Shown here: one piece after another, positions 1 to 64,000 of the stretch | Position numbering within the stretch: position 1 is the first letter of the stretch | Layout of the letters: each line of letters begins with the position of its first letter | Assembly (NCBI GenBank): GCA_001818315.1 | Contig: MHKF01000006.1 | Coordinates: 17,148-81,147 of the forward strand | Source: Candidatus Kerfeldbacteria bacterium RIFCSPLOWO2_02_FULL_42_19 | GTDB lineage: Bacteria > Patescibacteriota > Patescibacteriia > HO2-48-17 | DNA: 64,000 bases | Reading direction: 5' to 3' | Position numbers and translations under genes: made by a program | The notes under the pieces: model-generated | Told to the model about the DNA's origin: nothing | What the model saw: only the letters and a program-made list of their open reading frames with translations | The model's database searches: none

Positions 1-629
1 AGCATTCCGAAACAGATAATAATCAGCGCAAACATTCGGCCGGTGCGGAGATGTACAAACTTCGCGAAAAATAATGCCGTAATCGGCGCAAGATAGAGTC
101 CAACGGCATTTGGATATCCGTACACGCTCGTAGCGCGCCTCCACAATTCCGCATTCCAAGGTTCCGGAATGCCGAAACCCGTCGCATATTGAAAGACGGC
201 AATACTGGCAATAAGACATACGGAAATGCCGAGCGCAATGAAAATATGTCCAAAATTTTTTTGCTCAAAGACATGAGTAAGGACGACGAAAAAGAGCATC
301 GGTTCAACAATATAAGCCTTCAAAATGCCTAAGCCAGCGTGGAGATCAGGAGTAACGAAGAGCGCAATGCCGGAAGCAAGAAGTAATAATACGCACGGTA
401 TCCACCAACGACCGATGCGCATCGTATGCCGATTTCGGAAGAAAAAAGTAAAGAAAAGTATGAGAATCATTGCTTCAAGGAGCGTTGCAGGAAGGGCGAA
501 AATTTCAAATCGTATCACATACGTTGGGAGCGCGGAAAGAATAATATACGCGGTTAATTTTGGAGAACGAAACGCAAGAAAACCAAAAAGAAGAAGGAAA
601 ATGGAAAGGATGATGTAAAAAAAATCCAT
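1..629 (-). CDS. Polytopic membrane protein, Wzy/O-antigen-ligase-like, partial; N-terminus at 629, continues past the window start
   Basis: Not in the ORF track because it runs off the window edge. The minus-strand frame starting with ATG at 629..627 translates to [44 protein letters not shown]...[30 protein letters not shown]. It has many hydrophobic helices. It is tightly coupled to the upstream ligase gene, with a 3-bp gap. Confidence 0.45.
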
Positions 630-632
630 ATG

Positions 633-2045
633 TCACGCAGTTTTTGTTGATCGCAGAGCGAGATTTTGTATGCTGACGAGCAGTCCAATCAAAAACCACA
701 CTTGCATAATATAGAGTACTGAAAAAGTTTGATATTGCACAAGCATCGCTATAAAGGCACATGTGCTTCCAACAAGCATCGCACGAAGAAAAGAATCACG
801 ATTCACACGCAGCGCTTTCACCGAGCGCAACAACAAAATACTCACAATAATCAAAAAAGTAAAGAAACCTAACAACCCAACCTCACTGAGGAGCTCCAAA
901 AATTCATTATTCACAATCTTCCAACCTTCCTTCGGTACGACGTAAGGATGGATGGACATAAACGGACCGAATCCACCAACGCCGACGCCAATCCATGGGT
1001 GAGATATAAAGGCGCGTCGTGCGTATTCGAATGTTGCAAGACGTTCTTCAAAGGAAGCGCCAGAAAACACGTTTTGAGTATGCGTAAGAAATTTTTCCCA
1101 TGCATTATCGATATTCAAAAAACGGATTGCAAGCAACCCAACGACAAGCACCGCGATAGAAAAAGTGGCAATGCGCTTAAGACTCAGCACATTTCGAAGA
1201 GAGAAAACGGTAATACCGAGTATCATCACAAAAAAAGCTATATACCCGCCGCGTGAAACAGTCAAAATAAGATTCAAAGACCCCACAATCAGGATAAAAA
1301 AGAGCCATCGCAAGCGAAAATGAACAGATTTACTTAAAAAAAGAGCGTAGGCGAAACCCAAAGGCAAGAGAAGAAAATGAGCAAAATAGAGCGGCTCAAG
1401 TGCAGTCGATTGCACCCGTGGAAATCCCAGAATATCTTTCGTATAGAGTTCACGAAGTCCTGTTATTTCCGTCGGCAAACCTATAAAATCACCTATAAAC
1501 TGATACATCCCAAAAACGCTTACAACAGCTGTGCTCACGAAAACTACACGAGTCGCAGTAAGTATATTGTCCGAACGAGTCATTATCTGCGGAATGAGTA
1601 AAGCGAGCGATGATGTAAACACCGTAAAAGCGAGGACGAGCAAAGAACGGTGAATATTTTCAGCATTCACAAGTGAAAGAGTGTTGAGAGCAAAAAAAAG
1701 CAGCAGAGGAAAAAACAAAGGATTTTTTTGGAAGGTCAGACGTTGCTCCAGAATGCCGCGCGCTAGCCATCCTATAAGAGTAAGAAAAAAAAGAACTTGA
1801 CTTATACGTACCGTCGCACCAAGGACATCGTACGACCCGATACGTTCAAAAGGCAGAAAAAAAGTCATAGCATAAAAACCGAAATATGGATTGCGCAGGA
1901 TCAACCAAGCACTAAAAATAAAAAGTACCGCACCTAAGGCCATGAACGGAGAAAGAGCGGCAGTAAATTGTAAAAATAACAATAGGCCTGCGATGCCAAA
2001 AATCCCAAGGTATGATAAAGATGAAGAACGCAGCGTGTAGAACAT
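633..2045 (-). CDS. O-antigen ligase / Wzy_C family polytopic membrane protein
   Basis: The protein has more than 10 predicted TM helices and contains an ...LILTVSRGGYIAF... segment typical of the Wzy_C/O-antigen ligase family. The ORF-track start at 2315 would overlap the GT4 gene by 270 bp. The internal ATG at 2045 (MFYTLRSS...) leaves no overlap and is preferred. Confidence 0.6.
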   Translation of the reverse strand: MFYTLRSSSLSYLGIFGIAGLLLFLQFTAALSPFMALGAVLFIFSAWLILRNPYFGFYAMTFFLPFERIGSYDVLGATVRISQVLFFLTLIGWLARGILEQRLTFQKNPLFFPLLLFFALNTLSLVNAENIHRSLLVLAFTVFTSSLALLIPQIMTRSDNILTATRVVFVSTAVVSVFGMYQFIGDFIGLPTEITGLRELYTKDILGFPRVQSTALEPLYFAHFLLLPLGFAYALFLSKSVHFRLRWLFFILIVGSLNLILTVSRGGYIAFFVMILGITVFSLRNVLSLKRIATFSIAVLVVGLLAIRFLNIDNAWEKFLTHTQNVFSGASFEERLATFEYARRAFISHPWIGVGVGGFGPFMSIHPYVVPKEGWKIVNNEFLELLSEVGLLGFFTFLIIVSILLLRSVKALRVNRDSFLRAMLVGSTCAFIAMLVQYQTFSVLYIMQVWFLIGLLVSIQNLALRSTKTA

Positions 2046-2046
2046 A

Positions 2047-3183
2047 TTACAAAAGGATTGAAAAGCGAGAAAGCATTGTCTCGAGCGAAAATTGTGCGGC
2101 GACTTTCGCGCTGCCGCGTCGAGCTGATTCGAGCGCGTCAGTATAATGATGATAGGTAAAAAGTATTTGTTCCACAAGCGCTTCAACATTACCAGGATGT
2201 ACGAGATATCCAGTTTTGTTATGTTCGATAATTTCTGGCACCCCGCCAATATCAGAAGCAATGACTGGAACTTTCGCGCACAATGCTTCAAGTACAATAA
2301 TGCCAAAAGATTCACGTTTTACAGAAGGCAGAATCAAAACATGCAAATTTTTGAGCCATTTCTGAACATCCAGCTGAAACCCAACAAAAGTCACACGATC
2401 TAAGATACCAAATTCTCGTGCAAGCCATTCAAGATGACGCCTGGAAGATCCATGGCCAATAATAATGCCACGTATGTGCGGTAAAGAGAAACGAACTTCT
2501 TGAATCGCACGAAGCAAAATATCCACGCCCTTCTCCGGTTCTAAACGACCCACATAACCAAGTGTAAAATGTTTCGTCGGGTCTGGGAGATGTTTACGCT
2601 CAACAGTCCACGCATCAATACGCAATCCATAAGGAATGACATGAATACGTTTTTGCAGGACCCCGAGTTGTATAAAGGAATGAGCAGCATCTTGCGAAGG
2701 CGTAACGATAGACGCAAGACGCGAAAAGGCAACATACAGGGGACGAAAAGGATTCAGAACAAGCCAACGTCCACATGCAACATGTTCAATCCACAGCACC
2801 CGCATTCCTAGAAGTCTCGCAACAGGCGTGATGAGTATTTTTTCTGTTAAAGAAAGGCAGTAGAGTGTTTGCACTCGGTAACCAATACGAAAATAGATGA
2901 GGATGGAAGATAAAATACAAAACGCAAACAGTGCAACGAAAGGAAATAAAAAAACAGTGCCATATGAAACAGGCTCTTTTATAAATGGGAGTCGCCACGT
3001 CGATATCTGACGTCGCCGAAATTCTGGCACAAGGACTGAGCACGATGACACAAGAAAGAATTCAAATCCATGAGTTTGTAATCCTTCCACAAGATCAAGT
3101 GTATGTCGTTCACCCCCGCCAAAAAGTGAAGAATAGGGAAATTTATATATGAGAACGCGTTTCATGCAGTGCGAAATCAACAT
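2047..3183 (-). CDS. Glycosyltransferase family 4 (GT-B fold)
   Basis: The C-terminal half carries GYVGRLEPEKGVD...LIIGHGS...LPSVKRESFGIIVLEALCAKVPVIASDIGGVPEII, matching the GT4 E-x7-E/EALA motif region. Confidence 0.8.
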   Translation of the reverse strand: MLISHCMKRVLIYKFPYSSLFGGGERHTLDLVEGLQTHGFEFFLVSSCSVLVPEFRRRQISTWRLPFIKEPVSYGTVFLFPFVALFAFCILSSILIYFRIGYRVQTLYCLSLTEKILITPVARLLGMRVLWIEHVACGRWLVLNPFRPLYVAFSRLASIVTPSQDAAHSFIQLGVLQKRIHVIPYGLRIDAWTVERKHLPDPTKHFTLGYVGRLEPEKGVDILLRAIQEVRFSLPHIRGIIIGHGSSRRHLEWLAREFGILDRVTFVGFQLDVQKWLKNLHVLILPSVKRESFGIIVLEALCAKVPVIASDIGGVPEIIEHNKTGYLVHPGNVEALVEQILFTYHHYTDALESARRGSAKVAAQFSLETMLSRFSILL

Positions 3184-3191
3184 GTAAGTAT

Positions 3192-4670
3192 CTAGCGTAA
3201 TTTGAGAATATCTCGGATCATTGTTTTCGTAAAGCCTCGGAAAAAGTACAGCAGCACAAGATATATGAAGCCTCCAAAACCCAGTAAAATGAGAAGAGTC
3301 AAAGACTGGAGGATAAAATTTTTATGTATCCAGAGCGAGCCAAAAGAAGAAGCAAGGAGTGTCGATCGTAGGACGTACACGAGAGCGCCCATGATCATTG
3401 AGGCGACTAAAGATTTTAGAAATACACGATAAGAAAAACGTACCCGTGTGGTACGGAGCACAACGAACATAACAGCAAACATGATAGATCCTTCAGCAAA
3501 AATAGTCACCGCTGCCGCACCGACATAGGAATAGAAAGGAATAAAAATGATATAGCCGATAAAAGAAAGAAAAGCGACTCCAGCGTACACCCACAACATA
3601 GTTTTCTGTTGACGTATGACAACGATAGTATGTCCAAAAAGACTCCCAAGAAAAATAGCCGTCGTAGCAAAAGCGAGGAGTCGCAATGGAAGCGCGGCCT
3701 GAGTGAATTCAGTTCCACTCACGAGTACCATAACATCTTCTGCAAAAATCAGTAGCGTAAAAAGCATCGGTAGCGCGATAATCGTCATCGCATTAAACCC
3801 TTCTTGAAGATACCGACGAAAACGCTCCATGTCGTGCTGAGCAAAAGCCTGTGAAAGAAGCGGTAGAAGCAATCCGGCAAACATTGCTGGAAATGTAATA
3901 AGCACTTCCAGAACTTTATAAGCAGCGCCGTAGATTCCAACAGCGTACACAGGTTGCACAAGCGAGAGAATAAGCGTATCTGCTTTAAAATAAATCAGAT
4001 TAAAAACAATGGAGAAAGCGACAGGCCAGGTTTCCTGAAGAATTTTTTTCCATAAAACAAAATCAAAAGCCAAGTGAATACGTATATATTTTTTCGCAAA
4101 CAAAAACGTTATCAAAAATTGTGTAAAACTTCCGGCAACGACGCAAAACATTACAAGGAGTAAATTGCCATGAAAATATATTGTCACACCGGTAATAGTG
4201 ACTAAGATAATACGGCCAGCTATTTCAGCAAGCGAAGTTTGGTACGTTACGAGATGTTTTTGGAACACGCCTAAAAGTATTTGTGTTAAAGATATAAATA
4301 AAAAAGATGCCGCAGTCACAAGGATACCGACATGTACAATCGTTGGGTATGGAAGGAACAAACTCACAAGCGGCGCAAGTCCCAAAAACACAACCGAAGT
4401 TACAATACGGAGCGTAAAAATATTACTCATGACTCTATCGGCATCGCACTGAGGGTCGGAGATGTATTTAATGACAATAATGTATAATCCGAGATCAATG
4501 AGCATCCCAAAAAATTGCAACACCGTCATAATCGTTGTGTAGTGCCCAAATCCTACTTGACCCAAATAACGGGTGATCATACCGAGAGCAATAAGACCGA
4601 GAAGTGTGCTGACGACTTTCCCGAATATTTGAAAAAATGTATTATGCGCAATGCGACGCGTTAGGGACAT
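3192..4670 (-). CDS. Wzx/MOP-superfamily polysaccharide flippase (polysaccharide biosynthesis protein)
   Basis: The 492-aa protein has about 12 to 14 TM helices. Its N-terminus (NTFFQIFGKVVSTLLGLIALGMITRYLGQVGFGHY) is typical of Wzx/PST flippases. It is adjacent to the GT and ligase genes. Confidence 0.7.
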   Translation of the reverse strand: MSLTRRIAHNTFFQIFGKVVSTLLGLIALGMITRYLGQVGFGHYTTIMTVLQFFGMLIDLGLYIIVIKYISDPQCDADRVMSNIFTLRIVTSVVFLGLAPLVSLFLPYPTIVHVGILVTAASFLFISLTQILLGVFQKHLVTYQTSLAEIAGRIILVTITGVTIYFHGNLLLVMFCVVAGSFTQFLITFLFAKKYIRIHLAFDFVLWKKILQETWPVAFSIVFNLIYFKADTLILSLVQPVYAVGIYGAAYKVLEVLITFPAMFAGLLLPLLSQAFAQHDMERFRRYLQEGFNAMTIIALPMLFTLLIFAEDVMVLVSGTEFTQAALPLRLLAFATTAIFLGSLFGHTIVVIRQQKTMLWVYAGVAFLSFIGYIIFIPFYSYVGAAAVTIFAEGSIMFAVMFVVLRTTRVRFSYRVFLKSLVASMIMGALVYVLRSTLLASSFGSLWIHKNFILQSLTLLILLGFGGFIYLVLLYFFRGFTKTMIRDILKLR

Positions 4671-4674
4671 AAAG

Positions 4675-5841
4675 TTAGGAAATATTCAAATGTTTTCGCA
4701 ATACAGTGATAATCATCTCGTGAGCTTGTTGGAGATTTCGTTCTGGAAGTGTAAGTTTCAGGATATGCCCAGACATGTATGGAACGTATGCTGCGAAAAG
4801 TGTATGTGCTTGAAGGCGTATATAGTGTGGCACATGAAGGAGCGCAGTAGAACCTTGAGTCTGTATATATACCATCAGTATAGAAGAAGCCTCCGGAACA
4901 TGCATCATGAGTTCTTCAATAAGGCCTTGGAGATCATTTGCATGACTCGAGGTTTTTTCAAAATCGCTTGACTCAATCAGGACCGATACTATACGAGTTT
5001 TCGGATCAAAAGAAAACTTTTGCAAAATTTCACCCCAGAGTTTTATAGCGGTAAAAGATTTTTTGTAGTAAAGTTCGTGGACAATATCCGAAAATCGAGC
5101 GCCTTGTTCCACAAGACTACTTGTGACGGCGAGAGAACGTGGCGTGATACGATTGCGAAATGCATGCGTTTTAGAAATAATGCCGGTAAGCAATAATGTC
5201 GCAAGATCAGCATCCAGTGATTGCACAGGTCGACCTAATACATGGAGGAGTATCTCAGTATTTGATGTGGCTGTAATATCAATAAGATTCACCGCACCGA
5301 AGTGTTCATTTTCTGGATGGTGATCAATATTAACGAGAGGAGTAAGATAAAAAAAATCAGAATATTCCTGATAGAGATGATCAAGCTGTGCGAGGTCTTG
5401 CACGTCGAAAGTAATAATAAGATCAAAAGCAAACATGCGTGAGGATGTAAAAGTTTCGATGGGTTCAAGATGCGGTCGTTCCGGTGTAATAAAAAAAGAA
5501 AGTTGATCATCGACAACTTCATAATGCAACGCTTTAAATCCCATGTGAGCAAGATTCAATGTAATCACCAATGTACGCAACTCTGGAACAGTGGATGAAA
5601 CATGATGCTGTTCGAAAAGTGTAAAATTTTGTTGCGGCACAAAATTAGGACTGACAAGTTTTACGTATTTACCTTGTTTTTTCAGGATCGACATCAGCGC
5701 AATGCCAGAAACGATTGCATCAATGGAAGGACTCGCCGCTGGCAAGCAAATAAGAATGTGTTGTTTATCAGTAATAAGTAAACGGAACTGTTGCTCGAGA
5801 GAACGAGCCATAGAGCGGCTATTAAAAAAAGATGAAAACAA
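4675..5841 (-). CDS. DHH-family phosphoesterase (NrnA-like oligoribonuclease/pAp phosphatase)
   Basis: It has the DHH motif NIDHHPENEHFG and a ...LLLTGIISKTHAF... DHH-domain segment. The C-terminal DHHA1-like region carries ...MSGH in place of GGGH. Confidence 0.65.
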   Translation of the reverse strand: MFSSFFNSRSMARSLEQQFRLLITDKQHILICLPAASPSIDAIVSGIALMSILKKQGKYVKLVSPNFVPQQNFTLFEQHHVSSTVPELRTLVITLNLAHMGFKALHYEVVDDQLSFFITPERPHLEPIETFTSSRMFAFDLIITFDVQDLAQLDHLYQEYSDFFYLTPLVNIDHHPENEHFGAVNLIDITATSNTEILLHVLGRPVQSLDADLATLLLTGIISKTHAFRNRITPRSLAVTSSLVEQGARFSDIVHELYYKKSFTAIKLWGEILQKFSFDPKTRIVSVLIESSDFEKTSSHANDLQGLIEELMMHVPEASSILMVYIQTQGSTALLHVPHYIRLQAHTLFAAYVPYMSGHILKLTLPERNLQQAHEMIITVLRKHLNIS

Positions 5842-5976
5842 TATGAGCCATTTACAATATCGATTCTCGTGCGAAGTGTCAAGACATTCTTAAACGATGT
5901 CAACAGGAAATAGAAATATCATACTTTAGATAATTGATGCTTTTTGATATACTATAAAGAGTCAAGATGAACGTCA

Positions 5977-7107
5977 TTGAAAATTTTAAAAATGTCCATG
6001 CCGAATATGGACATGCAAAATACAAATCAAAAAAATATTTGGTGGAAAAGCTGTCGCGATCAAGGGTTAGGACTCTGGGAATGCCCAAGTTTTCTTTTTA
6101 TCTTTGCTGGGATAGTCACGATAATCCTCATGCTTGTCGCATATTTCGTTGCCAGTTTCTATGCGAGTCCTGAAATCGCAATTGCAAGTATTGCTTCAGT
6201 GACGATATTCATGGTTATCATTTCATATATTGTTGATCGAGCGATGAACAAAGTCGCAAGAGCGAGAAAAGAACTCATGCAGTCAAATGCACTGCTACAA
6301 AAAGCACTGCATAAAGCACAAAAATCGGATACGCTGCGAGAGAATTTTGTGAGTATGATTGTACACGATCTTCGTGCGCCACTCGTAGGAATTCGTTTCC
6401 TTGCCGAATCATTACAAAATTCAAAACGTATTGTTTCACTCACAGAATGTCATCTCAGCGGCAAAGCGATCGAAGCAAGCACCCAAAAAATGTTACGATT
6501 CGTGCAGAATCTTTTACTCGTACAGAAAATTGAAGCCAAAGCATTTCCGATCATCAAAAAAAATGTGAATATTACGCCACTTCTTAGGTCGCAGATAGCG
6601 AGTCAGAAAGCATTTGCTCAAAAACGCAACGTTACATTAAAATTATTCATCCCAAAGAAATTACCAACGTGTTTTTGTGATCCGGAAAACACGGAAAGAA
6701 TCATTGAAAATCTTATCCATAACGCTGTGAAATATACAAAAGAAAAAAGCACAATCAGCATCGGTGTTTTTTTGCACACACCGGGAAAAAGTATGCGAGA
6801 AGAAGCAAAACAATTTCGAATACCCTGGCATGCACCAACACAAGATGAAAATTTCACACACGCTTCAGCGGCTCTGGGAATCGCTGTGACAGATGCAGGT
6901 CAAGGTGTGCCGCAGAAAGAGCAACAAAAAATATTTGATAAGTTTCACCAAATCATTGCACATCAAAAGAAGACTGAGGGCGTCGGACTCGGCCTTGCTA
7001 TTGCGAAAGGTATTACACAAGCCCAAGGCGGTATTATTGGTGTCACCTCGGTAAAAGGACGCGGCGCAACTTTTTATTGTACCATTCCTATAAAGTCAAA
7101 AGTATGA
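5977..7107 (+). CDS. Sensor histidine kinase (N-terminal TM, HisKA + HATPase_c)
   Basis: The H-box is VHDLRAPLVGIRFLAESL and the N-box is IENLIHNAVKYT. The G-boxes are DAGQGVP and EGVGLGLAIAKGITQAQGG. A TM helix follows the N-terminus. Confidence 0.8.
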   Translation: MKILKMSMPNMDMQNTNQKNIWWKSCRDQGLGLWECPSFLFIFAGIVTIILMLVAYFVASFYASPEIAIASIASVTIFMVIISYIVDRAMNKVARARKELMQSNALLQKALHKAQKSDTLRENFVSMIVHDLRAPLVGIRFLAESLQNSKRIVSLTECHLSGKAIEASTQKMLRFVQNLLLVQKIEAKAFPIIKKNVNITPLLRSQIASQKAFAQKRNVTLKLFIPKKLPTCFCDPENTERIIENLIHNAVKYTKEKSTISIGVFLHTPGKSMREEAKQFRIPWHAPTQDENFTHASAALGIAVTDAGQGVPQKEQQKIFDKFHQIIAHQKKTEGVGLGLAIAKGITQAQGGIIGVTSVKGRGATFYCTIPIKSKV

Positions 7108-7478
7108 CGGACATCAAGAAAAACATCTTCATCATAGAAGATGATGCAGCGTTGCGTCTCGCGCTCGTCAGTCATTTAAAAAGAAATTATAAGGTCAGTG
7201 AAGCGGAAGACGGAGAACAAGCTATAGATATGCTCAGCACACTCAGACCTGATCTTATACTGCTCGATATTAAGATGCCCAAAATAAATGGTATAGAAGT
7301 TTTGAAATACATGCGAAGGAAAACTATGCTTAAAAATACACCTGTGATTATTATTTCCCAATTTGATGCCCCAACGTTGATTGCCCAAGGGCTTCTGCTT
7401 GGAGCTAAAGATTACCTTGCAAAAGCAAATTATACATTGGAGGATATAGCAGAGATGATAAAAACACGCTTACGATGA
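7104..7478 (+). CDS. Single-domain response regulator (REC only)
   Basis: It carries IFIIEDDAALRLAL...PDLILLDIKMPKINGIEV...PVIIIS. The start ATG at 7104 overlaps the kinase stop (ATGA), which is preferred over the ORF-track start at 7077. Confidence 0.8.
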   Translation: MTDIKKNIFIIEDDAALRLALVSHLKRNYKVSEAEDGEQAIDMLSTLRPDLILLDIKMPKINGIEVLKYMRRKTMLKNTPVIIISQFDAPTLIAQGLLLGAKDYLAKANYTLEDIAEMIKTRLR

Positions 7479-7680
7479 ATTTCGGTGACCTCACATTCCC
7501 CATGAGGCTGTCGCCGAATGTTATTTCTTGTGCAATGCGCATAGAAAAAGAGGAAGAAGACTCTCGCTTTCGAAGCACTGACAGTGCACAGTGTGCTGAG
7601 AAAGGAGAGTATTTTTCCTCTTTTTCTATGATCAAAAGCATGTTTCACGGATGAAAGCGCATTCGGCGACAGCCCACTCA
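7479..7680. repeat. Structured intergenic element A: outer 15-bp inverted repeats (GGCTGTCGCCGAATG / CATTCGGCGACAGCC) enclosing a hairpin with a conserved 38-nt loop. It is homologous to the element at 23213-23341.
   Basis: The region 7546-7675 aligns with 23213-23341. The loop CTTTCGAAGCACTGACAGTGCACAGTG(T/G)GCTGAGAAAG is identical except for 1 nt. The stem arms differ in sequence but each pairs with its own partner. The 3' flank, ...ATGATCA.AA..GT.TTTCAC..GAAAG(C/T)GCATTCGGCGA, is also conserved. Confidence 0.6.
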
Positions 7681-7682
7681 CT

Positions 7683-8195
7683 TCAGACGCGATAGACTTT
7701 TAATCGCCCGCGTATTTCAATGGGTTCCCAATCTGGAAAACGAAATCCAAAAGAAATAACATACACACCTTTACGACACTCGCGTTGAATTTTTGATTGC
7801 AGCCGTTGCATGATATGCGGAATGCCATAGACAAACAGAGCGTCGGCATTTGAGAGATGTATGTTCCAAAAATTGCAACAGAGAATGGTACAGTATTGAC
7901 GAGTGCCGGAGAGTTGGATACGCAACCACGTAAGAGCACAGAGTACGGGATTGATTTCGTAGCCGAGAGCACGAATGTGTGATTTCGCCGCCGCAATGAG
8001 AATACTGCCGTCGCCAGAACCCAGATCAATCAAGGTTTGGCCGCTCGTAAGTCTCGCGAGACGTACGACAGTATCAATTTCTTTGCGCTGCATGGGAACA
8101 TATGGTGCACCGGTAAAGGCAGATATAATAAAAAAGATACCAAAAACGAGCAACACAAGAAGAATGAAAAGCAGTGCGAGAAGAAAAAGAATCAT
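7683..8195 (-). CDS. Class I SAM-dependent methyltransferase with an N-terminal TM anchor
   Basis: Motif I is LIDLGSGDGSILIAAA. The N-terminus (MILFLLALLFILLVLLVFGIFFII) is hydrophobic. Confidence 0.55.
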   Translation of the reverse strand: MILFLLALLFILLVLLVFGIFFIISAFTGAPYVPMQRKEIDTVVRLARLTSGQTLIDLGSGDGSILIAAAKSHIRALGYEINPVLCALTWLRIQLSGTRQYCTILCCNFWNIHLSNADALFVYGIPHIMQRLQSKIQRECRKGVYVISFGFRFPDWEPIEIRGRLKVYRV

Positions 8196-8199
8196 ACAG

Positions 8200-9189
8200 T
8201 CAACATATTAATGAAGGATGAGTGACGTTTTTTTTCAGTGCGTGAAATACACGCAACATCTGTTTCCAACGCATTCGACCGCGCGAAAAACTCACAAGGC
8301 AAGCCCAATATTGATTAAAAAGTCGCAGGGTTTCAAATCGGCTTTGTTCTTGTTGGGTGAGTTTGTGGACGCGTTTATAACCACGCAGTACACCTTCAGC
8401 GAAGCCAGGATAATTCCAACTGATTTGTGTAAAAGCAAGATCCTGCATTGGATCACCGCCAACCCAAGTCCCCGGATCAATGAAAGTAATTTTGTATACT
8501 CGATTGCGAGTATCGCGATGAATAAGATAATTGTTGCCGCCAGCATCACCGTGGAGAAGTCTGGGAGTAAAAGAAGTGAGCAGATGATCAGAAAGGAGAT
8601 GCGAGACAAAGAGGAATGATTGTTGCAGTGATGTCGGGGGTGAAATAAGGGCATCAAATTTTCGTCTTAGTGATGTGCGGAGGAGATAACGCCAAGCATG
8701 TTGTGGATGAGCGAACACATGACTGCGAATATTTCCAACGCCATCAACATGTATGCGATGAATACGTGCAAGATATTTGCCAAAAATAATTCCCGCACGC
8801 AACCTTGCATCCTTTCGAAAAACATGTGGAGGTTGTCCGTGAACAAAACTCAGAAAAATAAAATCAAAAGGAATAATTTTTCGGGTAAAATCAGACATCA
8901 AAATGCGCGGCACGGGAATATTATGTAAATGTGCATTTTCAAGAAAGAATGTTTCACTCTCAAGATCTTCTTGCGCTGAAATTTTTAACACCCACGGTTC
9001 ATCATGATACACTGCGACCACAGCACTTTTGGTGCCATAACCAAGTCGTTCGAGACGCGTTGGATGAATATCATAATGTCGTAGTATAGTATGTATATAG
9101 GTGCCAAGATGTTCGAAAAGAGTATATTGACGCTCGGAAAGTCCTGGTTGTTTTCGAATGGATTTTTGGTTGAGTACATGAGTATGCAT
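8200..9189 (-). CDS. Phosphotransferase enzyme family protein (APH/choline-kinase-like kinase fold)
   Basis: It has the Brenner motif LLHGDAGGNNYLI and the downstream IDPGTWVGGDPMQDLA (DxG...D) that is typical of the APH family. Confidence 0.6.
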   Translation of the reverse strand: MHTHVLNQKSIRKQPGLSERQYTLFEHLGTYIHTILRHYDIHPTRLERLGYGTKSAVVAVYHDEPWVLKISAQEDLESETFFLENAHLHNIPVPRILMSDFTRKIIPFDFIFLSFVHGQPPHVFRKDARLRAGIIFGKYLARIHRIHVDGVGNIRSHVFAHPQHAWRYLLRTSLRRKFDALISPPTSLQQSFLFVSHLLSDHLLTSFTPRLLHGDAGGNNYLIHRDTRNRVYKITFIDPGTWVGGDPMQDLAFTQISWNYPGFAEGVLRGYKRVHKLTQQEQSRFETLRLFNQYWACLVSFSRGRMRWKQMLRVFHALKKNVTHPSLIC

Positions 9190-9208
9190 GACGAAAGTAT
9201 ACAGGAGT

Positions 9209-9237
9209 TTGACTTATTTGAAAAAATGTGGGAGAAT
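9209..9237 (+). promoter_or_regulatory. Candidate sigma70-like promoter upstream of the tRNA pair
   Basis: TTGACT (9209-9214), then a 17-bp spacer ending in TGG, then GAGAAT (9232-9237). The -10 is weak (4/6). This is inference only. Confidence 0.2.
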
Positions 9238-9279
9238 TTTGAATGCCAAAAATATCCGAAGTATAGAGGAAAATCATGT

Positions 9280-9353
9280 GTCCCCGTAGCTCAAATGGAA
9301 AGAGCAACTCCCTTCTAAGGAGTAGGTTGCATGTTCGATTCATGCCGGGGACG
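9280..9353 (+). tRNA. tRNA-Arg(TCT)
   Basis: A manual cloverleaf gives acceptor GTCCCCG/CGGGGAC, D arm GCTC-AAATGGAAA-GAGC, anticodon arm ACTCC-CTTCTAA-GGAGT (anticodon TCT), T arm GCATG-TTCGATT-CATGC, and discriminator G. CCA is not encoded. Confidence 0.7.
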
Positions 9354-9384
9354 CCGCAAAACATATGCTATACTTACTTTTGAT

Positions 9385-9456
9385 GGTGGCCATGGTGTAG
9401 TGGTAACACGCGGGGCTGTGGACCCCTCATCGAGGGTTCAATTCCCTCTGGTCACC
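9385..9456 (+). tRNA. tRNA-His(GTG) with an encoded G-1
   Basis: G-1 at 9385 pairs with discriminator C. The acceptor is GTGGCCA/TGGTCAC with one G-U. The D arm is GTGT...ACAC. The anticodon loop is CTGTGGA (GTG). The T arm is GAGGG-TTCAATT-CCCTC. The anticodon stem has one mismatch, so this should be confirmed with tRNAscan-SE. Confidence 0.55.
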
Positions 9457-9480
9457 CACACATACGTTTCCAAATCTCTC

Positions 9481-10938
9481 ATGAGTACACGATTGCAATC
9501 GAATATACTTTTCCAGGCATTGCCACAAGCGGTGCAAGAGGTATTGTTCAAGTTGAAAGGGGCCGGTTTTGAAGGTTTTATAGTAGGCGGTTGTTTACGC
9601 GATCTTATACTTGAGCGAGCTGTACGAGATTGGGATGTGACAACGAACGCAACACCAACCGAAATTCAAAAAATCTTCCCAAAAAGTTTTTACGCAAATG
9701 CTTTTGGGACCGTCACAGTACAAAGCGACGGAATGGAAATCGAAGTGACCACATACAGATCAGAAACAAAGTATTCAGACAAACGACATCCTGATGCAGT
9801 GCAGTTTGGCGTAACTCTTGAAGATGATTTGCAACGCCGAGATTTTACTATGAACGCCATTGCGAGCGATGGCGCAATATTGCACGATCCCTTTCAAGGC
9901 AGTAAAGATATTCAGAAACGTTTGATCCGCGCAGTTGGGAACCCAAAAGAAAGATTTGAAGAAGATGCCTTGCGGATGTTGCGCGCCATTCGATTTGCTG
10001 CTGAGTTACACATGCGCATCGAATCACATACATGGTCAGCAATCCTCTCCGATGTTCGGCTGATTGATTATCTGTCAAAAGAAAGAGTGCGAGATGAAAT
10101 AATGAAGATAGTTGCGAGTGATGATCCGTTGTGCGGTTTTTGGTTACTCATGACTTCCGGTGCATTGCAACGCATCATCCCTGAACTTCTCAAAGGCGAA
10201 AATGTCAGTCAAAATAAGCATCACATATATACTGTACTGTTTCATAATCTTTTTTCCATGGCCCATTGTCCTTCAGACGATCCTCTTGTGCGTTTAGCGG
10301 CACTGTTGCACGATGTGGGAAAGCCGCACACAAAACAAGGCGAAGGCACGGAGGCCACATTTTATCAGCATGAAATTGTTGGTGCGACGATGACAAGAAA
10401 AATCATGCGCAGACTAACTTTTTCAAACGCAGCTATAGAGCGAGTTTGCCATCTTGTGCGTCATCACATGTTTTATTACAACATTGGAGAAATCACAGAT
10501 GCAGGAGTGCGGAGATTTATTCGTCGCGTTGGAAAAGAAAACATCTCTGACCTCTTTGCGGTAAGGATTGGGGATCGCATGGGTTCAGGGGTCCAAAAAG
10601 ATAAACCTTTTAAACTCATCGAATTGGAAAAACGCATCGAAGAAGTACAAAAAGATCCCATTGATACGCGCATGCTTGCTCTTGATGGAAACGACGTCAT
10701 GCGTATTGCGAAGCTTGCGCCAGGAAGGACGATCGGCATACTACTGTATACGTTACTCGAAGAAGTTTTGGAAGATCCGACGAGGAATAACAGCGAGTAT
10801 CTGGAACAAAGAATACAAGCTTTGGCAGGAGAAGCGAAACAAGGGATATTGCCAATACCTCGTATTATGAAAGAGGATCAAAAACAGCGCGAAGAAAGAC
10901 TGACAGGAGGTCAAAAGTATAAACGAGTCACTGAATGA
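9481..10938 (+). CDS. cca: CCA-adding enzyme (class II tRNA nucleotidyltransferase with an HD domain)
   Basis: The head domain carries GGCLRDLILERAVRDWDVTT (the GGxxRD...DxD motif). The HD domain carries LAALLHDVGKP and a later HxxxxH. The ORF-track start at 9331 reads through the two tRNA genes. The start at MSTRLQ (9481) is preferred. Confidence 0.8.
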   Translation: MSTRLQSNILFQALPQAVQEVLFKLKGAGFEGFIVGGCLRDLILERAVRDWDVTTNATPTEIQKIFPKSFYANAFGTVTVQSDGMEIEVTTYRSETKYSDKRHPDAVQFGVTLEDDLQRRDFTMNAIASDGAILHDPFQGSKDIQKRLIRAVGNPKERFEEDALRMLRAIRFAAELHMRIESHTWSAILSDVRLIDYLSKERVRDEIMKIVASDDPLCGFWLLMTSGALQRIIPELLKGENVSQNKHHIYTVLFHNLFSMAHCPSDDPLVRLAALLHDVGKPHTKQGEGTEATFYQHEIVGATMTRKIMRRLTFSNAAIERVCHLVRHHMFYYNIGEITDAGVRRFIRRVGKENISDLFAVRIGDRMGSGVQKDKPFKLIELEKRIEEVQKDPIDTRMLALDGNDVMRIAKLAPGRTIGILLYTLLEEVLEDPTRNNSEYLEQRIQALAGEAKQGILPIPRIMKEDQKQREERLTGGQKYKRVTE

Positions 10939-10949
10939 TGTTTTGCCGG

Positions 10950-11035
10950 GTGAGGAAGAGGATGTATATTTTTTCAAATGCGTTGTGATAGGCAACTTTA
11001 CTGCATAAAAAGAAAAGTGTGCACTATAGTGCAAA
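10950..11035. repeat. Palindromic-element family copy 1: left arm plus core only, partial
   Basis: GAGGAAGAGGATGTATATTTTTTCAAATGCGTTGTGATAGGCAACTTTACTGCATAAAAAGAAAAGTGTGCACTATAGTGC is about 85% identical to the left half of copy 2 (12004-12085). No right arm was found. Confidence 0.5.
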
Positions 11036-11063
11036 AAGTCTAGAGCCTATCTCAAAAATAGCT

Positions 11064-11987
11064 CTAATGTTTACTATGATACCGCTTGTATACATCACGA
11101 AGGCGTTGATTGGTAATGTGCGTATATATTTGCGTCGTCGTAATGGAAGCGTGTCCAAGCATTGTTTGCACAGCACGAATATCAGCGCCGTTGAGAAGGA
11201 GGTCAGTAGCATAACTATGTCGAAGGGTGTGTGGAGTAATAGGTTTGGTAAGACCGGCAGCTCGAGCGTATTTTTGTATAAGTCTTTGTATGGAACGCGG
11301 CGTCAGCGGGACCGCGGTTCCTTGTCGTTTTTCAGCAAAGTCGTGACGCACAAAAAGATACGGAGACATATCTCTGCGGATGCGTATGTAGCGTCCAATC
11401 CACGCGCGAGCTATTTCAGATAAAAAAACTAATCGCAATTTTCCACCCTTGCCACGCACGGTAAATTCTTCTTTCGAAAGATTCACGTCATTCATCTTCA
11501 GACGAGAAAGTTCCGATACGCGTAACCCAGTAGAAAAGAAAACTTCTAAAATTGCTTTATCGCGCATTTTGAGAATCTCGCGCATTTTGAGTTTGAGCGG
11601 CGCATCAAGAAGTCGTGCGAGTTCGTTTCCTTCGAGAAAACTCACTTGACGATCGGGGAGCCTGCCGAGTTCGATTTTTTCTGATGCAAGTGTTGCGATA
11701 TCCTGTTTTGCAAGCCACTTAAGGAAACTCCGTAAAGCAATGAGGTGATAATTTTGGGTCGTAGTACGCAGAGGTTCAGAAGTTTTTGGATCGACAATGC
11801 GGTGGAGCCACAAACGGTATTTGTGCACCAGAGGAGCAGTAATATGATTGGGTTTTGAAATTCCTGCCCACCGTACAAATTTATGCAGCGAATAATCGTA
11901 GTTACGAATCGTCAGAGCGGAACGATTTTTTTCAACTTCAAGATATTCAAGAAATTGCGTAATGAGTTCTAAAAGTTGTGATTTCAT
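11064..11987 (-). CDS. Tyrosine site-specific recombinase, XerC/XerD-like
   Basis: The C-terminal catalytic region is HTLRHSYATDLLLNGADIRAVQTMLGHASITTTQIYTH, matching the R...HxxR...Y signature. The N-terminal SAM-like domain has the typical Xer N-terminus LLELITQFLEYLEVEKNRSALTIRNY. Confidence 0.8.
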   Translation of the reverse strand: MKSQLLELITQFLEYLEVEKNRSALTIRNYDYSLHKFVRWAGISKPNHITAPLVHKYRLWLHRIVDPKTSEPLRTTTQNYHLIALRSFLKWLAKQDIATLASEKIELGRLPDRQVSFLEGNELARLLDAPLKLKMREILKMRDKAILEVFFSTGLRVSELSRLKMNDVNLSKEEFTVRGKGGKLRLVFLSEIARAWIGRYIRIRRDMSPYLFVRHDFAEKRQGTAVPLTPRSIQRLIQKYARAAGLTKPITPHTLRHSYATDLLLNGADIRAVQTMLGHASITTTQIYTHITNQRLRDVYKRYHSKH

Positions 11988-12003
11988 ACTTGTACAAGAA
12001 TAT

Positions 12004-12159
12004 CGAGGAAGGAGGAGTATATATTTTCTTCAAATGTGTTGTGATAGGCAACTTTACTACATACAGAGGAAAGTGTGCACTGTAGTCACTCTTTCAAATA
12101 CAAATCGTCCATGTTTGGATATCACCGCATTTGAAAAAATATATGCTCCTCCTTCCTCG
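12004..12159. repeat. Palindromic-element family copy 2: 156 bp with 33-bp terminal inverted repeats
   Basis: IR-L CGAGGAAGGAGGAGTATATATTTTCTTCAAATG (12004-12036) matches the reverse complement of IR-R CATTTGAAAAAATATATGCTCCTCCTTCCTCG (12128-12159) at 31 of 33 positions. The core TGTTGTGATAGGCAACTTTACTACAT...GGATATCACCG is shared with copy 1. Confidence 0.6.
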
Positions 12160-12199
12160 TCTTCGATGGCAGAATAAAAAGATTTCGAAGACAGAGTAC

Positions 12200-13075
12200 T
12201 TAAATAATGTGCAAAATTTCTTTTACTTTTTCAGAGATAGCATGAGTATCGAGATTTGCTTTGATCAGATAATCAGCCGCTCCAAGTTCACGGGCGCGAT
12301 TTCGAAAACTCTCTTGGTCGAAATTCGAAATGATAATAGTAGGGATAGAATGAAATTGTTCGGATTTACGGAGTTGTTCCATAACCTCAAAACCGTCCAT
12401 ATCAGGGAGTCGGATATCGAGTAAAATAATATCCGGCATCCAACGCTGAATTTTTGGCAATACACTTTCGCCATCAATGACAATCTCGACATCAAATCCA
12501 TCACGGAAGAGTTGCATATATGCCAAATCAGAGAGCATTTTATCGTCTTCTACAAGAAGCACTTTCTTTTTTTCTCTCATCGGTATAGCAGCGTGTTGGT
12601 CGTCAATAGATTCGAGATCAGAACCAATATTGCGACCCGAATCATCAAAAGCATGTCGGTTCTGAGGTGTATCTGTTTCTTTGAGACATGCTCTTACTTT
12701 ACTGAGAACCTCTTGTGGCGAAAACTCCGCCTTGATGAGATAATCACAAATACCAAAGGCAAGGAAACGCTCGAGTTCCACAGGTTGCCCAGAATTAGAA
12801 ATAATGAGCACTGGCAAATCCTGAGTATATTCATGGGCACGTAAATGCTCCATAACTTGATATCCATCTTTTTTTGGCAATCGGATGTCTAATAGTAAAA
12901 GATCGGGTTTGCGCTGTTGAATTTTCATTAAACCCGCAACACCATCTGGCGCAATATCAACTTCATAGCCGACACTCATCAATTTTTTTCGAATGATATC
13001 GGCTAAGATCGGCTCATCTTCAACAATCAGAATGTAAAATGGACTATGAGTGGAATTTTGTTTTTCTGAATTCAT
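12200..13075 (-). CDS. Response regulator with two tandem receiver domains (REC-REC) and no output domain
   Basis: REC1 is ILIVEDEPILADII...LLLLDIRLPKKDGYQV...LIISNSG. REC2 is VLLVEDDKMLSDL...IILLDIRLPDMDGFEV...TIIISNF. The ORF-track start at 13213 would read through repeat copy 3. The start at 13075 (MNSEKQ...) is preferred. Confidence 0.75.
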   Translation of the reverse strand: MNSEKQNSTHSPFYILIVEDEPILADIIRKKLMSVGYEVDIAPDGVAGLMKIQQRKPDLLLLDIRLPKKDGYQVMEHLRAHEYTQDLPVLIISNSGQPVELERFLAFGICDYLIKAEFSPQEVLSKVRACLKETDTPQNRHAFDDSGRNIGSDLESIDDQHAAIPMREKKKVLLVEDDKMLSDLAYMQLFRDGFDVEIVIDGESVLPKIQRWMPDIILLDIRLPDMDGFEVMEQLRKSEQFHSIPTIIISNFDQESFRNRARELGAADYLIKANLDTHAISEKVKEILHII

Positions 13076-13104
13076 AAGAGAGCGGAAACAATAATGTGGA
13101 GATA

Positions 13105-13262
13105 GATCATAAGGGGGAGCGATATATTTCTTTGAATGCGATGTGATAGGAAGGTATAACGTACACCGAGGAAATTGAGCACAGAAGAAATTTGCTGCAA
13201 TATAAGGGTTCATCTCTGGAGATCACCACATTCAAAAAATATATCGCTCCCCCTTATGATCT
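13105..13262. repeat. Palindromic-element family copy 3: 158 bp with 34-bp terminal inverted repeats
   Basis: IR-L GATCATAAGGGGGAGCGATATATTTCTTTGAATG (13105-13138) pairs with IR-R CATTCAAAAAATATATCGCTCCCCCTTATGATC (13230-13262). The inner arm TATAT.TTTYTTYRAATG and the TGTGATAGG...GATCACC core are shared with copy 2. The outer arm differs (GGGGGAGCGA versus GGAAGGAGGAG) but pairs with its own partner. Confidence 0.6.
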
Positions 13263-13304
13263 GATTTCAGAATTATTTAAAGCATCTGACTATATCATAC
13301 CAAA

Positions 13305-15026
13305 TTATCGTATACCTTGAAATTCTTGAAATTGAGCATAAGAAGGAAGGCGAATAAAAAATGTTGTTCCTTTGCCTTCTTCACTGGTAAAAGAAATAGA
13401 ACCTCGGTGTTCTTCCAAAACATTTTTGGCAATAAAAAGTCCGAGTCCCGACCCCTCAGTTTGCAAACGGACGACATTTTCCGCACGAAAAAATTTGCTA
13501 AAAATATAACGTTGTTGCGATTGCGGTACGCCGACACCGGTGTCTTGGATAGCGCAAGTGAGGAAATTTTCTTTTGCATCATAATTCAATTGAATACGTA
13601 TCATGCCCCCGGATTTAGTATAGCGAATGGCATTATCAATCAGATTTTGAAATACCATACGTAATTTAGATTCATCCGCATAAATCGATGGAAGTTTCAC
13701 AGGAGGAATATCAAGTACAAGCTGCAAGTTGCTTTCCTTCAGAGCATGATCGAATTCTTGTACAATTTTTCGTAAAAAATCATCCAACGCTATTTTTTTA
13801 AATTCGTACCGGAAACGTCCCTCCTCAATTCGCGAGGCATCTAAAAGATCATTAACGAGATTGATCATGCGTTGATTACTCACAAAACCTTTTTCAAGCA
13901 TCTCATATTGCGATTCGTTTAATTTTCCGAGATCTCCATCGCGTACCATCTGCAGAGCCCATTTAATTGCAGTCAAGGGAGTACGCAATTGATGCGCTGC
14001 GACAGAAATAAATTCAGATTTTAGTTTATCAACAAGTTTTTCACGAGTAATATCGTGGATAATGATCATTTTACCGATGAACTCGCCATACAGATCCTGT
14101 ACTGGGAGCGGTGTGACTTCAAAAGAACGCTCGCGATTTTTTTCACCGAGAACATATTCAAAAGATGGCAGAGCTGATACATGAAGTTCGGTATATTTTT
14201 GTTGGGCCGGAGTGAAAAGGAGGGTGTGCAAGCGCTGCAATGCAGGTTCGGGGTTTTCATGTGGATCAAAACTATGCTGCAAAACATCTTGCGTGCGGAC
14301 ACCTACAATCGCTTCTGCTGCCGGATTCATAAAAAGCAACCGATTCGAAGGATCAAGTAAAATGATGCCATCAGGAAGATCGTGAATAATGGAGTCGATA
14401 CGGTGGCGTTCGGAAAAAATTTGCTCTTCTCGCCGTCGAATCATCGCTCCAATAAATGCGCCAAAGACAGCAACGGCCGTAATCCAAAGCACAGTTGCAA
14501 TAGCATTAAGAACCGTCGCTTCTGCATTTCCATACACACCAAGAGTAGCTTCGGTATAGCGAGGAAAATGTGGCAATATATGTAAATGTTCGAGGGTATA
14601 CAATAGCAATAGCCATAGGTCACTACCGAGGGCAAATAAAACTACCGCACGAGCAGAAAAGGCGGTAATAGTAAAAAAAGTTATGAAATGAAAGAGATGT
14701 ACTGCTACGCTTTCAATGCCTCCAGTAATACTCACAGCAATGGTCAGGAAAAATTGAACAAGGAGGACATTCAGTGTGAGTAAGATGCGAAGCGTGGAAG
14801 TCGGAAGTTGATGTCGTTTAAGAAAAAAGAGCGAATTAATGATGTTACTCGCACCAGTAAGCAGCAACACTATGATCATGTATTCTAGCGTCTGTGGAAA
14901 AATAGTGAGGGAAAATCCACGAATAAAAAACATTACAAGAATGACAACAACGATAATAAGCCACATGCCGTATATCAGCCATGTAAGAGGTGCAAGGAGT
15001 TTTTCGCGTTCGAATTCATTCGTCAT
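13305..15026 (-). CDS. Sensor histidine kinase (multi-TM N-terminus, PAS, HisKA, HATPase_c)
   Basis: There are six or more N-terminal TM helices. The PAS-like region is IIHDLPDGIILLD. The H-box is ISVAAHQLRTPLTAIKWAL and the N-box is LIDNAIRYTKSGG. The G-boxes are DTGVGVP and GSGLGLFIAKNVLEEHRGSI. Confidence 0.8.
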   Translation of the reverse strand: MTNEFEREKLLAPLTWLIYGMWLIIVVVILVMFFIRGFSLTIFPQTLEYMIIVLLLTGASNIINSLFFLKRHQLPTSTLRILLTLNVLLVQFFLTIAVSITGGIESVAVHLFHFITFFTITAFSARAVVLFALGSDLWLLLLYTLEHLHILPHFPRYTEATLGVYGNAEATVLNAIATVLWITAVAVFGAFIGAMIRRREEQIFSERHRIDSIIHDLPDGIILLDPSNRLLFMNPAAEAIVGVRTQDVLQHSFDPHENPEPALQRLHTLLFTPAQQKYTELHVSALPSFEYVLGEKNRERSFEVTPLPVQDLYGEFIGKMIIIHDITREKLVDKLKSEFISVAAHQLRTPLTAIKWALQMVRDGDLGKLNESQYEMLEKGFVSNQRMINLVNDLLDASRIEEGRFRYEFKKIALDDFLRKIVQEFDHALKESNLQLVLDIPPVKLPSIYADESKLRMVFQNLIDNAIRYTKSGGMIRIQLNYDAKENFLTCAIQDTGVGVPQSQQRYIFSKFFRAENVVRLQTEGSGLGLFIAKNVLEEHRGSISFTSEEGKGTTFFIRLPSYAQFQEFQGIR

Positions 15027-15290
15027 AAGTAGGAATGTCGTGTCTTAGAGAAGAAATTCACCAAGCGCATCATTCCTCTGAATAAAAAATCACAAGACTT
15101 GCCTACGCAGAGTCGTGTAATTTTAAAACAAAAAACAACGGTTTCATGCAATATTGTGTATTTGTTATCTTTAAATATCATAACATAGATAGACGATTTT
15201 TTCAACGACACCTATTTGACCTCCTCAGAGTAAAATGTTACTCTTAAGTTCACGTCTCAAGGCTCAGTTCCATAAAAAAATTTATACACT

Positions 15291-15572
15291 ATGCTTACCA
15301 AAGAAGACAAAGATCAAATCATCGGCAAGTTTAAAACGCACGAAAAAGATACCGGCAGTAGCGCGATTCAAATAGCATTGCTTTCTGTAGAAGTAAATAA
15401 ACTCACGCAACATTTACAAAAACATAAGAAAGATCATTCTTCACGAAGAGGATTGTTGCGAATGGTAGGACAGCGGCGAAGACTGCTAAAGTACTTACAA
15501 AAGGAAAATGTAAAACTTTCCGAAGAAGTAATTAAAAAATTGAAAATAAAACCAATCAAAGAAAAAGTATGA
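15291..15572 (+). CDS. rpsO: 30S ribosomal protein S15
   Basis: The 93-aa protein carries ...TGSSAIQIALLSVEVNKLTQHLQKHKKDHSSRRGLLRMVGQRRRLLKYL, a canonical S15 sequence. pnp lies downstream. Confidence 0.9.
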   Translation: MLTKEDKDQIIGKFKTHEKDTGSSAIQIALLSVEVNKLTQHLQKHKKDHSSRRGLLRMVGQRRRLLKYLQKENVKLSEEVIKKLKIKPIKEKV

Positions 15573-16153
15573 AAAATACATTACCGCAACCGGAGCAACG
15601 TGTCGGTGTGTTTGTTGACATCCAGAACATGTATTATTCAGCAAAACATCTCTTTGATAGCAAAGTAGATTTTGGCAAAATTCTTGCCGAGGCTGTGGCC
15701 GGAAGAAAGTTAATTCGTGCTATGGCGTATGTTATTAAAGCTGATGTCGGAGAAGAAGCGCATTTTTTTGAGGCACTCAACAGCCAGGGATATGAAGTGC
15801 GCGTGAAGGAATTGCAAACATTCTACAGCGGAGTCAAAAAAGGCGATTGGGATGTGGGGGTTTCTATGGATGTTGTGCGTCTTGCGTCCAAAATTGATGT
15901 TGTTGTGCTCGTTTCCGGTGATGGAGATTATGCAGAGTTAATAAAATACGTAAAGGCGCTTGGCTGCAAGGCGGAAATCATGGCTTTTGGAGAATCTTCA
16001 TCAATTCATTTGCGAGAGGCTGCAGATGATTTTATTAATCTTTCGGAATTTGCAGAACATTTCCTGATTAAAAACAATGGAAAAATAAAAAAGCGACGCA
16101 TAATTACAGGAACCAAAAATGTTAACAAGAAAGAAGTGAAAAAAACTGAGTAG
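15569..16153 (+). CDS. NYN-domain (LabA-like, PIN-fold) protein
   Basis: It has VGVFVDIQNMYYSAK...VVVLVSGDGDYAELI, the LabA/NYN signature. The start overlaps the rpsO stop (ATGA). Confidence 0.7.
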   Translation: MKNTLPQPEQRVGVFVDIQNMYYSAKHLFDSKVDFGKILAEAVAGRKLIRAMAYVIKADVGEEAHFFEALNSQGYEVRVKELQTFYSGVKKGDWDVGVSMDVVRLASKIDVVVLVSGDGDYAELIKYVKALGCKAEIMAFGESSSIHLREAADDFINLSEFAEHFLIKNNGKIKKRRIITGTKNVNKKEVKKTE

Positions 16154-16154
16154 C

Positions 16155-16685
16155 ATGAAAAAAATTTTCTGGATCGTTATTATAGGCAGCTTATTTGGAG
16201 CGATTTTTATTTTTACAAGAATTGTTTTTTCAGAGCAAACGAAGGTCAATCAAAATACCAATGTAACTGCGTCAGTGGAACAGCAAGAAGATGGGGCAGA
16301 GACAAGATCATCTTCATTATCGCCAGACACATTGCAGGAGGACATTTTTGAGTTCAATGGAGAGAAAACTTTTACACTGCGACACTCCGGCGAGGTGACG
16401 AAAACCACCGCTGAAGATATCACGACATTCATCATACCAGAAGGATCTATTTCAATAGTACCGCTCTCATACGAAGGTATTATTCGACACAGTCTCAGCG
16501 TACAGCAAGAAGAAAAAATTGTTATCGACGGGCGTGATGCTGTAAAAATTGCAGGTGCCTCTGCAAAAGACGGTACGTTCTTCACTTACATTCTTCTTAC
16601 CGAGGGAAATAAGTTGTACGAATTCCAAGGAAGTGATACATTTCTTACTAAGTTAGTGCCTGAAACATTTCATTTCTTACGATAA
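16155..16685 (+). CDS. Hypothetical membrane-anchored protein
   Basis: It has an N-terminal TM helix (IFWIVIIGSLFGAIFIFTRIVF) and sits in the operon between the NYN gene and pnp. No family was recognised. Confidence 0.4.
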   Translation: MKKIFWIVIIGSLFGAIFIFTRIVFSEQTKVNQNTNVTASVEQQEDGAETRSSSLSPDTLQEDIFEFNGEKTFTLRHSGEVTKTTAEDITTFIIPEGSISIVPLSYEGIIRHSLSVQQEEKIVIDGRDAVKIAGASAKDGTFFTYILLTEGNKLYEFQGSDTFLTKLVPETFHFLR

Positions 16686-16689
16686 ATAC

Positions 16690-18915
16690 ATGTCAGAAGT
16701 ACATCATTTCGCGACCGACGTAGGTGGCAAATCCCTGCGTTTGCAAATTGGAAAACTTGCAAAACAATCGAACGCCAGTGTCATTGCTCAGTATGGCGAT
16801 ACGATGGTCTTAGCAACAGCAGTCATGGGAAAACAGCCAACATCGCTTTCATATTTTCCATTACTCGTAGATTATGAAGAGCGATTGTATGCCGCAGGAA
16901 AAATCAAAGGTTCTCGTTTTATAAAAAGAGAAGGTAAACCGAGTGACGAAGCTATTCTCAGCGGTAGGTTGATTGATCGGTCATTGCGTCCGCTTTTTGA
17001 TCAACGGCTTCGCAGAGAAGTGCAGGTTGTGATCACTATTCTTTCGATTGACAAGGTCAATGATCCGGATTTTCCGGCAATGATTGCTGCTTCGTGTGCG
17101 CTGGCAATTTCTGAAATTCCTTGGGAGGGTCCTATTGGCGCAGTTGCGTTGGGATACGTCGACGGCAATTGGATAGTGAATCCGAGTATGGAACAAAAAG
17201 CAACCGCACCGCTGGAACTTTTTGTTTCTGGTAAAGGAAGTGATGTGATTATGATTGAAGCTAAAGGTCATGAAGTAGAAGAAAAACTCATTGAAGAAGG
17301 GCTCAAAAAAAGCGTAGAAGAAATTCAAAAAATGACAAAATTTTTTAAGGATATCCAGAATAAAATCGGAAAGCCAAAAGAAATGCAGCTCTTTACCGAA
17401 GGAGTGACAGACGAAGAGAAGCAACAACAGAAAATAATCGACGCAAAACTTACCAAACTCCTGAAAGATCAATATGCGGTACTGATGCAGAGTCCAAATA
17501 AGGAAGTCAGAAATCGAGAATTACAAAACATCGAAACAACATGTGTTGCGCAATTGCAAAAAGAATTGCCAGAAATAACAGAAACAAACATTGGATATGC
17601 GAAGCAAGAAATAAACGCAATACTTGAATTACACGCAACAAAGTATGTCATAGAAAAAGGAGTGCGCATTGACGAAAGGAAGGCGTCAGAAATACGCGAA
17701 ATTTCTGCAGAGGTGAGTATTATTCCTCGTGCACACGGATCAGGATTATTTACACGTGGAGAAACGCAGATTCTTTCTGTAGCAACACTTGGAGCCCCTG
17801 GCGATAAGCAAGTATTGGATGAAATGGAAATTGAGGGCGAGAAAAGTTTTATGCATCATTACAATTTTCCAGGGTTTAGCGTAGGTGAAGTCAAACCTAT
17901 GCGAGGTCCAGGGCGACGTGAAATTGGACATGGAGCGCTCGCGGAAAAGGCCCTCTTACCGGTGATACCAACAGATAAGTCAGCCTTTCCCTATACTATT
18001 CGACTTGTTTCAGAGACCCTGTCTTCGAACGGATCTTCTTCACAGGCATCTATTTGCGCATCTTCACTCGCCCTCATGGATGCTGGAGTACCTATTTCCG
18101 CGCATGTAGCTGGTATCGCGATGGGTATGATGTCCGATCCTAAGACTGGGAAACACACGTTGCTCACGGATATTCAAGGTATCGAAGATCATGCAGGTGA
18201 TATGGATTTTAAAATTGCAGGAACTCGCAAGGGAGTGACGGCAATACAACTTGATATTAAACTCGGGGGTATTACGCTTGATGTTTGTAAAGAAGCGCTT
18301 GAGGGAGCAAAAAATGCACGAGCAAGAATACTTGATTTGATGGAATCAATTATTCCAGCGCCTCGCAAAGAGCTCTCAATCTACGCGCCTCGTATTGAAA
18401 GTGTGCGTATTAATCCCGATAAAATTCGTGAAGTGATTGGCGCAGGCGGGAAAACAATCAACAAAATTATTGAAGAAACAGAAGTAGATATTGACATTGA
18501 AGATGATGGTCTTGTGATGATTACTTCCACAAATGCAGAAAATTTAGCACGCGCAAAAGCATGGATCGAAGAAATCGTCAAAGAAATAGAAGCTGGAGAA
18601 ATTTATGAAGGAAAAATAACACAGATCATTAAAGATCGTAATAACGGTAATGATATCGGTGCCATTGTCCAGCTCACTACTATGAAGGATGGAATGATTC
18701 ATATCTCGGAAATAGCTCATGAACGCATACGTCGCATTACTGATGTCGTGAATATTGGTGACCAAGTACGCGTGAAGGTTCTACGCGTGGATCATAACAC
18801 GGGCCGTGTTGAGCTTTCACGAAAAGAGTTGTTAGAAAACACACAGGGCACTCATGATCGTCCGGAACGAAGACGACCTGGGTTACGCGGAAAAATGGAT
18901 CGCAGATCACGCTAA
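16690..18915 (+). CDS. pnp: Polynucleotide phosphorylase (PNPase)
   Basis: It has two RNase PH domains, a KH domain (GAGGKTINKIIEETEVDIDIEDDG) and an S1 domain (GEIYEGKITQIIK...). It lies in the conserved rpsO-pnp arrangement. Confidence 0.9.
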   Translation: MSEVHHFATDVGGKSLRLQIGKLAKQSNASVIAQYGDTMVLATAVMGKQPTSLSYFPLLVDYEERLYAAGKIKGSRFIKREGKPSDEAILSGRLIDRSLRPLFDQRLRREVQVVITILSIDKVNDPDFPAMIAASCALAISEIPWEGPIGAVALGYVDGNWIVNPSMEQKATAPLELFVSGKGSDVIMIEAKGHEVEEKLIEEGLKKSVEEIQKMTKFFKDIQNKIGKPKEMQLFTEGVTDEEKQQQKIIDAKLTKLLKDQYAVLMQSPNKEVRNRELQNIETTCVAQLQKELPEITETNIGYAKQEINAILELHATKYVIEKGVRIDERKASEIREISAEVSIIPRAHGSGLFTRGETQILSVATLGAPGDKQVLDEMEIEGEKSFMHHYNFPGFSVGEVKPMRGPGRREIGHGALAEKALLPVIPTDKSAFPYTIRLVSETLSSNGSSSQASICASSLALMDAGVPISAHVAGIAMGMMSDPKTGKHTLLTDIQGIEDHAGDMDFKIAGTRKGVTAIQLDIKLGGITLDVCKEALEGAKNARARILDLMESIIPAPRKELSIYAPRIESVRINPDKIREVIGAGGKTINKIIEETEVDIDIEDDGLVMITSTNAENLARAKAWIEEIVKEIEAGEIYEGKITQIIKDRNNGNDIGAIVQLTTMKDGMIHISEIAHERIRRITDVVNIGDQVRVKVLRVDHNTGRVELSRKELLENTQGTHDRPERRRPGLRGKMDRRSR

Positions 18916-19490
18916 TGAAAAAGGGTGCAAATAAAAAGATCATTATCATCTCCGGACCCTCAGGATCGGGACAGGATACGCTGATTCAAGAACTGCGAGC
19001 ATTCATGCGATTCACGAAAGTCATCACGACCACATCACGCACGCAACGAGAGGGAGAACGGCAAAGTCGAGATTATTTTTTTGTTACTCAGCAAGCATTC
19101 GAAAAAGCACTCGCAGATGGCGCGCTGCTCGAATGGAAAAAAGTTTACGGTGAATATAAGGGAATAACTCATAAGGCATTCAATCGAGCGGTCAAAGAGC
19201 GATACCCGGTACTTTTGAAATTAGATTGGCGAGGCACACAGACTATAAAACAACTTTTTCCAAACGCACTGGCCGTTGGAATTCGTTTACCAAAAATTTC
19301 AATACTCAAACGCCGCATTGCTCGGAGACAAAAAGACGGCCAGCACATTTTTGAGCGACGATGGAAAGGGACCCAAGAGTGGCTAAAACACTATGATATT
19401 TATGACGTCGTAATTGATAATGAGGAAGGTAAAGTCAGGCAAACAAGTCGGAAACTCGCGTCGCTTATCAAGCATTATTTGGAATCATGA
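18915..19490 (+). CDS. Guanylate-kinase-like P-loop NMP kinase with a degenerate Walker A (GPSGSGQD)
   Basis: IIIISGPSGSGQDTL and the downstream YFFVTQQAFEKALADGALLEWKKVYGEYKGI resemble gmk. The invariant Walker A lysine is replaced by Q. The start overlaps the pnp stop (TAATG). Confidence 0.5.
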   Translation: MKKGANKKIIIISGPSGSGQDTLIQELRAFMRFTKVITTTSRTQREGERQSRDYFFVTQQAFEKALADGALLEWKKVYGEYKGITHKAFNRAVKERYPVLLKLDWRGTQTIKQLFPNALAVGIRLPKISILKRRIARRQKDGQHIFERRWKGTQEWLKHYDIYDVVIDNEEGKVRQTSRKLASLIKHYLES

Positions 19491-20731
19491 ACGTAGGAAT
19501 GAAAGTTCTCTACCTCGTTTTGAGTAGTATCGCCACATTGTTATTCGGCGGGATCATGTTCGGTGTGACGTACTTTGCACAGAGTCGTATGGATCATATT
19601 CTCCCTTTCGTACCAGCGAATGCAACTGCCTATTTTCATGATCGAGACGGAAATGCAACATCGTTCCTGAAAGTGTTCTTTCCAGGGAACGAAGATTTTT
19701 TTGTAGAAAATCAAGAAACCGGAATCGTAGTGAATACATCACAAGAGGTTGTAATCATGAGATATCAAAAGAAGAATATCGTGATAGAAAGTAGAAGTAA
19801 AAAAGCCGTGACAGAAGTGTTGGATGATTTGAATAATGAAACCGCGCAATATGATTTTGCGCGTCACACAATAGGAAGTGCGTTTCGGCAAAAACAAGTC
19901 GGTCTTTTTCCTGTGTACGGTATTCTGACCGAAAGCTTTCAAGGCAATCTGCGAAAGACATTGCCATGGATCGATCCGAACCAAAAAGGTATACAGTTCT
20001 TGTTAGCAAGACAAGTCGCAGAAGGTGCATTCGATGATATCGATGAAAAAGCCACATGGGCACTGCGTTTTCAATTGCAATCGCGACTTGGCTTTGCGAA
20101 TGTTTGGGGTTTTCAAAAGACGGAGGTTCAAATATTGGAGGGATACAAGCCAGTGTTGTTTGTTTCCCCCGGTGACATTGATGTTTTTCAAAAATACACA
20201 GACTTGTTTACGCCTTTTGCAGCATTGCCACGCGTGATACGCAAGGATTTTCCACAACTTATTCGCGCCTCCAATATTATTGTGTATAAGGAGGGTGAAA
20301 ATACACGCTGGCTTATTACATGGCCTCAGATGTACGATAAGGAGGTTGCGTTGTTAGTTCAGAAGTTGGCTCAAGAAGCATTTCCACAAGGAAGCGATTC
20401 AACAACACTCCCAGATGGTAGCAGTTATGCAACGTTAGTGCCTTCCGAATATCCCTTTCCGTCGCAAGACACAAATATCAATACATTCAAGCTCAGGCAA
20501 TATAAAAAAGATACTTGGGAACTGAATATTTTGGAGTCGACGGTGGGGATAGTCCTTACAAATATGTTAAATCCCGTCGAGAAACTCGATATACTCAACA
20601 AACCAAAGCCCGATTTTCTTGCGAGTAGTAATAAACAGGCGACTGTGTATGATCGAATGGGTAAAGATTACAACATATATATTGTGAAAAATCAAAGGGA
20701 CGAAGCATTATTTGGGTACATGTGGAAATAG
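19487..20731 (+). CDS. Hypothetical membrane-anchored protein
   Basis: It has an N-terminal TM helix (VLYLVLSSIATLLFGGIMFGVTYF). The start overlaps the gmk-like stop (ATGA). No family was recognised. Confidence 0.4.
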   Translation: MNVGMKVLYLVLSSIATLLFGGIMFGVTYFAQSRMDHILPFVPANATAYFHDRDGNATSFLKVFFPGNEDFFVENQETGIVVNTSQEVVIMRYQKKNIVIESRSKKAVTEVLDDLNNETAQYDFARHTIGSAFRQKQVGLFPVYGILTESFQGNLRKTLPWIDPNQKGIQFLLARQVAEGAFDDIDEKATWALRFQLQSRLGFANVWGFQKTEVQILEGYKPVLFVSPGDIDVFQKYTDLFTPFAALPRVIRKDFPQLIRASNIIVYKEGENTRWLITWPQMYDKEVALLVQKLAQEAFPQGSDSTTLPDGSSYATLVPSEYPFPSQDTNINTFKLRQYKKDTWELNILESTVGIVLTNMLNPVEKLDILNKPKPDFLASSNKQATVYDRMGKDYNIYIVKNQRDEALFGYMWK

Positions 20732-21059
20732 TGTGAATAAAATGTGGAAAAATAAAAAAATTATCCACAAAGTATATAATCACATTTCGTAATGTGTGGT
20801 ACAACAGAAAAAAATTTTCGCGTCAAATTCACAAAAAAAGAGCTAAGGAAAAATAAAAAATACAAAAGAACACCAAGAGAACAAGTGACAGATTGACCCG
20901 AATAGAAAAGTCTGCTATACTAAAAATATAAATTTCACATATTGCACTTTACCATTTTCTACACAACTTCCTTACCTCATACAAATAGGGATGGGCGTGG
21001 ACTGAAGCAGAATGCGCGCAAATGTTCCAATCTAGGTCCATCTCTATTACTGCCAAATG

Positions 21060-21300
21060 AAACAAAAACAAAACATTATACACCATCGCGTCTTTGACGC
21101 ATATGGCGGGGTAGAGAGAAGGTTAAGACACCTATATTTTGATAATATAGGGTCTGGAATGCACATTGTCCCTGGTAAGCGTTATCACCTCAATCTTCTT
21201 TAGCGGAGGAAAGAGGGAGCTGCCGGAGACGAAGGCGCATCCGGCCCATACAATTATTTTGGGACCAGGAGGGTCCCGGGGGCGCGTGATGCGCCTCTTC
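21060..21300. ncRNA. Candidate structured RNA: a GC-rich nested-hairpin region in an AT-rich intergenic stretch. The family is not identified.
   Basis: GCGTC-TTTGA-CGC, GCCGGA-GACGAAGGCGCA-TCCGGC, and GCGCATC...GGGACC-AGGA-GGGTCCC...GATGCGC form nested perfect stems. The region is upstream of the dksA-like gene. No RNase P, tmRNA or SRP signature motifs were recognised. Confidence 0.2.
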
Positions 21301-21319
21301 ATTTTGTGAAACCTTAAAA

Positions 21320-21715
21320 TTGATGATTATGAATCAAGAAGAGTTCAATAATATACGTCAGAACTTAGAGCTTGAAAAAACGCGTATCGAGAAAGCATTA
21401 CAAGGTGTGTCACATGCCGATGAGCGAGATCACGTACCCGGCGAGCATGAACCGACGTTTCCAGACTATGGAGATGATAACGCGACAGAGTTAGAAGATA
21501 ATTCACCAAACGAAGTGGCTGATTTTGCTCGGAACGTGAGTGTGACAGGCGATCTTGAACATGAACTCGAACGAATAAAAAAAGCGTTGCGACGTCTTCC
21601 AGAGGGAGATTACGGACGTTGCGTACGATGTAAAAAAGAAATACCTCTAGCGCGACTGAAGGTTTATCCCGCAGCATTGTATTGTTTGCAGTGTGCACAA
21701 CACGAAGGAGAATAG
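21320..21715 (+). CDS. DksA/TraR-family C4-type zinc-finger protein
   Basis: The C-terminus CVRCKKEIPLARLKVYPAALYCLQC is a CxxC-x17-CxxC finger. The N-terminal half is an acidic coiled region. Confidence 0.65.
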   Translation: MMIMNQEEFNNIRQNLELEKTRIEKALQGVSHADERDHVPGEHEPTFPDYGDDNATELEDNSPNEVADFARNVSVTGDLEHELERIKKALRRLPEGDYGRCVRCKKEIPLARLKVYPAALYCLQCAQHEGE

Positions 21716-21754
21716 TTTCGTTGCACAGGCTTTATTGGAAAAGAGTACAAGTCG

Positions 21755-22207
21755 ATGCGACAGTTTTCAAAAAAATTGATATTTTTCAGTTCGAGTGTTT
21801 TTGTTATCGATAGAATTACAAAAATAATCGCCGTACAATTTGTAGGTAGAACGATGAATCTAGGATCGTTTGTACATTTGCAAACCAGCTATAACAGCGG
21901 CATCGCATGGGGCATTGCTGCGCCTTTCTGGCTCATGATACTCCTCACGCCTTTCATTTTTTTTCTGCTTATCATCTGGTGGAAGCAGGCGTATGCTCAA
22001 AATAAAAAATGGGAAAGTATAGCAAGTAGCGCGATTCTCGTAGGAGCGGTAAGTAATTTGATAGATCGCATTTTCTATAGCGGAGTGATTGATTTTATAG
22101 CCATTGGCTGGTGGCCTGTATTTAATATTGCTGATATATTGATCAGTGTTGGCGTACTCCTTGGCGGCGTACAAATATTGCGATATGAAACGCTTTCAAA
22201 GACGTAA
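21755..22207 (+). CDS. lspA: Lipoprotein signal peptidase (signal peptidase II)
   Basis: It has the conserved SYNSGIAWGI, NLIDR...GVIDFI and FNIADILISVGV boxes and four TM helices. Confidence 0.8.
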   Translation: MRQFSKKLIFFSSSVFVIDRITKIIAVQFVGRTMNLGSFVHLQTSYNSGIAWGIAAPFWLMILLTPFIFFLLIIWWKQAYAQNKKWESIASSAILVGAVSNLIDRIFYSGVIDFIAIGWWPVFNIADILISVGVLLGGVQILRYETLSKT

Positions 22208-22487
22208 AGAAGATTTTGTTTGCGAATATTGTCATACGGTTGTGATCGGTGATGGATATACGAATCACTGTCCACAGTGTCTCGTCTCAAAACATGTAGA
22301 TATATTTCCAGGAGACAGAGCAGCGAACTGCGGTGGACGTATGAACGTCGCAGCGATTGATTTCCAAGACGGGGAATATATCCTCATTCATGAATGCGTA
22401 CGCTGCAGGCATCGTAAAAATAATAAAGTATCTCCACGTGATTCATTTCACACACTCTTTGCACTCATACAGGAACGGAATTCCTGA
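22185..22487 (+). CDS. RNHCP-domain cysteine-rich protein
   Basis: CEYCHTVVIGDGYTNHCPQCLVSKH...CVRCRHRK carries the (R/T)NHCP motif plus paired CxxC motifs. The start (MKRFQRRKEDF) overlaps the 3' end of lspA by about 23 nt. Confidence 0.5.
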   Translation: MKRFQRRKEDFVCEYCHTVVIGDGYTNHCPQCLVSKHVDIFPGDRAANCGGRMNVAAIDFQDGEYILIHECVRCRHRKNNKVSPRDSFHTLFALIQERNS

Positions 22488-22538
22488 GGTCAGAGAGACA
22501 AGACTCACCGACGTTACGAGAAGCACTAAAATGAAAGT

Positions 22539-23213
22539 ATGAGTTTATATATTGTGCCGACACCCATTGGAAATCTTGCAGACATCACGCTGCGTGCATT
22601 GGAAATACTCAAAAGTGCTGATCTGATTGTTTGCGAAGATACACGACACACAAGCATTTTACTCAAGCACTATAATATTCAGAAACCAACAGAAAGTTAT
22701 CATCAACATTCAAGCGCAGCAAAAGAAAAATTACTCCTCGAAAAACTGAAAGCAGGGCATCATCTTGCTCTGGTGAGTGATGCAGGAACCCCGGGAGTAA
22801 GCGATCCAGGACAAAAACTCGTCCAAAAGGCAATCGAAGTCGGCATCGAAGTTATTCCATTACCAGGGCCATCTGCTTTGATTACAGCAGTTTCTGGAGC
22901 AGGAATCCCTCTCTCTCGTTTTGTGTTTCTCGGTTTTATACCACACAAGAAAGGAAGAAATAAGCTTTTCGAATACATTGCCGCTTCGGAATTGCCTTGT
23001 GTGGTATATGAATCGCCGCACCGGATTCAAAAAACTTTACAACAATTTGTAGGTATCCTTACAAAGGATCGGAAGATGATAGTCGCGAAAGATATCAGTA
23101 AACGTTATGAGCGTTTTATACGCGGTACTGCGGACAGTATTTTGAAGGAAATCAACGCGATGGAAAAAGTTGTGGGCGAGTTTGTCATCATTATAGATCG
23201 TAAAAGTAAATAA
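22539..23213 (+). CDS. rsmI: 16S rRNA (cytidine1402-2'-O)-methyltransferase RsmI
   Basis: The N-terminus is LYIVPTPIGNLADITLRALEILKSADLIVCEDTRHT, a canonical RsmI tetrapyrrole-methylase fold. Confidence 0.85.
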   Translation: MSLYIVPTPIGNLADITLRALEILKSADLIVCEDTRHTSILLKHYNIQKPTESYHQHSSAAKEKLLLEKLKAGHHLALVSDAGTPGVSDPGQKLVQKAIEVGIEVIPLPGPSALITAVSGAGIPLSRFVFLGFIPHKKGRNKLFEYIAASELPCVVYESPHRIQKTLQQFVGILTKDRKMIVAKDISKRYERFIRGTADSILKEINAMEKVVGEFVIIIDRKSK

Positions 23214-23341
23214 AAAGGAGGAGATTATAGCTTTCGAAGCACTGACAGTGCACAGTGGGCTGAGAAAGCTATAATCTCCTCCTTTTCTTCTATGATCACA
23301 ATGTATTTTTCACAAGCGAAAGTGCATTCGGCGATAACCCC
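23213..23341. repeat. Structured element B: A-tract, perfect 19-bp stem (AAAAGGAGGAGATTATAGC / GCTATAATCTCCTCCTTTT) with a 36-nt conserved loop, then T-tract. The 3' flank encodes the last 15 codons of comM.
   Basis: It lies between the convergent rsmI and comM genes, like a bidirectional intrinsic terminator but with an unusually large loop. The loop and 3' flank are homologous to element A (7546-7675). Confidence 0.6.
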
Positions 23342-24876
23342 ATTCTTTTTTCCGCGACTTCACGAACACGATACTGCAAAGCTTCCTGCAGATGTTGTGC
23401 ATGTACTTCTGATTTTTGTTCAATATCAGCAATCGTTCGCGCCACTTTCATGATACGAACGATACTGCGAGGAGAAAGTGAATAATGCGTCATGGCTTTT
23501 TGCAGAATATTTTGGCATTGATTGTTTAAAGATAAAAAATTGCGCAGATTTTTACTTGGAATTTCGCTGTTTGTAAAACAACCAATCGAGGACAAACGAT
23601 TTTGTTGAATTATGCGGGCAGTAGCAACCTGTTCACGCAAGGTTGGAGTGAAAGTATTTTTTTGGGTTGAATGAAAAAATTCCGTGGGTGTCAGACGAGG
23701 GATTTCAATATGCATATCGATACGGTCAAGAAAAGGACCAGAAAGTTTTTTTTCATACCGTGTAATTTCTTGAGGTGAACAAGTGCAATCCACTTGTGTA
23801 TCAAAACGAAAGCCACAAGGACACGGATTCTGTGCAGCTATCAGCATCATGCATGCAGGAAAAACAAGGGAATTACGGATTCGGCTGAGGCGTATGCTAT
23901 ATGATTCGAGCGGCTCGCGTAGTGATTCCAAAACTGATCGACGGAATTCCGGAAGTTCATCCAAAAAGAGTACGCCTCGGTGCGCAAGAGAAATTTCTCC
24001 TGGTTTCGGAGACGCACCGCCTCCAACAATGCTCGCATACGAAGCAGTATGATGTGGAGCACGAAAGGGTCGCGTCGTAATAATGGGTTGTGATTCTGTC
24101 AAAAGTCCTGCAATACTATATAATTCAGTGACTTCAACGATTTCCTTTTCGGACATCGGTGGCAGAATTGCCGGGACGCTTTGCGCAAGAAGTGTTTTTC
24201 CGGCGCCAGGAGGGCCGGTGAGGAGAATGTTATGTCCTCCAGCAGCAGCAAGCGTAAGCGCTCGTTTTGCAAAAACGTGACCGCGAATATCATCAAAATT
24301 CGTTTGAGGTGTGACCTGTTTTAGGGTGTTTGTAGAAGTTGTAGGCGAGGAAAAGCTGGATAGTGTGTAGTTTCCAGTAAGAAAATCAAGCACTTGTTTG
24401 AGATGTCGAATCGGATAGAGAGTCAAACCGCTGATAAGCGCTGATTCATGAGCGTCTTTCTCAGGAAGAATCAAGTGAGTGATACGAGAGCGTTTTGCGA
24501 TATTTGCCAATACAATAGCTCCTTGAATAGAACGAATCGTGCCATCAAGTGCAAGCTCTCCAAGAAAAAGATAATTTTTAGGTATCTGTATTTCAGGATG
24601 ATGCACAGCAAAGATACCAACAGCAATAGCAAGATCGTATAACGCTCCTTCTTTTTTGATAGAGGCCGGTGCGAGATTCACAGTAATACGCATGGGCGCA
24701 AAACGACAACCCACATTTTTTAAAGCTGCTCTCACGCGCTCTTTAGCTTCTTGTACTGCAGTATCCGGTAGTCCAACAATTGTACAACTGGGTAACCCGG
24801 CGGAAAGATCGACCTCCACTTCTATCAGTGTGCCAGCAAGTCCGATGCGAGCCACTGAATAAACTGTTTTCATCAT
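23296..24876 (-). CDS. comM: YifB/ComM-family Mg-chelatase-like AAA+ ATPase
   Basis: It has a Lon-like N-terminal domain. The AAA+ Walker A is NILLTGPPGAGKTLLAQ, and the arginine-finger region is ...VLFLDELPEF... A ChlI-type C-terminal domain follows. Confidence 0.85.
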   Translation of the reverse strand: MMKTVYSVARIGLAGTLIEVEVDLSAGLPSCTIVGLPDTAVQEAKERVRAALKNVGCRFAPMRITVNLAPASIKKEGALYDLAIAVGIFAVHHPEIQIPKNYLFLGELALDGTIRSIQGAIVLANIAKRSRITHLILPEKDAHESALISGLTLYPIRHLKQVLDFLTGNYTLSSFSSPTTSTNTLKQVTPQTNFDDIRGHVFAKRALTLAAAGGHNILLTGPPGAGKTLLAQSVPAILPPMSEKEIVEVTELYSIAGLLTESQPIITTRPFRAPHHTASYASIVGGGASPKPGEISLAHRGVLFLDELPEFRRSVLESLREPLESYSIRLSRIRNSLVFPACMMLIAAQNPCPCGFRFDTQVDCTCSPQEITRYEKKLSGPFLDRIDMHIEIPRLTPTEFFHSTQKNTFTPTLREQVATARIIQQNRLSSIGCFTNSEIPSKNLRNFLSLNNQCQNILQKAMTHYSLSPRSIVRIMKVARTIADIEQKSEVHAQHLQEALQYRVREVAEKRMGLSPNALSLVKNTL

Positions 24877-25001
24877 ATAAAAAAACGCCCCGCTCTTGAG
24901 GACGCTTACTCGATAATGTTATTGTAGTGCAAAGTAAAAAAAGATGCAAGTCTATTTTCGCTATGGTAACATAGTGAGTACATATCGAATCACCGAAAAA
25001 T

Positions 25002-26666
25002 ATGATGTCCATACGACGCAAAGAAAAACTCATTCACACTTTACGATGGATCGTGAAAGGCCGATGGGCGATCATCGTAGGGATTCTTGCTGTTGGTCTG
25101 GCGCAGCGTTCTATTAATGTTGTTTCAATCCATTTACCAAGTAGTGTCATGATCACCCTCGCATTGACAGCGATTACATATAACTTGACATACTATTTCC
25201 TGCTGCGCCGAGGGATGCGTCTAAACGCATGGACCCTTCGCATCCTTGCCATCGCGCAAGTCTTCGTAGATCAACTCCTCTTTACCTACATTATTTACAT
25301 TAGCGGAAGTTCGGAAAGTCTTTCGTTTATATTTTACTTTTTCCCCATCCTCATAGCGACCGTACTCTTCCGCAATATAGGTATTTTACTCTTTGCATTC
25401 GTGAATAGTCTTCTCTACATTTTTCTCATTGTGATAGAAATGAACACAATATTGCCTTTTGTTGCACGCTATGATTTTGTATCCGGCATTCACGGTAATA
25501 TCCCAGTGATGATTTCAAATACATTGACGATCGTTGCAGTCATTATGCTCGCTGCATTTTTTTCGACGTACATTTCCAATATGATTCGGGACAGAGAACG
25601 TGAAATTCTTACGGAGCAAGATAAAGTGAATTCTATTTTAAACAGTCTGCCAGACGGTGTGATTATGATTGATGTAACTGGAAAAGTGATTGCGTTGAAT
25701 CCTCAAGGCGCAGAAATGCTTCAAGTAAAAGCCTCCGCTATCATCGATAATATCCTCGTGAAAGAAAATTTTATTCCGGAACTTCAAGAACTTGGCGCTC
25801 ATATTATTCAGCAAGGTTCTCACACACATATTGAGAGTAAAGAAATAGAAGTGGAAGAGCGCGGGATGAGACACGTGTATAAAATTACGACAATCCCTGT
25901 ATTTAACGCTCTCGGCAAGATTATGGGATCGATGAAGGTCATCACGGATTATACACGAGAGCGCGAACTCGACAGAATGAAATCAGATTTTATTTCTATA
26001 GCAGCTCACCAACTGCGCACGCCGCTTTCTGGTGTGAAATGGCTCTTAAAGATGATTATTGACGGCGATATGGGTCCATTGAATGAAGAACAGAGAAAAT
26101 TTCTGACACGAGGATATCAAAATCAGGAACGAATGATATCACTCATTAATGATTTGCTTGATGTGTCACGTATCGAAGAGGGGAGATTTAAATTAAATAC
26201 GGAACTTCAGCAGATTGAAAAAAGTATTATTGAGAGCATACGTGCTATTGAAACTCTGGCACAGAAAAAAAATATACAAGTTCGTTTTATAAAACCAGAG
26301 AAGCTGTTGCCACCTGTACTATTTGATAAGGAGAAAATTGAACTTGTGCTCCAAAACCTTCTCGATAACGCCATAAAATATACAAAAAAGAATGGCCACG
26401 TATTAGTGAATATTCTACAGGAAGGGAACATGGTGACAGTAAGTATCCAAGATAATGGAGTAGGTATTCCACAAGATCAACAGAAGAAACTCTTTTCAAA
26501 ATTTTTCCGAGCGCGTAATGTTATGCAAATGCATACAGATGGGTCGGGACTTGGATTATTTATTGTGAAAAATGTTCTCACGACTCATGGAGGGGACGTA
26601 GGAATCGAGAGCGAAGAAGGGAAGGGTACAAAAGTATGGTTTTCTTTGCCCATTCACAGAGTTTAA
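25002..26666 (+). CDS. Sensor histidine kinase (multi-TM, PAS, HisKA, HATPase_c), paralog of 13305-15026
   Basis: The H-box is ISIAAHQLRTPLSGVKWLL, the N-box is LLDNAIKYTKKNGH, the G1-box is DNGVGIP, and the G2-box is GSGLGLFIVKNVLTTHGGDV. The domain order matches the 13305-15026 HK, and the HisKA region is about 60% identical to it. Confidence 0.8.
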   Translation: MMSIRRKEKLIHTLRWIVKGRWAIIVGILAVGLAQRSINVVSIHLPSSVMITLALTAITYNLTYYFLLRRGMRLNAWTLRILAIAQVFVDQLLFTYIIYISGSSESLSFIFYFFPILIATVLFRNIGILLFAFVNSLLYIFLIVIEMNTILPFVARYDFVSGIHGNIPVMISNTLTIVAVIMLAAFFSTYISNMIRDREREILTEQDKVNSILNSLPDGVIMIDVTGKVIALNPQGAEMLQVKASAIIDNILVKENFIPELQELGAHIIQQGSHTHIESKEIEVEERGMRHVYKITTIPVFNALGKIMGSMKVITDYTRERELDRMKSDFISIAAHQLRTPLSGVKWLLKMIIDGDMGPLNEEQRKFLTRGYQNQERMISLINDLLDVSRIEEGRFKLNTELQQIEKSIIESIRAIETLAQKKNIQVRFIKPEKLLPPVLFDKEKIELVLQNLLDNAIKYTKKNGHVLVNILQEGNMVTVSIQDNGVGIPQDQQKKLFSKFFRARNVMQMHTDGSGLGLFIVKNVLTTHGGDVGIESEEGKGTKVWFSLPIHRV

Positions 26667-26699
26667 TCTCTTTGCAAATTTCTGTTATAATACTATTAT

Positions 26700-27086
26700 A
26701 TGACACAGCAAAAGAAATTCGCCGTGCTCATTATTGAAGATGATACTTTTTTGCATGAGCTCTCGAAAAAAAAGTTTATACAACAAGGATACGAGGTCAT
26801 TTCGGCATTTAACGGCGAAGAAGGAAAGCGAAAAATCCAACAAAAATTTCCTGACATTATTCTGCTCGATCTATTGCTCCCAGAAATGGATGGGTTGGAT
26901 CTCCTTAAAGAATTGAAAGAAAATAGAGCAACTCAACATATCCCAGTCGTTATTGTAAGCAATTACAGTGATCGCGAAAGAGTGCAGAAAGGTTTAGCGC
27001 TCGGAGCGAGCGATTATATCATTAAGGCGCATTTCACGCCGGATGAAATTGTACAAAAAGTGAATACACTTTTGAAAAAATCATAA
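26700..27086 (+). CDS. Single-domain response regulator (REC only)
   Basis: It carries FAVLIIEDDTFLHELS...DIILLDLLLPEMDGLDLL...PVVIVS...ASDYIIKA. Confidence 0.8.
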   Translation: MTQQKKFAVLIIEDDTFLHELSKKKFIQQGYEVISAFNGEEGKRKIQQKFPDIILLDLLLPEMDGLDLLKELKENRATQHIPVVIVSNYSDRERVQKGLALGASDYIIKAHFTPDEIVQKVNTLLKKS

Positions 27087-27090
27087 CATT

Positions 27091-27915
27091 ATGCAAAATA
27101 TTATCTTTATTGAACACGACCTGGCAATTCAAGAAGCATTACTTCCTACTCTCAAGGTAGCGGGTTTTACTGTTGAACTTGTAGAAGACGGTGAAGTTGG
27201 TTTTCAAAAGATTAAAAATATGAAACCAAATTTAGTATTACTCGACGCTGATGCGCCGAAAAAGAACGGTCGAGAAATTTTGGAAGCTATTCGCACTGAT
27301 TTTGACCTCGCTTTCATTCCCGTCGTTGTTATTATGAATAACCAAAATCAAAAAGTCACAGAACAGTATCTTGATCTCGGTGCGTGTGATACTCTTGCAA
27401 AAGAGAATATAACCGCAGAAGTGGTGCTCAATAAAGTCCAAAAATGTTTCGGTCTAGGCGGCGGATTTCTTGGAACAGAAAATTTCGAAAACGAGGAACA
27501 AGAAAATACTCTCGCAATGCCAAGCACATCAGAAGCAAAAATTTTGATTATCGAAGATGATCAATTTTTAAGTGAGTTGTGTCAAACGAAACTTGGTAAA
27601 GAAGGTTATCAAGTAGTCACGGCGCTTGACGGTGAGACAGGATTACAAAAGGCAATCACAGAAAAACCCGAACTCATTTTACTTGATTTATTATTGCCAG
27701 GAATTGATGGTTTTGAGGTGTTGAAAAAAATAAAAGCTCATAGTGAAGAAGCAGTACGCAATATTCCGGTACTACTTTTTTCGAATTTTGGACAAGAAGA
27801 TAAAATCCAAATGGGTATGTCTCTCGGAGCTATTGATTATCTGGTAAAAGCAAATTTTACGACCGACGAAATCGTCAACAAGATAAAAAAGGTACTCATA
27901 GAAAACAAAAGATAA
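27091..27915 (+). CDS. Response regulator with two receiver domains (REC-REC) and no output domain, paralog of 12200-13075
   Basis: REC2 (ILIIEDDQFLSELCQ...ELILLDLLLPGIDGFEVL...PVLLFSNFGQED) closely parallels REC2 of the 12200-13075 protein. REC1 has EHD in place of the usual acidic pair. Confidence 0.75.
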   Translation: MQNIIFIEHDLAIQEALLPTLKVAGFTVELVEDGEVGFQKIKNMKPNLVLLDADAPKKNGREILEAIRTDFDLAFIPVVVIMNNQNQKVTEQYLDLGACDTLAKENITAEVVLNKVQKCFGLGGGFLGTENFENEEQENTLAMPSTSEAKILIIEDDQFLSELCQTKLGKEGYQVVTALDGETGLQKAITEKPELILLDLLLPGIDGFEVLKKIKAHSEEAVRNIPVLLFSNFGQEDKIQMGMSLGAIDYLVKANFTTDEIVNKIKKVLIENKR

Positions 27916-27942
27916 AAAATATCCCATCCATCTGTGGTGATT

Positions 27943-29388
27943 TTACTTAACGTAGTGGAGCGGATTCACAGTGCGGCCATTAATGCGCACTTCAAAATGT
28001 AAGTGAGCCCCTGTTGAGCGACCAGTAGAACCTTGTTCGCCCAAGGTTTGGCCTTGATCTACAGATTGCCCAGTTTTTACATATGTTTTTTGCAAGTGAG
28101 CATAGAGCGTTTGTATTCCATCTCCGTGATTCACTACAACACGAATACCATAACCCCCGTCCCATCCAGCGGTAGCCACAACGCCACTGTCAGCAGCCCA
28201 CACCGCATCACCAAAACCGCCATCAATATCAATGCCGCTATGACGATAACCGAAATATTGACTGAGACGTTTCGCGCGAGTTGGCCAAATAAGGCCACTC
28301 TTTTTTTCTGAAGAACCAGCCGGGGCTTCATCATCGCTCAAAATTTCTCGGACACGTGCAAGACGTGATTTTGGTGCAGGAGGAGTAATCCGAGGTGTCG
28401 GAGGCGCAGGAGGTGTGCCATCAGGAATAATCAGAATATCACCTTCCCGAATCGCAGAGGCATTCGCGAGTGCATTATAATTTATAATCTCTTCTGCAGA
28501 TGCCGCATATTTTTTTGAAATCGATTCTATTGTGTCACCAGAGGTAATGCGATGTGAGACACCATCGCTGGGTAAAATAGTCAGCTTCTGTCCTGGTCGA
28601 ATCAAATCCTTGGTGCCAAGTTTGTTTTCCCACAGCAGCGTATGAGTCGTGATGCCATATTGCTCCGCAATTTCACTGGTAGTTTCACCTTCACTCACGA
28701 TGTGATATAAAATATCATCATATTGACGCGCGCCACCGGGAGTTGTTTCCGTCGTCGGAATATTTGTTTTTACGAGCGCTCCGCCAGTTTCCGCCACCTC
28801 CGTATCATTCACAATATCAAAATCAATATCATCAGCAAGATTCGGAGTTTTGTAAACTATGAAACCCGAAGTATCCACATACGAAGCAGGCGTTTCCTGC
28901 GTCTCAGCAGTTTCTATAATAAATTCGTTTTCGCCAGTCGTAAGAGTTGTCAAAAGACTTTTTTGTCCAACTGTTTCGGATTGAATTTCTTGCGCCCGAA
29001 GATTATGCGTCGCCACAGCGAGTGCAATCAAAATAAAGAGAGCATGAATCAGAAAACGATGCGTAGCAATATACAAAAAACGATTGTGATTAATAAAAAA
29101 TTTCACTTTAAATTTATGGCTGAGCGGCAGGTACAATTTATAAAATCGCAATAAAATATGCCTAAATAAAAATCTCCCTACAAAAAGCAAGGAGGCACGA
29201 AGGGTGATGGCATAGAGCAAGCTCAAGAATTGTTTGAGTAACGCGAAAAATTTCCATGTAAGGACGAGGAGGCGAACGAGAAATTTTTTAAGATGGTATA
29301 AAATAAAGGTTATCCCTTGTGAGTAGTCTAAGGTCGCTGACATATGCATGGGTTCGGAGTGAGAAAAAGCATATGCAAGTACCTCCAC
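27943..29388 (-). CDS. LysM-domain M23 family metallopeptidase, membrane-anchored
   Basis: Two LysM repeats are present (YHIVSEGETTSEIAEQYGIT... and HRITSGDTIESISKKYAASAEEIINYN). The C-terminal M23 domain is HSGIDIDGGFGDAVWAADSGVV...YGIRVVVNHGDGIQTLYAHL...GSTGRSTGAHLHFEV. Confidence 0.8.
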   Translation of the reverse strand: MEVLAYAFSHSEPMHMSATLDYSQGITFILYHLKKFLVRLLVLTWKFFALLKQFLSLLYAITLRASLLFVGRFLFRHILLRFYKLYLPLSHKFKVKFFINHNRFLYIATHRFLIHALFILIALAVATHNLRAQEIQSETVGQKSLLTTLTTGENEFIIETAETQETPASYVDTSGFIVYKTPNLADDIDFDIVNDTEVAETGGALVKTNIPTTETTPGGARQYDDILYHIVSEGETTSEIAEQYGITTHTLLWENKLGTKDLIRPGQKLTILPSDGVSHRITSGDTIESISKKYAASAEEIINYNALANASAIREGDILIIPDGTPPAPPTPRITPPAPKSRLARVREILSDDEAPAGSSEKKSGLIWPTRAKRLSQYFGYRHSGIDIDGGFGDAVWAADSGVVATAGWDGGYGIRVVVNHGDGIQTLYAHLQKTYVKTGQSVDQGQTLGEQGSTGRSTGAHLHFEVRINGRTVNPLHYVK

Positions 29389-29547
29389 TACTTTTAAAAG
29401 ACCTTTAGTTAAAGAAGTGTACCCATGCTAGCATCCAAGATAATCTCCGTCAATAAAACGGAGTGGAAGAAAGCAGTTTTGAAGCTAAGATAAGATAAAT
29501 TCCTTATGATATTGGCTAAAATAAGCTAAAAATTATATACTTCCTCT

Positions 29548-31998
29548 ATGCGTATGTATTTTCCACAAGATATAGAACCGAAATGGCAGAAACAATGGCA
29601 CGAACGCCAAGTCTTTCGAGCGCATGATGAAAAAAAACGAAAGTTTTACTGCTTGGACATGTTTCCATACCCCTCAGCAGAAGGTCTGCATGTTGGACAC
29701 CCTGAAGGATATACGGCTACGGATATTGTTAGTCGGTATAAACGAATGCGCGGATATAACGTTCTGCATCCTATGGGTTGGGACGCTTTTGGGTTACCAG
29801 CAGAGAATTTTGCTATAAAAAAAGGTATTCATCCAAAAATTTCCACACAGGCGAATATCAAAAATTTTCGGCGACAAATTCGATCATTTGGTTTTAGCTA
29901 CGATTGGGAACGGGAGATCGATACTTCTACGCCTGCGTACTATCGATGGACGCAATGGATGTTTTTACAAATGTATCGAAACAAGTTGGCATATCGTAAG
30001 AAGGCATTAGTGAATTGGTGCAATAGTTGCCAGACAGTGCTTGCAAATGAGCAAGTCGCAAGCGGCACCTGCGAACGCTGTCATAACCAAGTGATACAAA
30101 AAGAACTCGAACAATGGTTTTTGAAAATCACCGCCTATGCTGATGAACTGATCGACGATCTCAAGGAACTTGACTGGCCTGAAAAAATTAAAACTATCCA
30201 GCGGAATTGGATTGGTAAAAAAGAAGGCCTCCTCATGTGGCATGCTATTCAGGGGATGAAAGACACACTCGAGACTTTTACAGCTTATCCTGCTTGGGTC
30301 TATGCAGATACTTTTATTGTGATTGCACCAGAACATCCACTCGTAGAAAAAATCATCCAGGGAACGTCGAAGACAAAAACTCTACAGAAGTATATTCAAA
30401 AACTCAGAAATGACCGTGCAGGCGGTGCGCGAAATATCGTGACAAATGAAAAAGAAGGTATGTTTACTGGGCGATATGCTCTCGATCCTCTAACGAGCCA
30501 GGAGATGCCGATTTGGATAGCGAATTTTGCGCTTATGGATTTTGGGACAGGCGCCATTCGCTGTTCAGCGCATGATCCACGCGATTATGAATTTGCACAG
30601 AAGTACAATATTCCGCTTCGTGAAGTTGTGGATCGCGTTGGTGATAATCCAGTGAATGCGCACAAAAATAATGGGACGCTGAAAAATTCCGTCCAGTTTA
30701 CAGGCATGAACGTGACAGCAGCGAGTGTTGCGATTATGGATTTTGCAGAAAAACAAGGTTTTGGAAAACGACATACAACATATAAACTCCGCGACTGGCT
30801 GATTTCGCGACAACGCTACTGGGGCGCGCCGATTCCTATCATCTATTGTGATACGTGCGGGCCTGTAGAAGTGCCAGAAAAAAATCTACCAGTGCTTTTG
30901 CCTGATGATGTTGATTTTAAACCTACTGGAAAATCACCCCTCATGTACTCACAATCGTTTCATAAAGTAATATGCCCGCAATGTAATAAGTCGGCACGAC
31001 GAGAATCCGATACAATGGATACCTTCGTATGTTCTTCTTGGTATTTTTTACGTTACACAGATCCTCAAAACGCAACCGCCTTTGCTGACGCGAAAAAAAT
31101 GAAACACTGGATGCCAGTCGATCTCTACGTTGGAGGGGTTGAACACGCTGCGATGCATCTGCTGTACGCACGGTTTTTTACCAAAGCTTTGCGTGACTTC
31201 GGATATGTGAATTTTAACGAACCGTTTCGTTCGCTTCGCAATCAAGGTTTTATTTTAGGCGAAGATAATCAGAAAATGTCAAAATCTCGAGGCAATGTTG
31301 TGAATCCCGATGAAGTGATAGAAGCATACGGCGCCGATAGTATGCGCCTGTCTGAAATGTTTATGGGTCCTTTTGAAGATACGAAACCTTGGAGTATGCA
31401 AGGTATCAAAGGTTTGTATCGTTTTTTACAACGAATCTATGGACTCTTCGAGAAAATAGAAAAAGAAAGTGCGCCGTCAAAAATACAAGAAAATAAAAAT
31501 CGCAAGAAGATCAAAAAGGACTTAGAAGAATCCGCAGTCGATGCGCAATTGCATATGACCATCCGAAAAGTCACTAACGACATAGAATCTTTTCGTTTTA
31601 ATACAGCGATCAGTAGCATGATGATTTTTGTGAATGTGTTGAGTAAGCAGAAGACGATTTCGCAATCAAGTTTCGAACAATTTTTGAAAATACTCCATCC
31701 ATTTGCACCTCATATTACTGATGAATTGTGGTCAGAGCTCGGACATGACACACTGATTATGGAAACAGCGTGGCCATCATTCGATGTAAAACTCCTACAA
31801 AATAATTTCGTTACGATCGCCGTGCAAATGAACGGAAAATTACGAGCGACGATGCAAGTCGCGCGCAACACAACAAGCGCGCAGCTCGAACTCCTTGCCA
31901 AGCAGCACGAAAAAATACATAAAATTATACAAGGGCAAAAAATGAAAAGAATTATTGTGGTTCCAGGGAAAATCGTGAACATTGTGACAGAATCATGA
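29548..31998 (+). CDS. leuS: Leucyl-tRNA synthetase
   Basis: The HIGH motif is PYPSAEGLHVGHPEGYTATD, the KMSKS motif is KMSKSRGN, and a CP1 editing domain is present. The 816-aa length is typical. Confidence 0.9.
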   Translation: MRMYFPQDIEPKWQKQWHERQVFRAHDEKKRKFYCLDMFPYPSAEGLHVGHPEGYTATDIVSRYKRMRGYNVLHPMGWDAFGLPAENFAIKKGIHPKISTQANIKNFRRQIRSFGFSYDWEREIDTSTPAYYRWTQWMFLQMYRNKLAYRKKALVNWCNSCQTVLANEQVASGTCERCHNQVIQKELEQWFLKITAYADELIDDLKELDWPEKIKTIQRNWIGKKEGLLMWHAIQGMKDTLETFTAYPAWVYADTFIVIAPEHPLVEKIIQGTSKTKTLQKYIQKLRNDRAGGARNIVTNEKEGMFTGRYALDPLTSQEMPIWIANFALMDFGTGAIRCSAHDPRDYEFAQKYNIPLREVVDRVGDNPVNAHKNNGTLKNSVQFTGMNVTAASVAIMDFAEKQGFGKRHTTYKLRDWLISRQRYWGAPIPIIYCDTCGPVEVPEKNLPVLLPDDVDFKPTGKSPLMYSQSFHKVICPQCNKSARRESDTMDTFVCSSWYFLRYTDPQNATAFADAKKMKHWMPVDLYVGGVEHAAMHLLYARFFTKALRDFGYVNFNEPFRSLRNQGFILGEDNQKMSKSRGNVVNPDEVIEAYGADSMRLSEMFMGPFEDTKPWSMQGIKGLYRFLQRIYGLFEKIEKESAPSKIQENKNRKKIKKDLEESAVDAQLHMTIRKVTNDIESFRFNTAISSMMIFVNVLSKQKTISQSSFEQFLKILHPFAPHITDELWSELGHDTLIMETAWPSFDVKLLQNNFVTIAVQMNGKLRATMQVARNTTSAQLELLAKQHEKIHKIIQGQKMKRIIVVPGKIVNIVTES

Positions 31999-32603
31999 AG
32001 ATTCTCACTGTTACGCTGAGTAAGATTGCCAACAAGGCTCTGACAGAAGCCGTGAGTATTTTACAAAAAGGAGGGGTGGTGATCTATCCGACCGAAACAG
32101 CCTATGCGCTTGGCGCTGATGCAACCAATATCAGGGCAATTGAAAAAATAAAAAAGATCAAAACACGGCCGCGCGGCAAGCCTCTTGCGCTTATTGTGGC
32201 AAATTTTGCCATGGCAAAAAAATACGGCTTTTTCGACGCGCGCGCAAGAAGCTTTGCGAAAAAATTTTGGCCAGGTCCAGTAACATTGATTGTAAAACGC
32301 ACATCAGCATTGCCAAAAGAAGTTGCGGGAATATACATTGGGATGCGTATGTCAGAACTCGCGTGGGCGCAGAAACTCACGAAACACTTAGGAAAACCTA
32401 TCATCAGCACGAGTGCAAATCGATCTGGAGCGTCGACACTTTACAGCGCGCGGCGTGCGCGGAAAGAATTTCAGGTAGCTCCTATGCAACCCGATCTCAT
32501 GCTCGATGCCGGCACACTTCCAAAAAGAAAACCTTCGGCAATCGTGCATCTTGGTTTCAAAAATATTCGCATTCTCCGCAAGGGCACTATCAAAGTATTC
32601 TGA
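31995..32603 (+). CDS. tsaC: L-threonylcarbamoyladenylate synthase (YrdC/TsaC/Sua5 family)
   Basis: It carries VVIYPTETAYALGADATN plus the KxR...SxN boxes (KIKTRPRGKPLALIVAN and ISTSANRSG). The start overlaps the leuS stop. Confidence 0.8.
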   Translation: MKILTVTLSKIANKALTEAVSILQKGGVVIYPTETAYALGADATNIRAIEKIKKIKTRPRGKPLALIVANFAMAKKYGFFDARARSFAKKFWPGPVTLIVKRTSALPKEVAGIYIGMRMSELAWAQKLTKHLGKPIISTSANRSGASTLYSARRARKEFQVAPMQPDLMLDAGTLPKRKPSAIVHLGFKNIRILRKGTIKVF

Positions 32604-32718
32604 TATAAAAGAAATTGCTGAGCTTCCATCAATCAGATTTGACTTTTTTACTTTCGCAAAGTAAAAAAGTCAGGTCGACAGAGACAAGAATTATGGGAAA
32701 AGTCATAATCAAAGCCTT

Positions 32719-33552
32719 ATGTACTCAGTGACAGAAGTAAAATTTCTTTGTAAAAAATACGGTATCACCCCAATGCGTGAACGAGGGCAGCATTTTCTTA
32801 TCGACCAATCAGTGCTCAGAACTATAATTCAGTCAGCGCACTTAAGTCCACATGATCGTGTACTTGAAGTAGGAGCTGGATTTGGACAGCTTACTCTTGC
32901 ACTGCTTGATGCAGGAGCACAAGTCTGGGCTGTTGAATCAGATGCAAAGTTCATGAGCGCACTCCAGAAAATACAAACGCAGCATGCGCCACACACATCA
33001 GCATCACACCTCACACTTATTCACAAAGATATCCGCAAATTGAATATCTCAGAGCTCGTCAACGAGTCGCATTATACAGTCGTTTCCAATCTGCCATATA
33101 ACATTACTTCATGGTTTTTACGCATGATGCTGGAACAAAAAAATAAACCAATATCCATGACGCTGCTCCTTCAGAAAGATGTTGCCGAACGCATCGTTGC
33201 GCAACCAGGGCACATGAGTTTACTCGCTCTTTCGGTGCAATATTATGCTCGGCCAAAGATTATTCGCATAGTATCCAAAGCAAGTTTTTGGCCGAAACCA
33301 GAGGTTGATTCGGCGATCATACATTTTGCAAATATTCACGAACTCAATTTCGCATACGAAAAAAAACTTTTTCAAATCGCGCGCATTGCGTTTGCTGGAA
33401 AACGCAAGCAACTCTGTAATTCACTTTCCGCAGGACTCCAGAAAAACAAAAACGAAATCACAGCAATCTTAAAGTCCGTGCATATTAAACCAACGCAAAG
33501 GCCACAAGAACTATCGCTGCAGCAATGGAAATTGCTCGCAGAAAACCTTTGA
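32719..33552 (+). CDS. rsmA: 16S rRNA (adenine1518/1519-N6)-dimethyltransferase RsmA/KsgA
   Basis: It has GQHFLIDQSVL, the SAM motif VLEVGAGFGQLT, and the VSNLPYNITS catalytic loop. Confidence 0.85.
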   Translation: MYSVTEVKFLCKKYGITPMRERGQHFLIDQSVLRTIIQSAHLSPHDRVLEVGAGFGQLTLALLDAGAQVWAVESDAKFMSALQKIQTQHAPHTSASHLTLIHKDIRKLNISELVNESHYTVVSNLPYNITSWFLRMMLEQKNKPISMTLLLQKDVAERIVAQPGHMSLLALSVQYYARPKIIRIVSKASFWPKPEVDSAIIHFANIHELNFAYEKKLFQIARIAFAGKRKQLCNSLSAGLQKNKNEITAILKSVHIKPTQRPQELSLQQWKLLAENL

Positions 33553-33933
33553 GCCACCATCATAACGTGGATGCTCAAAGAACATAATCCTTTCTTCTGC
33601 TACGTAAGAAAGAATATCCTGTGCGAAAATCAGCGCAAGCATCGCGAGGCAGAGCACCTTATATGTCATCCACGCAAGGAAAAGATAGAAAAATAACATT
33701 GCAGTCAAGAGCAAAATCACAGTGCACCTTCCTTCCTTCCTGATTTATCTCAAACGTTTATGGAAAAGAACTTTGATATGAAAACAAATTACTGAATTTA
33801 TGTCAAGTTGACAGATATTCGAAAAAATTTTTTAACATCAACCTATCCATTAATCATACCCAATGCTTTAAAAAATTGCGACGGCTTTCAGAAAGTGCTA
33901 TAATAAATTTAAGTTTTCCACAAGTTTCATCTT

Positions 33934-35022
33934 TTGAACAAATCATCATTCCAAGGGGACAGAGTTCAAAACAATATGCAAAAACTCGACCTCAGTCATC
34001 CGCAGAATCCGTTGGAGCAACATGAGGATACTCCAACAGAAGCGGTAGCAAAAGAAACTATCAAACAAAAAGCAAGTCTTTGGGTTTTTATAGTCATTGC
34101 GCTTCTCACACTCATTTTGGGAAGTGCGAGTATTTATAAGCAGCTGACAGGTCCCTTTCAGCCGCAACTCAAGAATAGTAATCAATCAGCTGTCGTACTC
34201 GGAAAATCTGAACTTGAGAAATTACAAGAATTAAAAACGAAAGACACCGATAGTGATACATTGAATGATTACGATGAGCTCTATGTGTACGACACAAGTC
34301 CCTATTTAGCGGATTCGGATAGTGATAATGCAAGTGACGCGGAAGAACTGAAAGAAGGGCAGAATCCAAATTGTCCGCAAGGCACCATTTGTGATCAACC
34401 AAGAAAAAGCGATACACCCGCAACAAATTCAGGAGTAACCCCCCCCAGTGCACCTAGCAATACAATAACTCCCAGCATTCCAACGAACGCAGCTCCAGCG
34501 ACGAACACAGGCACAGCAAATCAAACTGCAGATACAGGACAGAATCAGCCAAGCATCACAGCCGACATCATTCGTCAAACGCTTAAAAATGCAGGCGCGC
34601 CGGCTGAATCAGTGGACGCGATGAGCGACGAAGCACTCCTTACGCTCTACGAAGAAACAGTCAAAGAAACGGGCTACAGTGGCACGACGACACCAGTCAA
34701 TAGCGCGAGCGACGATTTTGTTCCAGATGAAGTGGAAAACGCTTATAGCGACCTTCTTGTAGATACCGAAAGTCCCTACGGAGCGCTCGGTGAAGTATCA
34801 GCAGAAACACTGGAGCAATTGAAAAATCTTCCGCCAGAAGAGATTCGAAAACTTCTGATACAGCTTGGTGGCGAAGAAACGTTTATCCAGACGATCGATG
34901 ACGCGACGCTTCAGTTTATTTTTTTGCAAGCTATCGAAGAAATTATTCAATCGCAAAGCAAACCAAGCACAAGTGCAAACGCGAATACAAATTCAGGGTC
35001 AGTCAACACCAATCAAAAATAA
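33934..35022 (+). CDS. Membrane-anchored protein with TSP3-like acidic Ca-binding repeats and a T/P/N/A-rich low-complexity tail. It is the first gene of the large operon.
   Basis: It has a single TM helix (LWVFIVIALLTLILGSASIY). DTDSDTLNDYDE and DSDSDNASDAEE follow the DxDxD spacing of thrombospondin type-3 and calcium-binding repeats. The C-terminal half is low complexity (APSNTITPSIPTNAAPATNTGTANQT...). The start may be the internal Met at 33976. Confidence 0.5.
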   Translation: MNKSSFQGDRVQNNMQKLDLSHPQNPLEQHEDTPTEAVAKETIKQKASLWVFIVIALLTLILGSASIYKQLTGPFQPQLKNSNQSAVVLGKSELEKLQELKTKDTDSDTLNDYDELYVYDTSPYLADSDSDNASDAEELKEGQNPNCPQGTICDQPRKSDTPATNSGVTPPSAPSNTITPSIPTNAAPATNTGTANQTADTGQNQPSITADIIRQTLKNAGAPAESVDAMSDEALLTLYEETVKETGYSGTTTPVNSASDDFVPDEVENAYSDLLVDTESPYGALGEVSAETLEQLKNLPPEEIRKLLIQLGGEETFIQTIDDATLQFIFLQAIEEIIQSQSKPSTSANANTNSGSVNTNQK

Positions 35023-35027
35023 AAACC

Positions 35028-38000
35028 ATGCAAGTAAACGATGCAAGAAAAAACAAAAAATACACTCGCGCTCACTTAGGCTGGAAGAAGATGCTTTTCA
35101 TGTCGGTATTTACATTGGGAGTCTTGCTACAAAGTTTTATGATAGCAAGACCTGTCTTCGCCCAGGGTTTCATTGGTGACCCATTTTTTGATCCGCACGG
35201 GTTTACTCCTGCCGAAGAAATTAACTATACTGCTGTCGAACCACCGGGAGGAGGTCTTCCAGTAGCAGTGACAGTGGACACTCCTGGGTTCTTCCGAAGA
35301 ATCATGGATAAGATTGCGACGATAGCAAAAACAATATATGAAAAAGCTGGACGCGCCGCAGTGAAGGGCATGATCAGGGTAGTCTTGACGAAAGTTGCGT
35401 ATGAGACGGCTGTGTGGATCGCTTCGGGAGACAATAAGCAGAAACCGTTGCTTTTTACAAGTCAATGGGATGAATATCTGGAAGATGCTGGTGACGCAGC
35501 ATTAGGTGAGGCGTTCCAAACACTCGCCATGAAAAATGGATATCTACGATTCAATGTCTGTGATCCTTTTGATAATCGTGTGAACCTCGCGATTCAGTTG
35601 GGATTAGATTTTGCTACCGGTAGGCCGCAAAAACCGCAGTGTACTTTTAAAGAAATGCGCGAACGCTGGTCCGAAGTGAGAGATGATCCAGCAGCACAAA
35701 AGAAATTCCTTAGTAATTTCAAAGTCTCTTGGGACATTGAGCAAAATGACATCGGTCAATTTTTATCATTGCAAACAACGTTCCTTGCAACTCAGGCACA
35801 AAAAGAAAAATCAGCACAATTGCAAAGACAGGCATCCGATCCCTTTAAAGACGTGACTGGAAAAATTTCGCAGTTCATCGAAACGCCAGCACAAGTCGTT
35901 GCAGGAGTACAAAAGGACGCATTTGAAAAATCTTCCAATGAATTCTTGGTACTTGTAGGTGACCCAGCAGCGGATGCGCTTGGTGTTTTTACAAGCACAT
36001 TGATGTCAAAACTTTTAGCTCGCATCAAAGGTGGAGTGTATAGCTTTGGAGATCTTGTCAGAGAAGATTACCGTAATGAACAAGGCGGTTTCGTCGATGC
36101 AACTGCGTTTGCTCCTGCTGGAGGTGGATCGGGGCTCTTTAATCCATCGGGTGCTTCGGCTCCAGGAGTCGCCGCAGCCGAAGCGCATTACGCAAGTATT
36201 GCGGATATCAGCTTTTCAAGTGGCGACGAATTTCAGGTGCTCGCGGATCTCGTCGCGTGTCCATCCGAAGGCGCGCAAGCGATTAACTGTACGATCGACG
36301 AAAAATTTCGCATCGCGATTAACGACCGACTTACGGTGCGTGAAGCGCTCGATCAAAAACTTTTAGATGGTAAGAAACCGTTTGGGTTTGGAACGCAGGG
36401 ACAGCCGATTCCCAATGTGCGTGATGGATATTCATATCGCAGCGTCATTGTGCTCCAACGCTATCTCATCGTACCGGTTGGTTGGAAGATCGCCGCGGAA
36501 TACATCCGTGATTTTAATCCCGGAAATTTCACTTTAACTGATCTTGTATCAGCGTATGATAAATGCGGTCCAGATAATTACTCTCCTTTCTGCGGACTCG
36601 TTGATCCTGATTGGGTTCTGAAAGCGCCGGCAAACTATTGTCGTAAGCAAGGTTTCGGCAATCCAGTCGCAAAAGGTGAATACGTCGATCAGGATGGGAA
36701 TCCAGCAACACCGAGAAAGCCTTTTATCGTCCGGCAAGAAATCTGCGTGGACGACCAATCGTGTATTCAGGAAAATCCAGACGGCACATGTCGCGCGTAT
36801 GGATACTGCACGGAACAAAAGCGCATCTGGCGATTCGTTGGAGAACGCTGCGAGCCAGCCTATAACACTTGCCGCACGCTGACAGATACCGCAACAGGGC
36901 AACGCGCGTCCTTGCTTTTGAACACTGTAAACTTTAATGATTGTAGTCGTGATGTAGCCGGTTGTCAGTGGCTGTGTCAAGTATTTAATCCATTAGATAA
37001 CGACTGGCAGTGCGCTGGCAACGGGGTCGTCTATCCGACGTGCGACGCTGCACATGATCCGGATGGCGATGGCAACTGCGATGGAACCACAGGAGGGGCA
37101 ACATGCGCAACAAATCCGTGTGCAATAGAATCAGGCCGTTTTCGTTGTCAGAATACAGACGATGAGATATGTTACCTGAATCCAGAAAGCGATAATCCTC
37201 GGGAGTTTAACGACGCAAGTATCAGTTTAGACCGTGATGCGCCGAACTGTGACAGTAAAAATGCCGGCTGCGAAAAGTTTATCAGCACTCGTAATGGCAC
37301 GAATCTCATCAATAACCCGAGTTTCGAATACTTTGCCGATAATCCATTAGACCCACAGCCGTTGACATTCTCATCAGAAGGTGCGGGCGATGTTTTAAAT
37401 GACAACGACGCCGATGTGTTTGGATTTTGCGATGGTCGCGGTGGAGACACACACGCGTGCGATGATGATAGTGATTGCGCTGGTGAATGCGTCGGCTGGC
37501 AATCATTCGGAGCGCCCATTGTGCTCGGCGTTTCCGATCCTGTGGCGCGTGGACAAGTTGCAGTGAAATTTGTGGGTACTAATGATGCAGAAGCAGACAC
37601 ACTCATGTACGAATACGAAAGTAATACCGAACTTGCGAATCGTTCGTTTGACTTGAGTTTTCGTTACCGAAAAACAGGAGGAGGAGGAGCTTGTACAGTA
37701 AAATTGAAATATAACACCGATCAAGATTCAGATATTGCCACTAAAACTTTAGCAGTCAATGAAAGTTGGACAGAAGAAAAATGGAGCACAGATCAACTCA
37801 TAACACTTCCAAATACTCGGCAATGTTATGGTGGAAATGACGGGAGTCCTTGTACGAGAAACAGTGAGTGCGGCGGCGGGGTCTGCCGCAGCGATACTTC
37901 ACTGGAGATTCGTATTGGTGTCGAACCGGCAGGGTGCGAACTCTTGATCGACGAAGTAAAACTTGAAGAAATCAAACCTCTTAATTTCGAAAGTGCAACC

Positions 38001-41000
38001 GCCACAGCAGCATATTCGGAATATGCGAGTATCAACACAATACATCTCAATGGGCAGCGTTTGAGTTGCGAACCAAAAGATCTTGGTTGCGAGGCATATA
38101 CGGATGTCAAAGACAAAAGCGTTATTCCGGCAGTGATCACGAATCCAGTTTCAGAACTTTGTACCCAAGGGGTTAATAAAGATTACTCCAAAGCAAGTTG
38201 TAATCAGTGTGATCAAGGGCAAGTCGGGTGCGATTTCTATGAGGAAGTGCCGCTTAAGAATCAACCGCCAGATCCACTCGCGCCCGAAAGAACTGGTTTT
38301 TACTGTTCCAATTATCCAAATAGTGAAGCGCGAAGTTGCACCCCAGCATATTGCGACAATAATCCAAGTATTCTCTGTGATCCAACCGCTGATATTAATA
38401 CCCTTCGTGTCGTATGTGGACATAGTAATCCGACATGTGTGAACTCCGCGCCAGCGCAGTGCGGCGATCCAAGTGCAACATGTTTGCCACAAGTTTCGAT
38501 CATCCCGAAAACCGGTAAAAAATGTCGCGCTCAATACGTAGGCTGTGAAGAATACACGAATCTCGACATCGTAGGACAAGGCGGTGAAGGTTTGGAATAC
38601 TATAATCGTATCAAACAATGCGTTAAACCTGTTGATGGCGATCCGACGCAAGGCACGTACTACACTTGGGTCGGTTCAGAGACCGCTGGATATCAACTCA
38701 AAGCATTCAAACTCAAAAAGAGTAATATTACAGATCATAGCTTTTGCCCGGGTAATCAACAGATTTGTGATGTGAATGACATGATTAATGAAACAGGGAC
38801 AGCGCCTTGTACGCAACTTGATGTTGGTGATACTGCGAATCCAAACGCTGATTGCCAAGATACGATACAAGGTGATCCCGCAACATGTATAGAAGCAGAT
38901 CTTGAGACGAATCCAGACTGCGGACAATTCTACGATAGCGGTGGAAATATTTTCTACCGTTTGCGTTCGCGAGTGATTAGCGTTTCTGAAGAATGCAATC
39001 CCTTGCGCAGCACGATTGATAACAACGTTTACTACGCGATTCGATCACAGAGTAAAGTATGTCCCGCGCAAATGAACGGCTGCCGAGAATATAAAGGCAG
39101 CGCAGGGAACAACGTGCGCATACTCCTCCAAGAGAATTTCGAAAATACTACTTTTGAGGGAGCAGGGCTGAGCAATGAAGGCGCGATCGCCGGTTTCGGC
39201 GACCAGTCGATGGAGATTCGCATGGAAAATAACACAGATCCCAATGAAGGCTTTACTGATATACCGCAAACGCTCCTTACCAAAGGCAACGCCTACATCG
39301 TTTCGTTCTGGGCACGCAGCGGCACAAGTTCTGAAACAAATACACTCACAGTCAGCGCGATCTTCCGCAAGAAAGATGGCAGTGGCGTTCTCGAATTCGG
39401 CGAAACAACCCTCGAGCCGACGAATGACTGGAATTTGTACCGACTCGGTCCACTTGTTTTTGATCGCGAAGTTACCGATCAAGAAGTCTTTGCAATTCGC
39501 CTTAATCCACAAGACGCCAGTTACCCAAAGAGTCTTCAAATCGATAACCTCAAAATCACCGACAGCACGAGTCAATACCTGATTAAAGGCAGCGCGGCTA
39601 TTTGTCCAAAATTTGAAGGCTGTCGGGAATACTCAGATAGACAAGGCCGCACGAATTATCTCAAGTCGTTCACGCGGCTGTGTGAGCAGCGTTTCCTCGG
39701 CTGCGAAATTGCACTTGATACGCAGAATTCAAATCTCCCATTTGCTCAAAGTTTTAACTTAAACAACCCTGAAAAAGATCCGCAAGGTAAAGATGACGTT
39801 ATTGTTCCAGCGGATCAAGCGACACTTGTCGTAAATAATCCGAATAACTTTTGTTTTGCGACGGCTGAAGGTTGTAGCGCGCTCGGCTCCCCGAACGAAA
39901 ATAAGCAAGAAAACAAAATCGACGGATTTAGTACGACATATCGGATTAAAGATCCGGATAATTACGGTACGACATTGTGTCAGGATCATCAGATCATGTG
40001 TCGCGAATACCAATACGGAGAGACTCAATATTATTTCAAAGACCCCGGCAATAAGGCCTGTGAATATAGAATCGTGGGGCAGGATTTTAGTCCATCCGCA
40101 CCGAGTAACGATATATACGGCTGGGCAAAATTTGGTAAAGACGAAGGCTGTCCATTATTCAATCCATATGATTTTCCATCACGACCAAGCGGTTCCGTGT
40201 GTGCCGCGGGCGATCGTGTAGGTCAGCCGTGTCAACGAGACAGCGAATGTCCGGTAAGTTTCTGCACGAGCGATATTGCAGATGATCCAACAACACCAAA
40301 TACTGACGAAAGTCGCGGTTGGGTAGGTGCGTGTCCCGAAAGCGCTGATTCGTGCACATTGTATCTGGATACCTACGGCACGAATCCACGTGACGAAGAA
40401 ATTTTGAATTCAAGTTTCGAAACCGATGTACGTAATAACGCAACAGGAGAATACACTCCCGACAATATTCCTGATGATTGGCATCTCACCGCCTGCAGTG
40501 ACGGAACTTGCACGATCGCACGTGAAACCGGTCAGATTCGTAGCGGCGAAGCAAGTCTCAAAATCGAAGGAGGAGTAGGCAATCCAACCTTTACCATCGC
40601 AAGTGAACCCATGCGTGTGGATTCCAACGATATTTATACCCTGCGTGGCTATGTCCGGAAAAATTTCAATGGCATATTTGATCTTGGTCTCGCTTTCTTC
40701 GATCGTGATGGCAATCTCATAAGCGAAAATCCATTTATTGCTGCAAAACAAGAAGCGCTTACCGATCTGTCAGAAAAATGGGTTGCCTTTCAAGGAACGA
40801 TTGGTCCAACACAAAAAGGACCCGAACTCGCATTGGTGGAGTTCCCGCAAGATACTTTGGAAGTCAAGATTCTCATTGGTGGTACGACCGGTAGTGGCGG
40901 CATTTTTGTCGATGATGTTTCGTTCGATCACAACGACGAATATTATTATCTCGAAAACAGCGTCGACACCAAAAGCTGTCGAGGAAACGCAAATCGGGAT

Positions 41001-44000
41001 GATGGATGTGTAGTTTTGAATAACGTCACACAAAGTACACAAAATTATCGGGCTGATGATCCACGCACGCCGTTCGATGAATCAAAGTCTATCACGAGAA
41101 CCGAAGGCTACGACCCCGCGATTGCGAGTTGCGAACTCAATAGCATCGATGAAAGTAACACATGCCGCTGGAAACCAAACGCAGGAGTCGGAAATCAGGT
41201 GATTAAGGTGCGTCCAGATCGCGATTGCAAAGAATGGCTCGCCTGTTCGAGCGCCTACGCCGTAGAAAATCCGGACACTCGAGCGAAAGATTACTACTGC
41301 TTCGATGTTGGTCGCTGTCGTAATCTCTCAGAGGACGGTGTGTGCAATGACTGGGTTTACAAACCCGACCGCTACGAACTGACTGAAGAAAATATGACCG
41401 AAGTCAATTCGGCGCCGGGAGACACCGAAGAGCTTGAAAAAATACAGAATCTTACTGGGTACGTAAAAGCAGGTCTCAAAGCAGTCGTACCAAATCCACA
41501 AGGTGGGAGTTCACCAGCTCGTATCAAAGGATATTATACTTTCGACGCGATGCCGCAGGTAGGAATCTCTGGTAGGAATTCTTCACGTGACATTGTGTAC
41601 AGTGGAAGATTCGAAAACACATTCTGCGCTCAAGGGAGTATCGGCGCGTCTTGCACACTCGATCAACACTGTCGTAGAGTCGATCCGGCAACAGGGCAAC
41701 TTACAGATACAGAACCTGGAGCTTGCGTCAATCCACCCCGCGGTTGGTCAAAAACTGGCGGAGAAGGCAACAGCATTCAGGTGATTGATTTTGATGAGAC
41801 GATCGCACTGCCGTATGAAACCGCCCCAGAAACGATTCAAGTAGATTTACCTAATGTCTTGAAGGTCGTACCAAGTGGGGAACAAAGTAACGGTGCACAG
41901 TTGATGTTGCAGGATGATCTCATTCAACCCAATGGAGAGTATGTTCTTTCTTTTGACGGGCGCTATTTTACCGCGCCGACAGATGACGACACGTTGCGCA
42001 TTGGATTTTCCTATAACACAACCTGCAATGAAACAAGTTGCACGCGGGATAAAGTAGACATGTTCTCCGACGTGTGTCGTGGCGGAGTTCGTGACGGCCT
42101 TTTCTGCGACATCAACGCAGGTCAAAAACGATGCGCGGGTGGAGATAATAACGGCGATGAATGTAGCGCCGAAATAGATTGTCCAAACGGAACCTGCACC
42201 GCAAAAGTATGCATCAATGCAGGAGGAAACACGGGCCAGTCCTGTCTGGATGTGGACATTTGCCGTGTAGGACTCCCAATAGAGGAAGTAGGATTAGCGC
42301 GCTGCGGTGTGCCCTCCAACTGTCCTGATGGCGAATGTGTCCAAGATGCATTCAAAATGACTGGACAGATGCAACGCTATACTCTTGGCCCCGTCATGGT
42401 AAGTAATAAACCAACGGTGAAAGAACTTCGGTGTTCGAATGACATCAATAGTAGTTGCGTCAACGATGATGACTGTTCGGAAGATGGCATTTGTATCGAG
42501 CTTTCCACAACATTACTCTTCTTTGAACAAAGAGCAGCGAGTGCAAACACACCTTTCTTAATAGATAATGTTTCCTTGAAACCAGTACTGGAAGTGAGTA
42601 AAATTGTTGGTCTCGTTTCGCGCAACTGCCGAAGTTATCCGCGAGAAAATGCTCTCGGTTGCGATTACTTAGACATTAACCGTATTACCTATCGCGGATG
42701 GTATGGTTATTGTCTGGAATATGACCCATTGAATAAAAATCAGTGTTTGGTCTGGTGGCCAGTAGATGTAATCGGTGGAGAATCATCGCTCGCACCGCGT
42801 GTTCGAGCGGGTTACAGCGAACGCACACCTCTGTACATGTGTGTGGCCTCCAGCGGAACGCGTATTCGGGACACAAAGTATTGTGTGAATCATGACAATC
42901 CTGAATATGCCGGCAAAGTCTGTGAGTTGGATAATCAGTGCGGCGGGGGTCGATGTATTACTATGCAGGATACTGGCGAATACTCTCTCTTCCCAAAAGA
43001 TTATACATTCAAAGCAGCATATGATAATAATGGAAAACTTTTTTGCGGTAATACACACTCGCAGGTTTTTGCGTGTACAAGCAGTGTATTAACAGAACAA
43101 CAAGCGATTTTGGAAGATATTGTAGATCGAAAAGTCTGTGTCACACAAACCGAATGTACAACGGACTCTGAATGCGCTGTACAGGTACCGGAAACAGGAC
43201 ACATAACCTATACAAAATGCCTCGATGGCTTTTGTGTTGATACGCGGACATGCGAAAATGATGGTGATTGTCCGAATTCGAGTACCTGCGAACCCTGGTA
43301 TGATGATACGGTACCTGAAGATGAAATTATCATCCCCGGATATTGCGCCGGAAATATGTTTCGGCCGTGTAATATTCGTAATGAAATGAGCGGCGATGCC
43401 ACTAATTCGGATTGTTTTCTATCGGTCGGTGAATTCGGTGAAGAATGTATTCCAGATTTTGATATACCAGAGACCAGAGTGGAAGGAAAAGTGCGAGTAG
43501 CCATTCCTGAATGCGATGAAGATAACCTTCCGGGCGACGACGTGACTATAGTTGATTGGGGTCCATGTATTCCGTCGATTTGTGACTATATGGGTGGCGT
43601 ATGTGCTTCAGAACCAGAGAGTAGTGCAGGACTCCCAACGTATGGTGCTGTGTGTTTTAACGATCCAAGTTTGAGTTGCGGCGACGGTGTCAATTGTCCT
43701 GCAGACGCAGGAAGCTGTGTGTTCTCAACAACCACACGTTGGCAATGTGTTGGTGGAGCGAACGAGGGACTACCATGTACGCAGCACGGTGACTGTGACA
43801 GTAACCTCTGCTCAATGTGGCTACCACGTTTCGATGGCGTAACTGGCAGACTCTATAATTTCGCTGCTCAACTCGAACAGATCCCAGGCTATGCTGATAT
43901 TCAACACGTTATATTTGACACATTTGTTGCTGGTCAGGTTCAACCGAAAGATACTATTATTATTCCTGTAGGATACGTCACAGACCCTGGTTGTAATCAA

Positions 44001-45779
44001 GATAATACCGAATGTGGATATGGCGGTTCAGGTCCTGGTCTTGGAGGCGATAACTATGATATACGCGCGGTCAAGGCAAATGGCGGTATGGTATCTTATG
44101 GATTGAACCCCACTGATAATCCTTTTAACGATATTCCAACAGGTATCCTCTATCAACCGAAAGAAGGTGAAAGCATTGATCAACTTCCACAAGGAGGCGC
44201 CTATGGGAGTGCGAATCCACAGAGAGATCCCCCGGATTTCCTCGTGTGGTCGCAGTCTACTCAGGGTTCAAATAGATGGAGATCTAACGGCCGAGTTGTA
44301 GGTCTCTGGCTTGATAGCGAAAACGGAAAAATAAAAAATGCTTGGGCACTCATCTGGAATGACGGATCTATCAATGAAATTCGCTTCAAATTTGTTCTGC
44401 GTGAATCGTGTCAGTATTTCGCGAAAGTTGTGGATTTCGATGGAAAAAATGTAGCATGGGTGCAACGCTCGAAACGTGGGAGTGCGTATCATGTACCTGA
44501 AGTACTCTTTAATTTTTATCATGATTTCAATCCTTTCGGTGGAATGACTCCGGCCACTGGCGATGATCCACAAACGTGGGATAGTCGAATTCTGACAGAA
44601 ACAAGTCCTGGCGAAGTAGGGAAACAGCCCCCATTTGTAGAGCTTCCGGATGATTATCGTGATCCAGAGCAAGGCATTGATGATGCAGTAGGTGATCCTC
44701 CAGTTTGGCAATTCCGCGCCGGAAGGCCGTATGCGTGTGTAGGGAATTGCGGTGTAGGAAAGTGTGATAATTGGGTCACAGATATATCTTGTACAACGGA
44801 TGCGCGATGTTATCTTGAAGGATCTCACGGACGATGCATTGGGGCCATTGGTATTTGTGTGAATGCCCAGAATCAAGCGGCAGAAAAACCAACATATTGT
44901 AATAACGATCAGAATTGTCGAGACGCAAATCTGCTCTTCCCGATTTGTAAAACGGACTTCCGAAAAAATGGTTATTATTACATCAATAGTAGGGATCGTT
45001 CCGCACAAGAACTGGCGGTTGCAAAAAATGCTGTAGTTGACAGACTGCGATATGTATTTGCGGATATTTTGGAAGTGCTGCGGTATACACAACCCGGAAC
45101 TGGTGTTGATAATTTAGGAGGTTTCGTCACTCTCCCTCCGGAGACACTTTTTACACAAGCTGATGGGTTCACATATTATAAACTGATGCCTATCTGTTCA
45201 GCACCGCGCGGTAATACTGATTACTGTGGCTTGAGACCCGAAGTGAGTCAGATCAAAATGAATGAACTGCCAGAACAGGACAACATGGAAATCGATCTGG
45301 GAAGGGGTGGAGAGGTATCATTAAGTTTTGCTGCTCGTGTTGATTTGGAACAGTATCCATTGAAACATATTGTCATTGACTGGGATGATGGAGCCGATCC
45401 ATTTGTGGATATTTGGGAAGCAGCGCCACTCACGAAACACACATATATTCATGCATATAAGTGTAAAGGACCAGAGGATCCAAATTATAACGCCTATACC
45501 GGCGGCAATCCCGATAGTCGTTGTCATTTTAATCCTAAAATTCGTATCGTCGATAACTGGGATTGGTGTAGTGGAAACGAAATTGCGAATATCGGGCCGG
45601 GGGCAGACATCGCAACAGATCTCACGAATTGCAGTGATCTCGCGCAAGATTGTCGTAATCTTCAGAACGCTGTGGATGACGGAAGTGGCAATAACGGTGA
45701 TAACGGCGAGTGGACCTGTAACACCTGGGATGTGATTGGATCACCTGGCACCCTTGGATTGATTCACGTGAATCCGTAA
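35028..45779 (+). CDS. Giant (3583 aa) secreted cysteine-rich multi-domain surface protein with repeated CBM4_9/galactose-binding-like beta-sandwich modules
   Basis: It is an uninterrupted 10.75-kb ORF. The N-terminal signal-peptide-like segment is KKMLFMSVFTLGVLLQSFMIARPVFAQG. Hundreds of Cys residues occur in recurring motifs (CRAYGYC, CRAQYVGCEEYT, NGCREYKGS, EGCREYSDRQG, MCREYQYGE, LGCEAYTD, GCEKFIST). At least four modules begin with N..FE and carry CBM4_9-type strands, starting near aa 760, 1360 (ENFENTTFEGAG...GNAYIVSFWARSG), 1790 (ILNSSFETD...YTLRGYVRK) and 2290. No LPXTG or other recognised anchor motif is at the C-terminus. Confidence 0.7.
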   Translation: MQVNDARKNKKYTRAHLGWKKMLFMSVFTLGVLLQSFMIARPVFAQGFIGDPFFDPHGFTPAEEINYTAVEPPGGGLPVAVTVDTPGFFRRIMDKIATIAKTIYEKAGRAAVKGMIRVVLTKVAYETAVWIASGDNKQKPLLFTSQWDEYLEDAGDAALGEAFQTLAMKNGYLRFNVCDPFDNRVNLAIQLGLDFATGRPQKPQCTFKEMRERWSEVRDDPAAQKKFLSNFKVSWDIEQNDIGQFLSLQTTFLATQAQKEKSAQLQRQASDPFKDVTGKISQFIETPAQVVAGVQKDAFEKSSNEFLVLVGDPAADALGVFTSTLMSKLLARIKGGVYSFGDLVREDYRNEQGGFVDATAFAPAGGGSGLFNPSGASAPGVAAAEAHYASIADISFSSGDEFQVLADLVACPSEGAQAINCTIDEKFRIAINDRLTVREALDQKLLDGKKPFGFGTQGQPIPNVRDGYSYRSVIVLQRYLIVPVGWKIAAEYIRDFNPGNFTLTDLVSAYDKCGPDNYSPFCGLVDPDWVLKAPANYCRKQGFGNPVAKGEYVDQDGNPATPRKPFIVRQEICVDDQSCIQENPDGTCRAYGYCTEQKRIWRFVGERCEPAYNTCRTLTDTATGQRASLLLNTVNFNDCSRDVAGCQWLCQVFNPLDNDWQCAGNGVVYPTCDAAHDPDGDGNCDGTTGGATCATNPCAIESGRFRCQNTDDEICYLNPESDNPREFNDASISLDRDAPNCDSKNAGCEKFISTRNGTNLINNPSFEYFADNPLDPQPLTFSSEGAGDVLNDNDADVFGFCDGRGGDTHACDDDSDCAGECVGWQSFGAPIVLGVSDPVARGQVAVKFVGTNDAEADTLMYEYESNTELANRSFDLSFRYRKTGGGGACTVKLKYNTDQDSDIATKTLAVNESWTEEKWSTDQLITLPNTRQCYGGNDGSPCTRNSECGGGVCRSDTSLEIRIGVEPAGCELLIDEVKLEEIKPLNFESATATAAYSEYASINTIHLNGQRLSCEPKDLGCEAYTDVKDKSVIPAVITNPVSELCTQGVNKDYSKASCNQCDQGQVGCDFYEEVPLKNQPPDPLAPERTGFYCSNYPNSEARSCTPAYCDNNPSILCDPTADINTLRVVCGHSNPTCVNSAPAQCGDPSATCLPQVSIIPKTGKKCRAQYVGCEEYTNLDIVGQGGEGLEYYNRIKQCVKPVDGDPTQGTYYTWVGSETAGYQLKAFKLKKSNITDHSFCPGNQQICDVNDMINETGTAPCTQLDVGDTANPNADCQDTIQGDPATCIEADLETNPDCGQFYDSGGNIFYRLRSRVISVSEECNPLRSTIDNNVYYAIRSQSKVCPAQMNGCREYKGSAGNNVRILLQENFENTTFEGAGLSNEGAIAGFGDQSMEIRMENNTDPNEGFTDIPQTLLTKGNAYIVSFWARSGTSSETNTLTVSAIFRKKDGSGVLEFGETTLEPTNDWNLYRLGPLVFDREVTDQEVFAIRLNPQDASYPKSLQIDNLKITDSTSQYLIKGSAAICPKFEGCREYSDRQGRTNYLKSFTRLCEQRFLGCEIALDTQNSNLPFAQSFNLNNPEKDPQGKDDVIVPADQATLVVNNPNNFCFATAEGCSALGSPNENKQENKIDGFSTTYRIKDPDNYGTTLCQDHQIMCREYQYGETQYYFKDPGNKACEYRIVGQDFSPSAPSNDIYGWAKFGKDEGCPLFNPYDFPSRPSGSVCAAGDRVGQPCQRDSECPVSFCTSDIADDPTTPNTDESRGWVGACPESADSCTLYLDTYGTNPRDEEILNSSFETDVRNNATGEYTPDNIPDDWHLTACSDGTCTIARETGQIRSGEASLKIEGGVGNPTFTIASEPMRVDSNDIYTLRGYVRKNFNGIFDLGLAFFDRDGNLISENPFIAAKQEALTDLSEKWVAFQGTIGPTQKGPELALVEFPQDTLEVKILIGGTTGSGGIFVDDVSFDHNDEYYYLENSVDTKSCRGNANRDDGCVVLNNVTQSTQNYRADDPRTPFDESKSITRTEGYDPAIASCELNSIDESNTCRWKPNAGVGNQVIKVRPDRDCKEWLACSSAYAVENPDTRAKDYYCFDVGRCRNLSEDGVCNDWVYKPDRYELTEENMTEVNSAPGDTEELEKIQNLTGYVKAGLKAVVPNPQGGSSPARIKGYYTFDAMPQVGISGRNSSRDIVYSGRFENTFCAQGSIGASCTLDQHCRRVDPATGQLTDTEPGACVNPPRGWSKTGGEGNSIQVIDFDETIALPYETAPETIQVDLPNVLKVVPSGEQSNGAQLMLQDDLIQPNGEYVLSFDGRYFTAPTDDDTLRIGFSYNTTCNETSCTRDKVDMFSDVCRGGVRDGLFCDINAGQKRCAGGDNNGDECSAEIDCPNGTCTAKVCINAGGNTGQSCLDVDICRVGLPIEEVGLARCGVPSNCPDGECVQDAFKMTGQMQRYTLGPVMVSNKPTVKELRCSNDINSSCVNDDDCSEDGICIELSTTLLFFEQRAASANTPFLIDNVSLKPVLEVSKIVGLVSRNCRSYPRENALGCDYLDINRITYRGWYGYCLEYDPLNKNQCLVWWPVDVIGGESSLAPRVRAGYSERTPLYMCVASSGTRIRDTKYCVNHDNPEYAGKVCELDNQCGGGRCITMQDTGEYSLFPKDYTFKAAYDNNGKLFCGNTHSQVFACTSSVLTEQQAILEDIVDRKVCVTQTECTTDSECAVQVPETGHITYTKCLDGFCVDTRTCENDGDCPNSSTCEPWYDDTVPEDEIIIPGYCAGNMFRPCNIRNEMSGDATNSDCFLSVGEFGEECIPDFDIPETRVEGKVRVAIPECDEDNLPGDDVTIVDWGPCIPSICDYMGGVCASEPESSAGLPTYGAVCFNDPSLSCGDGVNCPADAGSCVFSTTTRWQCVGGANEGLPCTQHGDCDSNLCSMWLPRFDGVTGRLYNFAAQLEQIPGYADIQHVIFDTFVAGQVQPKDTIIIPVGYVTDPGCNQDNTECGYGGSGPGLGGDNYDIRAVKANGGMVSYGLNPTDNPFNDIPTGILYQPKEGESIDQLPQGGAYGSANPQRDPPDFLVWSQSTQGSNRWRSNGRVVGLWLDSENGKIKNAWALIWNDGSINEIRFKFVLRESCQYFAKVVDFDGKNVAWVQRSKRGSAYHVPEVLFNFYHDFNPFGGMTPATGDDPQTWDSRILTETSPGEVGKQPPFVELPDDYRDPEQGIDDAVGDPPVWQFRAGRPYACVGNCGVGKCDNWVTDISCTTDARCYLEGSHGRCIGAIGICVNAQNQAAEKPTYCNNDQNCRDANLLFPICKTDFRKNGYYYINSRDRSAQELAVAKNAVVDRLRYVFADILEVLRYTQPGTGVDNLGGFVTLPPETLFTQADGFTYYKLMPICSAPRGNTDYCGLRPEVSQIKMNELPEQDNMEIDLGRGGEVSLSFAARVDLEQYPLKHIVIDWDDGADPFVDIWEAAPLTKHTYIHAYKCKGPEDPNYNAYTGGNPDSRCHFNPKIRIVDNWDWCSGNEIANIGPGADIATDLTNCSDLAQDCRNLQNAVDDGSGNNGDNGEWTCNTWDVIGSPGTLGLIHVNP

Positions 45780-45791
45780 TCCGAAACATAT

Positions 45792-48700
45792 ATGGACGAA
45801 GTCAAGAAAACATTTAAAAAGAGAAGTTACAAAAGCCGTCTGAGGCGTTGGATACCGCGCATCACAGCGGCGTGGATGGTGTTGATTATCCTCGCAGCGT
45901 TTGGACAATTTTTTGGGGATCACATTATTCCAGCAGTATTAGCGCAAGATAAGCAAGAACCAGATTGGTTAGCACTTCAAATCGCGAAGATTCTGTTTTA
46001 TGTATTTGTTATTCCATTAGGGACGCTCACGACACTTTTGCTAAGGGTATTAATTTATGTTTCAACGATTGGCACTGGAGAATTTACAAAGACTTCGGGC
46101 GTTGTAGTCGGTTGGGCGCTAGTGCGCGATATCAGCAATATGTTTTTTATTATTATTCTTTTGGTGATTGCTTTCGCGACGGTATTGCGCATCAAAACCT
46201 ATAATTATCAAGCGCTCTTGCCGCGGCTTGTGATCATGGCAGTGCTCATCAACTTTAGTAAAACCATCGCTGGAATCTTCATCGATTTTTCTCAGGTGAT
46301 CATGTTGACGTTTATTAACGCCATGAGAGACGCAGCAGAGGTTGGACTCGCTGGAGTACTGGGACTTGGAGACCTGTTGAATCTTGATCAGTCGGTCTTA
46401 CAGGATCCAAATACCCTAAAGGGTATTACCAATACTCAGGTGATTGTGACCCTTATTGCAGCAATTCTTATGCTAGGAATCGCAGCTGTTACTATTCTGA
46501 TTTTTATTGTTACGCTGGTGTTTCGAGTTGCTATGTTGTGGTTTTTGGTAGTACTTTCGCCACTCGCGTTTCTTTCCTGGACATTTCCTAATGCTCGAAA
46601 GTATTCAGCGCAGTGGTGGGGTGAATTTGGCACTTGGACAACCATTGGTCCCATTACTGCGTTTTTCTTGTGGCTCTCGCTCCTCATTGTAGAAGCATCA
46701 AGGCAAGTATTTGTGGATCCCAATAATCAGGAGAGTCTCTCACTTTCCATACCATTAGTTGATCCAAAAACAGTAACAACAGAGAGCGAATTGAATGTCG
46801 GATTGAGTCGCGCAACGAGTAGCGCAGGGGTTTCAAATTTTATCCTTGCAATTTCACTCCTCCTTGCAAGTCAGAAGTTTATTTCACAAATGAGTACACA
46901 AGCAGGGAGCGTGCTCAGTCGCTTTACCGGAAAAGGTGCGGCCTTCTTAGCAGGCGCCATGATTGGCGCATACAAATGGGGCGGACGCACCGTGGGTGGA
47001 GCAGCATACGGACTTGGTCGCGCTGGAGTACAAGGAATAGATTATGCGGCTGGCGGTATTGGTGGGAGAAATAGATTTCGGCCATTTTTAAGCGATAGAA
47101 TTATTCATGGTGTTTCAGAAGGTCTTTCCGGGGTTCCTCTGATTGGAGGGTCGGTCAGAGAATGGCATGCGAATCGAACGCACCGTCTCCGCGAGGAAGC
47201 AAAGAAAGCCGGTGAATACACAAAATACACCACTTATGCTGAAGCAGAGGATTTGATCGGTTCAATACCATTTACGCGTCCAAGACAAGCAGCGCACCGA
47301 GCGCTCAGTAATAGAATGTTTCACATGATTCCCGGTTTGGATACTGCATTAGGACATTTTGAAAATATGGATACCGACGATATGAAACAGGCAATGCCTC
47401 ATGCATACGCCGCTTTTCGCAATCGAGTTTTTACAACTGGGAGTAACGCACAAATCCAGCGATATCTCCAAGCACTTACTAACGACGCATCTTTTTTTAC
47501 GCATCAAGCAGGAGCTGATCGAGCAAAGGCTGCGGGTTGGAATGCAGCAGCAGCGAGATTCGGGGAAAGAGAAGGCCTTTTGCCCCAACTTGGTGGTGTG
47601 GGTGGAGTACCAGCACCAGCGAATGCTGCGAGATCGGTAATAGGTAATGCTAACTTACCTGTTGGTGATCCTAGCAGACTCGTGGTAGATGAGACTCAGT
47701 TTGGACAGTATGATGCCCAGCTTAGTTTTAATCCGGCACATCCTGAAGCTGGACGCTATCACATGGAAAGGCCTTTTGATCGAGAAAAATATTTGCGAAC
47801 TCTGCGAATGTCACAACAGCAAGGCGACGCGTTGTTTCAATCGCCGGAATTTAATGCGGAGATGTATTATCCGCAGGCTCAGTTTGGAGCTATGCAGAAT
47901 CAGCGAAAAGCTCTGGGACTTGATACGCGTGATCAGCAACTTGCACTTCAGCAGGTTCGCGTTGAGCAACAACTCAACCGCATTGGCGGCGCTGATTCGC
48001 TCATCCGTAAAGGCGAGCGTGGGGACACAATGCACAGCGCAACACTTGCCGTCGATTTTAGCGATGTGCGGAGTCCCGAACTTGCACATATACAGGGCAA
48101 GCTTGGCGCAAATCTTTCGGGGACTGATAAACAAGCGTTTATTCATGAGGTCGCCGGCGCTATGGAAAATGTAGCGACGAACAAAGAAGCAGCTCAAAAA
48201 CAATGGAGCGAGACCGCTGAACCTGAAAAAGAAAAAATTCTACGAACCGCACTGAGTGCGCCTGGAAAATCTAACGCACAAGTACAACAGGAACTTGAAA
48301 GTCTCACTGAAAATCAGGAGATCGAACTTTTTCAAAAATCTCAGAAAGATCGCGCTGCGAAATTCCGTACGCATGCCGGTAGTCTGGATACATTGAGTGT
48401 TATTAACAAGGGTAGAGAGATCGGAGACGCACGCATGATCCTGACACACGAAAAAGCGCATGATGAAATGCACGCGCTTTCAACTGAAGAAAAAGACGAA
48501 GTATGGAGTGCAATTCCACAAGAAGCACAGAAACATCTTACAGAGCAGGTGCAACAAAATTGGGCAGGTCTCAAGGTCGATCCTGCTGATACGCCCGAAG
48601 TCGTGCAACAAAAACAAGCAGATATAAAAGAAGAAGCACTCTCGGAAATTATGGCTTATAGTCGTTTGAAAGGAATCGGAAAGAAAGTGCCGGGTGGAGC

Positions 48701-49670
48701 GGCGGTTACACAGATTGCAGCAGGAGGCGCTTTTGCCGAAGTTTCAAAAGACGTCGCCCTGATGATCAAAGAAAAATCCGAAGCAAAAATGCAAAAAATA
48801 GCTGCGGATCCTGTGCATCAGTTTTTGAAAGGTCAAGGTTTTGGCGGTGCGCCAGAAATAAATTATTCCATCGATGTCGTAGAAAAAGGTCCTGAAGGCA
48901 AAGAGACGGTTGGTGCAAAGTCATTCAATAATTTCACTGATCTTGCTGCGTTCGTACAAGCAAATCCAAATAAACTGACTGAAGAAGCGCGAAAAAATCT
49001 CGCCCAGGGTGCTCCATTTAAAGTTGGAATGAATTCAGGCGCGGCTTCATGGATGAAAAATCTCTCAGAAACGCAAAGGGCAGCCATCGAAAAAAGTTGG
49101 GTGCAAGTGACCGAAAAATTGAGACTTCCTGGCATGACGCAGGCACCGAAGATTCCATTTAAAGAATTACAAGCAACTGCAGCGCCGCGCGAAACACTTC
49201 AAACTGCCGAAGTCACAAAGCAGTCACGTGAAGAAGTATTTGAAATCACAGGGGAAAGTGTAAAGGAGGAAGAAGGGGGAGAAACAGCAGGAGAAGAACT
49301 AGGCGCAACACGTGCTGACATAGAAAAACTTGGGGAAAAAATGAGTCGCATCGAAAGGGGTGTGCGCAAGATTGGACCGAAAGTCGAAGAGACGGCTGGT
49401 AGAGCGGAATATCTGACGCGACTGAAACTGCAAGAAAAGATGGGTGCACCTCTTGAAACAGCGAAAGAAGAAGCTGAAAAGAAGGAATCCGAACGCAAAG
49501 TAGGCGGTCGCATTAGCGCGCTTGAAGAACGCATGAGCGGAAAAGAACCGGAAACACCGCGCGTAACACCAGAAACCAAACCAGAAGCTATCGAAACGCC
49601 AGCAGGTGAAACTCCAACAACAACGATACCACCAAAAGAAACACCACCAACGCCACCGAGTGAATTATAA
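45792..49670 (+). CDS. VirB6/TrbL-like polytopic membrane protein with a ~900-aa hydrophilic C-terminal extension
   Basis: The N-terminal ~400 aa contains about 7 to 8 TM helices arranged like TrbL/VirB6 (ILFYVFVIPLGTLTTLLLRVLIYV, MFFIIILLVIAFATVL, VIVTLIAAILMLGIAAVTILIFIVTLVFRVAMLWFLVVLSPLAFL, and others). The remainder is charged, coiled-coil-like, and ends in a Pro/Thr-rich tail (ETPTTTIPPKETPPTPP). The family call rests on topology and operon context and is inference. Confidence 0.45.
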   Translation: MDEVKKTFKKRSYKSRLRRWIPRITAAWMVLIILAAFGQFFGDHIIPAVLAQDKQEPDWLALQIAKILFYVFVIPLGTLTTLLLRVLIYVSTIGTGEFTKTSGVVVGWALVRDISNMFFIIILLVIAFATVLRIKTYNYQALLPRLVIMAVLINFSKTIAGIFIDFSQVIMLTFINAMRDAAEVGLAGVLGLGDLLNLDQSVLQDPNTLKGITNTQVIVTLIAAILMLGIAAVTILIFIVTLVFRVAMLWFLVVLSPLAFLSWTFPNARKYSAQWWGEFGTWTTIGPITAFFLWLSLLIVEASRQVFVDPNNQESLSLSIPLVDPKTVTTESELNVGLSRATSSAGVSNFILAISLLLASQKFISQMSTQAGSVLSRFTGKGAAFLAGAMIGAYKWGGRTVGGAAYGLGRAGVQGIDYAAGGIGGRNRFRPFLSDRIIHGVSEGLSGVPLIGGSVREWHANRTHRLREEAKKAGEYTKYTTYAEAEDLIGSIPFTRPRQAAHRALSNRMFHMIPGLDTALGHFENMDTDDMKQAMPHAYAAFRNRVFTTGSNAQIQRYLQALTNDASFFTHQAGADRAKAAGWNAAAARFGEREGLLPQLGGVGGVPAPANAARSVIGNANLPVGDPSRLVVDETQFGQYDAQLSFNPAHPEAGRYHMERPFDREKYLRTLRMSQQQGDALFQSPEFNAEMYYPQAQFGAMQNQRKALGLDTRDQQLALQQVRVEQQLNRIGGADSLIRKGERGDTMHSATLAVDFSDVRSPELAHIQGKLGANLSGTDKQAFIHEVAGAMENVATNKEAAQKQWSETAEPEKEKILRTALSAPGKSNAQVQQELESLTENQEIELFQKSQKDRAAKFRTHAGSLDTLSVINKGREIGDARMILTHEKAHDEMHALSTEEKDEVWSAIPQEAQKHLTEQVQQNWAGLKVDPADTPEVVQQKQADIKEEALSEIMAYSRLKGIGKKVPGGAAVTQIAAGGAFAEVSKDVALMIKEKSEAKMQKIAADPVHQFLKGQGFGGAPEINYSIDVVEKGPEGKETVGAKSFNNFTDLAAFVQANPNKLTEEARKNLAQGAPFKVGMNSGAASWMKNLSETQRAAIEKSWVQVTEKLRLPGMTQAPKIPFKELQATAAPRETLQTAEVTKQSREEVFEITGESVKEEEGGETAGEELGATRADIEKLGEKMSRIERGVRKIGPKVEETAGRAEYLTRLKLQEKMGAPLETAKEEAEKKESERKVGGRISALEERMSGKEPETPRVTPETKPEAIETPAGETPTTTIPPKETPPTPPSEL

Positions 49671-49675
49671 TCATC

Positions 49676-51304
49676 ATGCTTGACGCATTATACACACAAT
49701 TCCACGCTCTTCCAGAGAAGATACGCGACGCTGTGAGCTCTGCAGAAGCTCTTAGTGTACTTGAAGAGATTGAAGAAAAATACGATATTCTTTTAGCGAA
49801 GTTCGTCATGAAAGTAATGATTCGTGAGATTCCTATAGAATCCATCGGTTCGCGTTTGATACAGGATTACCATAAGGATCCAGATGAAGCAGTACGCATC
49901 GCACGGGAACTCATTGATCGTTTTTTTAAACCCGTGTTGGGTTTTTTGACAGCACATAAACGTAGGGTGGAAGAAATAAAAAAGCCACAATACATACAAC
50001 CAACACGTGCATCGTCAGAAAAAAAGTTGGAGCAAATGACACCGTCACAGGTGCCTTTATCGAGTAGAACAGTTTCTCCAGCATTTATACCGTCGCAATC
50101 ATTTCAACAACAGGCACACATACCCGAACGTTCGCCGATAGTACCAAGCGCTCGTGACGTGACACAAAGAATGGGAGTAGACATCTTGCCGAACACATCA
50201 AAGCAGATGGAACCCACGCAAGATATCACAGCATTTACGCAAGAACTCATTCGTATGTATCAGCTGCCGGTGCAAACTCAGGATCAATTACGTCGATTTT
50301 ATAATCTCATCGTGTCGCGCATGAAGGGGATTCGCGATGAACAGGAACTTCATGATATGTTGATCAGTCCTTGGAATCTTGGAGGTATGGATTTTACGAC
50401 AGGTCTTGTACAACAAGTACAAAGTTCTATACAAAAACAAGCTGCGTTTCTTCAACAGATGACTGATGAACAATCTGAGACTTATGAAAAGAACGGTCAA
50501 GAAAAAATAGTCTTCGCTCATGGAGATGCCGCAAGTGTGAATATTCGTACAGAGCAGCCTACCAAAATAGCGCGACCCGTTTTTGAAAAACCGATCCATG
50601 ACATCCCAGCGCCACAGGTAGCGACCCCAACGACAACATTAGAAGAGCAAAGAGGGCAAGACGCACGACAAGCACAAACAACCTCAATCTATACGAATCC
50701 TCTGCAACAAGGATGGCAATATACTACGAAAGTAGAGTACAAAAAAGACGCACCTTCAAGAACACCAGTAATTCTACCAACAGAGAGCAAAGAAATAGAG
50801 TCACAAAGCAAACCCCAAGTTGTCAGCGCGCCTGTTCCACAAGAGGTAGTAAAACCTAAGCCGCTAGAAGCAACAACAATACCCAAAATAATGCCTGCAC
50901 AGAAAATTTTCCCAACCGTTCGGAAGAGCCTTTTACCGGATTCCAAACCAAAACTTTCAGACATTAGAATGCGCCCTACACCCATGGGACCACTGGAAGA
51001 GTTGCAAAGTTTCAGTGTGAAGGATCTGCGGCAACTTTCTCAAGATCCAAAGCAAGTTACGCAACTCTTACAAGGAAAATTGGATTTGCTCGAAGAAGAA
51101 TCGCTCGAAGCAAAAAGCAAGGGCATCAACGCATGGAAGCGATCAGTACTCAATCAACTCTATATTGAAATGGGTCAAGAAAGTCTTGTATCTGGCGAAT
51201 CTATTGAAAATATTATGCAGAAGCGCGCCGAACAAAAAAGGCCATATTTAACTGTAGAAGAATTTGAGGCGATTGCGGATTTTAATACTTCTTTGCGATT
51301 TTAA
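49676..51304 (+). CDS. Hypothetical hydrophilic protein (Q/P-rich central region) within the T4SS-like operon
   Basis: It has no TM segments and no recognised motifs. It is translationally coupled to the upstream gene by a 5-bp gap. Confidence 0.4.
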   Translation: MLDALYTQFHALPEKIRDAVSSAEALSVLEEIEEKYDILLAKFVMKVMIREIPIESIGSRLIQDYHKDPDEAVRIARELIDRFFKPVLGFLTAHKRRVEEIKKPQYIQPTRASSEKKLEQMTPSQVPLSSRTVSPAFIPSQSFQQQAHIPERSPIVPSARDVTQRMGVDILPNTSKQMEPTQDITAFTQELIRMYQLPVQTQDQLRRFYNLIVSRMKGIRDEQELHDMLISPWNLGGMDFTTGLVQQVQSSIQKQAAFLQQMTDEQSETYEKNGQEKIVFAHGDAASVNIRTEQPTKIARPVFEKPIHDIPAPQVATPTTTLEEQRGQDARQAQTTSIYTNPLQQGWQYTTKVEYKKDAPSRTPVILPTESKEIESQSKPQVVSAPVPQEVVKPKPLEATTIPKIMPAQKIFPTVRKSLLPDSKPKLSDIRMRPTPMGPLEELQSFSVKDLRQLSQDPKQVTQLLQGKLDLLEEESLEAKSKGINAWKRSVLNQLYIEMGQESLVSGESIENIMQKRAEQKRPYLTVEEFEAIADFNTSLRF

Positions 51305-51334
51305 GAATAGGCGAAGAAATGGTATAATAAATGT

Positions 51335-51784
51335 ATGCAATTTGTGGTTCCGCAGTTTATTGAAGTCGAAAACAAAATTATCGGTCCGATTTCAACAAGA
51401 CAATTCATTCTCCTGGTAATTCTGGGAGTTATTGAATTTTTACTCTTTCGACTTGCGCCGGTATGGATGTTTATTATCGGTGGCGTCATTACGCTTGTAA
51501 TGTTTATCACCCTTGCTTTTGTGAAAGTGAACAGTCAGCCTTTTCATTTATTTCTCCTGGCAATTATCCAAACACTCAAAAAACCATCACAAAGAGTGTG
51601 GACCAAAGCAGGACACTATCAAGAAAAGAAAAAGAGCAAAGAGAAAGAGTCGCTTCCAAAAAGTATTCCAATCAAGCCACATTTTACACGCTCAAGACTT
51701 GCAGAACTTTCGCTGGTGGTCGATACCGGCGGCGCATATCGTGATACAGAAGTGTTCAATCTCAATCCATTCAAACATCAATAA
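51335..51784 (+). CDS. Small two-TM membrane protein, VirB3/PrgI/TcpE-like by position and topology
   Basis: The 149-aa protein begins MQFVVPQFIEVENKIIGPISTRQFILLVILGVIEFLL, with a second TM at WMFIIGGVITLVMFITLAFV. It lies immediately upstream of the VirB4 pieces, as in MPF-FA type systems. Confidence 0.4.
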   Translation: MQFVVPQFIEVENKIIGPISTRQFILLVILGVIEFLLFRLAPVWMFIIGGVITLVMFITLAFVKVNSQPFHLFLLAIIQTLKKPSQRVWTKAGHYQEKKKSKEKESLPKSIPIKPHFTRSRLAELSLVVDTGGAYRDTEVFNLNPFKHQ

Positions 51785-51789
51785 AAAAC

Positions 51790-52473
51790 ATGCATTCACA
51801 AAAGTTGGCACAAGGTCGCATCACAAAATCGGTGCAAAAATATATCGACATTTATGAAATTAAGGATGATGTCGTGGTATTGAAAGATGGTTCCATGCGA
51901 GGCGTACTGCTTGTTTCGAGTATCAATTTTGCTTTGAAATCAGAAGAAGAACAAAGCGCCATTATCCAATCTTACGTCCAATTCCTCAACTCCCTTAATT
52001 TTCCTTTGCAGATCGTTATACAATCCCGCAGGCTTAATATCGAAGCCTATCTCGAACGCCTCAAAAACATCGAAAGAGAACAAACAAACGAACTCCTGCG
52101 AATCCAAACAGCCGATTACCGAAAATTCGTCGGAGAACTCGTAGAAATTGCCGATATCATGAGTAAACATTTTTACGTAGCTATACCGTATTCCCCGTAT
52201 CATAAAGGAGAAAAAAAAGGTTTTTTTTCAAGATTCGGTGAAGTGTTTTCGCCAGCGACCGTAATTACGCTCCAGAGACAAAAATTTGAAAAATACAAAC
52301 AAGAGCTCGAAAGAAGAGTATCACTCGTAAGCGATGGATTGGCTTCTATGGGACTGACATCCGTCATGTTGGATACGCAAAGTCTTATTGAGTTGTATTA
52401 CAATACCTATAATCCCACTATGTACGAGCATCAGCGTTTAACGGATCTCAACGCGATCCAAGTAGTTGAATAA
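51790..52473 (+). CDS. VirB4/TrbE/CagE N-terminal domain as a separate 227-aa ORF (split VirB4)
   Basis: IDIYEIKDDVVVLKDGSMRGVLLVSSINFALKSEEEQSAIIQSYVQFLNSLNFPLQIVIQSRRL matches the CagE_TrbE_VirB N-terminal domain pattern. It stops with TAA 2 nt before the ATG of the ATPase ORF, in a different frame. Confidence 0.55.
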   Translation: MHSQKLAQGRITKSVQKYIDIYEIKDDVVVLKDGSMRGVLLVSSINFALKSEEEQSAIIQSYVQFLNSLNFPLQIVIQSRRLNIEAYLERLKNIEREQTNELLRIQTADYRKFVGELVEIADIMSKHFYVAIPYSPYHKGEKKGFFSRFGEVFSPATVITLQRQKFEKYKQELERRVSLVSDGLASMGLTSVMLDTQSLIELYYNTYNPTMYEHQRLTDLNAIQVVE

Positions 52474-52475
52474 AT

Positions 52476-54311
52476 ATGCCACAAGAGATTGTAAAAACAG
52501 TACAAACCACAATCGATAAAAAACAGGAAAAGCAAATTCTCGAAGCCGAACGCGTATTCCGGCGAGGAGAAATATCCGTGCGCGATCTCATTGCACCAGC
52601 AGCAATGAAAGTGAGTCCACGTGCTCTGGATATCGGTGGGAAACTCGCAAGCACACTCTTTGTGATCACGTATCCCCGATACATCGGCGTCGGCTGGTTT
52701 ACGCCCATCGTGATCTTGAATCTTCCTATCGACATCGCGATGTTTTTTTACCCTGTTGCTTCCGATATCGTACTCAAGCAGCTGCGCAATAAAGCAGGTG
52801 CCATCGAAGCTCAACTCCTTTCGGATGCAGAAAAAGGAGCGCCTCGTGATCCCATTCGCGAAACAGCGTTAAAGGACATCGAACAACTCCGCGATAATCT
52901 TGTGCAAGGTACCGAGCGATTTTTTCAATTTGCGCTCTATGTGACCGTATACGCTGATAACGAAAAGCAACTCGAAGAACGTGTTGAAAAAATAGAAAAT
53001 ATCTTCGGATCACGACTCGTGTATGTGAAGCGGGTGCTCTATCAAGCAGAACAAGGATTCAATTCAACAATGCCACTCGGCAATGACGAAATTGCCGTAT
53101 ATTTCAACATGAATTCTTCGCCATGCGCATCGTCATTTCCTTTTACTTCAGCTGAACTCACGAGCGATGAAGGGGTGCTCTTTGGAATCAATCGGCACAA
53201 CAATAGCCTCGTGCTTTTTGATCGTTTTTCACTGCAGAATGGCAATGCAGTCGTTTTTGCAACAGCAGGTGCTGGAAAAAGTTATGCGGTGAAACTTGAA
53301 GTTTTGCGAAGTTTGATGTATGGCACCGACATTATTATCATCGACCCAGAACGCGAATATAAATACCTCTCTGATTCTGTTGGCGGGACATTCATCAACA
53401 TTTCGTTGAATTCAGAAGCGAAAATTAATCCTTTCGATCTCCCGCGTCCAGTGGGCGGTGCCGATAGACCAGCGGACATTATTCGATCCTCCGTCATTAC
53501 ATTGAAAGGTTTGATTCGGATCATGGTAGGTAATTTGACGCCAGAAGAAGATTCGCTCGTTGATCGCGCACTCATTGAAACCTACGCGAAAAAAGATATT
53601 ACTGTTGAAAGCGACTTACATTCCATTGACGTACCGACAATGTTGGATTTCCAAGAAATACTTTCGGGTATGGAAGGGGGCGAAGGTTTGCTTTTGAAAA
53701 TAAAAAAGTACACTGAGGGAACGTTTGCCGGACTTTTTTCGAGTCAGACGAATATCGACATGAAAAATCAACTCGTTGTGTTTAGCGTGCGCGATCTTGA
53801 AGATGAGCTTCGGCCGATTGCGATCTATACGATTATGACCTATATTTGGAGTGTCGTACGTTCGCAACTCAAAAAACGAATTCTTGTGATCGATGAAGCG
53901 TGGTGGCTTATGCAGCACGAAGATTCCGCGAAATTTATTTACGCGTTGGTGAAACGATGTCGGAAATATTATCTGGGCGTCACGACGATTACACAGGATG
54001 TGAATGATTTTTTGCGTTCACCTTACGGTCAAGCGATTGTGACGAATTCAGCATTGCAACTCCTCTTAAAACAATCACCGGCATCAATTGATATTGTCGC
54101 AAAAACATTTTTGCTGACACAGGGTGAAAGGTATTTGTTGCTTGAAAGTGGGGTCGGTGAAGGTATTTTTTTCGCAGGCAGCAAACATGCGGCTATTAAA
54201 GTTGTTGCGTCGTATGCAGAAGATCAGATCATTACCTCAGACCCACGGCAGTTGCTCGAAATCGAAAAAGCGAAAAAAGAATTCGAAGAATCTATAGGAA
54301 ATAAACAGTAA
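52476..54311 (+). CDS. VirB4/TrbE-family T4SS ATPase (C-terminal ATPase portion)
   Basis: Walker A is VVFATAGAGKSYAV. Walker B is RILVIDEAWWLM. The downstream TTITQDVNDF motif region and the typical post-Walker A IIIDPEREY are present. Confidence 0.8.
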   Translation: MPQEIVKTVQTTIDKKQEKQILEAERVFRRGEISVRDLIAPAAMKVSPRALDIGGKLASTLFVITYPRYIGVGWFTPIVILNLPIDIAMFFYPVASDIVLKQLRNKAGAIEAQLLSDAEKGAPRDPIRETALKDIEQLRDNLVQGTERFFQFALYVTVYADNEKQLEERVEKIENIFGSRLVYVKRVLYQAEQGFNSTMPLGNDEIAVYFNMNSSPCASSFPFTSAELTSDEGVLFGINRHNNSLVLFDRFSLQNGNAVVFATAGAGKSYAVKLEVLRSLMYGTDIIIIDPEREYKYLSDSVGGTFINISLNSEAKINPFDLPRPVGGADRPADIIRSSVITLKGLIRIMVGNLTPEEDSLVDRALIETYAKKDITVESDLHSIDVPTMLDFQEILSGMEGGEGLLLKIKKYTEGTFAGLFSSQTNIDMKNQLVVFSVRDLEDELRPIAIYTIMTYIWSVVRSQLKKRILVIDEAWWLMQHEDSAKFIYALVKRCRKYYLGVTTITQDVNDFLRSPYGQAIVTNSALQLLLKQSPASIDIVAKTFLLTQGERYLLLESGVGEGIFFAGSKHAAIKVVASYAEDQIITSDPRQLLEIEKAKKEFEESIGNKQ

Positions 54312-54322
54312 TGAATTAAGGT

Positions 54323-54928
54323 ATGAATAAAAAATTTTTCATAATACTCATCGTTTTCGTGACTCTTCTGATTATCGGCGGAGGTATTCTCGTCTGGTTC
54401 TTATTGAAGTATCAAGAACTAAACTATGTAACGAATCAGCCGCAGAATGTAAATTCGAGGGCAGTAAATATTCCGGTAACAACAACAAATACGCAAACAG
54501 CGAATGCAAATGTAATTGAGCAAAATACGAATCAAGAGAAGAGTAACCTTGAGCAAAACACAGAAGACGAAATTACGGCGCTCAGTAGAAGTTTTATAGA
54601 ACGTTTCGGCACGTTCTCGAATCAGAATGAATACGAAAATATTAACAACCTTCGTATTTACATGACCAAGAAAATGCAAGCATATGCAGATACGCTTATC
54701 AAGAATGCAAAGGCAACAGATGAAAGCAGTCCTTATTATGGAATTACAACAAAAGTCGTAAGCGTTGAAATCAACGAACTTGCTCCCCCACAAGCGCAGG
54801 TAAAAATTACAACCCAGCGTAAGGAAACGAAAGAAAATAGCGAAACGAAAGTATTTTATCAAGATGTTGAGATGGGTGTTGTGCAGGAGAGAGAAGTTTG
54901 GAAGATTGATAGTGTCACATGGAAGTAA
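54323..54928 (+). CDS. Bitopic membrane protein with a C-terminal NTF2-like domain (VirB8/TcpC-like candidate)
   Basis: It has an N-terminal TM helix (FFIILIVFVTLLIIGGGILVWFLL) and an N/T/Q-rich linker. The C-terminal ~110 aa ends ...VFYQDVEMGVVQEREVWKIDSVTWK, a pattern typical of NTF2-like/VirB8 folds. Confidence 0.4.
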   Translation: MNKKFFIILIVFVTLLIIGGGILVWFLLKYQELNYVTNQPQNVNSRAVNIPVTTTNTQTANANVIEQNTNQEKSNLEQNTEDEITALSRSFIERFGTFSNQNEYENINNLRIYMTKKMQAYADTLIKNAKATDESSPYYGITTKVVSVEINELAPPQAQVKITTQRKETKENSETKVFYQDVEMGVVQEREVWKIDSVTWK

Positions 54929-54945
54929 GAGTATAGATAATTATT

Positions 54946-55680
54946 ATGTCAGCAGAAGCAGCTGAAAATCTTCAAAGTATGCCTGTGTTGCCAGCAGCTT
55001 ATCAGGCGCAGGCAGCGAGGCAACTTTCGCGGGAAAAACAAGGTAGACGTCTTTCCGCTGTACCAGCGCCATTAGGTTTGGATTATGGGGGGGCTGGAAT
55101 GCCTTCTGCGGAAAGTGATGCTGCGGAAGCGTCGAACGAAGCAAGTTCCGCAACATCGGCAGAAGGTGCACTAGATCAAAAACCAGTTATCCAAGGAGCG
55201 CAACTACAGCAGGCACTGAGGCGTTCATTGGGACAACGAACAAAACTTGCGCGCGAGGGTTCGGAAGGCGCAGAAGAAGAAAGTAAAAAAGGGGCGGTTT
55301 CAGATGCCACGGCTACCGGTGTGCGACTTTTGACTGATAACGCATTGACATGGTGCTTCCGATACTGCGCAACGTTTGAACCTTTTGGAATTGTTTTGGT
55401 TGTACTGCCGTATCTGAATTTTCATTTTTGCCAAGCGCACTTGCGTGGATCCCAATGGTTTCGAAAATTCAAGTTGTGGGAAATCGTTGTGTTTATACTT
55501 CTAGATCTTCTCGTTATTGGTATTATCGCAAGCATTTTTATGCTCGTGATACTCGTCGTTGAGTCAGCACAAAAAAAAGCAGAAATCACGTGGCGTCTTA
55601 TTATGGGTTTAGTCACCGGCGGTATATCAGGTCTTAGTGGGGCAGCAGGATCTATTCTCGGAGAAGAATTGACTCAATAA
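54946..55680 (+). CDS. Hypothetical membrane protein (acidic/Ser/Ala-rich N-terminus with a C-terminal multi-TM region)
   Basis: The C-terminal hydrophobic helices are FGIVLVVLPYLNFHF, WEIVVFILLDLLVIGIIASIFMLVILVV and LIMGLVTGGISGLSGAAGSIL. No family was recognised. Confidence 0.4.
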   Translation: MSAEAAENLQSMPVLPAAYQAQAARQLSREKQGRRLSAVPAPLGLDYGGAGMPSAESDAAEASNEASSATSAEGALDQKPVIQGAQLQQALRRSLGQRTKLAREGSEGAEEESKKGAVSDATATGVRLLTDNALTWCFRYCATFEPFGIVLVVLPYLNFHFCQAHLRGSQWFRKFKLWEIVVFILLDLLVIGIIASIFMLVILVVESAQKKAEITWRLIMGLVTGGISGLSGAAGSILGEELTQ

Positions 55681-55688
55681 TTAAATTT

Positions 55689-56930
55689 ATGCTCGGCGTT
55701 AAAATAGAAATATTCAAAAAAATCGGATTCGTTTTTATCTTCTTGTTGGTTGCAATAGGTATGGGGTTTGTTATTTATCGTATCTTTTTTGGCCCACTTG
55801 TTCGTGAACCTGCAACGAATGTGAATATTTCGCTTCCTCCCGGAACACTACCGCCGACAAACGTCAATATTAACGCAGGAGTGATTATTCGTAATATTAA
55901 CGGAGTGCAAGAAGTCGTACTCCCTGCAATCGATACGGTCGCACGTGGAGGAAATACACTTGCTGAAGATGTACCTGCTGAGGCCGTGAGTAATGCGGAA
56001 GTAACCGAACGCGGAATCGTATATTATAACGAATTCGAAGGAAAATTTTACACACTAGATAAAGATGGCAAACCGCAAACGCTCACAGACGATGTGTATC
56101 GATCGGCAGAAGAAATCACGTGGAGCCCTGAAGGTTCTAAAGCAATTTTAGAATTTCCGGATGGCAGCAATATTCTGTATGATTTTGATAGTAAAAAACA
56201 AACAACACTCCCAAAGGAGTTAAGCGATTTTTCTTTTGCTCCAAGCGGCGGCGAGATTGCATTTAAATTTCTCACCGATCGCAAAGAGCACCGATGGCTT
56301 GGTGTATCTTCTCCCGACGGTTCGCAAGCGCGCGGCATTGAACAACTTGGAGAAAATGCAGAGAAGGTGACAGTTGATTGGTCACCGTCTGGACAGGTGA
56401 TTGCGACGTTTCGGGAAAGCGTCAATGCGGAGGATAACGAAATTACGTTCGTGGGTCTTAATGACGAGAATTTTAAGGGCCTTGTTGTGCAAGGAAGAGG
56501 ATTTCAATCGCAATGGTCACCTGCAGGAGATAGATTATTATACAGTGTCTATAATGCCCAAGGGAATTATCAGCCAGAGTTGTGGATTACCGATGCGCAA
56601 GGAGAGAATATCGGTCGAAACAATGTTCCACTGAAGATCAATACCTGGGCGGACAAATGTACTTTTTCGGTAAATACCGCAATCTATTGCGCAGTGCCAC
56701 AGACGTTACCGTACGGAGCAGGGATTGTGCCGGACCTTGCTGCGAGCACGCCAGATATTTTTTATAAAATTGATCTTGCAACCGGTACAAAAACTGTTAT
56801 CGCATACCCCGTGGATAGTAGCGGAAATTCACGATTCTCTGCCGAGAAGCTCTATGTAGGCAACGATGGCAAAAACCTCTTTTTTACGGATAAGCAAACT
56901 AGAAAACTCCAGAAAATTAGATTAGAATGA
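55689..56930 (+). CDS. TolB-like beta-propeller protein (PD40/WD40-like repeats) with an N-terminal TM anchor
   Basis: It has an N-terminal TM helix. Repeated W-S-P-x-G blades are present (ITWSPEGSKAILEFPDGSNILYDFD, FAPSGGEIAFKF, VDWSPSGQVIATF, SQWSPAGDRLLYSV), as in TolB C-terminal propellers. Confidence 0.5.
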   Translation: MLGVKIEIFKKIGFVFIFLLVAIGMGFVIYRIFFGPLVREPATNVNISLPPGTLPPTNVNINAGVIIRNINGVQEVVLPAIDTVARGGNTLAEDVPAEAVSNAEVTERGIVYYNEFEGKFYTLDKDGKPQTLTDDVYRSAEEITWSPEGSKAILEFPDGSNILYDFDSKKQTTLPKELSDFSFAPSGGEIAFKFLTDRKEHRWLGVSSPDGSQARGIEQLGENAEKVTVDWSPSGQVIATFRESVNAEDNEITFVGLNDENFKGLVVQGRGFQSQWSPAGDRLLYSVYNAQGNYQPELWITDAQGENIGRNNVPLKINTWADKCTFSVNTAIYCAVPQTLPYGAGIVPDLAASTPDIFYKIDLATGTKTVIAYPVDSSGNSRFSAEKLYVGNDGKNLFFTDKQTRKLQKIRLE

Positions 56931-57665
56931 GTGTATATGAAAAATATTGGCCGTGAAACATTTTTTATCACTCTCAGCATCCTTGCCCTGATTTTTATTG
57001 TCGTGCTCTACGCCTTTGGACAATACCTCATGCAACAACCTGTCAAAACGCAAGCACAACAAACTTCTGATTTACAATATGATCCTTTAATTACGCTTGT
57101 ACCTGAGCAGTATCAAGTGCCGCCAGAAGGTAAATTTGAAATTTCAAATAATGATCCACAGCGTGGGGCCGAAGACGCGCCTGTGACGCTCGTGATTTTT
57201 TCGGATTTCCAGTGCCCGTACTGTTTGGACGCAGAAAATATTATCGCGCAGCTCGAGAAAGATTTTCCAGAAAAAATCCACATCGTCTGGAAAGACTTAC
57301 CGAATCCACGGCTGCATGCGGAAGCAAAGCCCGCAGCAGAAGCAGCGCGCTGCGCACAAAAGCAGGGAAAATTCTGGGAATTTCATGATGCCCTTTTCAA
57401 AAATACAGACAACCTCGCTACCGAACTCTACACAAAAATTGCAACAGACCTTCAGTTAAACTCCGAAGATTTTACAACGTGCGTCGAGTCGCATATGACA
57501 GAATCTCTCATACAAAAAAATTACATCGAAGGAAAATGGCTCGGTATCACCGCAACACCGTATTTTTTTATTAACGACGTGACGGTTTCCGGTGCGCGAG
57601 ACTATGAGTATTTTAAAGATGTCATAACGCAAGAACTCCAAAAGAAAGAGTCGACAATAGAATAA
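56931..57665 (+). CDS. DsbA-like thiol:disulfide oxidoreductase (thioredoxin fold, CPYC active site), membrane-anchored
   Basis: It has an N-terminal TM helix. APVTLVIFSDFQCPYCLDAENII is followed by ...KFWEFHDALF, which is typical of the DsbA family. The start abuts the previous stop with a 0-bp gap. Confidence 0.7.
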   Translation: MYMKNIGRETFFITLSILALIFIVVLYAFGQYLMQQPVKTQAQQTSDLQYDPLITLVPEQYQVPPEGKFEISNNDPQRGAEDAPVTLVIFSDFQCPYCLDAENIIAQLEKDFPEKIHIVWKDLPNPRLHAEAKPAAEAARCAQKQGKFWEFHDALFKNTDNLATELYTKIATDLQLNSEDFTTCVESHMTESLIQKNYIEGKWLGITATPYFFINDVTVSGARDYEYFKDVITQELQKKESTIE

Positions 57666-57669
57666 GTCT

Positions 57670-58563
57670 ATGCAACAACAGAGCAAAAAAAATATATGGA
57701 TTCAAAGATACTTAGGAAGGAGAGGCTATATTCCATTAGTTTTGGGCATACTTTTTGGAATGCTTTTTGCACTGCAGAACTTTGCACTCATTCCTGTTTT
57801 AGCACAAGGTCCGGATCAGCCCGCGAATACTGGTGCGCCAGATGCCGAAGCAGGGCCACTTCTCATTTCACTCGAAATTCCTATTGGTGGAAAAGCGACC
57901 GTAGGGAAACTCGATGAATATATTTCGGAACTCTATACATTTGCTCTCTCATTTATTGGTATTGTCGCGACGATCATGATTATGTGGGGCGGATTTAAGT
58001 GGGTAACAGCAGCAGGAAATTCAGGGAGAATTTCGGATGCTAAGGATACGATTTATAATGCAATTATTGGACTTGTGTTGGCGCTCCTTTCGTGGACTAT
58101 GTTGAATGTGATTAATCCCGCGTTAACATCAAATACGTTTCCAGAAGTGAGACCGATTAAACCAGCATATTCGAAGCTCGCGGACTATGTCGGAGCAAGT
58201 TGTGTGGCAGCTAATGCCGTTGACTCCATGAATATTTGTGAACATTTCAGTCTAGAGGCAACCCAAAACAAAAGTACAGATAGTTTAGTATGTAGTTTTG
58301 ACAGAAAAACTGGTGCTCAGGCATTCGATCATTGCACGATGAAACTATGTGCTGATACACTGGCGAATTGTGCTGGTACATACCCCGGTAACACTTATAA
58401 TTACAGGAAATGCCTTTGTTTATTGTATCAAAAAGATGAAAGTGACTGTAAAAAAGATAGTGAAACTTGCAAATTTCGGTGTAGTTGGCTGGAAGAACCG
58501 ATAACAAATTTAGAGCAAAGAGCAAATCCATGTTGGCCGGATGGGCTTACGCCAGTGATTTAG
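57670..58563 (+). CDS. VirB2/TrbC-like pilin-fold protein with a ~120-aa cysteine-rich C-terminal extension
   Basis: A signal-peptide-like TM (YIPLVLGILFGMLFALQNFALIPVLAQG) is followed by two hydrophobic helices (LYTFALSFIGIVATIMIMWGGFKWV and IYNAIIGLVLALLSWTMLNVI) separated by a short polar loop (TAAGNSGRISDAKDT), which is the VirB2/TrbC topology. The tail carries about 12 Cys (SCVAAN...ICEH...VCSF...HCTMKLCADTLANCAG...KCLCLLY...DCKKDSETCKFRCSW...PCW). Confidence 0.5.
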   Translation: MQQQSKKNIWIQRYLGRRGYIPLVLGILFGMLFALQNFALIPVLAQGPDQPANTGAPDAEAGPLLISLEIPIGGKATVGKLDEYISELYTFALSFIGIVATIMIMWGGFKWVTAAGNSGRISDAKDTIYNAIIGLVLALLSWTMLNVINPALTSNTFPEVRPIKPAYSKLADYVGASCVAANAVDSMNICEHFSLEATQNKSTDSLVCSFDRKTGAQAFDHCTMKLCADTLANCAGTYPGNTYNYRKCLCLLYQKDESDCKKDSETCKFRCSWLEEPITNLEQRANPCWPDGLTPVI

Positions 58564-58653
58564 TTATTTTGGTGTGTTTTGATTTCGGATGGCAATCATA
58601 ATGATACCGGAGAGAAATTCTTGAATAGAGAAGTTTGTTTTTAAATCAGTACA

Positions 58654-60135
58654 ATGCAAAAAAGTATTTTTTTATGCACACATTGCGAGGCTCAGTATCC
58701 AAAGTGGCAGGGGCAATGCAATGAATGCGGTCAATGGGGCACTATAACACAGGAGATGCACAATACCGCAGCGTCGGTGCAAACTTCAGTGAGGCCACAA
58801 AAACTTTTGCGATTAGAAGATAATGTCGAGGAAAAAAGAATCACAACTGATCTGAAGGAGTGTGATCGCGTATTGGGCGGCGGCATTATTCCAGGGTCAC
58901 TCATACTTTTAGGTGGCGATCCTGGCGTAGGGAAGTCTACACTGGCTTTGCAAATCGCTTTGAGTGTTGCTCGAGGCGGCGCAAGTGTTCTGTATGTTTC
59001 TGGCGAGGAATCAGCAAGTCAAATTGGATTACGACTCAAGCGTTTGGCGATAACTCACAAAAAAATACACCACGATCAGCGACAAGAAACGTACTTGCAT
59101 GCAACCCAAACTTTATCGGAAAGACAAGAATTATCAGCAAAAAAAGCATCATTTCAAAACTTGGGTTTTCTTGGCGAAACTTGCGTCGAATCTATTATCG
59201 AAACACTCAAGCATGAAAAGCCAACGCTTGTCATCGTAGATTCCGTGCAGACGCTCGTCGGCCTTTCTGTCGCTCAAGAAGCAGGCGGCATCACGCAAAT
59301 TAAAGCATGCACGACAAAGCTTTTGGAAGCGGCAAAAAAGTATAACGTCGCCATTATTCTGATCGGTCACGTTACAAAGGAAGGTTTCGTGGCAGGACCC
59401 AAGAGTCTGGAACATCTTGTGGATGTTGTATTGTATCTTGAGGGTGAAAACACTTTCGCGTACCGCTTGCTGCGATCAGTAAAAAATCGCTTCGGTGCTA
59501 CAAACGAAGTCGGTGTCTTCGATATGTCCGAACATGGTCTCGTGGAAGTTGCTAATCCATCGGAATTTTTTCTTAGCGAACATCATATTCACGCGCCCGG
59601 TTCCGTAATTACAGGGATATTGGAGGGGAGTCGAGCGTTTCTTGTCGAAGTCCAGGCACTTGTGACGAAGACAGTCTTCGGATATCCGCAACGCAAAGGT
59701 TCCGGATTTGATGTGAATCGCTTACAGTTGCTTCTTGCGGTGTTGCAGGAACGCGCACGGATCAATTTTCAAATGTATGACGTGCATGTAAATATTGTTG
59801 GAGGGCTCAAAATCAAAGACCCGAGCGCCGACCTCGCCGTATGTTTAGCAGTTGCATCTGCGTTACAAAAACAGCCGCTCGATCCAAAATTAGTAGCGCT
59901 TGGAGAAGTTGGACTCAGCGGCGAAATACGAAAAGTTGTCAAACTCGCTGAGCGCTTGAAAGAAGCAGAGCGTATGGAACTGACTACAGTAGTTATGCCG
60001 AAAATGAAACTCCGTGCACGAACAAGTCTGATAGTGCGCGAAGTTACGCATATCTCTGAAGCAATCGTACTTATTCAAGGTGAAAGTTTTCCTGCCAGGC
60101 AGAAAGTTTTTGTGCAAGTAAAGGATAGTGCGTAA
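58654..60135 (+). CDS. radA: DNA repair protein RadA/Sms
   Basis: The N-terminal zinc finger is CTHCEAQYPKWQGQCNECGQWGT. The RecA-like Walker A is GGDPGVGKSTL. The KNRFG motif (VKNRFGATNEV) and a Lon-protease-like C-terminal domain are present. Confidence 0.85.
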   Translation: MQKSIFLCTHCEAQYPKWQGQCNECGQWGTITQEMHNTAASVQTSVRPQKLLRLEDNVEEKRITTDLKECDRVLGGGIIPGSLILLGGDPGVGKSTLALQIALSVARGGASVLYVSGEESASQIGLRLKRLAITHKKIHHDQRQETYLHATQTLSERQELSAKKASFQNLGFLGETCVESIIETLKHEKPTLVIVDSVQTLVGLSVAQEAGGITQIKACTTKLLEAAKKYNVAIILIGHVTKEGFVAGPKSLEHLVDVVLYLEGENTFAYRLLRSVKNRFGATNEVGVFDMSEHGLVEVANPSEFFLSEHHIHAPGSVITGILEGSRAFLVEVQALVTKTVFGYPQRKGSGFDVNRLQLLLAVLQERARINFQMYDVHVNIVGGLKIKDPSADLAVCLAVASALQKQPLDPKLVALGEVGLSGEIRKVVKLAERLKEAERMELTTVVMPKMKLRARTSLIVREVTHISEAIVLIQGESFPARQKVFVQVKDSA

Positions 60136-62107
60136 GCGTTGCATCTTCTACAAGAATATCTCGCGCTGCCGCACGAGCCGTTTCAATGAGCGGTAAATCA
60201 GATAGCGTTGCGATTTTGAGTTCCGGCACAAATCCGGATTGTTGTGTTCCATACATGGTTCCTGATCCGCGGAGTTTAAGATCTGCTTCTGCAAGCGCAA
60301 ATCCATCATGTGAACGAACAAGCATTTGGAGTCGTACAGGAACGCGTTGTGCGTCAGTAACGAGAAAGCAGTATGAAGCAGCGTCGCCGCGTCCGACGCG
60401 GCCGCGAAGTTGATGGAGTTGCGCAAGACCAAAACGTTCCGCGCCTTCAATAACAATGACGGCAGCATTCGGAATATCGATGCCGACTTCAACAACCGAC
60501 GTCGCAACCAAAATGTGGATTTCATTCCGACGAAAATGCTTCATCACTGCGTCCTTCTCTTTCGGTTTTAACTTGCCGTGCAGGAGTCCAACACAGTACG
60601 TTGGAAATATGTGTTTTTGCACACGTTCGTATTCTGTGCACGCAGCCGTCACGCCGAGTGCGTCGTTTTCTTCTATGATTGGGCAAATAATGAAAGCTTG
60701 TTTACCGGCAGCAAGTTCTTCACGAATTTTAGTGTACATTGTTTCACGCTTCGAAGCGCTCACAATTTGAGTAGTCACGAGCGACCTACCGACAGGTTTC
60801 GAGTGAATCTGCGAAACTGCAAGATCTCCGTACAGTGTAAGCATCAGAGAACGGGGGATCGGCGTCGCCGTCATAGAAAGAAGATGCGGCAACAATTGCG
60901 AGCCGTTTTTTGTATTATTTTTATAATGCAGCATACGCCTTTGTCCAACGCCAAAACGATGTTGTTCATCAATAATTACAAGGCCAAGATGATCGAGCTG
61001 TGCTTGTGTAGCAATCAATGCGTGCGTGCCGATAATAATTTGTGCAGACGCTGTCTCATGTTTTTCTGAACCGGTTAAAAGCGCGATGCGAACATCCTGA
61101 GGAAGAAGCGCTTGGAATGTTGCAAACGTTTGTCGTGCCAAAATTTCCGTGGGGCTCATTACCGCAACGCGCGCGCTTGAAAGTATACAGTTATACGCAG
61201 CAATCGCAGAAACGACCGTTTTACCGGATCCGACATCACCCTGTAGCAGACGATGCATTGGCGTTGTTTTTTGCATGTCTTGTAAAATGTGCCATGCTGC
61301 TTTTTTTTGATCATCCGTCAAGCGGAAGGGGAGTACAGCAACGAAGCGCTGAATCGCTTCCTTGTGAAAATGCAGCGGCTGGGCGGGATTGCGAGTAAGA
61401 AACTGTTGATATTGAAGGACGCCGAGTTGAATCGTAAAAATTTCGTCGAATTGCAGACGTAGGCGAGCCTGTGACAGTTTTGGAAACGTTGGTGGAAAGT
61501 GAATCCACTGCAGTGCTTGTGAGAGAGGAATAAGTTTATTTCGGAAGCGGATGGATTGCGGTAGCCATTCCGGAAGAAAACGCAGAAGCGGAAGAATGTG
61601 ACGCACGAGCGTTCGTATTTGTTTTTGCGTGAGTCCTTCGGTGAGCGAATAAAAAGGTACAATACGCCCTGTATGCGTCAGACCTTGCCTGCTGTCTACC
61701 TTTTCATATTGCGGCGACTGCATGAATACACCAAATTTGTTCTGAATGACTTTGCCGGAAAGTGAAATTTTTTCACCAACTTTGAGATTTTTTGTAAGAA
61801 AAGGTTGATTGTACCAAACAGCACGTAGTAAGTCTTCATTGCTGCGTACAAGCGCTTCGGTGACAGCAACTCTTTTACGAGAACTGTTTTTATTTCCGAT
61901 ACTTTCGATCGTGCCGCGCACCGTGACCGGCGTATTGAGTGGCAGCGCTGTCATGTTTGGCATCGTACGAAAATCCTCGTAACGCAAAGGAAAATACATA
62001 AGCAGATCCGCTTGTGTCACGAGACCAAGTTTTTTTAAAAGCGATTCTGTGTGAGCGCCAACGCGCGAAATATTCGAAAGAGGGCGAAGAAAAATCGGTG
62101 GAAACAT
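60071..62107 (-). CDS. recG: ATP-dependent DNA helicase RecG
   Basis: It has an N-terminal wedge/OB domain. Helicase motif I is LLQGDVGSGKTVV, the DEAH box is VIIDEQHRFGV, and motifs V/VI are LVATSVVEVGIDIPNA and QLRGRVGRG. Confidence 0.85.
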   Translation of the reverse strand: MFPPIFLRPLSNISRVGAHTESLLKKLGLVTQADLLMYFPLRYEDFRTMPNMTALPLNTPVTVRGTIESIGNKNSSRKRVAVTEALVRSNEDLLRAVWYNQPFLTKNLKVGEKISLSGKVIQNKFGVFMQSPQYEKVDSRQGLTHTGRIVPFYSLTEGLTQKQIRTLVRHILPLLRFLPEWLPQSIRFRNKLIPLSQALQWIHFPPTFPKLSQARLRLQFDEIFTIQLGVLQYQQFLTRNPAQPLHFHKEAIQRFVAVLPFRLTDDQKKAAWHILQDMQKTTPMHRLLQGDVGSGKTVVSAIAAYNCILSSARVAVMSPTEILARQTFATFQALLPQDVRIALLTGSEKHETASAQIIIGTHALIATQAQLDHLGLVIIDEQHRFGVGQRRMLHYKNNTKNGSQLLPHLLSMTATPIPRSLMLTLYGDLAVSQIHSKPVGRSLVTTQIVSASKRETMYTKIREELAAGKQAFIICPIIEENDALGVTAACTEYERVQKHIFPTYCVGLLHGKLKPKEKDAVMKHFRRNEIHILVATSVVEVGIDIPNAAVIVIEGAERFGLAQLHQLRGRVGRGDAASYCFLVTDAQRVPVRLQMLVRSHDGFALAEADLKLRGSGTMYGTQQSGFVPELKIATLSDLPLIETARAAARDILVEDATLTHYPLLAQKLSAWQENFHLE

Positions 62108-62297
62108 ACGGCGTCCTTTGTTTGAAAATGCGCGAACCTTTTTTTTGAACAGAACTGACGGCGCGCTTCGCGCGCCAAACTGAACGCTCGGGCGGGGCGG
62201 GCAGAAAAAGGGGTGTGGGGAAAATGAATGCCCGCCCCGCCCTCGCTTTCGCCGCCGCCGAATTTCGTGCCAACGAAGTTGGCGCGCCGCAAGAACA
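62108..62297. other. GC-rich intergenic block with three perfect palindromic hairpins
   Basis: The hairpins are GGCGCGC-TTC-GCGCGCC, GGGCGGGGCGGGCA-(about 24 nt)-TGCCCGCCCCGCCC, and GCCAAC-GAAG-TTGGC. GC content is much higher than in the surrounding sequence. The block lies between the PLP-enzyme gene end and the recG start, both on the minus strand. Confidence 0.4.
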
Positions 62298-63434
62298 TTA
62301 TATCAAACCTTTGCCGGTATTGACTATCAAAATTTTCTTCCCTTTCTTAACTAATCCCTTTTCAAAACGATCAATATACAAACCAAGTCCTGCGGCACCG
62401 GACGGTTCTGCTTCAATTCCCTGCGAAGTCAAAAGCTGATGGGCTTGTCGAATTTGTTCTTCAGTTATTTTATTTTTGCCAGTTTCAGAACCAGTGAATG
62501 AAAGATTTACAACTGCACTGATGTCCTCGTCTTTGAAAAGTAAAAATGGTTTGAACGGGGCGGCTAATTTATCAGCATCGCTCGGATATTCTGCTGGTTC
62601 TGCACCGAAAACATTCATTGCAATAACTTTAGAAACTGGAACTTTTAATCGTGGGTCACGTCTTCCTTCTGACTCATTACGCATAGAACGAGCTTGCCAC
62701 ACAAGATAATTCTCCATTAGCCGCCCCGAACCATAAGGAACATAAATCTCGTCGGGCTTTTCATTGAAAGATTCGTGCACGTGCCAATCATAAAATACAG
62801 ACGATGGTTCAATCGCGCGAATAGAAGTTATATCTATTCCTTCGGGGTTATTTGAAATGTGTTTAATATCTTCCGGTTTAAGCTGGCGCGATAAGTCAGT
62901 TGTATACACATCGGCACGAAGCTTTAGAAGCTCGTTTAGAATTGTCGCGCGAGTGTCCTTGCCGGCAATCAATTTTGGTGGTGGTAAATCATATTGTTTG
63001 AAACATTCTGCAATCGCCTTGCCTTCATTACCAGCAGTAATAAGTGAAAGACGAGGCGTTACAAGTCGCTCTAATTCCTTTTTATCTAATGTTCCAGTTC
63101 TGATTTTAAGATACAAAGCCCTTGCGTAATCTCGATAAAGCGTTGCAAGCTCCCACGCGGCCCTATCCTTAATTGTTCCCGTTGGGTTACTTTCTCGGTC
63201 AGCCTCATTTTTTACAAAAATCTCTCCTAGGCCATCTTTTATTAAATCCAATGGAATTACTGGAGTTGATTTCCATTCTGGCGCGCGTGGGTCGGTCTCG
63301 GCGAAAGTAGGAATTCCATCACCCCACTTTTCTACTATTTCATAACTAACAAATCGTGGATATTCTACTTCCTTTTTAACCTCTCTTTCTAATTCGGTTT
63401 GTTCTGGCGGCCTTGGGCCTTTTTCACTAAACAT
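62298..63434 (-). CDS. PLP-dependent enzyme of the tryptophan-synthase-beta superfamily (fold type II; threonine-synthase/cysteine-synthase-like)
   Basis: ESNPTGTIKDRAAWE matches the PLP-lysine motif (x-P-T-G-S/T-F/I-K-D-R). A glycine-rich loop (VPYGSGRLMEN) is present. Specificity is not determinable from sequence alone. Confidence 0.5.
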   Translation of the reverse strand: MFSEKGPRPPEQTELEREVKKEVEYPRFVSYEIVEKWGDGIPTFAETDPRAPEWKSTPVIPLDLIKDGLGEIFVKNEADRESNPTGTIKDRAAWELATLYRDYARALYLKIRTGTLDKKELERLVTPRLSLITAGNEGKAIAECFKQYDLPPPKLIAGKDTRATILNELLKLRADVYTTDLSRQLKPEDIKHISNNPEGIDITSIRAIEPSSVFYDWHVHESFNEKPDEIYVPYGSGRLMENYLVWQARSMRNESEGRRDPRLKVPVSKVIAMNVFGAEPAEYPSDADKLAAPFKPFLLFKDEDISAVVNLSFTGSETGKNKITEEQIRQAHQLLTSQGIEAEPSGAAGLGLYIDRFEKGLVKKGKKILIVNTGKGLI

Positions 63435-63495
63435 ATGATTGGTTAAATTATTTTAACAATTCGTCAGCCGACACATCAAGCGCGCGCGCCAGTTT

Positions 63496-63539
63496 GGTGC
63501 CCCCGACAGGATTCGAACCTGCGACCTTCCCGACATCAG
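63496..63539 (-). other. tRNA 3'-half fragment (variable loop, T arm, acceptor 3' strand, discriminator, CCA)
   Basis: The minus-strand sequence is CTGATGTCGGGAAGGTC-GCAGG-TTCGAAT-CCTGT-CGGGGGC-A-CCA. No matching 5' strand (GCCCCCG) lies upstream, and the fragment abuts the intact tRNA. Confidence 0.45.
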
Positions 63540-63613
63540 CGTCCTCCACAGGGATCGAACCTGTAACCTCAGGCTCCGCAAGCCTGCGCTCTATCCAATT
63601 GAGCTAGGAGGAC
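63540..63613 (-). tRNA. tRNA-Arg(GCG)
   Basis: The minus-strand cloverleaf is GTCCTCC-TA-GCTC-AATTGGATA-GAGC-G-CAGGC-TTGCGGA-GCCTG-AGGTT-ACAGG-TTCGATC-CCTGT-GGAGGAC-G, with all stems perfect. The anticodon GCG is unusual for bacterial Arg and should be confirmed with tRNAscan-SE. No CCA is encoded. Confidence 0.55.
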
Positions 63614-63626
63614 GCACATGTCGAGA

Positions 63627-63655
63627 CGCTCTATCCAATTGAGCTACGGAGAGAC
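63627..63655 (-). other. tRNA 5'-half fragment: acceptor 5' strand plus D arm, a near-duplicate of the tRNA-Arg 5' end
   Basis: The minus-strand GTCTCTC-CG-TAGCTCAATTGGATAGAGCG matches positions 8-27 of the adjacent tRNA exactly. The acceptor strand is divergent, and non-tRNA sequence follows. Confidence 0.45.
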
Positions 63656-63734
63656 AAATAAAACATGCCTTACTATCAGAATTTCATACTTTTATGCTAC
63701 TGATTGTACTAAAAATGAGCGAAAACGCAAGGGT

Positions 63735-64000
63735 TTATTCAACTTTTGAGTACACGATATAATTGTTAATAGTGTTCAAGCGGTCACTGGGTGCAGAACC
63801 AACAGTCGATGGATACGGCAATGTATTCCTGAAGCCGTGACCAAATTTGAGTGTGAAACGATCAAATTGATAGATATCATAGAGTGTTTGGCCAGAATCA
63901 GTATCGGCGAGATCAATTTGTCCTGGCTCCGGGACAGTGTAGGTATAGTTGTCTGTGAGCGTATCATCGGGTCCAGAACACGTTGTTTTATAAAATGTTT
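63735..64000 (-). CDS. Hypothetical protein, C-terminal part (gene continues past the window end)
   Basis: The open minus-strand frame ...TFYKTTCSGPDDTLTDNYTYTVPEPGQIDLADTDSGQTLYDIYQFDRFTLKFGHGFRNTLPYPSTVGSAPSDRLNTINNYIVYSKVE ends in TAA at 63735-63737. It is not in the ORF track because it is truncated by the window edge. Confidence 0.35.
   Translation of the reverse strand, partial: TFYKTTCSGPDDTLTDNYTYTVPEPGQIDLADTDSGQTLYDIYQFDRFTLKFGHGFRNTLPYPSTVGSAPSDRLNTINNYIVYSKVE

Follow-up and report, generated by a model that had tools for sequence, protein, structure and literature searches.

PrgB-type adhesins (prgA-prgB-prgC of pCF10) are Sec-exported surface proteins of ~1,300 aa, whose genes lie upstream of MPF-FATA-type channel genes (PrgI/VirB3, VirB4, VirB6-like). 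They are presumed to bind wall polymers of the partner cell so that the T4SS engages. Patescibacteria represent a large part of bacterial diversity and seem to live attached to other microorganisms. Their T4SSs are MPF-FATA-like and usually have no relaxase, and a phylum-wide survey detected no PrgB-like adhesins in Patescibacteria (PMC12102498). [quoted passage not shown] Very large proteins of Patescibacteria have been proposed to act in host contact. Vampirococcus lugosii encodes membrane proteins of 1,392–4,163 aa, proposed for host recognition and attachment (PMC8080830), and Patescibacterium danicum encodes FhaB-domain proteins of >5,000 aa, proposed for the same role, which were reported to lack full-length homologs (PMC11809585).

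Here we describe a giant, Cys-rich protein encoded next to a T4SS in Ca. Kerfeldbacteria. The window, meaning the whole stretch of DNA that was analyzed (64,000 nt of contig MHKF01000006.1), contains the following string of genes around it:

33876..33904 (+), sigma-70-like promoter candidate, TTGCGA-17-TATAAT with TG (consensus scan only)
33934..35022 (+), 'up362', a small membrane protein with one TM and a D-rich, TSP3-like repeat of calcium-binding type
35028..45779 (+), the giant gene, encoding 3,583 aa with 166 Cys (accession OGY84493.1, 'hypothetical protein', Ca. Kerfeldbacteria)
45792..49670 (+), polytopic membrane protein of 1,292 aa, extended VirB6/TrbL-like type, with 8 TM and a ~900-aa hydrophilic tail
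49676..51304 (+), 542-aa protein, position conserved in T4SS-linked loci
51335..51784 (+), PrgI/VirB3-like protein (Pfam PF12666, E 9.6e-9)
51790..52473 (+), TrsD/TraC-like protein, a free-standing VirB4 N-terminal domain (partial NCBIfam VirB4/TrsD matches)
52476..54311 (+), VirB4-type ATPase (Pfam P-loop_TraG, AAA_10, TraC_F_IV)
54323..56930 (+), three membrane or exported proteins of 201, 244, and 413 aa, with TM segments and weak family hints
56931..57665 (+), membrane-anchored DsbA-like thiol-disulfide oxidoreductase (Pfam Thioredoxin_4, DSBA)
57670..58563 (+), T4SS (VirB2-like) pilin (Pfam PF18895, E 3.4e-12; NCBIfam ICE pilin-like)

The 13 genes from 33934 to 58563 are separated by gaps of 0–30 nt, which suggests one transcription unit, and the promoter candidate lies ahead of them in a 380-nt gap 3' of KsgA. 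The up362 protein has one TM (aa 43–61) and a likely true start at ATG 33976, and its homologs give weak or faint matches to Pfam TSP3_bac. Its gene ends 5 nt before the giant gene, which in turn ends 12 nt before the VirB6/TrbL-like gene, so the initial annotation was right to place the giant gene immediately upstream of a polytopic VirB6-like protein. The window's VirB6/TrbL-like protein has no Pfam match of its own; homologs in two related loci (L086 and L088) match PF19590 TrbL_3 and also match the window's protein at E 5e-43 and 1e-36, respectively. The 8 TM segments followed by a ~900-aa tail, which is free of Cys, are the layout described for extended VirB6 proteins (PMC12857230). Neither Pfam nor NCBIfam gave a family match for the 542-aa protein; its conservation with L086, L088, and L089 covers the C-terminal ~140 aa. 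The 201-aa protein has conserved counterparts in L086 and L089, and homologs of the TrsD/TraC-like protein match PF26593 TraC-like. The DsbA has the active site FQCPYC and a TM at its N-terminus, and it belongs to the same closely spaced, same-strand gene string, in keeping with the earlier statement that it shares an operon with the giant gene. No DsbB/VKOR partner of DsbA and no T4SS coupling protein were seen in the window.

The giant ORF is real. As first described, it is a single 10.75-kb ORF, starting with ATG and encoding 3,583 aa (~380 kDa), and the ORF list contains no other long ORF across 35028..45779 (+). The exact protein is present on 8–10 independent contigs (NCBI, JGI, ENA, Logan), and its 90% cluster also contains a protein of 3,583 aa from a second MAG, which makes an assembly artefact unlikely. 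The concern that internal repeats might have been collapsed or expanded was eased by the identical protein on independent assemblies, by a search of the gene for tandem and dispersed DNA repeats, which found none, and by a blastp self-comparison of the protein, which found no internal repeats.

The N-terminus of the protein begins with a basic n-region, followed by a hydrophobic core of 19 aa (aa 21–39) and a probable cleavage site between PVFA and QG, of the type P-x-x-A-x-A, placed by inspection. In the alignment with the homolog P0001, L33, L34, Q35, P42, A45, and G47 of this region are invariant, and the pattern L-L-Q...P..A.A is kept in a homolog with 31% identity. The signal peptide proposed in the initial annotation can thus be retained. 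Because this Sec-type signal peptide is conserved, the simplest route of export is Sec, and the protein would fold once outside the membrane. It had been suggested that the protein is displayed or exported by the adjacent apparatus; export by the T4SS is the less likely half of this suggestion, and the giant protein is probably not a T4SS substrate. A search for LPXTG-type signals (regex LP.[TSA][GAN]) gave zero matches and no C-terminal hydrophobic or TM segment was found, in agreement with the earlier remark that a recognized anchor is missing. Surface retention is therefore an assumption.

The 166 Cys residues, an even number, make up 4.63% of the protein, as against 0–1.35% in 15 neighboring proteins, which is the very high density first reported. 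Motif counts were compared with 1,000 shuffles. C[RE][EA]Y was observed 6 times (shuffle mean 0.10), GC..Y 5 times (0.55), C-x5-6-C 43 times (12), and the 4-Cys unit C-x7-10-C-x5-C-x3-5-C 6 times (0.09), and for all four the observed count was reached in 0 of 1,000 shuffles. The first two motifs had been pointed out in the initial annotation. The third one that it listed, C-x-x-C-x-x-C, has zero occurrences (shuffle mean 0.33), and CxxC is depleted (1 against 7.5), which argues against metal or redox sites. The tandem mini-domains that had been envisaged were not found either, as the Cys units are hairpins and 4-Cys knots scattered between beta-sandwich modules or in their loops. Between aa 741 and 1940, 38 of 56 Cys reach at least 90% conservation among 24 homologs (33–47% identity), and the non-conserved ones are grouped in twos or fours inside lineage-specific insertions. 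Gain or loss in such sets is what structural disulfides would lead one to expect, and many of the conserved Cys, judged from the alignments, are evidently structural. A signal peptide, an even and mostly conserved set of Cys, and a DsbA in the gene string are all features of a DsbA-dependent exported protein, and the neighboring DsbA would form the disulfides.

The following regions were distinguished along the giant protein:

35028..35165 (+), aa 1–46, Sec-type signal peptide, hydrophobic segment aa 21–39, putative cleavage as above
35310..37037 (+), aa ~95–670, family-defining N-terminal domain, first half helical, second half disulfide-rich beta
37290..37997 (+), aa 755–990, CBM4_9-like jelly-roll M1 (hhalign against M2; beta-sandwich model)
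38475..39089 (+), aa 1150–1354, conserved beta-rich block with invariant Cys pairs (pLDDT 85–90)
39090..39602 (+), aa 1355–1525, CBM4_9 module M2, the family-wide module
39603..40379 (+), aa 1526–1784, conserved linker block with C-x6-C hairpins, several of CREY type, and one 4-Cys knot
40380..40997 (+), aa 1785–1990, CBM4_9-like module M3 (weak Pfam match and hhalign against M2)
40998..41579 (+), aa 1991–2184, conserved block, covered in ~120 of 151 members
41580..42572 (+), aa 2185–2515, CBM4_9-like module M4, split by large Cys-rich insertions (hhalign)
42573..43007 (+), aa 2516–2660, conserved block, ...GWxGYCLExDP...WWPVD..., in ~110–120 of 151 members
43008..44177 (+), aa 2661–3050, lineage-specific, very Cys-rich region, to which 0–3 of 151 members align
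44178..45776 (+), aa 3051–3583, conserved C-terminal region, covered in 40–100 of 151 members

Pfam CBM_4_9 (PF02018) matched aa 1365–1468 with 31.6 bits for the whole protein (cut-off 25.9) and with just 21.1 bits when this region was scored as a 200-aa tile, so that the pass of the cut-off rests on summed weak matches. A second match, to aa ~1792–1930 in M3, was weak (E 0.024, Pfam tile scan). CBM_4_9 was matched in 10 of 15 diverse family members, with a best E of 2.6e-16. Using hhalign on family sub-alignments of the modules, M2 was related to M1 (88%, E 3e-6, 130 columns), to M3 (94%, E 1e-7, 131 columns) and to the C-terminal strands of M4 (92%, E 5e-7, 49 columns only). M1 was related to M3 (80%) and to the N-terminal half of M4 (E 5e-4, 88 columns), while three control blocks all stayed below 3% against the CBM modules. 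M1 occurs in about one third of the listed family members and carries two 4-Cys knots in its loops; Cys hairpins or 4-Cys knots are inserted in loops of three of the four modules. In the AlphaFold model of aa 741–1940 (pLDDT 69.5) the M1 region is a beta-sandwich, and within the modelled region the beta-jelly-roll fold can be superposed on solved CBMs. Four CBM4/9/22-type modules are supported in all, M2 by Pfam and the other three through their hhalign ties to M2, which agrees with the at least four CBM4_9-like modules counted initially; a lack of CBM-like folds would have spoken against that count, and both profile and structure searches returned them. Of the four modules, M4, which has split, short hhalign matches and lies outside the modelled region, is the least certain.

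Conservation is highest in the N-terminal domain (~570 aa), which was matched in essentially all 150 listed representatives. It has 13 Cys that are invariant or nearly so, invariant D/E/W residues and the motifs AY(D/E)TAVWIASG, DAAxG, PVGW, LVDPxWVLKAP, and GYCT, and is followed by the collinear blocks B–E. Profile searches of Pfam, NCBIfam, and PDB sequences gave no matches to this domain. Its first half is predicted to be helical with low confidence, and its AlphaFold model was poor (pLDDT 55) and had no Foldseek matches. As the family-defining domain has no assignable fold or function, the giant protein may have a role other than adhesion. The block at aa 1150–1354, covered in ~140 of 151 family members, showed no relation to the CBM modules by hhalign, nor did the block at aa 1991–2184 (<3% probability). 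In the linker block, 16 of 16 Cys are at least 90% conserved among the 24 homologs. In the lineage-specific region, Cys residues number 6–11 per 100 aa until aa ~3000 and are absent from aa 3001–3100. Near the C-terminus, the motif IDWDDG...HxYxHxY...DNWxWCSG is PKD-like by eye only, and PKD_4 was matched in 1 of 15 family members (E 0.01, Pfam). Searches with the giant protein and its tiles found no toxin or enzyme domain (Pfam, NCBIfam, PDB sequences) and zero matches to described T4SS component families (Pfam, NCBIfam). The protein also gave no match to PrgB/aggregation-substance domains (Pfam, NCBIfam, PDB sequences), nor did it match SLH or other wall-binding domains.

A homolog search, which had been proposed as a check on the first reading, revealed a large family. 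With the giant protein as query (E<=1e-3) there are 1,299 representatives at 50% identity, and nearly all of those listed are 2,500–5,100 aa long. The conserved blocks are collinear across family members, as seen from the coverage of 151 members, and long lineage-specific insertions are located at aa 650–1150 and 2661–3050. A relative is encoded in 491 species-level genomes. Among the 80 that are listed, the majority bear Patescibacteria/CPR labels, ~24 the label 'uncultured Gammaproteobacteria', in our view a placeholder name, and three the labels Bdellovibrionales, Zixiibacteriota, and Planctomycetota. By its sequence, the giant protein belongs to a large Patescibacteria-specific family that has no name, and is not an idiosyncratic adhesin. 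The family, its collinear blocks and the ~570-aa N-terminal domain are new here, the prior annotation being only 'hypothetical protein'.

The order KsgA, TSP3-like, giant, VirB6/TrbL-like, PrgI, split VirB4, DsbA, pilin is conserved across related loci. Of 81 loci, 73 have an up362 homolog upstream of the giant gene; a VirB6-like gene lies downstream of it in 33–43 of 53 assessable loci, and a full T4SS follows in 4 of the 6 loci having enough downstream sequence. The giant gene precedes MPF-FATA-type channel genes, in the order giant, TrbL-like, X, PrgI, TraC-like, VirB4, in the window and in L086, L088, and L089. L083 shows this in part, with a TrbL-like gene only and no adjacent VirB4, and in L084 the 10 kb downstream of the giant gene are free of T4SS genes. 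In L028, L059, L074, and L078 the order is rearranged, yet DsbA and pilin genes are near the giant gene. The upstream housekeeping genes LeuRS, Sua5, and KsgA are syntenic as well, so part of the conservation may reflect general genome collinearity and not function; L088 has lost this upstream synteny and kept the order from giant to VirB4. The giant gene is tied genomically to a conjugation-type (MPF-FATA-like) T4SS, frequently but not universally.

The giant protein resembles the PrgB-type adhesins in its putative Sec export and surface location, in the channel genes downstream and in its presumed role. It differs from PrgB in having no sequence homology to it and no LPXTG sortase anchor, in being nearly three times longer and rich in disulfides, and in being built from CBM4_9-type jelly rolls and family-specific blocks. 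The modules matched in it belong to the beta-jelly-roll CBM families 4, 9, 16, and 22 (PF02018) of glycoside hydrolases, but unlike in those enzymes no attached catalytic domain is recognizable. The best Foldseek matches over long stretches of the model were reelin repeats (5b4x, 3a7q, 2e26, 6a48; E 5e-9 to 1e-7, 9–10% identity), in which two jelly-roll subrepeats flank a Cys-rich EGF module. In both proteins, CBM-like jelly rolls and small disulfide-knotted units alternate along an extended extracellular chain. The small Cys units of the giant protein are, unlike those of reelin, not EGF modules (no EGF match in Pfam), and the resemblance is architectural only, without an evolutionary link. 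With the V. lugosii and P. danicum proteins it shares a very large size, export and an origin in ultrasmall host-dependent bacteria. Those proteins bear other domains (PKD, FN3, integrin, DUF11, FhaB), whereas this family is collinear over ~1,300 clusters and has its own N-terminal domain and a fixed place beside the T4SS.

We consider it somewhat probable (roughly 55%) that the giant protein is a Sec-exported, DsbA-oxidized, glycan-binding fiber working with the patescibacterial T4SS. After cleavage of the signal peptide, it would fold on the outer side of the cytoplasmic membrane as an extended series of beta-rich domains, stabilized by as many as 83 disulfides, in C-x5-6-C hairpins and 4-Cys knots, which would form with the aid of the membrane-anchored DsbA. 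The four CBM4/9/22-type jelly rolls would give it the capacity to bind polysaccharide chains, and the non-CBM blocks, chiefly the ~570-aa N-terminal domain, would be the family-wide scaffold, by which the protein is presumably docked at the cell surface through non-covalent contacts. Candidate docking partners are the two conserved membrane proteins encoded on either side, TSP3-like and extended VirB6/TrbL-like. The protein would then bind host or wall glycans alongside the conjugation-type T4SS, in a role parallel to that of PrgB-type adhesins.

The giant protein could instead belong to the structure of the T4SS, as an extracellular stalk or a docking complex that forms part of the conduit to the host cell and would stand in for the outer core or pilus-tip components in monoderm pilus-bearing systems. 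We regard this as a minority possibility. Adhesins tend to shuffle domains, and non-CBM blocks that stay collinear over ~1,300 clusters are unusual among them; the gene is also kept in ~1-Mb genomes despite its cost of ~10 kb, has a fixed place directly before the VirB6/TrbL-like gene with gaps of 5–12 nt, and stays near DsbA and pilin genes in the four rearranged loci. A T4SS part would, however, be expected to fit less well with the lack of homology to T4SS components in Pfam and NCBIfam and with L084 and L083, where VirB4 is not adjacent, and the insertions at aa 650–1150 and 2661–3050 better fit a host-facing surface protein than a machine core. It is just as tentative to suppose that the giant, TSP3-like and VirB6/TrbL-like proteins together form a host-contacting extracellular T4SS part that was previously unrecognized. 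If so, a disulfide-stapled lectin stalk would dock on host wall glycans and position or extend the T4SS channel, through which auxotrophic episymbionts would exchange material with their hosts, and the giant protein would be a phylum-specific new class of T4SS structural component, not an accessory adhesin. Somewhat more doubtful is a general envelope protein, S-layer-like or a scaffold that spans or organizes the wall, binding the cell's own wall polysaccharide, with closeness to the T4SS being merely conserved gene order near housekeeping genes. The synteny of LeuRS, Sua5, and KsgA, which are unrelated to secretion, and the absence of T4SS genes near the giant gene of L084 would suit such a protein, but L088 still has the giant gene ahead of TrbL-like, PrgI, and VirB4 genes after losing the housekeeping synteny, the intergenic gaps around the gene are tight, and neither an S-layer annotation nor a wall-binding domain was found.

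Two further explanations seem very improbable. One is a substrate or effector released in two steps, Sec export with oxidative folding and then T4SS-dependent release, a logic established for pertussis toxin and the Ptl system (PMC12857230). The signal peptide, the disulfides and a T4SS that in the window lacks a coupling protein formally resemble that case, and no anchor was found, but Sec export in a monoderm already leads outside the membrane, leaving no obvious barrier for a second step, no toxin or enzyme domain was detected, and a folded, disulfide-stapled protein of ~380 kDa is implausible as a channel substrate. Equally little speaks for a polysaccharide-degrading enzyme with a catalytic N-terminal domain and CBMs for targeting. 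CBM4/9/22 modules are classically joined to glycoside hydrolases, according to the match descriptions, and the N-terminal domain is the best conserved and has invariant D/E/W residues, but it has no hydrolase or lyase match in sequence or fold, its N-terminal half is predicted with low confidence to be helical, and ~3,000 aa of non-catalytic scaffold would be atypical of an enzyme.

The family provides a basis for a new annotation profile HMM, and is an extreme case of extracellular disulfide engineering in minimal-genome bacteria. It is also a concrete candidate for the missing host-contact element of the patescibacterial T4SS, and its variable insertions at aa 650–1150 and 2661–3050 may hold host-specificity information.

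The giant gene (35028–45779, + strand) is a single 10.75-kb ORF with an ATG start that encodes 3,583 aa, and no rival long ORF is found across the interval, exactly as described in the initial annotation. That annotation had also raised the question of an assembly artefact. Tandem Repeats Finder together with a direct-repeat search found no repeats in the gene, and blastp of the protein against itself revealed no internal repeats. The identical protein is recorded on 8–10 contigs (NCBI, JGI/IMG, ENA, and Logan), and a second MAG carries a 3,583-aa protein within its 90% cluster. We therefore reject an artefact or a repeat expansion, since repeats are absent and independent assemblies agree. 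The protein is deposited from the Candidatus Kerfeldbacteria MAG as OGY84493.1, "hypothetical protein". Its N-terminus contains a basic stretch, a 19-residue hydrophobic core and the sequence PVFA|QG, and the L-L-Q...P..A.A pattern of this region is kept in a homologue with 31% identity. Judged from these features, the signal-peptide-like segment noticed earlier is a Sec-type signal peptide with a putative cleavage site. Neither an LPXTG-like motif nor a hydrophobic segment at the C-terminus is present, in line with the reported lack of a cell-wall anchor.

The very high Cys density is evident from a total of 166 Cys residues (4.63%) vs 0–1.35% in 15 neighbouring proteins. The Cys motifs were counted and compared with 1,000 shuffles of the sequence.

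Cys motifs in the giant protein (observed count; shuffle mean)
C[RE][EA]Y: 6; 0.10
GC..Y: 5; 0.55
C-x5-6-C: 43; 12
4-Cys unit C-x7-10-C-x5-C-x3-5-C: 6; 0.09
C-x-x-C-x-x-C: 0; 0.33
CxxC: 1; 7.5

The observed counts of the four enriched motifs were reached in none of the 1,000 shuffles, and CxxC is depleted. The recurrence of C(R/E)(E/A)Y and GCxxY was thus borne out, but the C-x-x-C-x-x-C motif listed with them does not occur in the protein. Between residues 741 and 1940, 38 of 56 Cys residues are at least 90% conserved (24 homologues, 33–47% identity). The others are found in lineage-specific insertions as sets of two or four (933/942/948/953, 1109/1117/1130/1137, and 1240/1247). Because Cys residues are gained or lost in sets, their total is even and CxxC is depleted, the sequences point to structural disulfides; metal-binding or redox clusters were rejected owing to the same depletion. 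Two kinds of Cys unit can be distinguished. The first is the C-x5-6-C hairpin, seen in the form C-x6-C-x-x-[YF] 15–20 residues ahead of the "N..FE" start of three of the CBM4_9-like modules (M1, M2, and M3), and the second is a 4-Cys knot inserted in jelly-roll loops or in linkers. As the units are interspersed and inserted, the "tandem" disulfide-knotted mini-domains of the initial annotation had to be abandoned.

Four CBM4_9-like modules, M1–M4, could be followed through the protein. Pfam CBM_4_9 matches residues 1365–1468 in M2, with 31.6 bits for the whole protein (cut-off 25.9) and 21.1 bits when this region is scanned as a tile. A second, weak match is seen at residues ∼1792–1930 (E 0.024), and 10 of 15 diverse family members have a CBM_4_9 match (best E 2.6e-16). 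Family sub-alignments of the modules were compared using hhalign, with three control blocks included. M2 (1355–1525) aligned with M1 (755–990; 88%, E 3e-6), M3 (1785–1990; 94%, E 1e-7) and M4 (2185–2515; 92%, E 5e-7, limited to the last 49 columns), and M1 aligned with the N-terminal half of M4 (E 5e-4); all three control blocks remained below 3%. The AlphaFold model of residues 741–1940 (25-sequence alignment; pLDDT 69.5, pTM 0.55) is nearly all β, and Foldseek against PDB returned reelin repeats, CBM22, CBM16 and toxin receptor-binding domains. The claim of at least four CBM4_9-like modules is supported by these analyses, M4 being the weakest call, since Cys-rich insertions interrupt it and the model does not cover it. 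The modules are bona fide CBM4/9/22 folds with no catalytic domain attached. Reelin repeats also alternate jelly rolls with small Cys-rich units, a likeness that is architectural only.

An exhaustive HMMER search with residues 1–1200 as query revealed a large family of 1,299 representatives (50%-identity clusters) at E ≤ 1e-3, including 979 at E ≤ 1e-30. Among the 150 matches listed, almost every protein is 2,500–5,100 aa long; their median length is 2,874 aa and they contain 2.1–5.9% Cys. Comparison with the listed members by blastp showed collinear conserved blocks at residues ∼100–650, 1150–1800, 1950–2200, 2500–2620, and 3100–3530. Variable insertions lie between them at 650–1150 (with M1; present in about one third of the members), 1800–1950, and 2200–2500, and a very Cys-rich insertion at ∼2650–3050 has no counterpart among the listed members. 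Within the latter, a stretch of ∼390 aa (residues 2661–3050, window 43008–44177) has 6–11 Cys per 100 residues up to residue ∼3000 and aligns with none of 151 family members; it could represent a fast-evolving specificity region that faces the host.

Relatives occur in 491 genomes in a scan of one genome per species. Most of the 80 genomes listed carry the names Kerfeld-, Falkow-, Buchanan-, Kuenen- or Parcubacteria, Paceibacter or "Patescibacteria group". About 24 are co-assembly MAGs labelled "uncultured Gammaproteobacteria", labels that we take to be placeholders, and three bear the labels Bdellovibrionales, Zixiibacteriota, and Planctomycetota. Every member that was looked up is either annotated "hypothetical protein" or goes unnamed. 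We found no description of the family in the literature searched, the coverage of which is incomplete, so that absence is not proven. One homologue (P0001, 703 aa; locus L002, GCA_040960175.1) aligns over the N-terminal domain, diverges abruptly at residue ∼630 and ends on a contig of 5.9 kb, where a convergent ORF follows; a truncated or chimeric giant-gene assembly is the probable explanation.

The N-terminal domain (residues ∼95–670) is universal in the family, with 13 invariant or nearly invariant Cys residues and motifs such as AY(D/E)TAVWIASG, PVGW, LVDPxWVLKAP, and GYCT. Neither the giant protein nor 15 relatives gave any Pfam or NCBIfam match to this domain, and its profile found no match among PDB sequences. 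The AlphaFold model of the domain (16 sequences) has a pLDDT of 55, too poor for a Foldseek query, and nothing below E 0.88 was returned from PDB. For the giant protein as a whole, the sole phmmer match to PDB sequences is at chance level (E 0.14), and NCBIfam matched neither this protein nor most of its uncharacterised neighbours.

The giant gene lies in a string of 13 same-strand genes with gaps of 0–30 nt, running from a promoter-like site to 58563:

33876–33904, promoter-like site ahead of the string
33934–35022, +, 362-aa single-pass membrane protein that combines a D-rich TSP3-like calcium-binding repeat with a linker rich in Pro and Thr, directly upstream of the giant gene
35028–45779, +, giant protein
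45792–49670, +, 1,292-aa VirB6/TrbL-like protein with 8 TM helices
next in the string, +, 542-aa protein, function not assigned
next in the string, +, PrgI/VirB3
51790–54311, +, split VirB4: TrsD/TraC-like N-terminal-domain protein (227 aa) and VirB4 ATPase (611 aa)
between VirB4 and DsbA, +, three small membrane or exported proteins
56931–57665, +, DsbA with an N-terminal TM anchor and a CPYC active site
after DsbA, +, T4SS pilin; the string ends at 58563

The TTG start of the TSP3-like gene is doubtful, and the ATG at 33976 gives 348 aa as in ENA. Its product may be a membrane tether or assembly partner of the giant protein. The 1,292-aa protein has a Cys-free, highly charged tail of ∼900 aa with a Pro/Thr/Glu-rich end, and Pfam scans gave no match for this copy. 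The "VirB6-like" label is nevertheless right, because homologues in the related loci L086 and L088 match both TrbL_3 and the 1,292-aa protein (E 5e-43 and 1e-36). Its arrangement of TM helices and a long tail corresponds to that of "extended VirB6" proteins (PMC12857230). The split VirB4 agrees with the arrangement reported as typical for Patescibacteria (PMC12102498). DsbA does share the string with the giant gene, as first suggested; no DsbB/VKOR partner was found among the scanned window ORFs. A coupling protein (VirD4/TcpA), a relaxase and a VirB1-like hydrolase were not found in the T4SS gene string (scanned ORFs, 25002–64000).

The window is a chromosomal region of housekeeping character (LeuRS, Sua5, KsgA, PNPase, guanylate kinase, RadA, and RecG). 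Given this context and the lack of a relaxase in the window, a mobile conjugative element was rejected; an integrase with an XerC/D-type domain pair (11064–11987) is 23 kb away. An M23/LysM peptidase on the opposite strand (27943–29388) shows synteny in 19 related loci. Within these 64 kb of a small genome, three histidine kinases are encoded along with three response-regulator proteins, of which two have two receiver domains each (5977–7107, 12200–15026, and 25002–27915). The HK-RR-RR set at 25002–27915 shows partial synteny with the giant-gene locus in 10 related genomes. A CCA-adding/poly(A) polymerase-family ORF (9331–10938) overlaps tRNA-Arg (9280–9355) and tRNA-His (9386–9457); since its Pfam domain starts at residue 83, the true start is further downstream.

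Upstream of the giant gene, the 81 related loci contain the TSP3-like gene (73/81), KsgA (61/81) and LeuRS (47/81). A VirB6-like gene begins no more than 1.5 kb from the giant stop codon in 33 of 53 assessable loci, and in about 10 more it is somewhat further downstream. Longer-range T4SS gene order was read from loci with 10 kb of downstream sequence. The order giant – TrbL-like – X – PrgI – TraC-like – VirB4 is shared by the window, L086, L088, and L089, and L088 retains it after losing the upstream housekeeping synteny. Four rearranged genomes (L028, L059, L074, and L078) have DsbA and the pilin ∼1–5 kb upstream of LeuRS on the opposite strand, still near the giant gene. In contrast, L083 (P0029, 2,731 aa) keeps only the TrbL-like gene, followed by toxin–antitoxin-like genes, and L084 (P0012, 3,898 aa) has no T4SS genes within 10 kb downstream, where thyA, folA, AhpC, and SOD genes come next. 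Linkage to the T4SS is thus common and withstands rearrangement without being obligatory.

The giant protein is secreted, intact and conserved, with four CBM-fold modules and conserved, paired Cys residues; its gene shares a string with DsbA and is recurrently adjacent to MPF-FATA-like T4SS genes. The function we predict, with a probability of roughly 0.55, is that of a glycan-binding protein cooperating with the T4SS. It would be exported by Sec, its signal peptide cleaved, and then folded oxidatively by DsbA into an elongated, disulfide-stapled chain. The N-terminal domain would hold it non-covalently, perhaps on the two flanking membrane proteins, the CBM modules might bind host or wall glycan chains, and the protein would act with the T4SS in host contact. 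A surface-polysaccharide set is encoded at 633–4670 (− strand; Wzy_C O-antigen-ligase-like protein, GT4 glycosyltransferase, and Wzx-type flippase) and becomes relevant if the modules bind the cell's own glycans.

The gene order shared by four loci would also suit an extracellular structural component integral to the T4SS, a role we consider unlikely next to loci such as L084. Slightly less likely still is a general envelope or scaffold protein that owes its adjacency only to inherited gene order: housekeeping genes do accompany many of the loci, but L088 has kept the T4SS genes without them. The initial annotation had envisaged an adhesin or fibre displayed or exported by the adjacent apparatus. 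The association with the T4SS holds, but transport through its channel is unlikely because of the Sec signal and of folding and cross-linking outside the membrane. The interpretation is thus partly supported, and the observations behind it stand apart from one absent motif and the word "tandem". A two-step T4SS substrate, which could accommodate a Sec signal, seems most improbable, and we give just as little credence to an enzyme with an unrecognised catalytic N-terminal domain.

The Sec-exported, glycan-binding protein that we favour has its nearest functional analogue in the PrgB-type adhesins of Gram-positive conjugation, which are encoded upstream of the channel genes. It does not belong to them by either defining feature tested, as it has neither LPXTG nor homology. 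CPR bacteria are already known to have giant surface proteins (PMC8080830; PMC11809585), but these carry other domains than the present family, and those of P. danicum are reported to lack full-length homologues (PMC11809585). A survey of T4SSs across the phylum detected no adhesins in Patescibacteria and noted KsgA near virB4, with no mention of the giant protein (PMC12102498). The giant protein would be a T4SS-associated surface lectin or adhesin from an undescribed, very large and collinear family with an unassigned N-terminal domain. This family offers a concrete candidate, open to testing, for the host-contact element still missing from a T4SS that proved essential in the only cultivated Patescibacterium tested (PMC10633639).

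Follow-up and report, generated by a model that had tools for sequence, protein, structure and literature searches.

A 64-kb stretch of a Candidatus Kerfeldbacteria genome, here called the window, encodes VirB4 in two adjacent ORFs, and the question is whether these represent a natural protein of two polypeptides, a single protein produced by programmed frameshifting, or the product of a pseudogenising frameshift or sequencing error. An earlier note posed these three alternatives, and the arrangement it described is confirmed by the coordinates, the ORF list and the sequence: an ORF of 227 aa ends with a TAA that stands 2 nt ahead of the ATG of an ORF of 611 aa, which lies in another frame and bears both Walker motifs. 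The features of the locus are:

51335..51784, + strand: PrgI-family (VirB3-like) small membrane protein, 149 aa (Pfam PF12666 PrgI, E 9.6e-9, 36.1 bits, cut-off 27)
51790..52473, + strand: ORF1, TrsD-like protein, 227 aa, ATG start (matches to N-terminal VirB4 profile positions and to the TrsD/TraD family)
52471..52478, + strand: junction TAA-AT-ATG, comprising the ORF1 stop, a 2-nt spacer and the ORF2 start (read from the sequence)
52476..54311, + strand: ORF2, short VirB4, 611 aa, ATG start (match to NF045971, the CD1110-family VirB4)
53259..53282, + strand: Walker A, ATAGAGKS, ORF2 residues 262-269 (A262-S269; read from the sequence; G265, G267, K268 and S269 invariant in 50 homologs)
53880..53897, + strand: Walker B, ILVIDE, ORF2 residues 469-474 (I469-E474; read from the sequence; I472, D473 and E474 invariant in 50 homologs)
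57670..58563, + strand: T4SS pilin-domain (VirB2-like) protein, 297 aa, in the same operon (Pfam PF18895 T4SS_pilin, E 3.4e-12)

The PrgI gene lies directly 5' of the split VirB4, and a PrgI gene precedes the ORF1 homologs of related loci as well. ORF2 thereby shows a trait of the VirB4 superfamily, a position downstream of a PrgI/VirB3-type gene, with ORF1 between the two in the window and its relatives. The pilin protein in the operon marks the surrounding locus as a Patescibacteria-type T4SS cluster. The locus is chromosomal and its neighbours are housekeeping genes; among the large ORFs of the window, none has a relaxase or VirD4-like coupling protein (T4CP) domain. By gene content (TrsD, PrgI/VirB3, VirB4 and a VirB2-like pilin, with no relaxase), chromosomal context and organism, the locus is assigned to the Patescibacteria-clade T4SS, and is an instance of the systems catalogued by Quinonero-Coronel et al. 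2025 (PMC12102498). In that survey, TrsD is the commonest T4SS component of Patescibacteria, with 2,272 homologs, 1,664 of them VirB4-associated; ~27% lie away from virB4, notably in Gracilibacteria. Its authors describe TrsD as a remote relative of the N-terminal part of VirB4 that usually adjoins virB4, and list it without an assigned function; for Ca. Southlakia epibionticum ML1 they report the protein to be essential (PMC12102498).

The matches of ORF1 to full-length VirB4 profiles are confined to their N-terminal part: NF045975 (E 7e-9, profile 105-209 of 894), NF045971 (E 4e-5, 3-86 of 752) and TIGR00929 (E 1e-3, 9-176 of 792). ORF1 also matches the TrsD/TraD NCBIfam model NF041427 over positions 7-98 of 201 (E 4.2e-6), with 26.7 bits against a cut-off of 200 bits that it does not reach; pGO1 TrsD itself scores 227.6 bits. 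When the ORF1 family profile was compared with pGO1 TrsD by hhalign, 123 columns were colinear (E 2.3e-5, probability 76%), and ORF1 has the placement typical of TrsD/TraD, a protein of ~200-230 aa between a VirB3-like gene and a short VirB4. On these matches ORF1 is a distant TrsD/TraD homolog, outside the narrow NF041427 subfamily. The family PF26593 (TraC-like) appears in the precomputed annotation of an identical protein (P0001) and of all the best 120 homologs; our local hmmscan against Pfam-A at E<=0.1 gave ORF1 no family, probably owing to a different version or the lack of this model there.

Homologs of ORF1 number 6,468. Each of the best 120 is a free-standing protein with a length of 216-245 aa, and after clustering at 50% nearly all of the best 150 have lengths of 200-260 aa. 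Some longer homologs (300-440 aa) were considered as PrgI-TrsD fusions and rejected, their extra length being low-complexity tails. The segment DGSMRGVLLVSSINFALKSEEEQSAIIQSYVQFLNSLNFPLQIVIQ, ORF1 residues 33-78, holds the majority of the columns that are invariant in the family. Searching the PDB by sequence, whether with ORF1 itself or with its family profile, brought up no meaningful match, and VirB4 emerged only when folds were compared. An AF2 model of moderate quality (pLDDT 70, TM ~0.41 to TrwK) was used for this. With Foldseek, chains of R388 TrwK/VirB4 make up all of its best 14 PDB matches (probability ~1.0, ~190 columns), and the fold that follows them is about 50-fold worse. Because Foldseek gives no TrwK residue ranges, the mapping of ORF1 to the VirB4 N-terminus rests on the sequence profiles.

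ORF2 passes the cut-off of NF045971 (347.9 bits against 325, E 1.1e-103) with a match at profile positions 169-730 of 752. Its coverage of VirB4 profiles begins only at position ~166, such that NF045971 is not covered in full by one polypeptide: the N-terminal 1-165 are absent from ORF2, and 3-86 are matched by the separate ORF1. The C-terminal domain of Thermoanaerobacter pseudethanolicus VirB4 (PDB 4AG5) aligns with ORF2 residues 228-587 (E 9.8e-47), and TrwK 445-741 aligns with ORF2 256-562 (E 2.6e-5). ORF2 residues 1-~225, ahead of the ATPase domain, map to profile positions 166-415, which puts the cut within the VirB4 N-terminal domain. ORF2 thus consists of the second half of this domain followed by the RecA-like ATPase C-terminal domain, and ORF1 amounts to no more than the first half. 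The identification of ORF1 as the N-terminal domain in the earlier note stands as to homology and needs trimming as to extent. The note named two findings that would sink a split gene, an ORF1 unlike the VirB4 N-terminus and an ORF2 with a complete N-terminal domain; both were looked for, and neither holds. Among ORF2 homologs, lengths stay between 611 and 660 aa throughout the best 120. AF2 modelled ORF2 poorly (pLDDT 51.5, from a shallow alignment at >=72% identity), and this model was kept out of the fold search.

The two halves are complementary. Their concatenate aligns as one colinear stretch, residues 17-784 on TIGR00929 10-726 of 792, and the scores are additive: 133.8 vs 117.6 bits for TIGR00929, 292.9 vs 256 for NF045975, and 366.1 bits vs 347.9 for ORF2 alone with NF045971. 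The idea that ORF1 duplicates a domain already present in ORF2 was rejected, as the two profiles are non-homologous (hhalign probability 0.1%). A rare fused form also exists in nature. The 898-aa protein P0231, recovered from three independent runs (metagenomic Patescibacteria-like contigs L034-L036) and encoded downstream of PrgI, joins a TrsD-like module, a ~90-aa low-complexity Pro/Ala-rich linker and a short VirB4. Its residues 3-223 share 41% identity with ORF1 and its second part begins at the same profile position as the ORF2 type, 172; the modules that P0231 carries in one chain via a linker are on two chains in ORF1 and ORF2.

The same cut is found in known systems. The MPF-FATA T4SS of S. 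aureus plasmids pGO1/pSK41 has the same gene order, with TrsC, TrsD (227 aa) and TrsE (672 aa) corresponding to PrgI and the proteins of 227 aa and 611 aa; trsC is the counterpart of the gene at 51335..51784. TrsE aligns with ORF2 at 25% identity (E 3e-43), from residue 37 of ORF2 and residue 36 of TrsE onward, and on NF045975 the short VirB4 starts at position 265 in ORF2 vs 273 in TrsE, the cut point being common to both. Both pairs are very divergent, as seen in the low TrsD/TraD model score of ORF1 and the 25% identity of ORF2 to TrsE. The plasmid pGO1 is conjugative and carries both a relaxase and a coupling protein of the VirD4 type; the window is chromosomal and has neither gene within 64 kb. 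Firmicute megaplasmids (Pontibacillus, C. perfringens) have the architecture and cut point of the window. Full-length VirB4s, i.e. R388 TrwK (823 aa), the CD1110 family and the VirB4 of Mycoplasma ICEs among Gram-positives, have the domain order of ORF1 and ORF2 joined and the same ATPase domain, but carry the N-terminal domain and ATPase in one chain, while in the window the chain is cut after roughly the first half of that domain; in TrwK, ~445 residues precede the region aligned to ORF2 residue 256. The closest solved relative of ORF2 is the T. pseudethanolicus VirB4 (C-terminal domain residues 205-588), whose C-terminal domain starts at residue ~205 (PMC4643968). Compared with ~228 in ORF2, this start suggests that the T. 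pseudethanolicus protein is short too. Lactococcus pNP40 has PrgI directly 5' of a full VirB4, without TrsD, and in L033, a haloarchaeal plasmid relative, the architecture differs. The 'TraD' of pELF linear plasmids was considered as a TrsD relative and rejected, since it is a VirD4-type ATPase.

Could the two ORFs nonetheless be one gene? Being colinear with VirB4, 2 nt apart and in different frames, they invite the proposal of a programmed ribosomal frameshift or stop-codon bypass yielding a single 838-aa VirB4, but the junction and its relatives make this extremely improbable. The junction reads ...GTT GAA TAA at ATG CCA..., with the TAA at 52471-52473 and the ATG at 52476-52478. In the ORF2 frame a TGA stands at 52467-52469, so that both frames are open over ~4 nt, and this zone contains no slippery heptamer (X XXY YYZ). 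The two-gene order is kept in 20 of the 22 related Patescibacteria loci, where the junction may be a 1-nt overlap (TAATG), a gap of 1-24 nt or a spacer of ~300 nt (up to ~340 nt, with stops); all three relative frames (0, 1, 2) occur, and so does an extra gene between the halves. Such variation allows no common recoding signal. ORF2 and its homologs each have their own ATG directly after the stop, and the 2-nt spacer is ordinary for an operon whose junction spacings are 0-30 nt throughout. The missing Shine-Dalgarno motif at ORF2 was considered as a sign of translational coupling and set aside as uninformative, the motif lacking across the whole window. A pseudogenising frameshift, or a sequencing or assembly indel, that broke a single virB4 is just as improbable, although two frames meeting at one point have the classic look of an indel. 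The junction has no homopolymer beyond AAA/TAAAT, and its sequence recurs unchanged in 24 or more contigs that stem from separate assemblies (NCBI, Logan and ENA) and sequencing runs. Thousands of orthologs, diverging to ~40% identity, are cut at the same place with both ORFs intact, and the 29 invariant columns of ORF1 and more than 250 of ORF2 indicate purifying selection. Of the alternatives in the earlier note, the natural split is the one that these conserved two-gene loci with variable junctions support.

A less drastic alternative accepts the split and takes ORF1 for an independent T4SS accessory protein, descended from a VirB4 N-terminus and serving perhaps as an assembly factor, a regulator or a VirB3 chaperone. 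We regard this as unlikely, though several observations fit it: TrsD is listed without an assigned function, and ~27% of its Patescibacteria homologs are off virB4 in the published survey (PMC12102498); at one of our loci (L015) an ORF1 homolog stands alone, VirB4 being absent within 4 kb; and ORF1 evolves faster than ORF2, with best-match identities of 57-68% vs 72-80%. The quarter or so of homologs off virB4, together with L015, leaves room for some functional independence. Against a mere accessory stand the strict colinearity of the halves with full-length VirB4 profiles, the additive scores, the lack in ORF2 of the very segment that ORF1 supplies, the natural fusion in the expected N-to-C order, and the near-universal PrgI-ORF1-ORF2 synteny of the loci compared.

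The locus very probably encodes a naturally bipartite VirB4, in which two tightly packed operon genes specify two polypeptides that would form a complete protomer non-covalently and power the T4SS. The low NF041427 score of ORF1 (26.7 bits for a cut-off of 200) and the moderate quality of its model were counted against this reading. The gene split, its conservation, the complementary halves and the cut point common with pGO1 TrsD/TrsE are observed; from them we infer the physical association of ORF1 and ORF2, its stoichiometry and a VirB3-binding role. The N-terminal domain would begin with ~170-200 structured residues contributed by ORF1 and be completed by ORF2, which also brings the ATPase domain with its Walker A and B motifs. 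The N-terminal domains of VirB4 join protomers to one another and touch VirB3 and VirB8 (PMC12857230). Once the two chains had associated, the ORF1 module may provide membrane-proximal contacts with PrgI/VirB3 and between protomers, as the N-terminal domain does in solved VirB4 assemblies, and the complex would then oligomerise and energise the chromosomal, non-conjugative T4SS of Patescibacteria.

More speculatively, the TrsD-like proteins may all stem from one ancient fission within the VirB4 N-terminal domain. The cut would sit at the same residue position in staphylococcal plasmids of the pGO1 type, Firmicute megaplasmids and virtually all Patescibacteria, the pieces would now and then have been rejoined by a disordered linker, and the detachment itself would be functional. 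We put this forward tentatively, as possible rather than probable. A detached half-domain that binds VirB3 and links protomers might permit sub-stoichiometric or regulated loading, and so control the assembly of the T4SS motor in monoderms. If this were true, TrsD would gain a function, and the origin of the Patescibacteria T4SS would be tied to the TrsD-bearing sub-lineage of MPF-FATA.

The arrangement of TrsD with a short VirB4 is normal, conserved and already published for Patescibacteria and some Gram-positive plasmids, and our result is an incremental clarification of that knowledge. The treatment of TrsD in PMC12102498 leaves unsaid that the TrsD portion is absent from the neighbouring VirB4, and that the cut point is common with pGO1-type systems. 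Complementarity and the common cut point give TrsD a concrete, testable role, that of the first half which the N-terminal domain of the short VirB4 lacks. Annotation pipelines label the ORF1 type 'hypothetical' and the ORF2 type 'TraC/DUF87/VirB4', which hides the two-chain VirB4 of Patescibacteria. Since the split is natural and conserved, the T4SS motor is intact in this genome and neither gene is to be flagged as a pseudogene; the T4SS locus should be treated as functional. In the Patescibacteria, VirB4 is an essential machine for epibiotic life.

VirB4 is encoded in this chromosomal stretch of Candidatus Kerfeldbacteria by two adjacent genes, ORF1 (TrsD-like) and ORF2 (a short VirB4). The observation is real, and a natural split into two polypeptides is its correct reading. 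The genes and the ATPase motifs are placed as follows:

51790-52473, forward strand: ORF1, 227 aa, with its TAA stop at 52471-52473
52476-54311, forward strand: ORF2, 611 aa, starting with ATG at 52476 in a frame different from that of ORF1
ORF2 residues 262-269, forward strand: Walker A, invariant in 50 homologs
ORF2 residues 469-474, forward strand: Walker B, invariant in 50 homologs

Matches of ORF1 to the full-length VirB4 models of NCBIfam are confined to N-terminal positions: 105-209 of 894 in the Mycoplasma-ICE VirB4 NF045975 (E 7e-9, a significant similarity), 3-86 of 752 in the CD1110 family NF045971, and 9-176 of 792 in TIGR00929 (VirB4_CagE). The peptide quoted in the earlier note is ORF1 residues 33-78, the most conserved stretch of the family. 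ORF2 begins to match the same models only at about position 169 or 273, and scores 347.9 bits against the CD1110 family, above its curated cut-off of 325. Its first 255 residues correspond to profile positions 166-415, leaving 1-165 uncovered; a complete N-terminal domain is thus absent from ORF2 and the split reading survives. Alignment of both ORFs to VirB4 profiles, which the note had proposed as a check, bears it out: residues 17-784 of an artificial concatenate run as one colinear stretch along TIGR00929 positions 10-726 of 792, and its scores are additive in three models. The family profiles of ORF1 and ORF2 are unrelated (hhalign probability 0.1%), which rules out ORF1 as a copy of a segment that ORF2 already has.

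For an AlphaFold2 model of ORF1 (pLDDT 70), the 14 best PDB matches were all chains of the R388 VirB4, TrwK (probability about 1.0, ~190 aligned columns), with the next fold about 50-fold worse. The ORF2 model was too poor for use; by sequence alignment, 4AG5 matches ORF2 residues 228-587 with its VirB4 C-terminal domain (E 1e-46), and TrwK 445-741 matches residues 256-562. The latter makes the region before the ATPase ~190 residues shorter than that of TrwK, roughly the structured size of ORF1. These alignments place the cut inside the VirB4 N-terminal domain, ORF1 being the first half and ORF2 the second half plus the ATPase. The description as a 227-aa N-terminal domain and a 611-aa ATPase therefore holds in that both ORFs are VirB4 and the Walker motifs lie in the downstream one, but ORF1 is only the first half of the domain.

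The stand-alone TrsD/TraD family NF041427 gives a further match to ORF1 (E 4e-6); at 26.7 bits it falls short of the cut-off of 200, which makes ORF1 a distant homolog of TrsD. In precomputed annotation, ORF1 and all 120 of its best homologs carry Pfam PF26593 (‘TraC-like’); a local Pfam-A hmmscan (E <= 0.1) did not reproduce this for ORF1, probably through a difference in library version. On that annotation ORF1 belongs with the ‘TraC-like’ group, and by its TrsD/TraD score it lies outside the staphylococcal TrsD subfamily.

The earlier note had set beside the natural split a programmed frameshift and a pseudogenising frameshift or sequencing error. It described the junction accurately: ORF1 ends 2 bases (AT) ahead of the ORF2 ATG, in another frame. 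All operon junctions in 35028-58563 measure 0-30 nt, so this spacing is normal packing. Shine-Dalgarno motifs are near-absent from ~40 gene starts in the window (e.g. 51790, 52476, 54323), whose leaders are A/T-rich; since they are all but missing genome-wide, their absence before ORF2 carries no meaning, and translation evidently initiates in this organism without reliance on Shine-Dalgarno pairing. Against programmed frameshifting, a TGA at 52467-52469 in the ORF2 frame, upstream of its own ATG, limits the overlap of the two open frames to ~4 nt, and the junction sequence contains no slippery heptamer. Junctions vary widely across 22 related genome loci: there are overlaps of one base (TAATG), gaps of 1, 2, 3, 7, 8, 9, 17 and 24 nt, spacers of ~300 nt and, at one locus, an additional small gene separating the halves. 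The three possible relative frames all occur, so no recoding signal can be common to these loci.

Assembly error is excluded: at least 24 contigs, drawn from sequencing runs and assemblies independent of one another (NCBI GCA_001818335.1; Logan SRR3989338, SRR2090155 and SRR2090162; ENA ERZ4903185 and ERZ27254846), carry the exact ORF1 protein with an identical junction. Comparison with orthologous loci, also suggested in the note, showed that in 20 of the 22 the ATPase gene comes after an ORF1 homolog. A large protein collection holds 6,468 ORF1 homologs, the best 120 of which are all free-standing, of 216-245 aa and 56-69% identity, and all from Patescibacteria; clustering at 50% leaves 2,455 matching representatives, of which the best 150 are almost all 200-260 aa long, the longer ones carrying low-complexity tails. 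The best 120 ORF2 homologs all have 611-660 aa. With purifying selection acting on both ORFs, a frameshift mutation would not have been kept at one and the same position across such divergence. This comparative evidence rejects frameshift, pseudogene and error alike and leaves the natural split standing.

The same split occurs in other systems. In S. aureus pGO1, trsC (VirB3-like), trsD (227 aa) and the VirB4-type TrsE (672 aa) follow the same order, with 14 nt between the latter two; ORF2 from residue 37 onward aligns with TrsE from residue 36 onward (E 3e-43), and the ORF1 profile matches TrsD colinearly (E 2.3e-5). Firmicute megaplasmids also have the three-gene order of the window, the halves overlapping by 11 nt in Pontibacillus and standing 130 nt apart in C. 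perfringens pJFP838A. The short VirB4s of all these start at the same position on full-length profiles. 4AG5, the only solved Gram-positive VirB4, has its C-terminal domain from residue 205 (PMC4643968), and so also looks like a short form. A Haloarcula pelagica plasmid (L033:4983-8935) divides its VirB4-like system differently, the ORF1-like region being the N-terminus of a 556-aa protein that precedes a 761-aa protein.

Fused forms are rare. P0231 (898 aa), found on metagenomic contigs L034 (4001-6697), L035 and L036 and identical across three independent sequencing runs, joins an ORF1-like module to a short VirB4 through a Pro/Ala-rich linker of ~90 aa. It lies downstream of a PrgI gene and is Rosetta-stone evidence for the halves acting together.

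We also note some peculiar loci: (i) A Paceibacterales MAG (JBHIEB010000002.1; L027:4736-8527) encodes a VirB4 homolog that reaches 1,263 aa because of an intein (Intein_splicing PF14890 and LAGLIDADG_3 homing endonuclease) at the Walker A region, with flanks aligning to ORF2 residues 16-269 and 251-600. (ii) The halves lie ~300-340 nt apart in L023:4630-4973, whose spacer encodes an extra small ORF, possibly akin to the four-helix-bundle/23S-rRNA-intervening-sequence protein family, and in L014:4422-4718, whose spacer holds GGCAAAAGG repeats and GC-rich hairpins. (iii) Unlike the clean split of the window, VirB4 in L011 and L019 is broken over two frames with its middle segment missing; they may be true pseudogenes or the result of misassembly. 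(iv) L011 and L015 (labelled uncultured Gammaproteobacteria) and L029 (labelled Pacearchaeota archaeon) carry typical patescibacterial PrgI-TrsD-VirB4 loci with 42-59% identity to the window, and their bins are probably mislabelled or contaminated.

The operon encodes, in order, proteins of 3,583, 1,292 and 542 aa, PrgI, ORF1, ORF2, three unknowns, a DsbA-like protein and a T4SS_pilin-domain protein; the RadA gene comes next, and LeuRS, KsgA, PNPase, guanylate kinase and RecG genes flank the operon. No relaxase or coupling protein was found within the 64 kb of the window. The outer members of the operon are:

35028-45779: giant ORF, 3,583 aa, heading the tightly packed operon
45792-49670: giant ORF, 1,292 aa
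56931-57665: DsbA-like thioredoxin protein, directly upstream of the pilin gene
57670-58563: T4SS_pilin (PF18895) protein, 297 aa, unusually long for a VirB2-like pilin

The only Pfam match of the two giant ORFs is a CBM_4_9 carbohydrate-binding domain in the larger; both may be surface proteins or adhesins with a link to the T4SS. Elsewhere in the window, tRNA-Arg(TCT) and tRNA-His(GTG) genes (9280-9457) overlap the 5' end of an ORF mechanically listed at 9331-10938, a CCA-adding/poly(A) polymerase-family enzyme, whose true start therefore lies downstream of 9457.

The arrangement of the window is exactly that already published for Patescibacteria in the T4SS account of Quinonero-Coronel et al. 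2025 (PMC12102498), which describes a widespread, distinct system, related to the monoderm MPF-FATA class and usually lacking a relaxase. TrsD was the most abundant component in that HMM search (2,272 homologs, 1,664 associated with VirB4), and Ca. Southlakia epibionticum ML1 has a homolog that is essential; the authors note that TrsD has no function assigned to it. L015, with an ORF1 homolog (59% identity) and no VirB4 gene within 4 kb downstream, is consistent with the minority of TrsD genes already published as not adjoining virB4. In VirB4 the N-terminal domains connect the protomers, are embedded in the membrane and make contacts with VirB3 and VirB8 (PMC12857230). From these contacts and the TrsD data we infer that ORF1 and ORF2 would be translated as separate chains that associate and rebuild a VirB4 protomer, of which ORF1 would form the part proximal to the VirB3-like PrgI. 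To the published arrangement we make three modest additions: the adjoining VirB4 is explicitly shown to lack precisely the segment that TrsD supplies, the cut point is common to pGO1 and Patescibacteria, and natural re-fused forms exist.

What the first reader, a model, noticed from the sequence alone, without database searches (positions are those of the whole stretch)
56931..58563. DsbA-like oxidoreductase immediately upstream of a pilin-fold protein with a 12-Cys C-terminal extension
VirB2/TrbC pilins are normally about 100 aa with two helices and no cysteine-rich domain. Here the two-helix pilin-like core (LYTFALSFIGIVATIMIMWGGFKWV / IYNAIIGLVLALLSWTMLNVI) is followed by a ~120-aa tail with about 12 cysteines. 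The preceding gene, with a 4-bp gap, is a membrane-anchored CPYC thioredoxin-fold protein. The pairing suggests a dedicated disulfide-formation step for the pilin tail and for the 3583-aa Cys-rich protein. It also suggests a pilus subunit that bears a disulfide-knotted distal domain, possibly an adhesive tip.
Basis: partly seen in the sequence, partly recalled or inferred. Interest (0 to 1): 0.65.

Follow-up and report, generated by a model that had tools for sequence, protein, structure and literature searches.

The report
Disulfide enzyme beside cysteine-rich secretion pilin
In an ultra-small (Patescibacteria/CPR) bacterium, a type IV secretion gene cluster ends with a membrane-anchored disulfide-forming enzyme followed by a pilin-like protein carrying a unique 12-cysteine outer domain. 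This is a local version of a widespread but apparently undescribed arrangement, not a one-off oddity.

Summary
ORF 56931-57665 is an N-terminally anchored DsbA-type protein with a CPYC active site. Four bases later, ORF 57670-58563 encodes a signal peptide, a Pfam T4SS_pilin domain and a 148-aa tail holding all 12 cysteines. The sequence is Candidatus Kerfeldbacteria, and both genes close a chromosomal type IV secretion cluster.

The tail is an orphan domain. Among 1.84 billion representative proteins, only one close relative shares it. That relative keeps all 12 cysteines and nearly the same spacing at 48% tail identity. The fold could not be predicted.

The gene pairing is not special to this genome. 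The order propeller, DsbA-like, pilin-domain protein, RadA recurs across distant Patescibacteria. Half of 125 pilin-domain proteins carry tails of at least 60 aa. Of the 44 tails with four or more cysteines, 42 have an even number.

Most likely, the DsbA-like enzyme oxidises surface-exposed, fast-evolving ectodomains anchored by the pilin domain. Exclusive dedication to this tail is not shown: some lineages keep the gene with a decayed active site or next to cysteine-free pilins. The "adhesive pilus tip" and "knottin" readings remain untested.

The parts
56931..57665 (+). DsbA-like thiol:disulfide oxidoreductase gene (probable start ATG 56937; 242 aa)
   Evidence: Pfam Thioredoxin_4 E 2.1e-26 and DSBA E 8e-17. 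The closest solved relatives are C. diphtheriae TsdA (4PWO/7UNN, E 5e-17) and B. subtilis BdbD (3EU3, E 7e-16).
56961..57017 (+). N-terminal membrane anchor of the DsbA-like protein (aa 9-27 of the 242-aa form)
   Evidence: Single hydrophobic segment, Kyte-Doolittle mean 2.82. A preceding K/R suggests an N-in orientation with the catalytic domain outside (inference).
57213..57224 (+). CPYC active-site motif (aa 95-98 of the 244-aa ORF)
   Evidence: It aligns with the CPFC of TsdA. A canonical CxxC is present in 20 of 31 T4SS-linked homologs. The structural pair C141/C184 and cis-Pro P210 were invariant in the 19 sequences aligned and are present in all 31 shown.
57670..58563 (+). Pilin-domain protein with Cys-rich tail (297 aa)
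   Evidence: It is identical to a hypothetical protein of Candidatus Kerfeldbacteria RIFCSPHIGHO2_02_FULL.
57670..57804 (+). Predicted long Sec signal peptide (aa 1-45; K/R-rich n-region, hydrophobic core aa 23-41, VLA|QG site)
   Evidence: Read from the sequence plus the hydropathy scan. P0002 has AFA|QQ at the same place. No signal-peptide predictor was available, so cleavage is an inference.
57901..58113 (+). T4SS_pilin (PF18895) two-helix hairpin, aa 78-148
   Evidence: Pfam E 3.4e-12. AlphaFold helices H81-113 and H118-148 have pLDDT about 75. Hydrophobic segments lie at aa 91-109 and 130-148. Almost unchanged in P0002 (only 3 substitutions in the 71 residues aa 78-148).
58117..58560 (+). 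Orphan 12-Cys C-terminal ectodomain (aa 150-297). Spacing between successive Cys is 12, 18, 14, 5, 7, 14, 2, 10, 7, 4 and 17 residues.
   Evidence: Only P0002 matches among 1.84e9 representatives. All 12 Cys are invariant at 48% tail identity. No Pfam family. No similarity to 76 other pilin tails.
55689..56930 (+). Membrane-anchored beta-propeller-like protein, conserved upstream partner of the DsbA-like gene
   Evidence: Weak TolB/propeller hits. Homologs sit next to the DsbA-like gene or pilin genes in most loci. Its two Cys (C324, C334) are invariant in 35 of 35 homologs.
51335..54311 (+). Core of the secretion cluster: VirB3/PrgI-like gene (51335-51784), TraC/TrsD-like N-domain (51790-52473) and VirB4-type ATPase (52476-54311)
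   Evidence: Pfam P-loop_TraG E 3e-25. NCBIfam VirB4_plasma and TrsD hits. Orthologs in L002 carry PrgI and TraC-like Pfam marks at 58-76% identity.
35028..45779 (+). 3583-aa exported protein with 166 Cys, a second probable disulfide client in the same cluster
   Evidence: Cys count. N-terminal hydrophobic segment aa 22-40. CBM_4_9 is the only Pfam hit. No similarity to the pilin tail.

Best explanation
These two genes are the 3' end of a chromosomal, monoderm-type (MPF-FATA-like) type IV secretion cluster of a Kerfeldbacteria (Patescibacteria) cell.

**The first gene product** is a DsbA/BdbD/TsdA-type oxidoreductase. It is tethered by one N-terminal helix, with its CPYC domain outside the membrane.

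**The second gene product** is exported by a long Sec signal peptide. It inserts as a VirB2-like two-helix hairpin with a cytoplasmic loop, leaving the 148-aa tail outside.

**Proposed mechanism.** The DsbA-like enzyme oxidises the 12 tail cysteines into six disulfides. It probably also oxidises the invariant Cys pair of the neighbouring propeller protein and the 166-Cys giant protein. This gives a compact, stable, surface-exposed domain. The pilin domain anchors that domain at the secretion apparatus, or on a pilus if it polymerises. The tail is a rapidly evolving, lineage-specific contact domain for the host or partner cell. It occupies the slot that holds peptidoglycan hydrolase domains in other Patescibacteria.

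**Shown:** domain identities, motifs, gene order and its conservation, Cys conservation and parity, and the fast divergence of the tail.

**Inferred:** topology, signal-peptide cleavage, disulfide formation by this enzyme, surface display and contact function.
For: **Domain and motif evidence**
- Pfam and PDB assignments for both proteins.
- CPYC is present, and the Thr-Pro loop is conserved.
- There are three hydrophobic segments after a K/R-rich N-terminus. This puts the tail outside whether or not the signal peptide is cleaved.

**Cysteine evidence**
- All 12 Cys are conserved, with near-identical spacing, at 48% tail identity.
- Cys is nearly absent from the other cluster proteins (0-3 each). 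It is concentrated in the tail, the DsbA-like protein and the giant protein.
- 42 of 44 pilin tails with at least 4 Cys have an even count (binomial p 5.6e-11).

**Conservation of the arrangement**
- The order propeller, DsbA-like, pilin-domain gene(s), RadA, RecG is conserved at 44-77% DsbA identity. It appears in Kerfeldbacteria, Uhrbacteria, Buchananbacteria and unnamed Patescibacteria.
- All 15 loci with a canonical CxxC and pilin data have pilins with at least 10 Cys.

**Rate of change**
- Against L001, the neighbours are 85%, 77% and 76% identical, the pilin protein is 59%, and its tail is 48%.
- At the same slot, other lineages carry SLT, Peptidase_M15/VanY, lysozyme or YkuD domains.
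Against: - There is no direct evidence of disulfides, of oxidase activity or of a pilus.
- No DsbB/VKOR candidate lies in the 64-kb window, so the reoxidation route is unknown.
- The DsbA-like gene sits directly upstream of pilins with 0-2 Cys in L009, L010 and L020.
- It has lost the standard CxxC in 11 of 31 homologs. These include L017, L029 and L087, whose pilins are Cys-rich. Linkage therefore cannot rest on oxidising the adjacent pilin alone.
- Otherwise similar loci lack the gene altogether (L011, L015, L016, L024, L026, L032).
- The link between CxxC integrity and Cys richness (Fisher p 0.0012) rests on only 2-4 independent losses.
- A profile of the pilin domain finds no solved VirB2/TraA pilin.
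- The tail fold is unknown (pLDDT 37-57).
Confidence: 0.55

Rival explanations
1. First reader's stronger version. The protein is a polymerising pilus subunit, or a tip subunit, whose disulfide-knotted distal domain is an adhesin. The DsbA exists specifically to fold it.
For: - Pfam T4SS_pilin match, signal peptide and hairpin.
- In solved F- and T-pili, the pilin termini face the pilus exterior (established knowledge, not tested here). A C-terminal domain could therefore be displayed.
- The tail evolves fast.
Against: - It is the only pilin-domain gene in the window. Related clusters (L005, L006, L021) contain only long-tailed pilin-domain genes and no short major pilin. A "minor tip pilin" role therefore has no major partner in the clusters examined.
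- There is no detectable link to any experimentally proven pilin (TrbC E 0.38).
- The fold is unknown, with no knottin or EGF signature.
- Dedication of the DsbA is contradicted by L009, L010, L020, L017 and L029.
Confidence: 0.2
2. The pilin-like hairpin is only a membrane anchor or docking module that holds an ectodomain at the secretion apparatus. It does not form a filament. The DsbA is the cell's general (housekeeping) extracytoplasmic oxidase, and it merely happens to reside in this conserved gene neighbourhood.
For: - The same hairpin carries enzymes (SLT, M15/VanY, lysozyme, YkuD) and proteins of up to more than 2000 aa. Such loads are hard to reconcile with tight helical packing of every subunit.
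- Monoderm T4SSs are not known to make VirB2 pili (PMC12102498).
- DsbA homologs of this family are widespread general oxidases.
- The neighbourhood also contains the housekeeping genes RadA, RecG and KsgA.
- Loci without the DsbA-like gene still have Cys-rich pilins (L026, L033).
Against: - The DsbA-like gene always sits inside the secretion cluster, between the propeller and pilin genes. This holds in lineages as far apart as 44% identity.
- Exported cluster proteins are the Cys-rich proteins of the region.
- Short pilin arrays in other Patescibacteria (L035, L039, L046, L050) suggest the family can act as a genuine filament subunit.
Confidence: 0.3
3. The DsbA-like protein is mainly a non-catalytic assembly factor or chaperone of the secretion system, like F-plasmid TraF. 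Its CPYC in this genome is incidental.
For: - 11 of 31 cluster-linked homologs have a shifted, monothiol or missing active site. They still keep the structural Cys pair, the cis-Pro and the gene position.
- F-like T4SSs encode TraF, which has a thioredoxin fold without CXXC and acts in pilus extension, alongside redox-active TrbB (PMC11315126).
Against: - In this window and in 19 other homologs the CxxC is intact, and CPYC is the commonest form.
- Every canonical-CxxC locus with pilin data has Cys-rich pilins.
- No Pfam TraF hit was found. The best relatives are active oxidases, TsdA and BdbD.
Confidence: 0.15
4. The 12 cysteines bind metals (Zn or Fe-S) rather than forming disulfides.
For: High Cys density. 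There are two His residues next to Cys, in CEH and DHC.
Against: - The predicted location is extracytoplasmic.
- The tail has no CxxC pairs. It has only one CxC, one Cx3C and one Cx4C.
- Even Cys counts hold across the family.
- An adjacent oxidase has an intact active site.
Confidence: 0.05

Closest known systems
Patescibacteria chromosomal T4SS with VirB2-like pilins (Quinonero-Coronel et al. 2025, PMC12102498)
   Same: - The same cluster type: VirB3/PrgI, TrsD/TraC-like protein, VirB4 and a PF18895 pilin.
- It is chromosomal and lies next to KsgA.
- No relaxase or coupling protein was recognised among the cluster genes scanned against Pfam or NCBIfam; the window was not searched for them specifically.
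   Different: - A text search of that paper finds no mention of thioredoxin, DsbA or disulfide. The searches that covered fusions and hydrolases showed no pilin-hydrolase fusion either.
- It states that most genomes with VirB2 lack VirB1. Here many homologs carry hydrolase domains fused to the pilin domain.
F-like T4SS thioredoxin-fold proteins TrbB (CXXC, disulfide isomerase) and TraF (no CXXC) with Cys-rich clients TraN, TraU and TraH (PMC11315126)
   Same: - A secretion-system locus encodes its own thioredoxin-fold protein alongside unusually Cys-rich exported components.
- Family members exist both with and without the active-site CxxC.
   Different: - That system is diderm and periplasmic, and its proteins are soluble and DsbC-like. 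Here the protein is a membrane-anchored DsbA/BdbD-type protein in a monoderm-type system.
- There was no Pfam TraF or TrbB match.
- In F, the pilin itself (TraA) is not the Cys-rich client.
Gram-positive membrane-anchored oxidoreductases: B. subtilis BdbD (3EU3), C. diphtheriae TsdA (4PWO/7UNN) and MdbA
   Same: - These are the closest solved sequences (E 5e-17 to 7e-16).
- They share the N-terminal anchor, the CPxC motif and the Thr-cisPro loop.
- MdbA is described as catalysing oxidative folding of exported proteins (abstract of PMC9974433).
   Different: - Those enzymes are general oxidases that work with a known partner (BdbC or VKOR). They are not encoded inside a T4SS cluster.
- The partner here is unknown.
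- Their clients are sortase pilins or type IV-like pseudopilins, not VirB2-like proteins.
Classical VirB2/TrbC/TraA conjugative pilins
   Same: - Long signal peptide and two hydrophobic helices joined by a short basic loop.
- The gene lies in a VirB3/VirB4 cluster.
- TrbC is the next-ranked pilin family in Pfam (E 0.38; 0.15 for P0003).
   Different: - The classical pilins are about 70-120 aa when mature and have no extra domain. This protein has a 148-aa Cys-rich tail.
- The matches are sub-threshold only, and a family profile finds no solved pilin.
- Polymerisation has not been shown.
Mycoplasma ICE Mbov_0395 family pilin-like conjugal transfer protein (NCBIfam NF045849)
   Same: The pilin domain hits this model at E 8.7e-7, in line with the monoderm ancestry of the cluster.
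   Different: The score (28.5 bits) is below the curated cutoff of 40. The model is 80 residues long and covers only the pilin domain (aa 83-148).

Membership tests
DsbA-like thiol:disulfide oxidoreductase (Pfam Thioredoxin_4 / DSBA; BdbD/TsdA type) | Thioredoxin fold with inserted helical domain, detected by profile over the full domain length | tested here: met
   PF13462 E 2.1e-26 covering profile positions 4-163 of 165. PF01323 E 8e-17 covering 1-190 of 191. PDB hits to TsdA and BdbD.
DsbA-like thiol:disulfide oxidoreductase (Pfam Thioredoxin_4 / DSBA; BdbD/TsdA type) | CxxC active site at the start of helix 1 | tested here: met
   CPYC at aa 95-98, aligned with the CPFC of TsdA.
DsbA-like thiol:disulfide oxidoreductase (Pfam Thioredoxin_4 / DSBA; BdbD/TsdA type) | cis-Pro loop (Thr/Val-Pro) opposite the active site | tested here: met
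   T209-P210 aligns with the GTP of TsdA. P210 was invariant in the 19 cluster-linked homologs and is present in all 31 shown.
DsbA-like thiol:disulfide oxidoreductase (Pfam Thioredoxin_4 / DSBA; BdbD/TsdA type) | Extracytoplasmic location | tested here: met
   A single N-terminal hydrophobic anchor at aa 9-27. This is a prediction from hydropathy, not an experiment.
DsbA-like thiol:disulfide oxidoreductase (Pfam Thioredoxin_4 / DSBA; BdbD/TsdA type) | Reoxidising partner (DsbB, BdbC or VKOR) in the genome | tested here: inconclusive
   No polytopic CxxC protein lies on a genuine ORF in the 64-kb window. The rest of the genome was not available.
DsbA-like thiol:disulfide oxidoreductase (Pfam Thioredoxin_4 / DSBA; BdbD/TsdA type) | Oxidase activity and oxidising redox potential | not testable with these tools
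   This needs biochemistry or complementation of an E. coli dsbA mutant.
T4SS_pilin (PF18895), VirB2-like | Profile match above the curated threshold | tested here: met
   E 3.4e-12, 46.7 bits against a cutoff of 26.6, covering profile positions 2-71 of 71.
T4SS_pilin (PF18895), VirB2-like | Signal peptide followed by a two-helix hydrophobic hairpin | tested here: met
   Hydrophobic segments at aa 23-41, 91-109 and 130-148. AlphaFold helices 81-113 and 118-148 at pLDDT about 75.
T4SS_pilin (PF18895), VirB2-like | Encoded with VirB4 and VirB3 in one cluster | tested here: met
   Same-strand cluster spanning 51335-58563. Synteny is conserved in L002, L005 and L006.
Classical VirB2/TrbC/TraA conjugative pilin | Detectable homology to experimentally characterised pilins | tested here: inconclusive
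   TrbC PF04956 reaches only E 0.38. A 44-sequence profile finds no VirB2/TraA chain in the PDB at E <= 10.
Classical VirB2/TrbC/TraA conjugative pilin | Small mature protein consisting of the hairpin only | tested here: not met
   A 148-aa C-terminal domain follows the hairpin.
Classical VirB2/TrbC/TraA conjugative pilin | Polymerises into an extracellular filament | not testable with these tools
   This needs microscopy or biochemistry.
Knottin / EGF-like disulfide-rich domains | Family profile match or characteristic Cys spacing | tested here: not met
   No Pfam family for the tail even at E <= 10. The spacing 12-18-14-5-7-14-2-10-7-4-17 is non-repetitive. Models are predominantly helical but unreliable.
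F-plasmid TraF/TrbB thioredoxin-like T4SS proteins | Sequence membership in the TraF or TrbB families | tested here: not met
   Neither family is among the Pfam hits at E <= 0.1. The resemblance is functional and contextual only.

The most novel reading that the evidence does not exclude
In Patescibacteria the VirB2-like pilin domain may be a general display scaffold. Each lineage would plug a different disulfide-stabilised ectodomain onto its C-terminus: orphan contact domains like this 12-Cys tail, cell-wall hydrolases, or surface proteins of more than 2000 aa. The secretion cluster would carry its own DsbA-like folding factor to mature them. The pilus or secretion-system surface would then itself be the variable organ that recognises the host and breaches its wall. 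These cells are usually thought to lack quinones, so the oxidase would also need an unconventional reoxidation route.
Probability: 0.25. Interest if true: 0.75.

Novelty: new variant of a known kind. Interest (0 to 1): 0.45.

Why it matters
Patescibacteria are a large share of uncultured bacterial diversity and depend on contact with host cells. Their T4SS genes are reported to be essential for epibiotic growth in the one strain tested (as cited in PMC12102498).

This analysis identifies which cluster products are surface-exposed, disulfide-rich and fast-evolving. These are the pilin-domain ectodomains. It also shows that the cluster often carries its own DsbA-like gene. Together these give concrete candidates for host-recognition determinants and a testable maturation step.

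The work also suggests that the "missing VirB1" of these systems is often fused to the pilin domain. Finally, it raises the question of how an oxidase is recycled in organisms without an obvious DsbB/VKOR-quinone pathway.

Tried and rejected
**Structure prediction**
- AlphaFold2 on the full protein with 13 homologs gave mean pLDDT 57. Only the hairpin was usable.
- AlphaFold2 on the tail alone with its one homolog gave pLDDT 36.7, which is useless.
- Foldseek of the full model against the PDB gave nothing below E 2.7.

**Searches with the tail**
- Against 1.84e9 representatives, the tail found only P0002 and a spurious FN3-repeat match. That match (P0014, E 2.8e-4) comes from the local motif CAG-YPG-TY-YR repeated four times.
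- The tail shows no similarity to the 3583-aa giant protein.
- It shows no similarity, and no shared Cys spacing, with 76 other pilin tails.
- It has no Pfam family even at E <= 10.

**Other tests**
- A profile of the pilin domain against PDB sequences found no pilin, only chance membrane-helix matches at E > 1.
- The first attempt to scan metagenomes with the 19-sequence DsbA alignment failed because the alignment was too diverse.
- The repeat scan returned mostly non-Patescibacterial DsbA loci. Only 13 new cluster-type loci were useful, plus one duplicate of L005.
- The promoter and terminator scan was uninformative, with counts at shuffle level and no terminator between the two genes.
- The search for VKOR/DsbB in the window found none.
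- I first took 4PWO to be MdbA. The literature shows it is TsdA.
- I considered the association between CxxC integrity and Cys-rich pilins to be strong support (Fisher p 0.0012). I downgraded it after a tree showed only 2-4 independent losses.
Full report
**1. What is in the sequence**

ORF 56931-57665 (+) has these features:
- It encodes 244 aa from GTG. An ATG at 56937 gives 242 aa and fits the 241-aa ortholog better.
- It has one N-terminal hydrophobic segment.
- It matches Thioredoxin_4 (E 2.1e-26) and DSBA (E 8e-17).
- CPYC lies at residues 95-98.

Four bases after its stop codon, ORF 57670-58563 (+) encodes 297 aa with these features:
- A K/R-rich N-terminus, a hydrophobic core and a VLA|QG site.
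- A match to Pfam PF18895 T4SS_pilin at aa 78-148, E 3.4e-12, above the curated cutoff.
- A tail from aa 150 to 297 that contains all 12 cysteines.

With a background Cys frequency of 0.59% in 23 other window proteins, 12 Cys in 148 residues has P of about 1e-10. The exact protein is on record as a hypothetical protein of Candidatus Kerfeldbacteria RIFCSPHIGHO2_02_FULL.

**2. Surroundings**

Both genes close a long same-strand cluster, 33934-58563. In order, it contains:
- a 3583-aa exported protein with 166 Cys
- a 1292-aa polytopic protein with no Cys
- a 542-aa protein
- a VirB3/PrgI-like ORF at 51335-51784
- a TraC/TrsD-like N-domain at 51790-52473
- a VirB4-type ATPase at 52476-54311
- two small membrane proteins
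- a membrane-anchored propeller-like protein at 55689-56930
- the DsbA-like gene
- the pilin-domain gene

KsgA lies upstream, and RadA and RecG lie downstream. This is the chromosomal, monoderm-related T4SS of Patescibacteria described in PMC12102498. A text search of that paper finds no mention of DsbA, thioredoxin or disulfide.

Apart from the tail, the DsbA-like protein and the giant protein, cluster proteins have 0-3 Cys. No second pilin-domain ORF exists in the 64-kb window.

**3. The tail**

A full HMMER scan of 1.84 billion representative proteins with the tail alone found only P0002, plus a chance FN3-repeat match.

P0002 comes from a 4.4-kb contig with the same gene order. Its neighbours are 85%, 77% and 76% identical to the window's. 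The pilin protein is only 59% identical, and its tail 48%. By contrast, the hairpin domain is almost unchanged, with 3 substitutions in the 71 residues aa 78-148.

All 12 Cys are invariant. The spacing is 12-18-14-5-7-14-2-10-7-4-17 in the window and 12-18-14-5-7-15-2-10-7-4-16 in P0002.

The tail has no Pfam family. It has no similarity to the giant protein or to any of 76 other pilin tails. AlphaFold models are unreliable for it, with pLDDT about 50 in the full-length model and 36.7 alone. Fold search gave nothing. Its fold is therefore unknown, and nothing supports a knottin or EGF assignment.

**4. The pairing elsewhere**

DsbA homologs at 44-47% identity from distant Patescibacteria sit in the same place. 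The order is VirB3, TraC-like, VirB4 and further genes, then propeller (about 415 aa), DsbA-like (about 210 aa), pilin-domain protein, RadA and RecG.

- In a scan of GTDB species genomes with the pilin alignment, 14 of 59 loci carry the DsbA-like gene. That is 14 of the 31 loci showing the propeller-type module.
- In 11 of those 14, the DsbA-like gene lies directly upstream of a pilin-domain gene.
- A metagenome scan added 13 further loci of this type.
- In a second Kerfeldbacteria lineage (L002/L008), the pilin has 356 aa and 28 Cys. There it sits before the propeller gene, and the DsbA-like gene follows.

The adjacency is therefore inherited synteny, not a feature of this genome.

**5. Pilin-domain tails are common, Cys-rich and variable**

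- Of 125 complete pilin-domain ORFs, 63 have tails of at least 60 aa.
- Of those, 44 have at least 4 Cys, and 42 of the 44 have an even number (binomial p 5.6e-11). This is the classic signature of disulfide-bonded exported proteins.
- Tails include SLT, Peptidase_M15/VanY, phage-lysozyme and YkuD domains.
- Some reach more than 2000 aa, for example L053 with 81 Cys.
- Short pilins of 100-150 aa occur as arrays in other lineages.

The window's protein occupies the slot that holds a hydrolase fusion in L005, L006 and L007. It carries an orphan Cys-rich domain there instead.

**6. The DsbA-like family is not uniformly catalytic**

Among 31 unique cluster-linked homologs, the structural Cys pair (C141/C184 in window numbering) and the cis-Pro (P210) are present in every sequence; they were invariant in the 19 formally scored. 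The active site varies:

| Active-site state | Number | Loci |
|---|---|---|
| Canonical CxxC | 20 | includes the window |
| Shifted SC[YF]GCPAS | 4 | L009, L010, L013, L023 |
| CxxS or CxxG | 4 | L012, L020, L087, L092 |
| None | 3 | L014, L017, L029 |

All 15 canonical loci with pilin data have pilins with at least 10 Cys. The eight-member clade with decayed sites mostly has Cys-poor pilins. However, L017, L029 and L087 have decayed sites and Cys-rich pilins. A neighbour-joining tree shows only 2-4 independent losses, so the raw Fisher p of 0.0012 is confounded by phylogeny.

Retention of the gene without CxxC recalls F-plasmid TraF, which has a thioredoxin fold without CXXC. TraF exists beside redox-active TrbB, whose putative clients are the Cys-rich TraN, TraU and TraH (PMC11315126).

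**7. Family assignments**

The DsbA-like protein's nearest solved relatives are C. diphtheriae TsdA (4PWO/7UNN) and B. subtilis BdbD (3EU3). Both are membrane-anchored oxidases of monoderms.

The pilin domain is a secure member of PF18895, but its link to proven pilins is weak:
- TrbC is sub-threshold only (E 0.38).
- A 44-sequence profile finds no solved VirB2/TraA chain.
- NCBIfam gives a below-cutoff hit to the Mycoplasma ICE pilin-like protein family (E 8.7e-7).

**8. Interpretation**

The best-supported reading has three parts.
- A membrane-anchored, probably active DsbA-type oxidase matures the extracytoplasmic Cys-rich proteins of the cluster. These include this tail (six disulfides), the propeller's invariant Cys pair (35 of 35 homologs) and the giant protein.
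- The pilin domain anchors the tail at the secretion apparatus, or on a filament if one forms.
- The tail is a lineage-specific, fast-evolving contact domain.

Topology is inferred. Three hydrophobic segments after a basic N-terminus put the tail outside whether or not the signal peptide is cleaved.

Not shown:
- oxidase activity
- actual disulfides
- polymerisation
- adhesion
- the reoxidation route: no VKOR/DsbB candidate lies in the window, and from my own knowledge these organisms generally lack quinone biosynthesis

**9. Verdict**

The finding is a lineage-specific member of a widespread arrangement that I could not find described in the literature available here. That arrangement is a T4SS cluster with its own DsbA-like gene and disulfide-rich pilin-domain ectodomains. 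I rate it a new variant of known kinds, namely T4SS-encoded thioredoxin-fold proteins and oxidoreductase-dependent pilus proteins. Interest is moderate.

Noticed in passing
P0007, P0008, P0010-P0013; L005:10634-11848; L006:10629-11873; L017:6821-7942; L068:1217-2179: The T4SS_pilin domain is fused to peptidoglycan-hydrolase domains (SLT, YkuD, phage lysozyme, Peptidase_M15/VanY) in many Patescibacteria. These are in effect VirB2-VirB1 fusions. The 2025 survey (PMC12102498) reports that most genomes with VirB2 lack VirB1.
   Followed up: partly
L009:5027-5830, L010:1-699, L013:4020-4751, L023:4550-5389; also L012, L014, L017, L020, L029, L087, L092: Cluster-linked DsbA-like proteins have a shifted (SC[YF]GCPAS), monothiol (CxxS) or absent active site. 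They keep the structural Cys pair and cis-Pro intact. This suggests a non-catalytic role in some lineages, reminiscent of F-plasmid TraF.
   Followed up: partly
L053:2476-8850; L043:7589-12202; L044:6176-10723; L042:8332-12396; L049:6313-10092: Giant proteins of 1260 to more than 2125 aa, with up to 81 Cys, begin with a T4SS_pilin domain. The hairpin therefore also anchors very large Cys-rich surface proteins.
   Followed up: no
window 35028-45779: A 3583-aa protein with 166 Cys (an even number), an N-terminal hydrophobic segment and only a CBM_4_9 Pfam hit. It is probably a huge disulfide-rich surface protein of the same cluster. An ortholog of more than 2599 aa sits at the same position in L002.
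   Followed up: partly
window 55689-56930: The propeller-like protein upstream of the DsbA-like gene is membrane-anchored. It has exactly two Cys (C324, C334), invariant in 35 of 35 homologs. This is a likely conserved disulfide and a second client encoded next to the oxidase.
   Followed up: partly
window 45792-49670: A 1292-aa protein with about 8-10 N-terminal hydrophobic segments, no Cys and no Pfam family. It is a candidate VirB6-like channel subunit, but this was not verified.
   Followed up: no
window 51790-52473 and 52476-54311: The VirB4 function is split into a 227-aa TraC/TrsD-like N-domain ORF and a 611-aa ATPase ORF. The same split appears in L002, L005 and L006.
   Followed up: partly
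window 57901-58113: The pilin domain gives a below-cutoff hit (E 8.7e-7) to NCBIfam NF045849, the Mycoplasma ICE Mbov_0395 pilin-like conjugal transfer protein. This hints that pilin-like proteins are not foreign to monoderm MPF-FATA systems, contrary to a remark in PMC12102498.
   Followed up: no
window 1-64000: No DsbB or VKOR-like polytopic CxxC protein was found on any genuine ORF. How this DsbA-type protein would be reoxidised is open.
   Followed up: partly
L011, L016, L017, L019-L021, L023, L027, L029, L031, L046, L052, L053, L062, L065: GTDB record titles call these MAGs "uncultured Gammaproteobacteria bacterium". They nevertheless carry the Patescibacteria-type pilin/propeller/RadA module. 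The submitter taxonomy labels are probably wrong.
   Followed up: no
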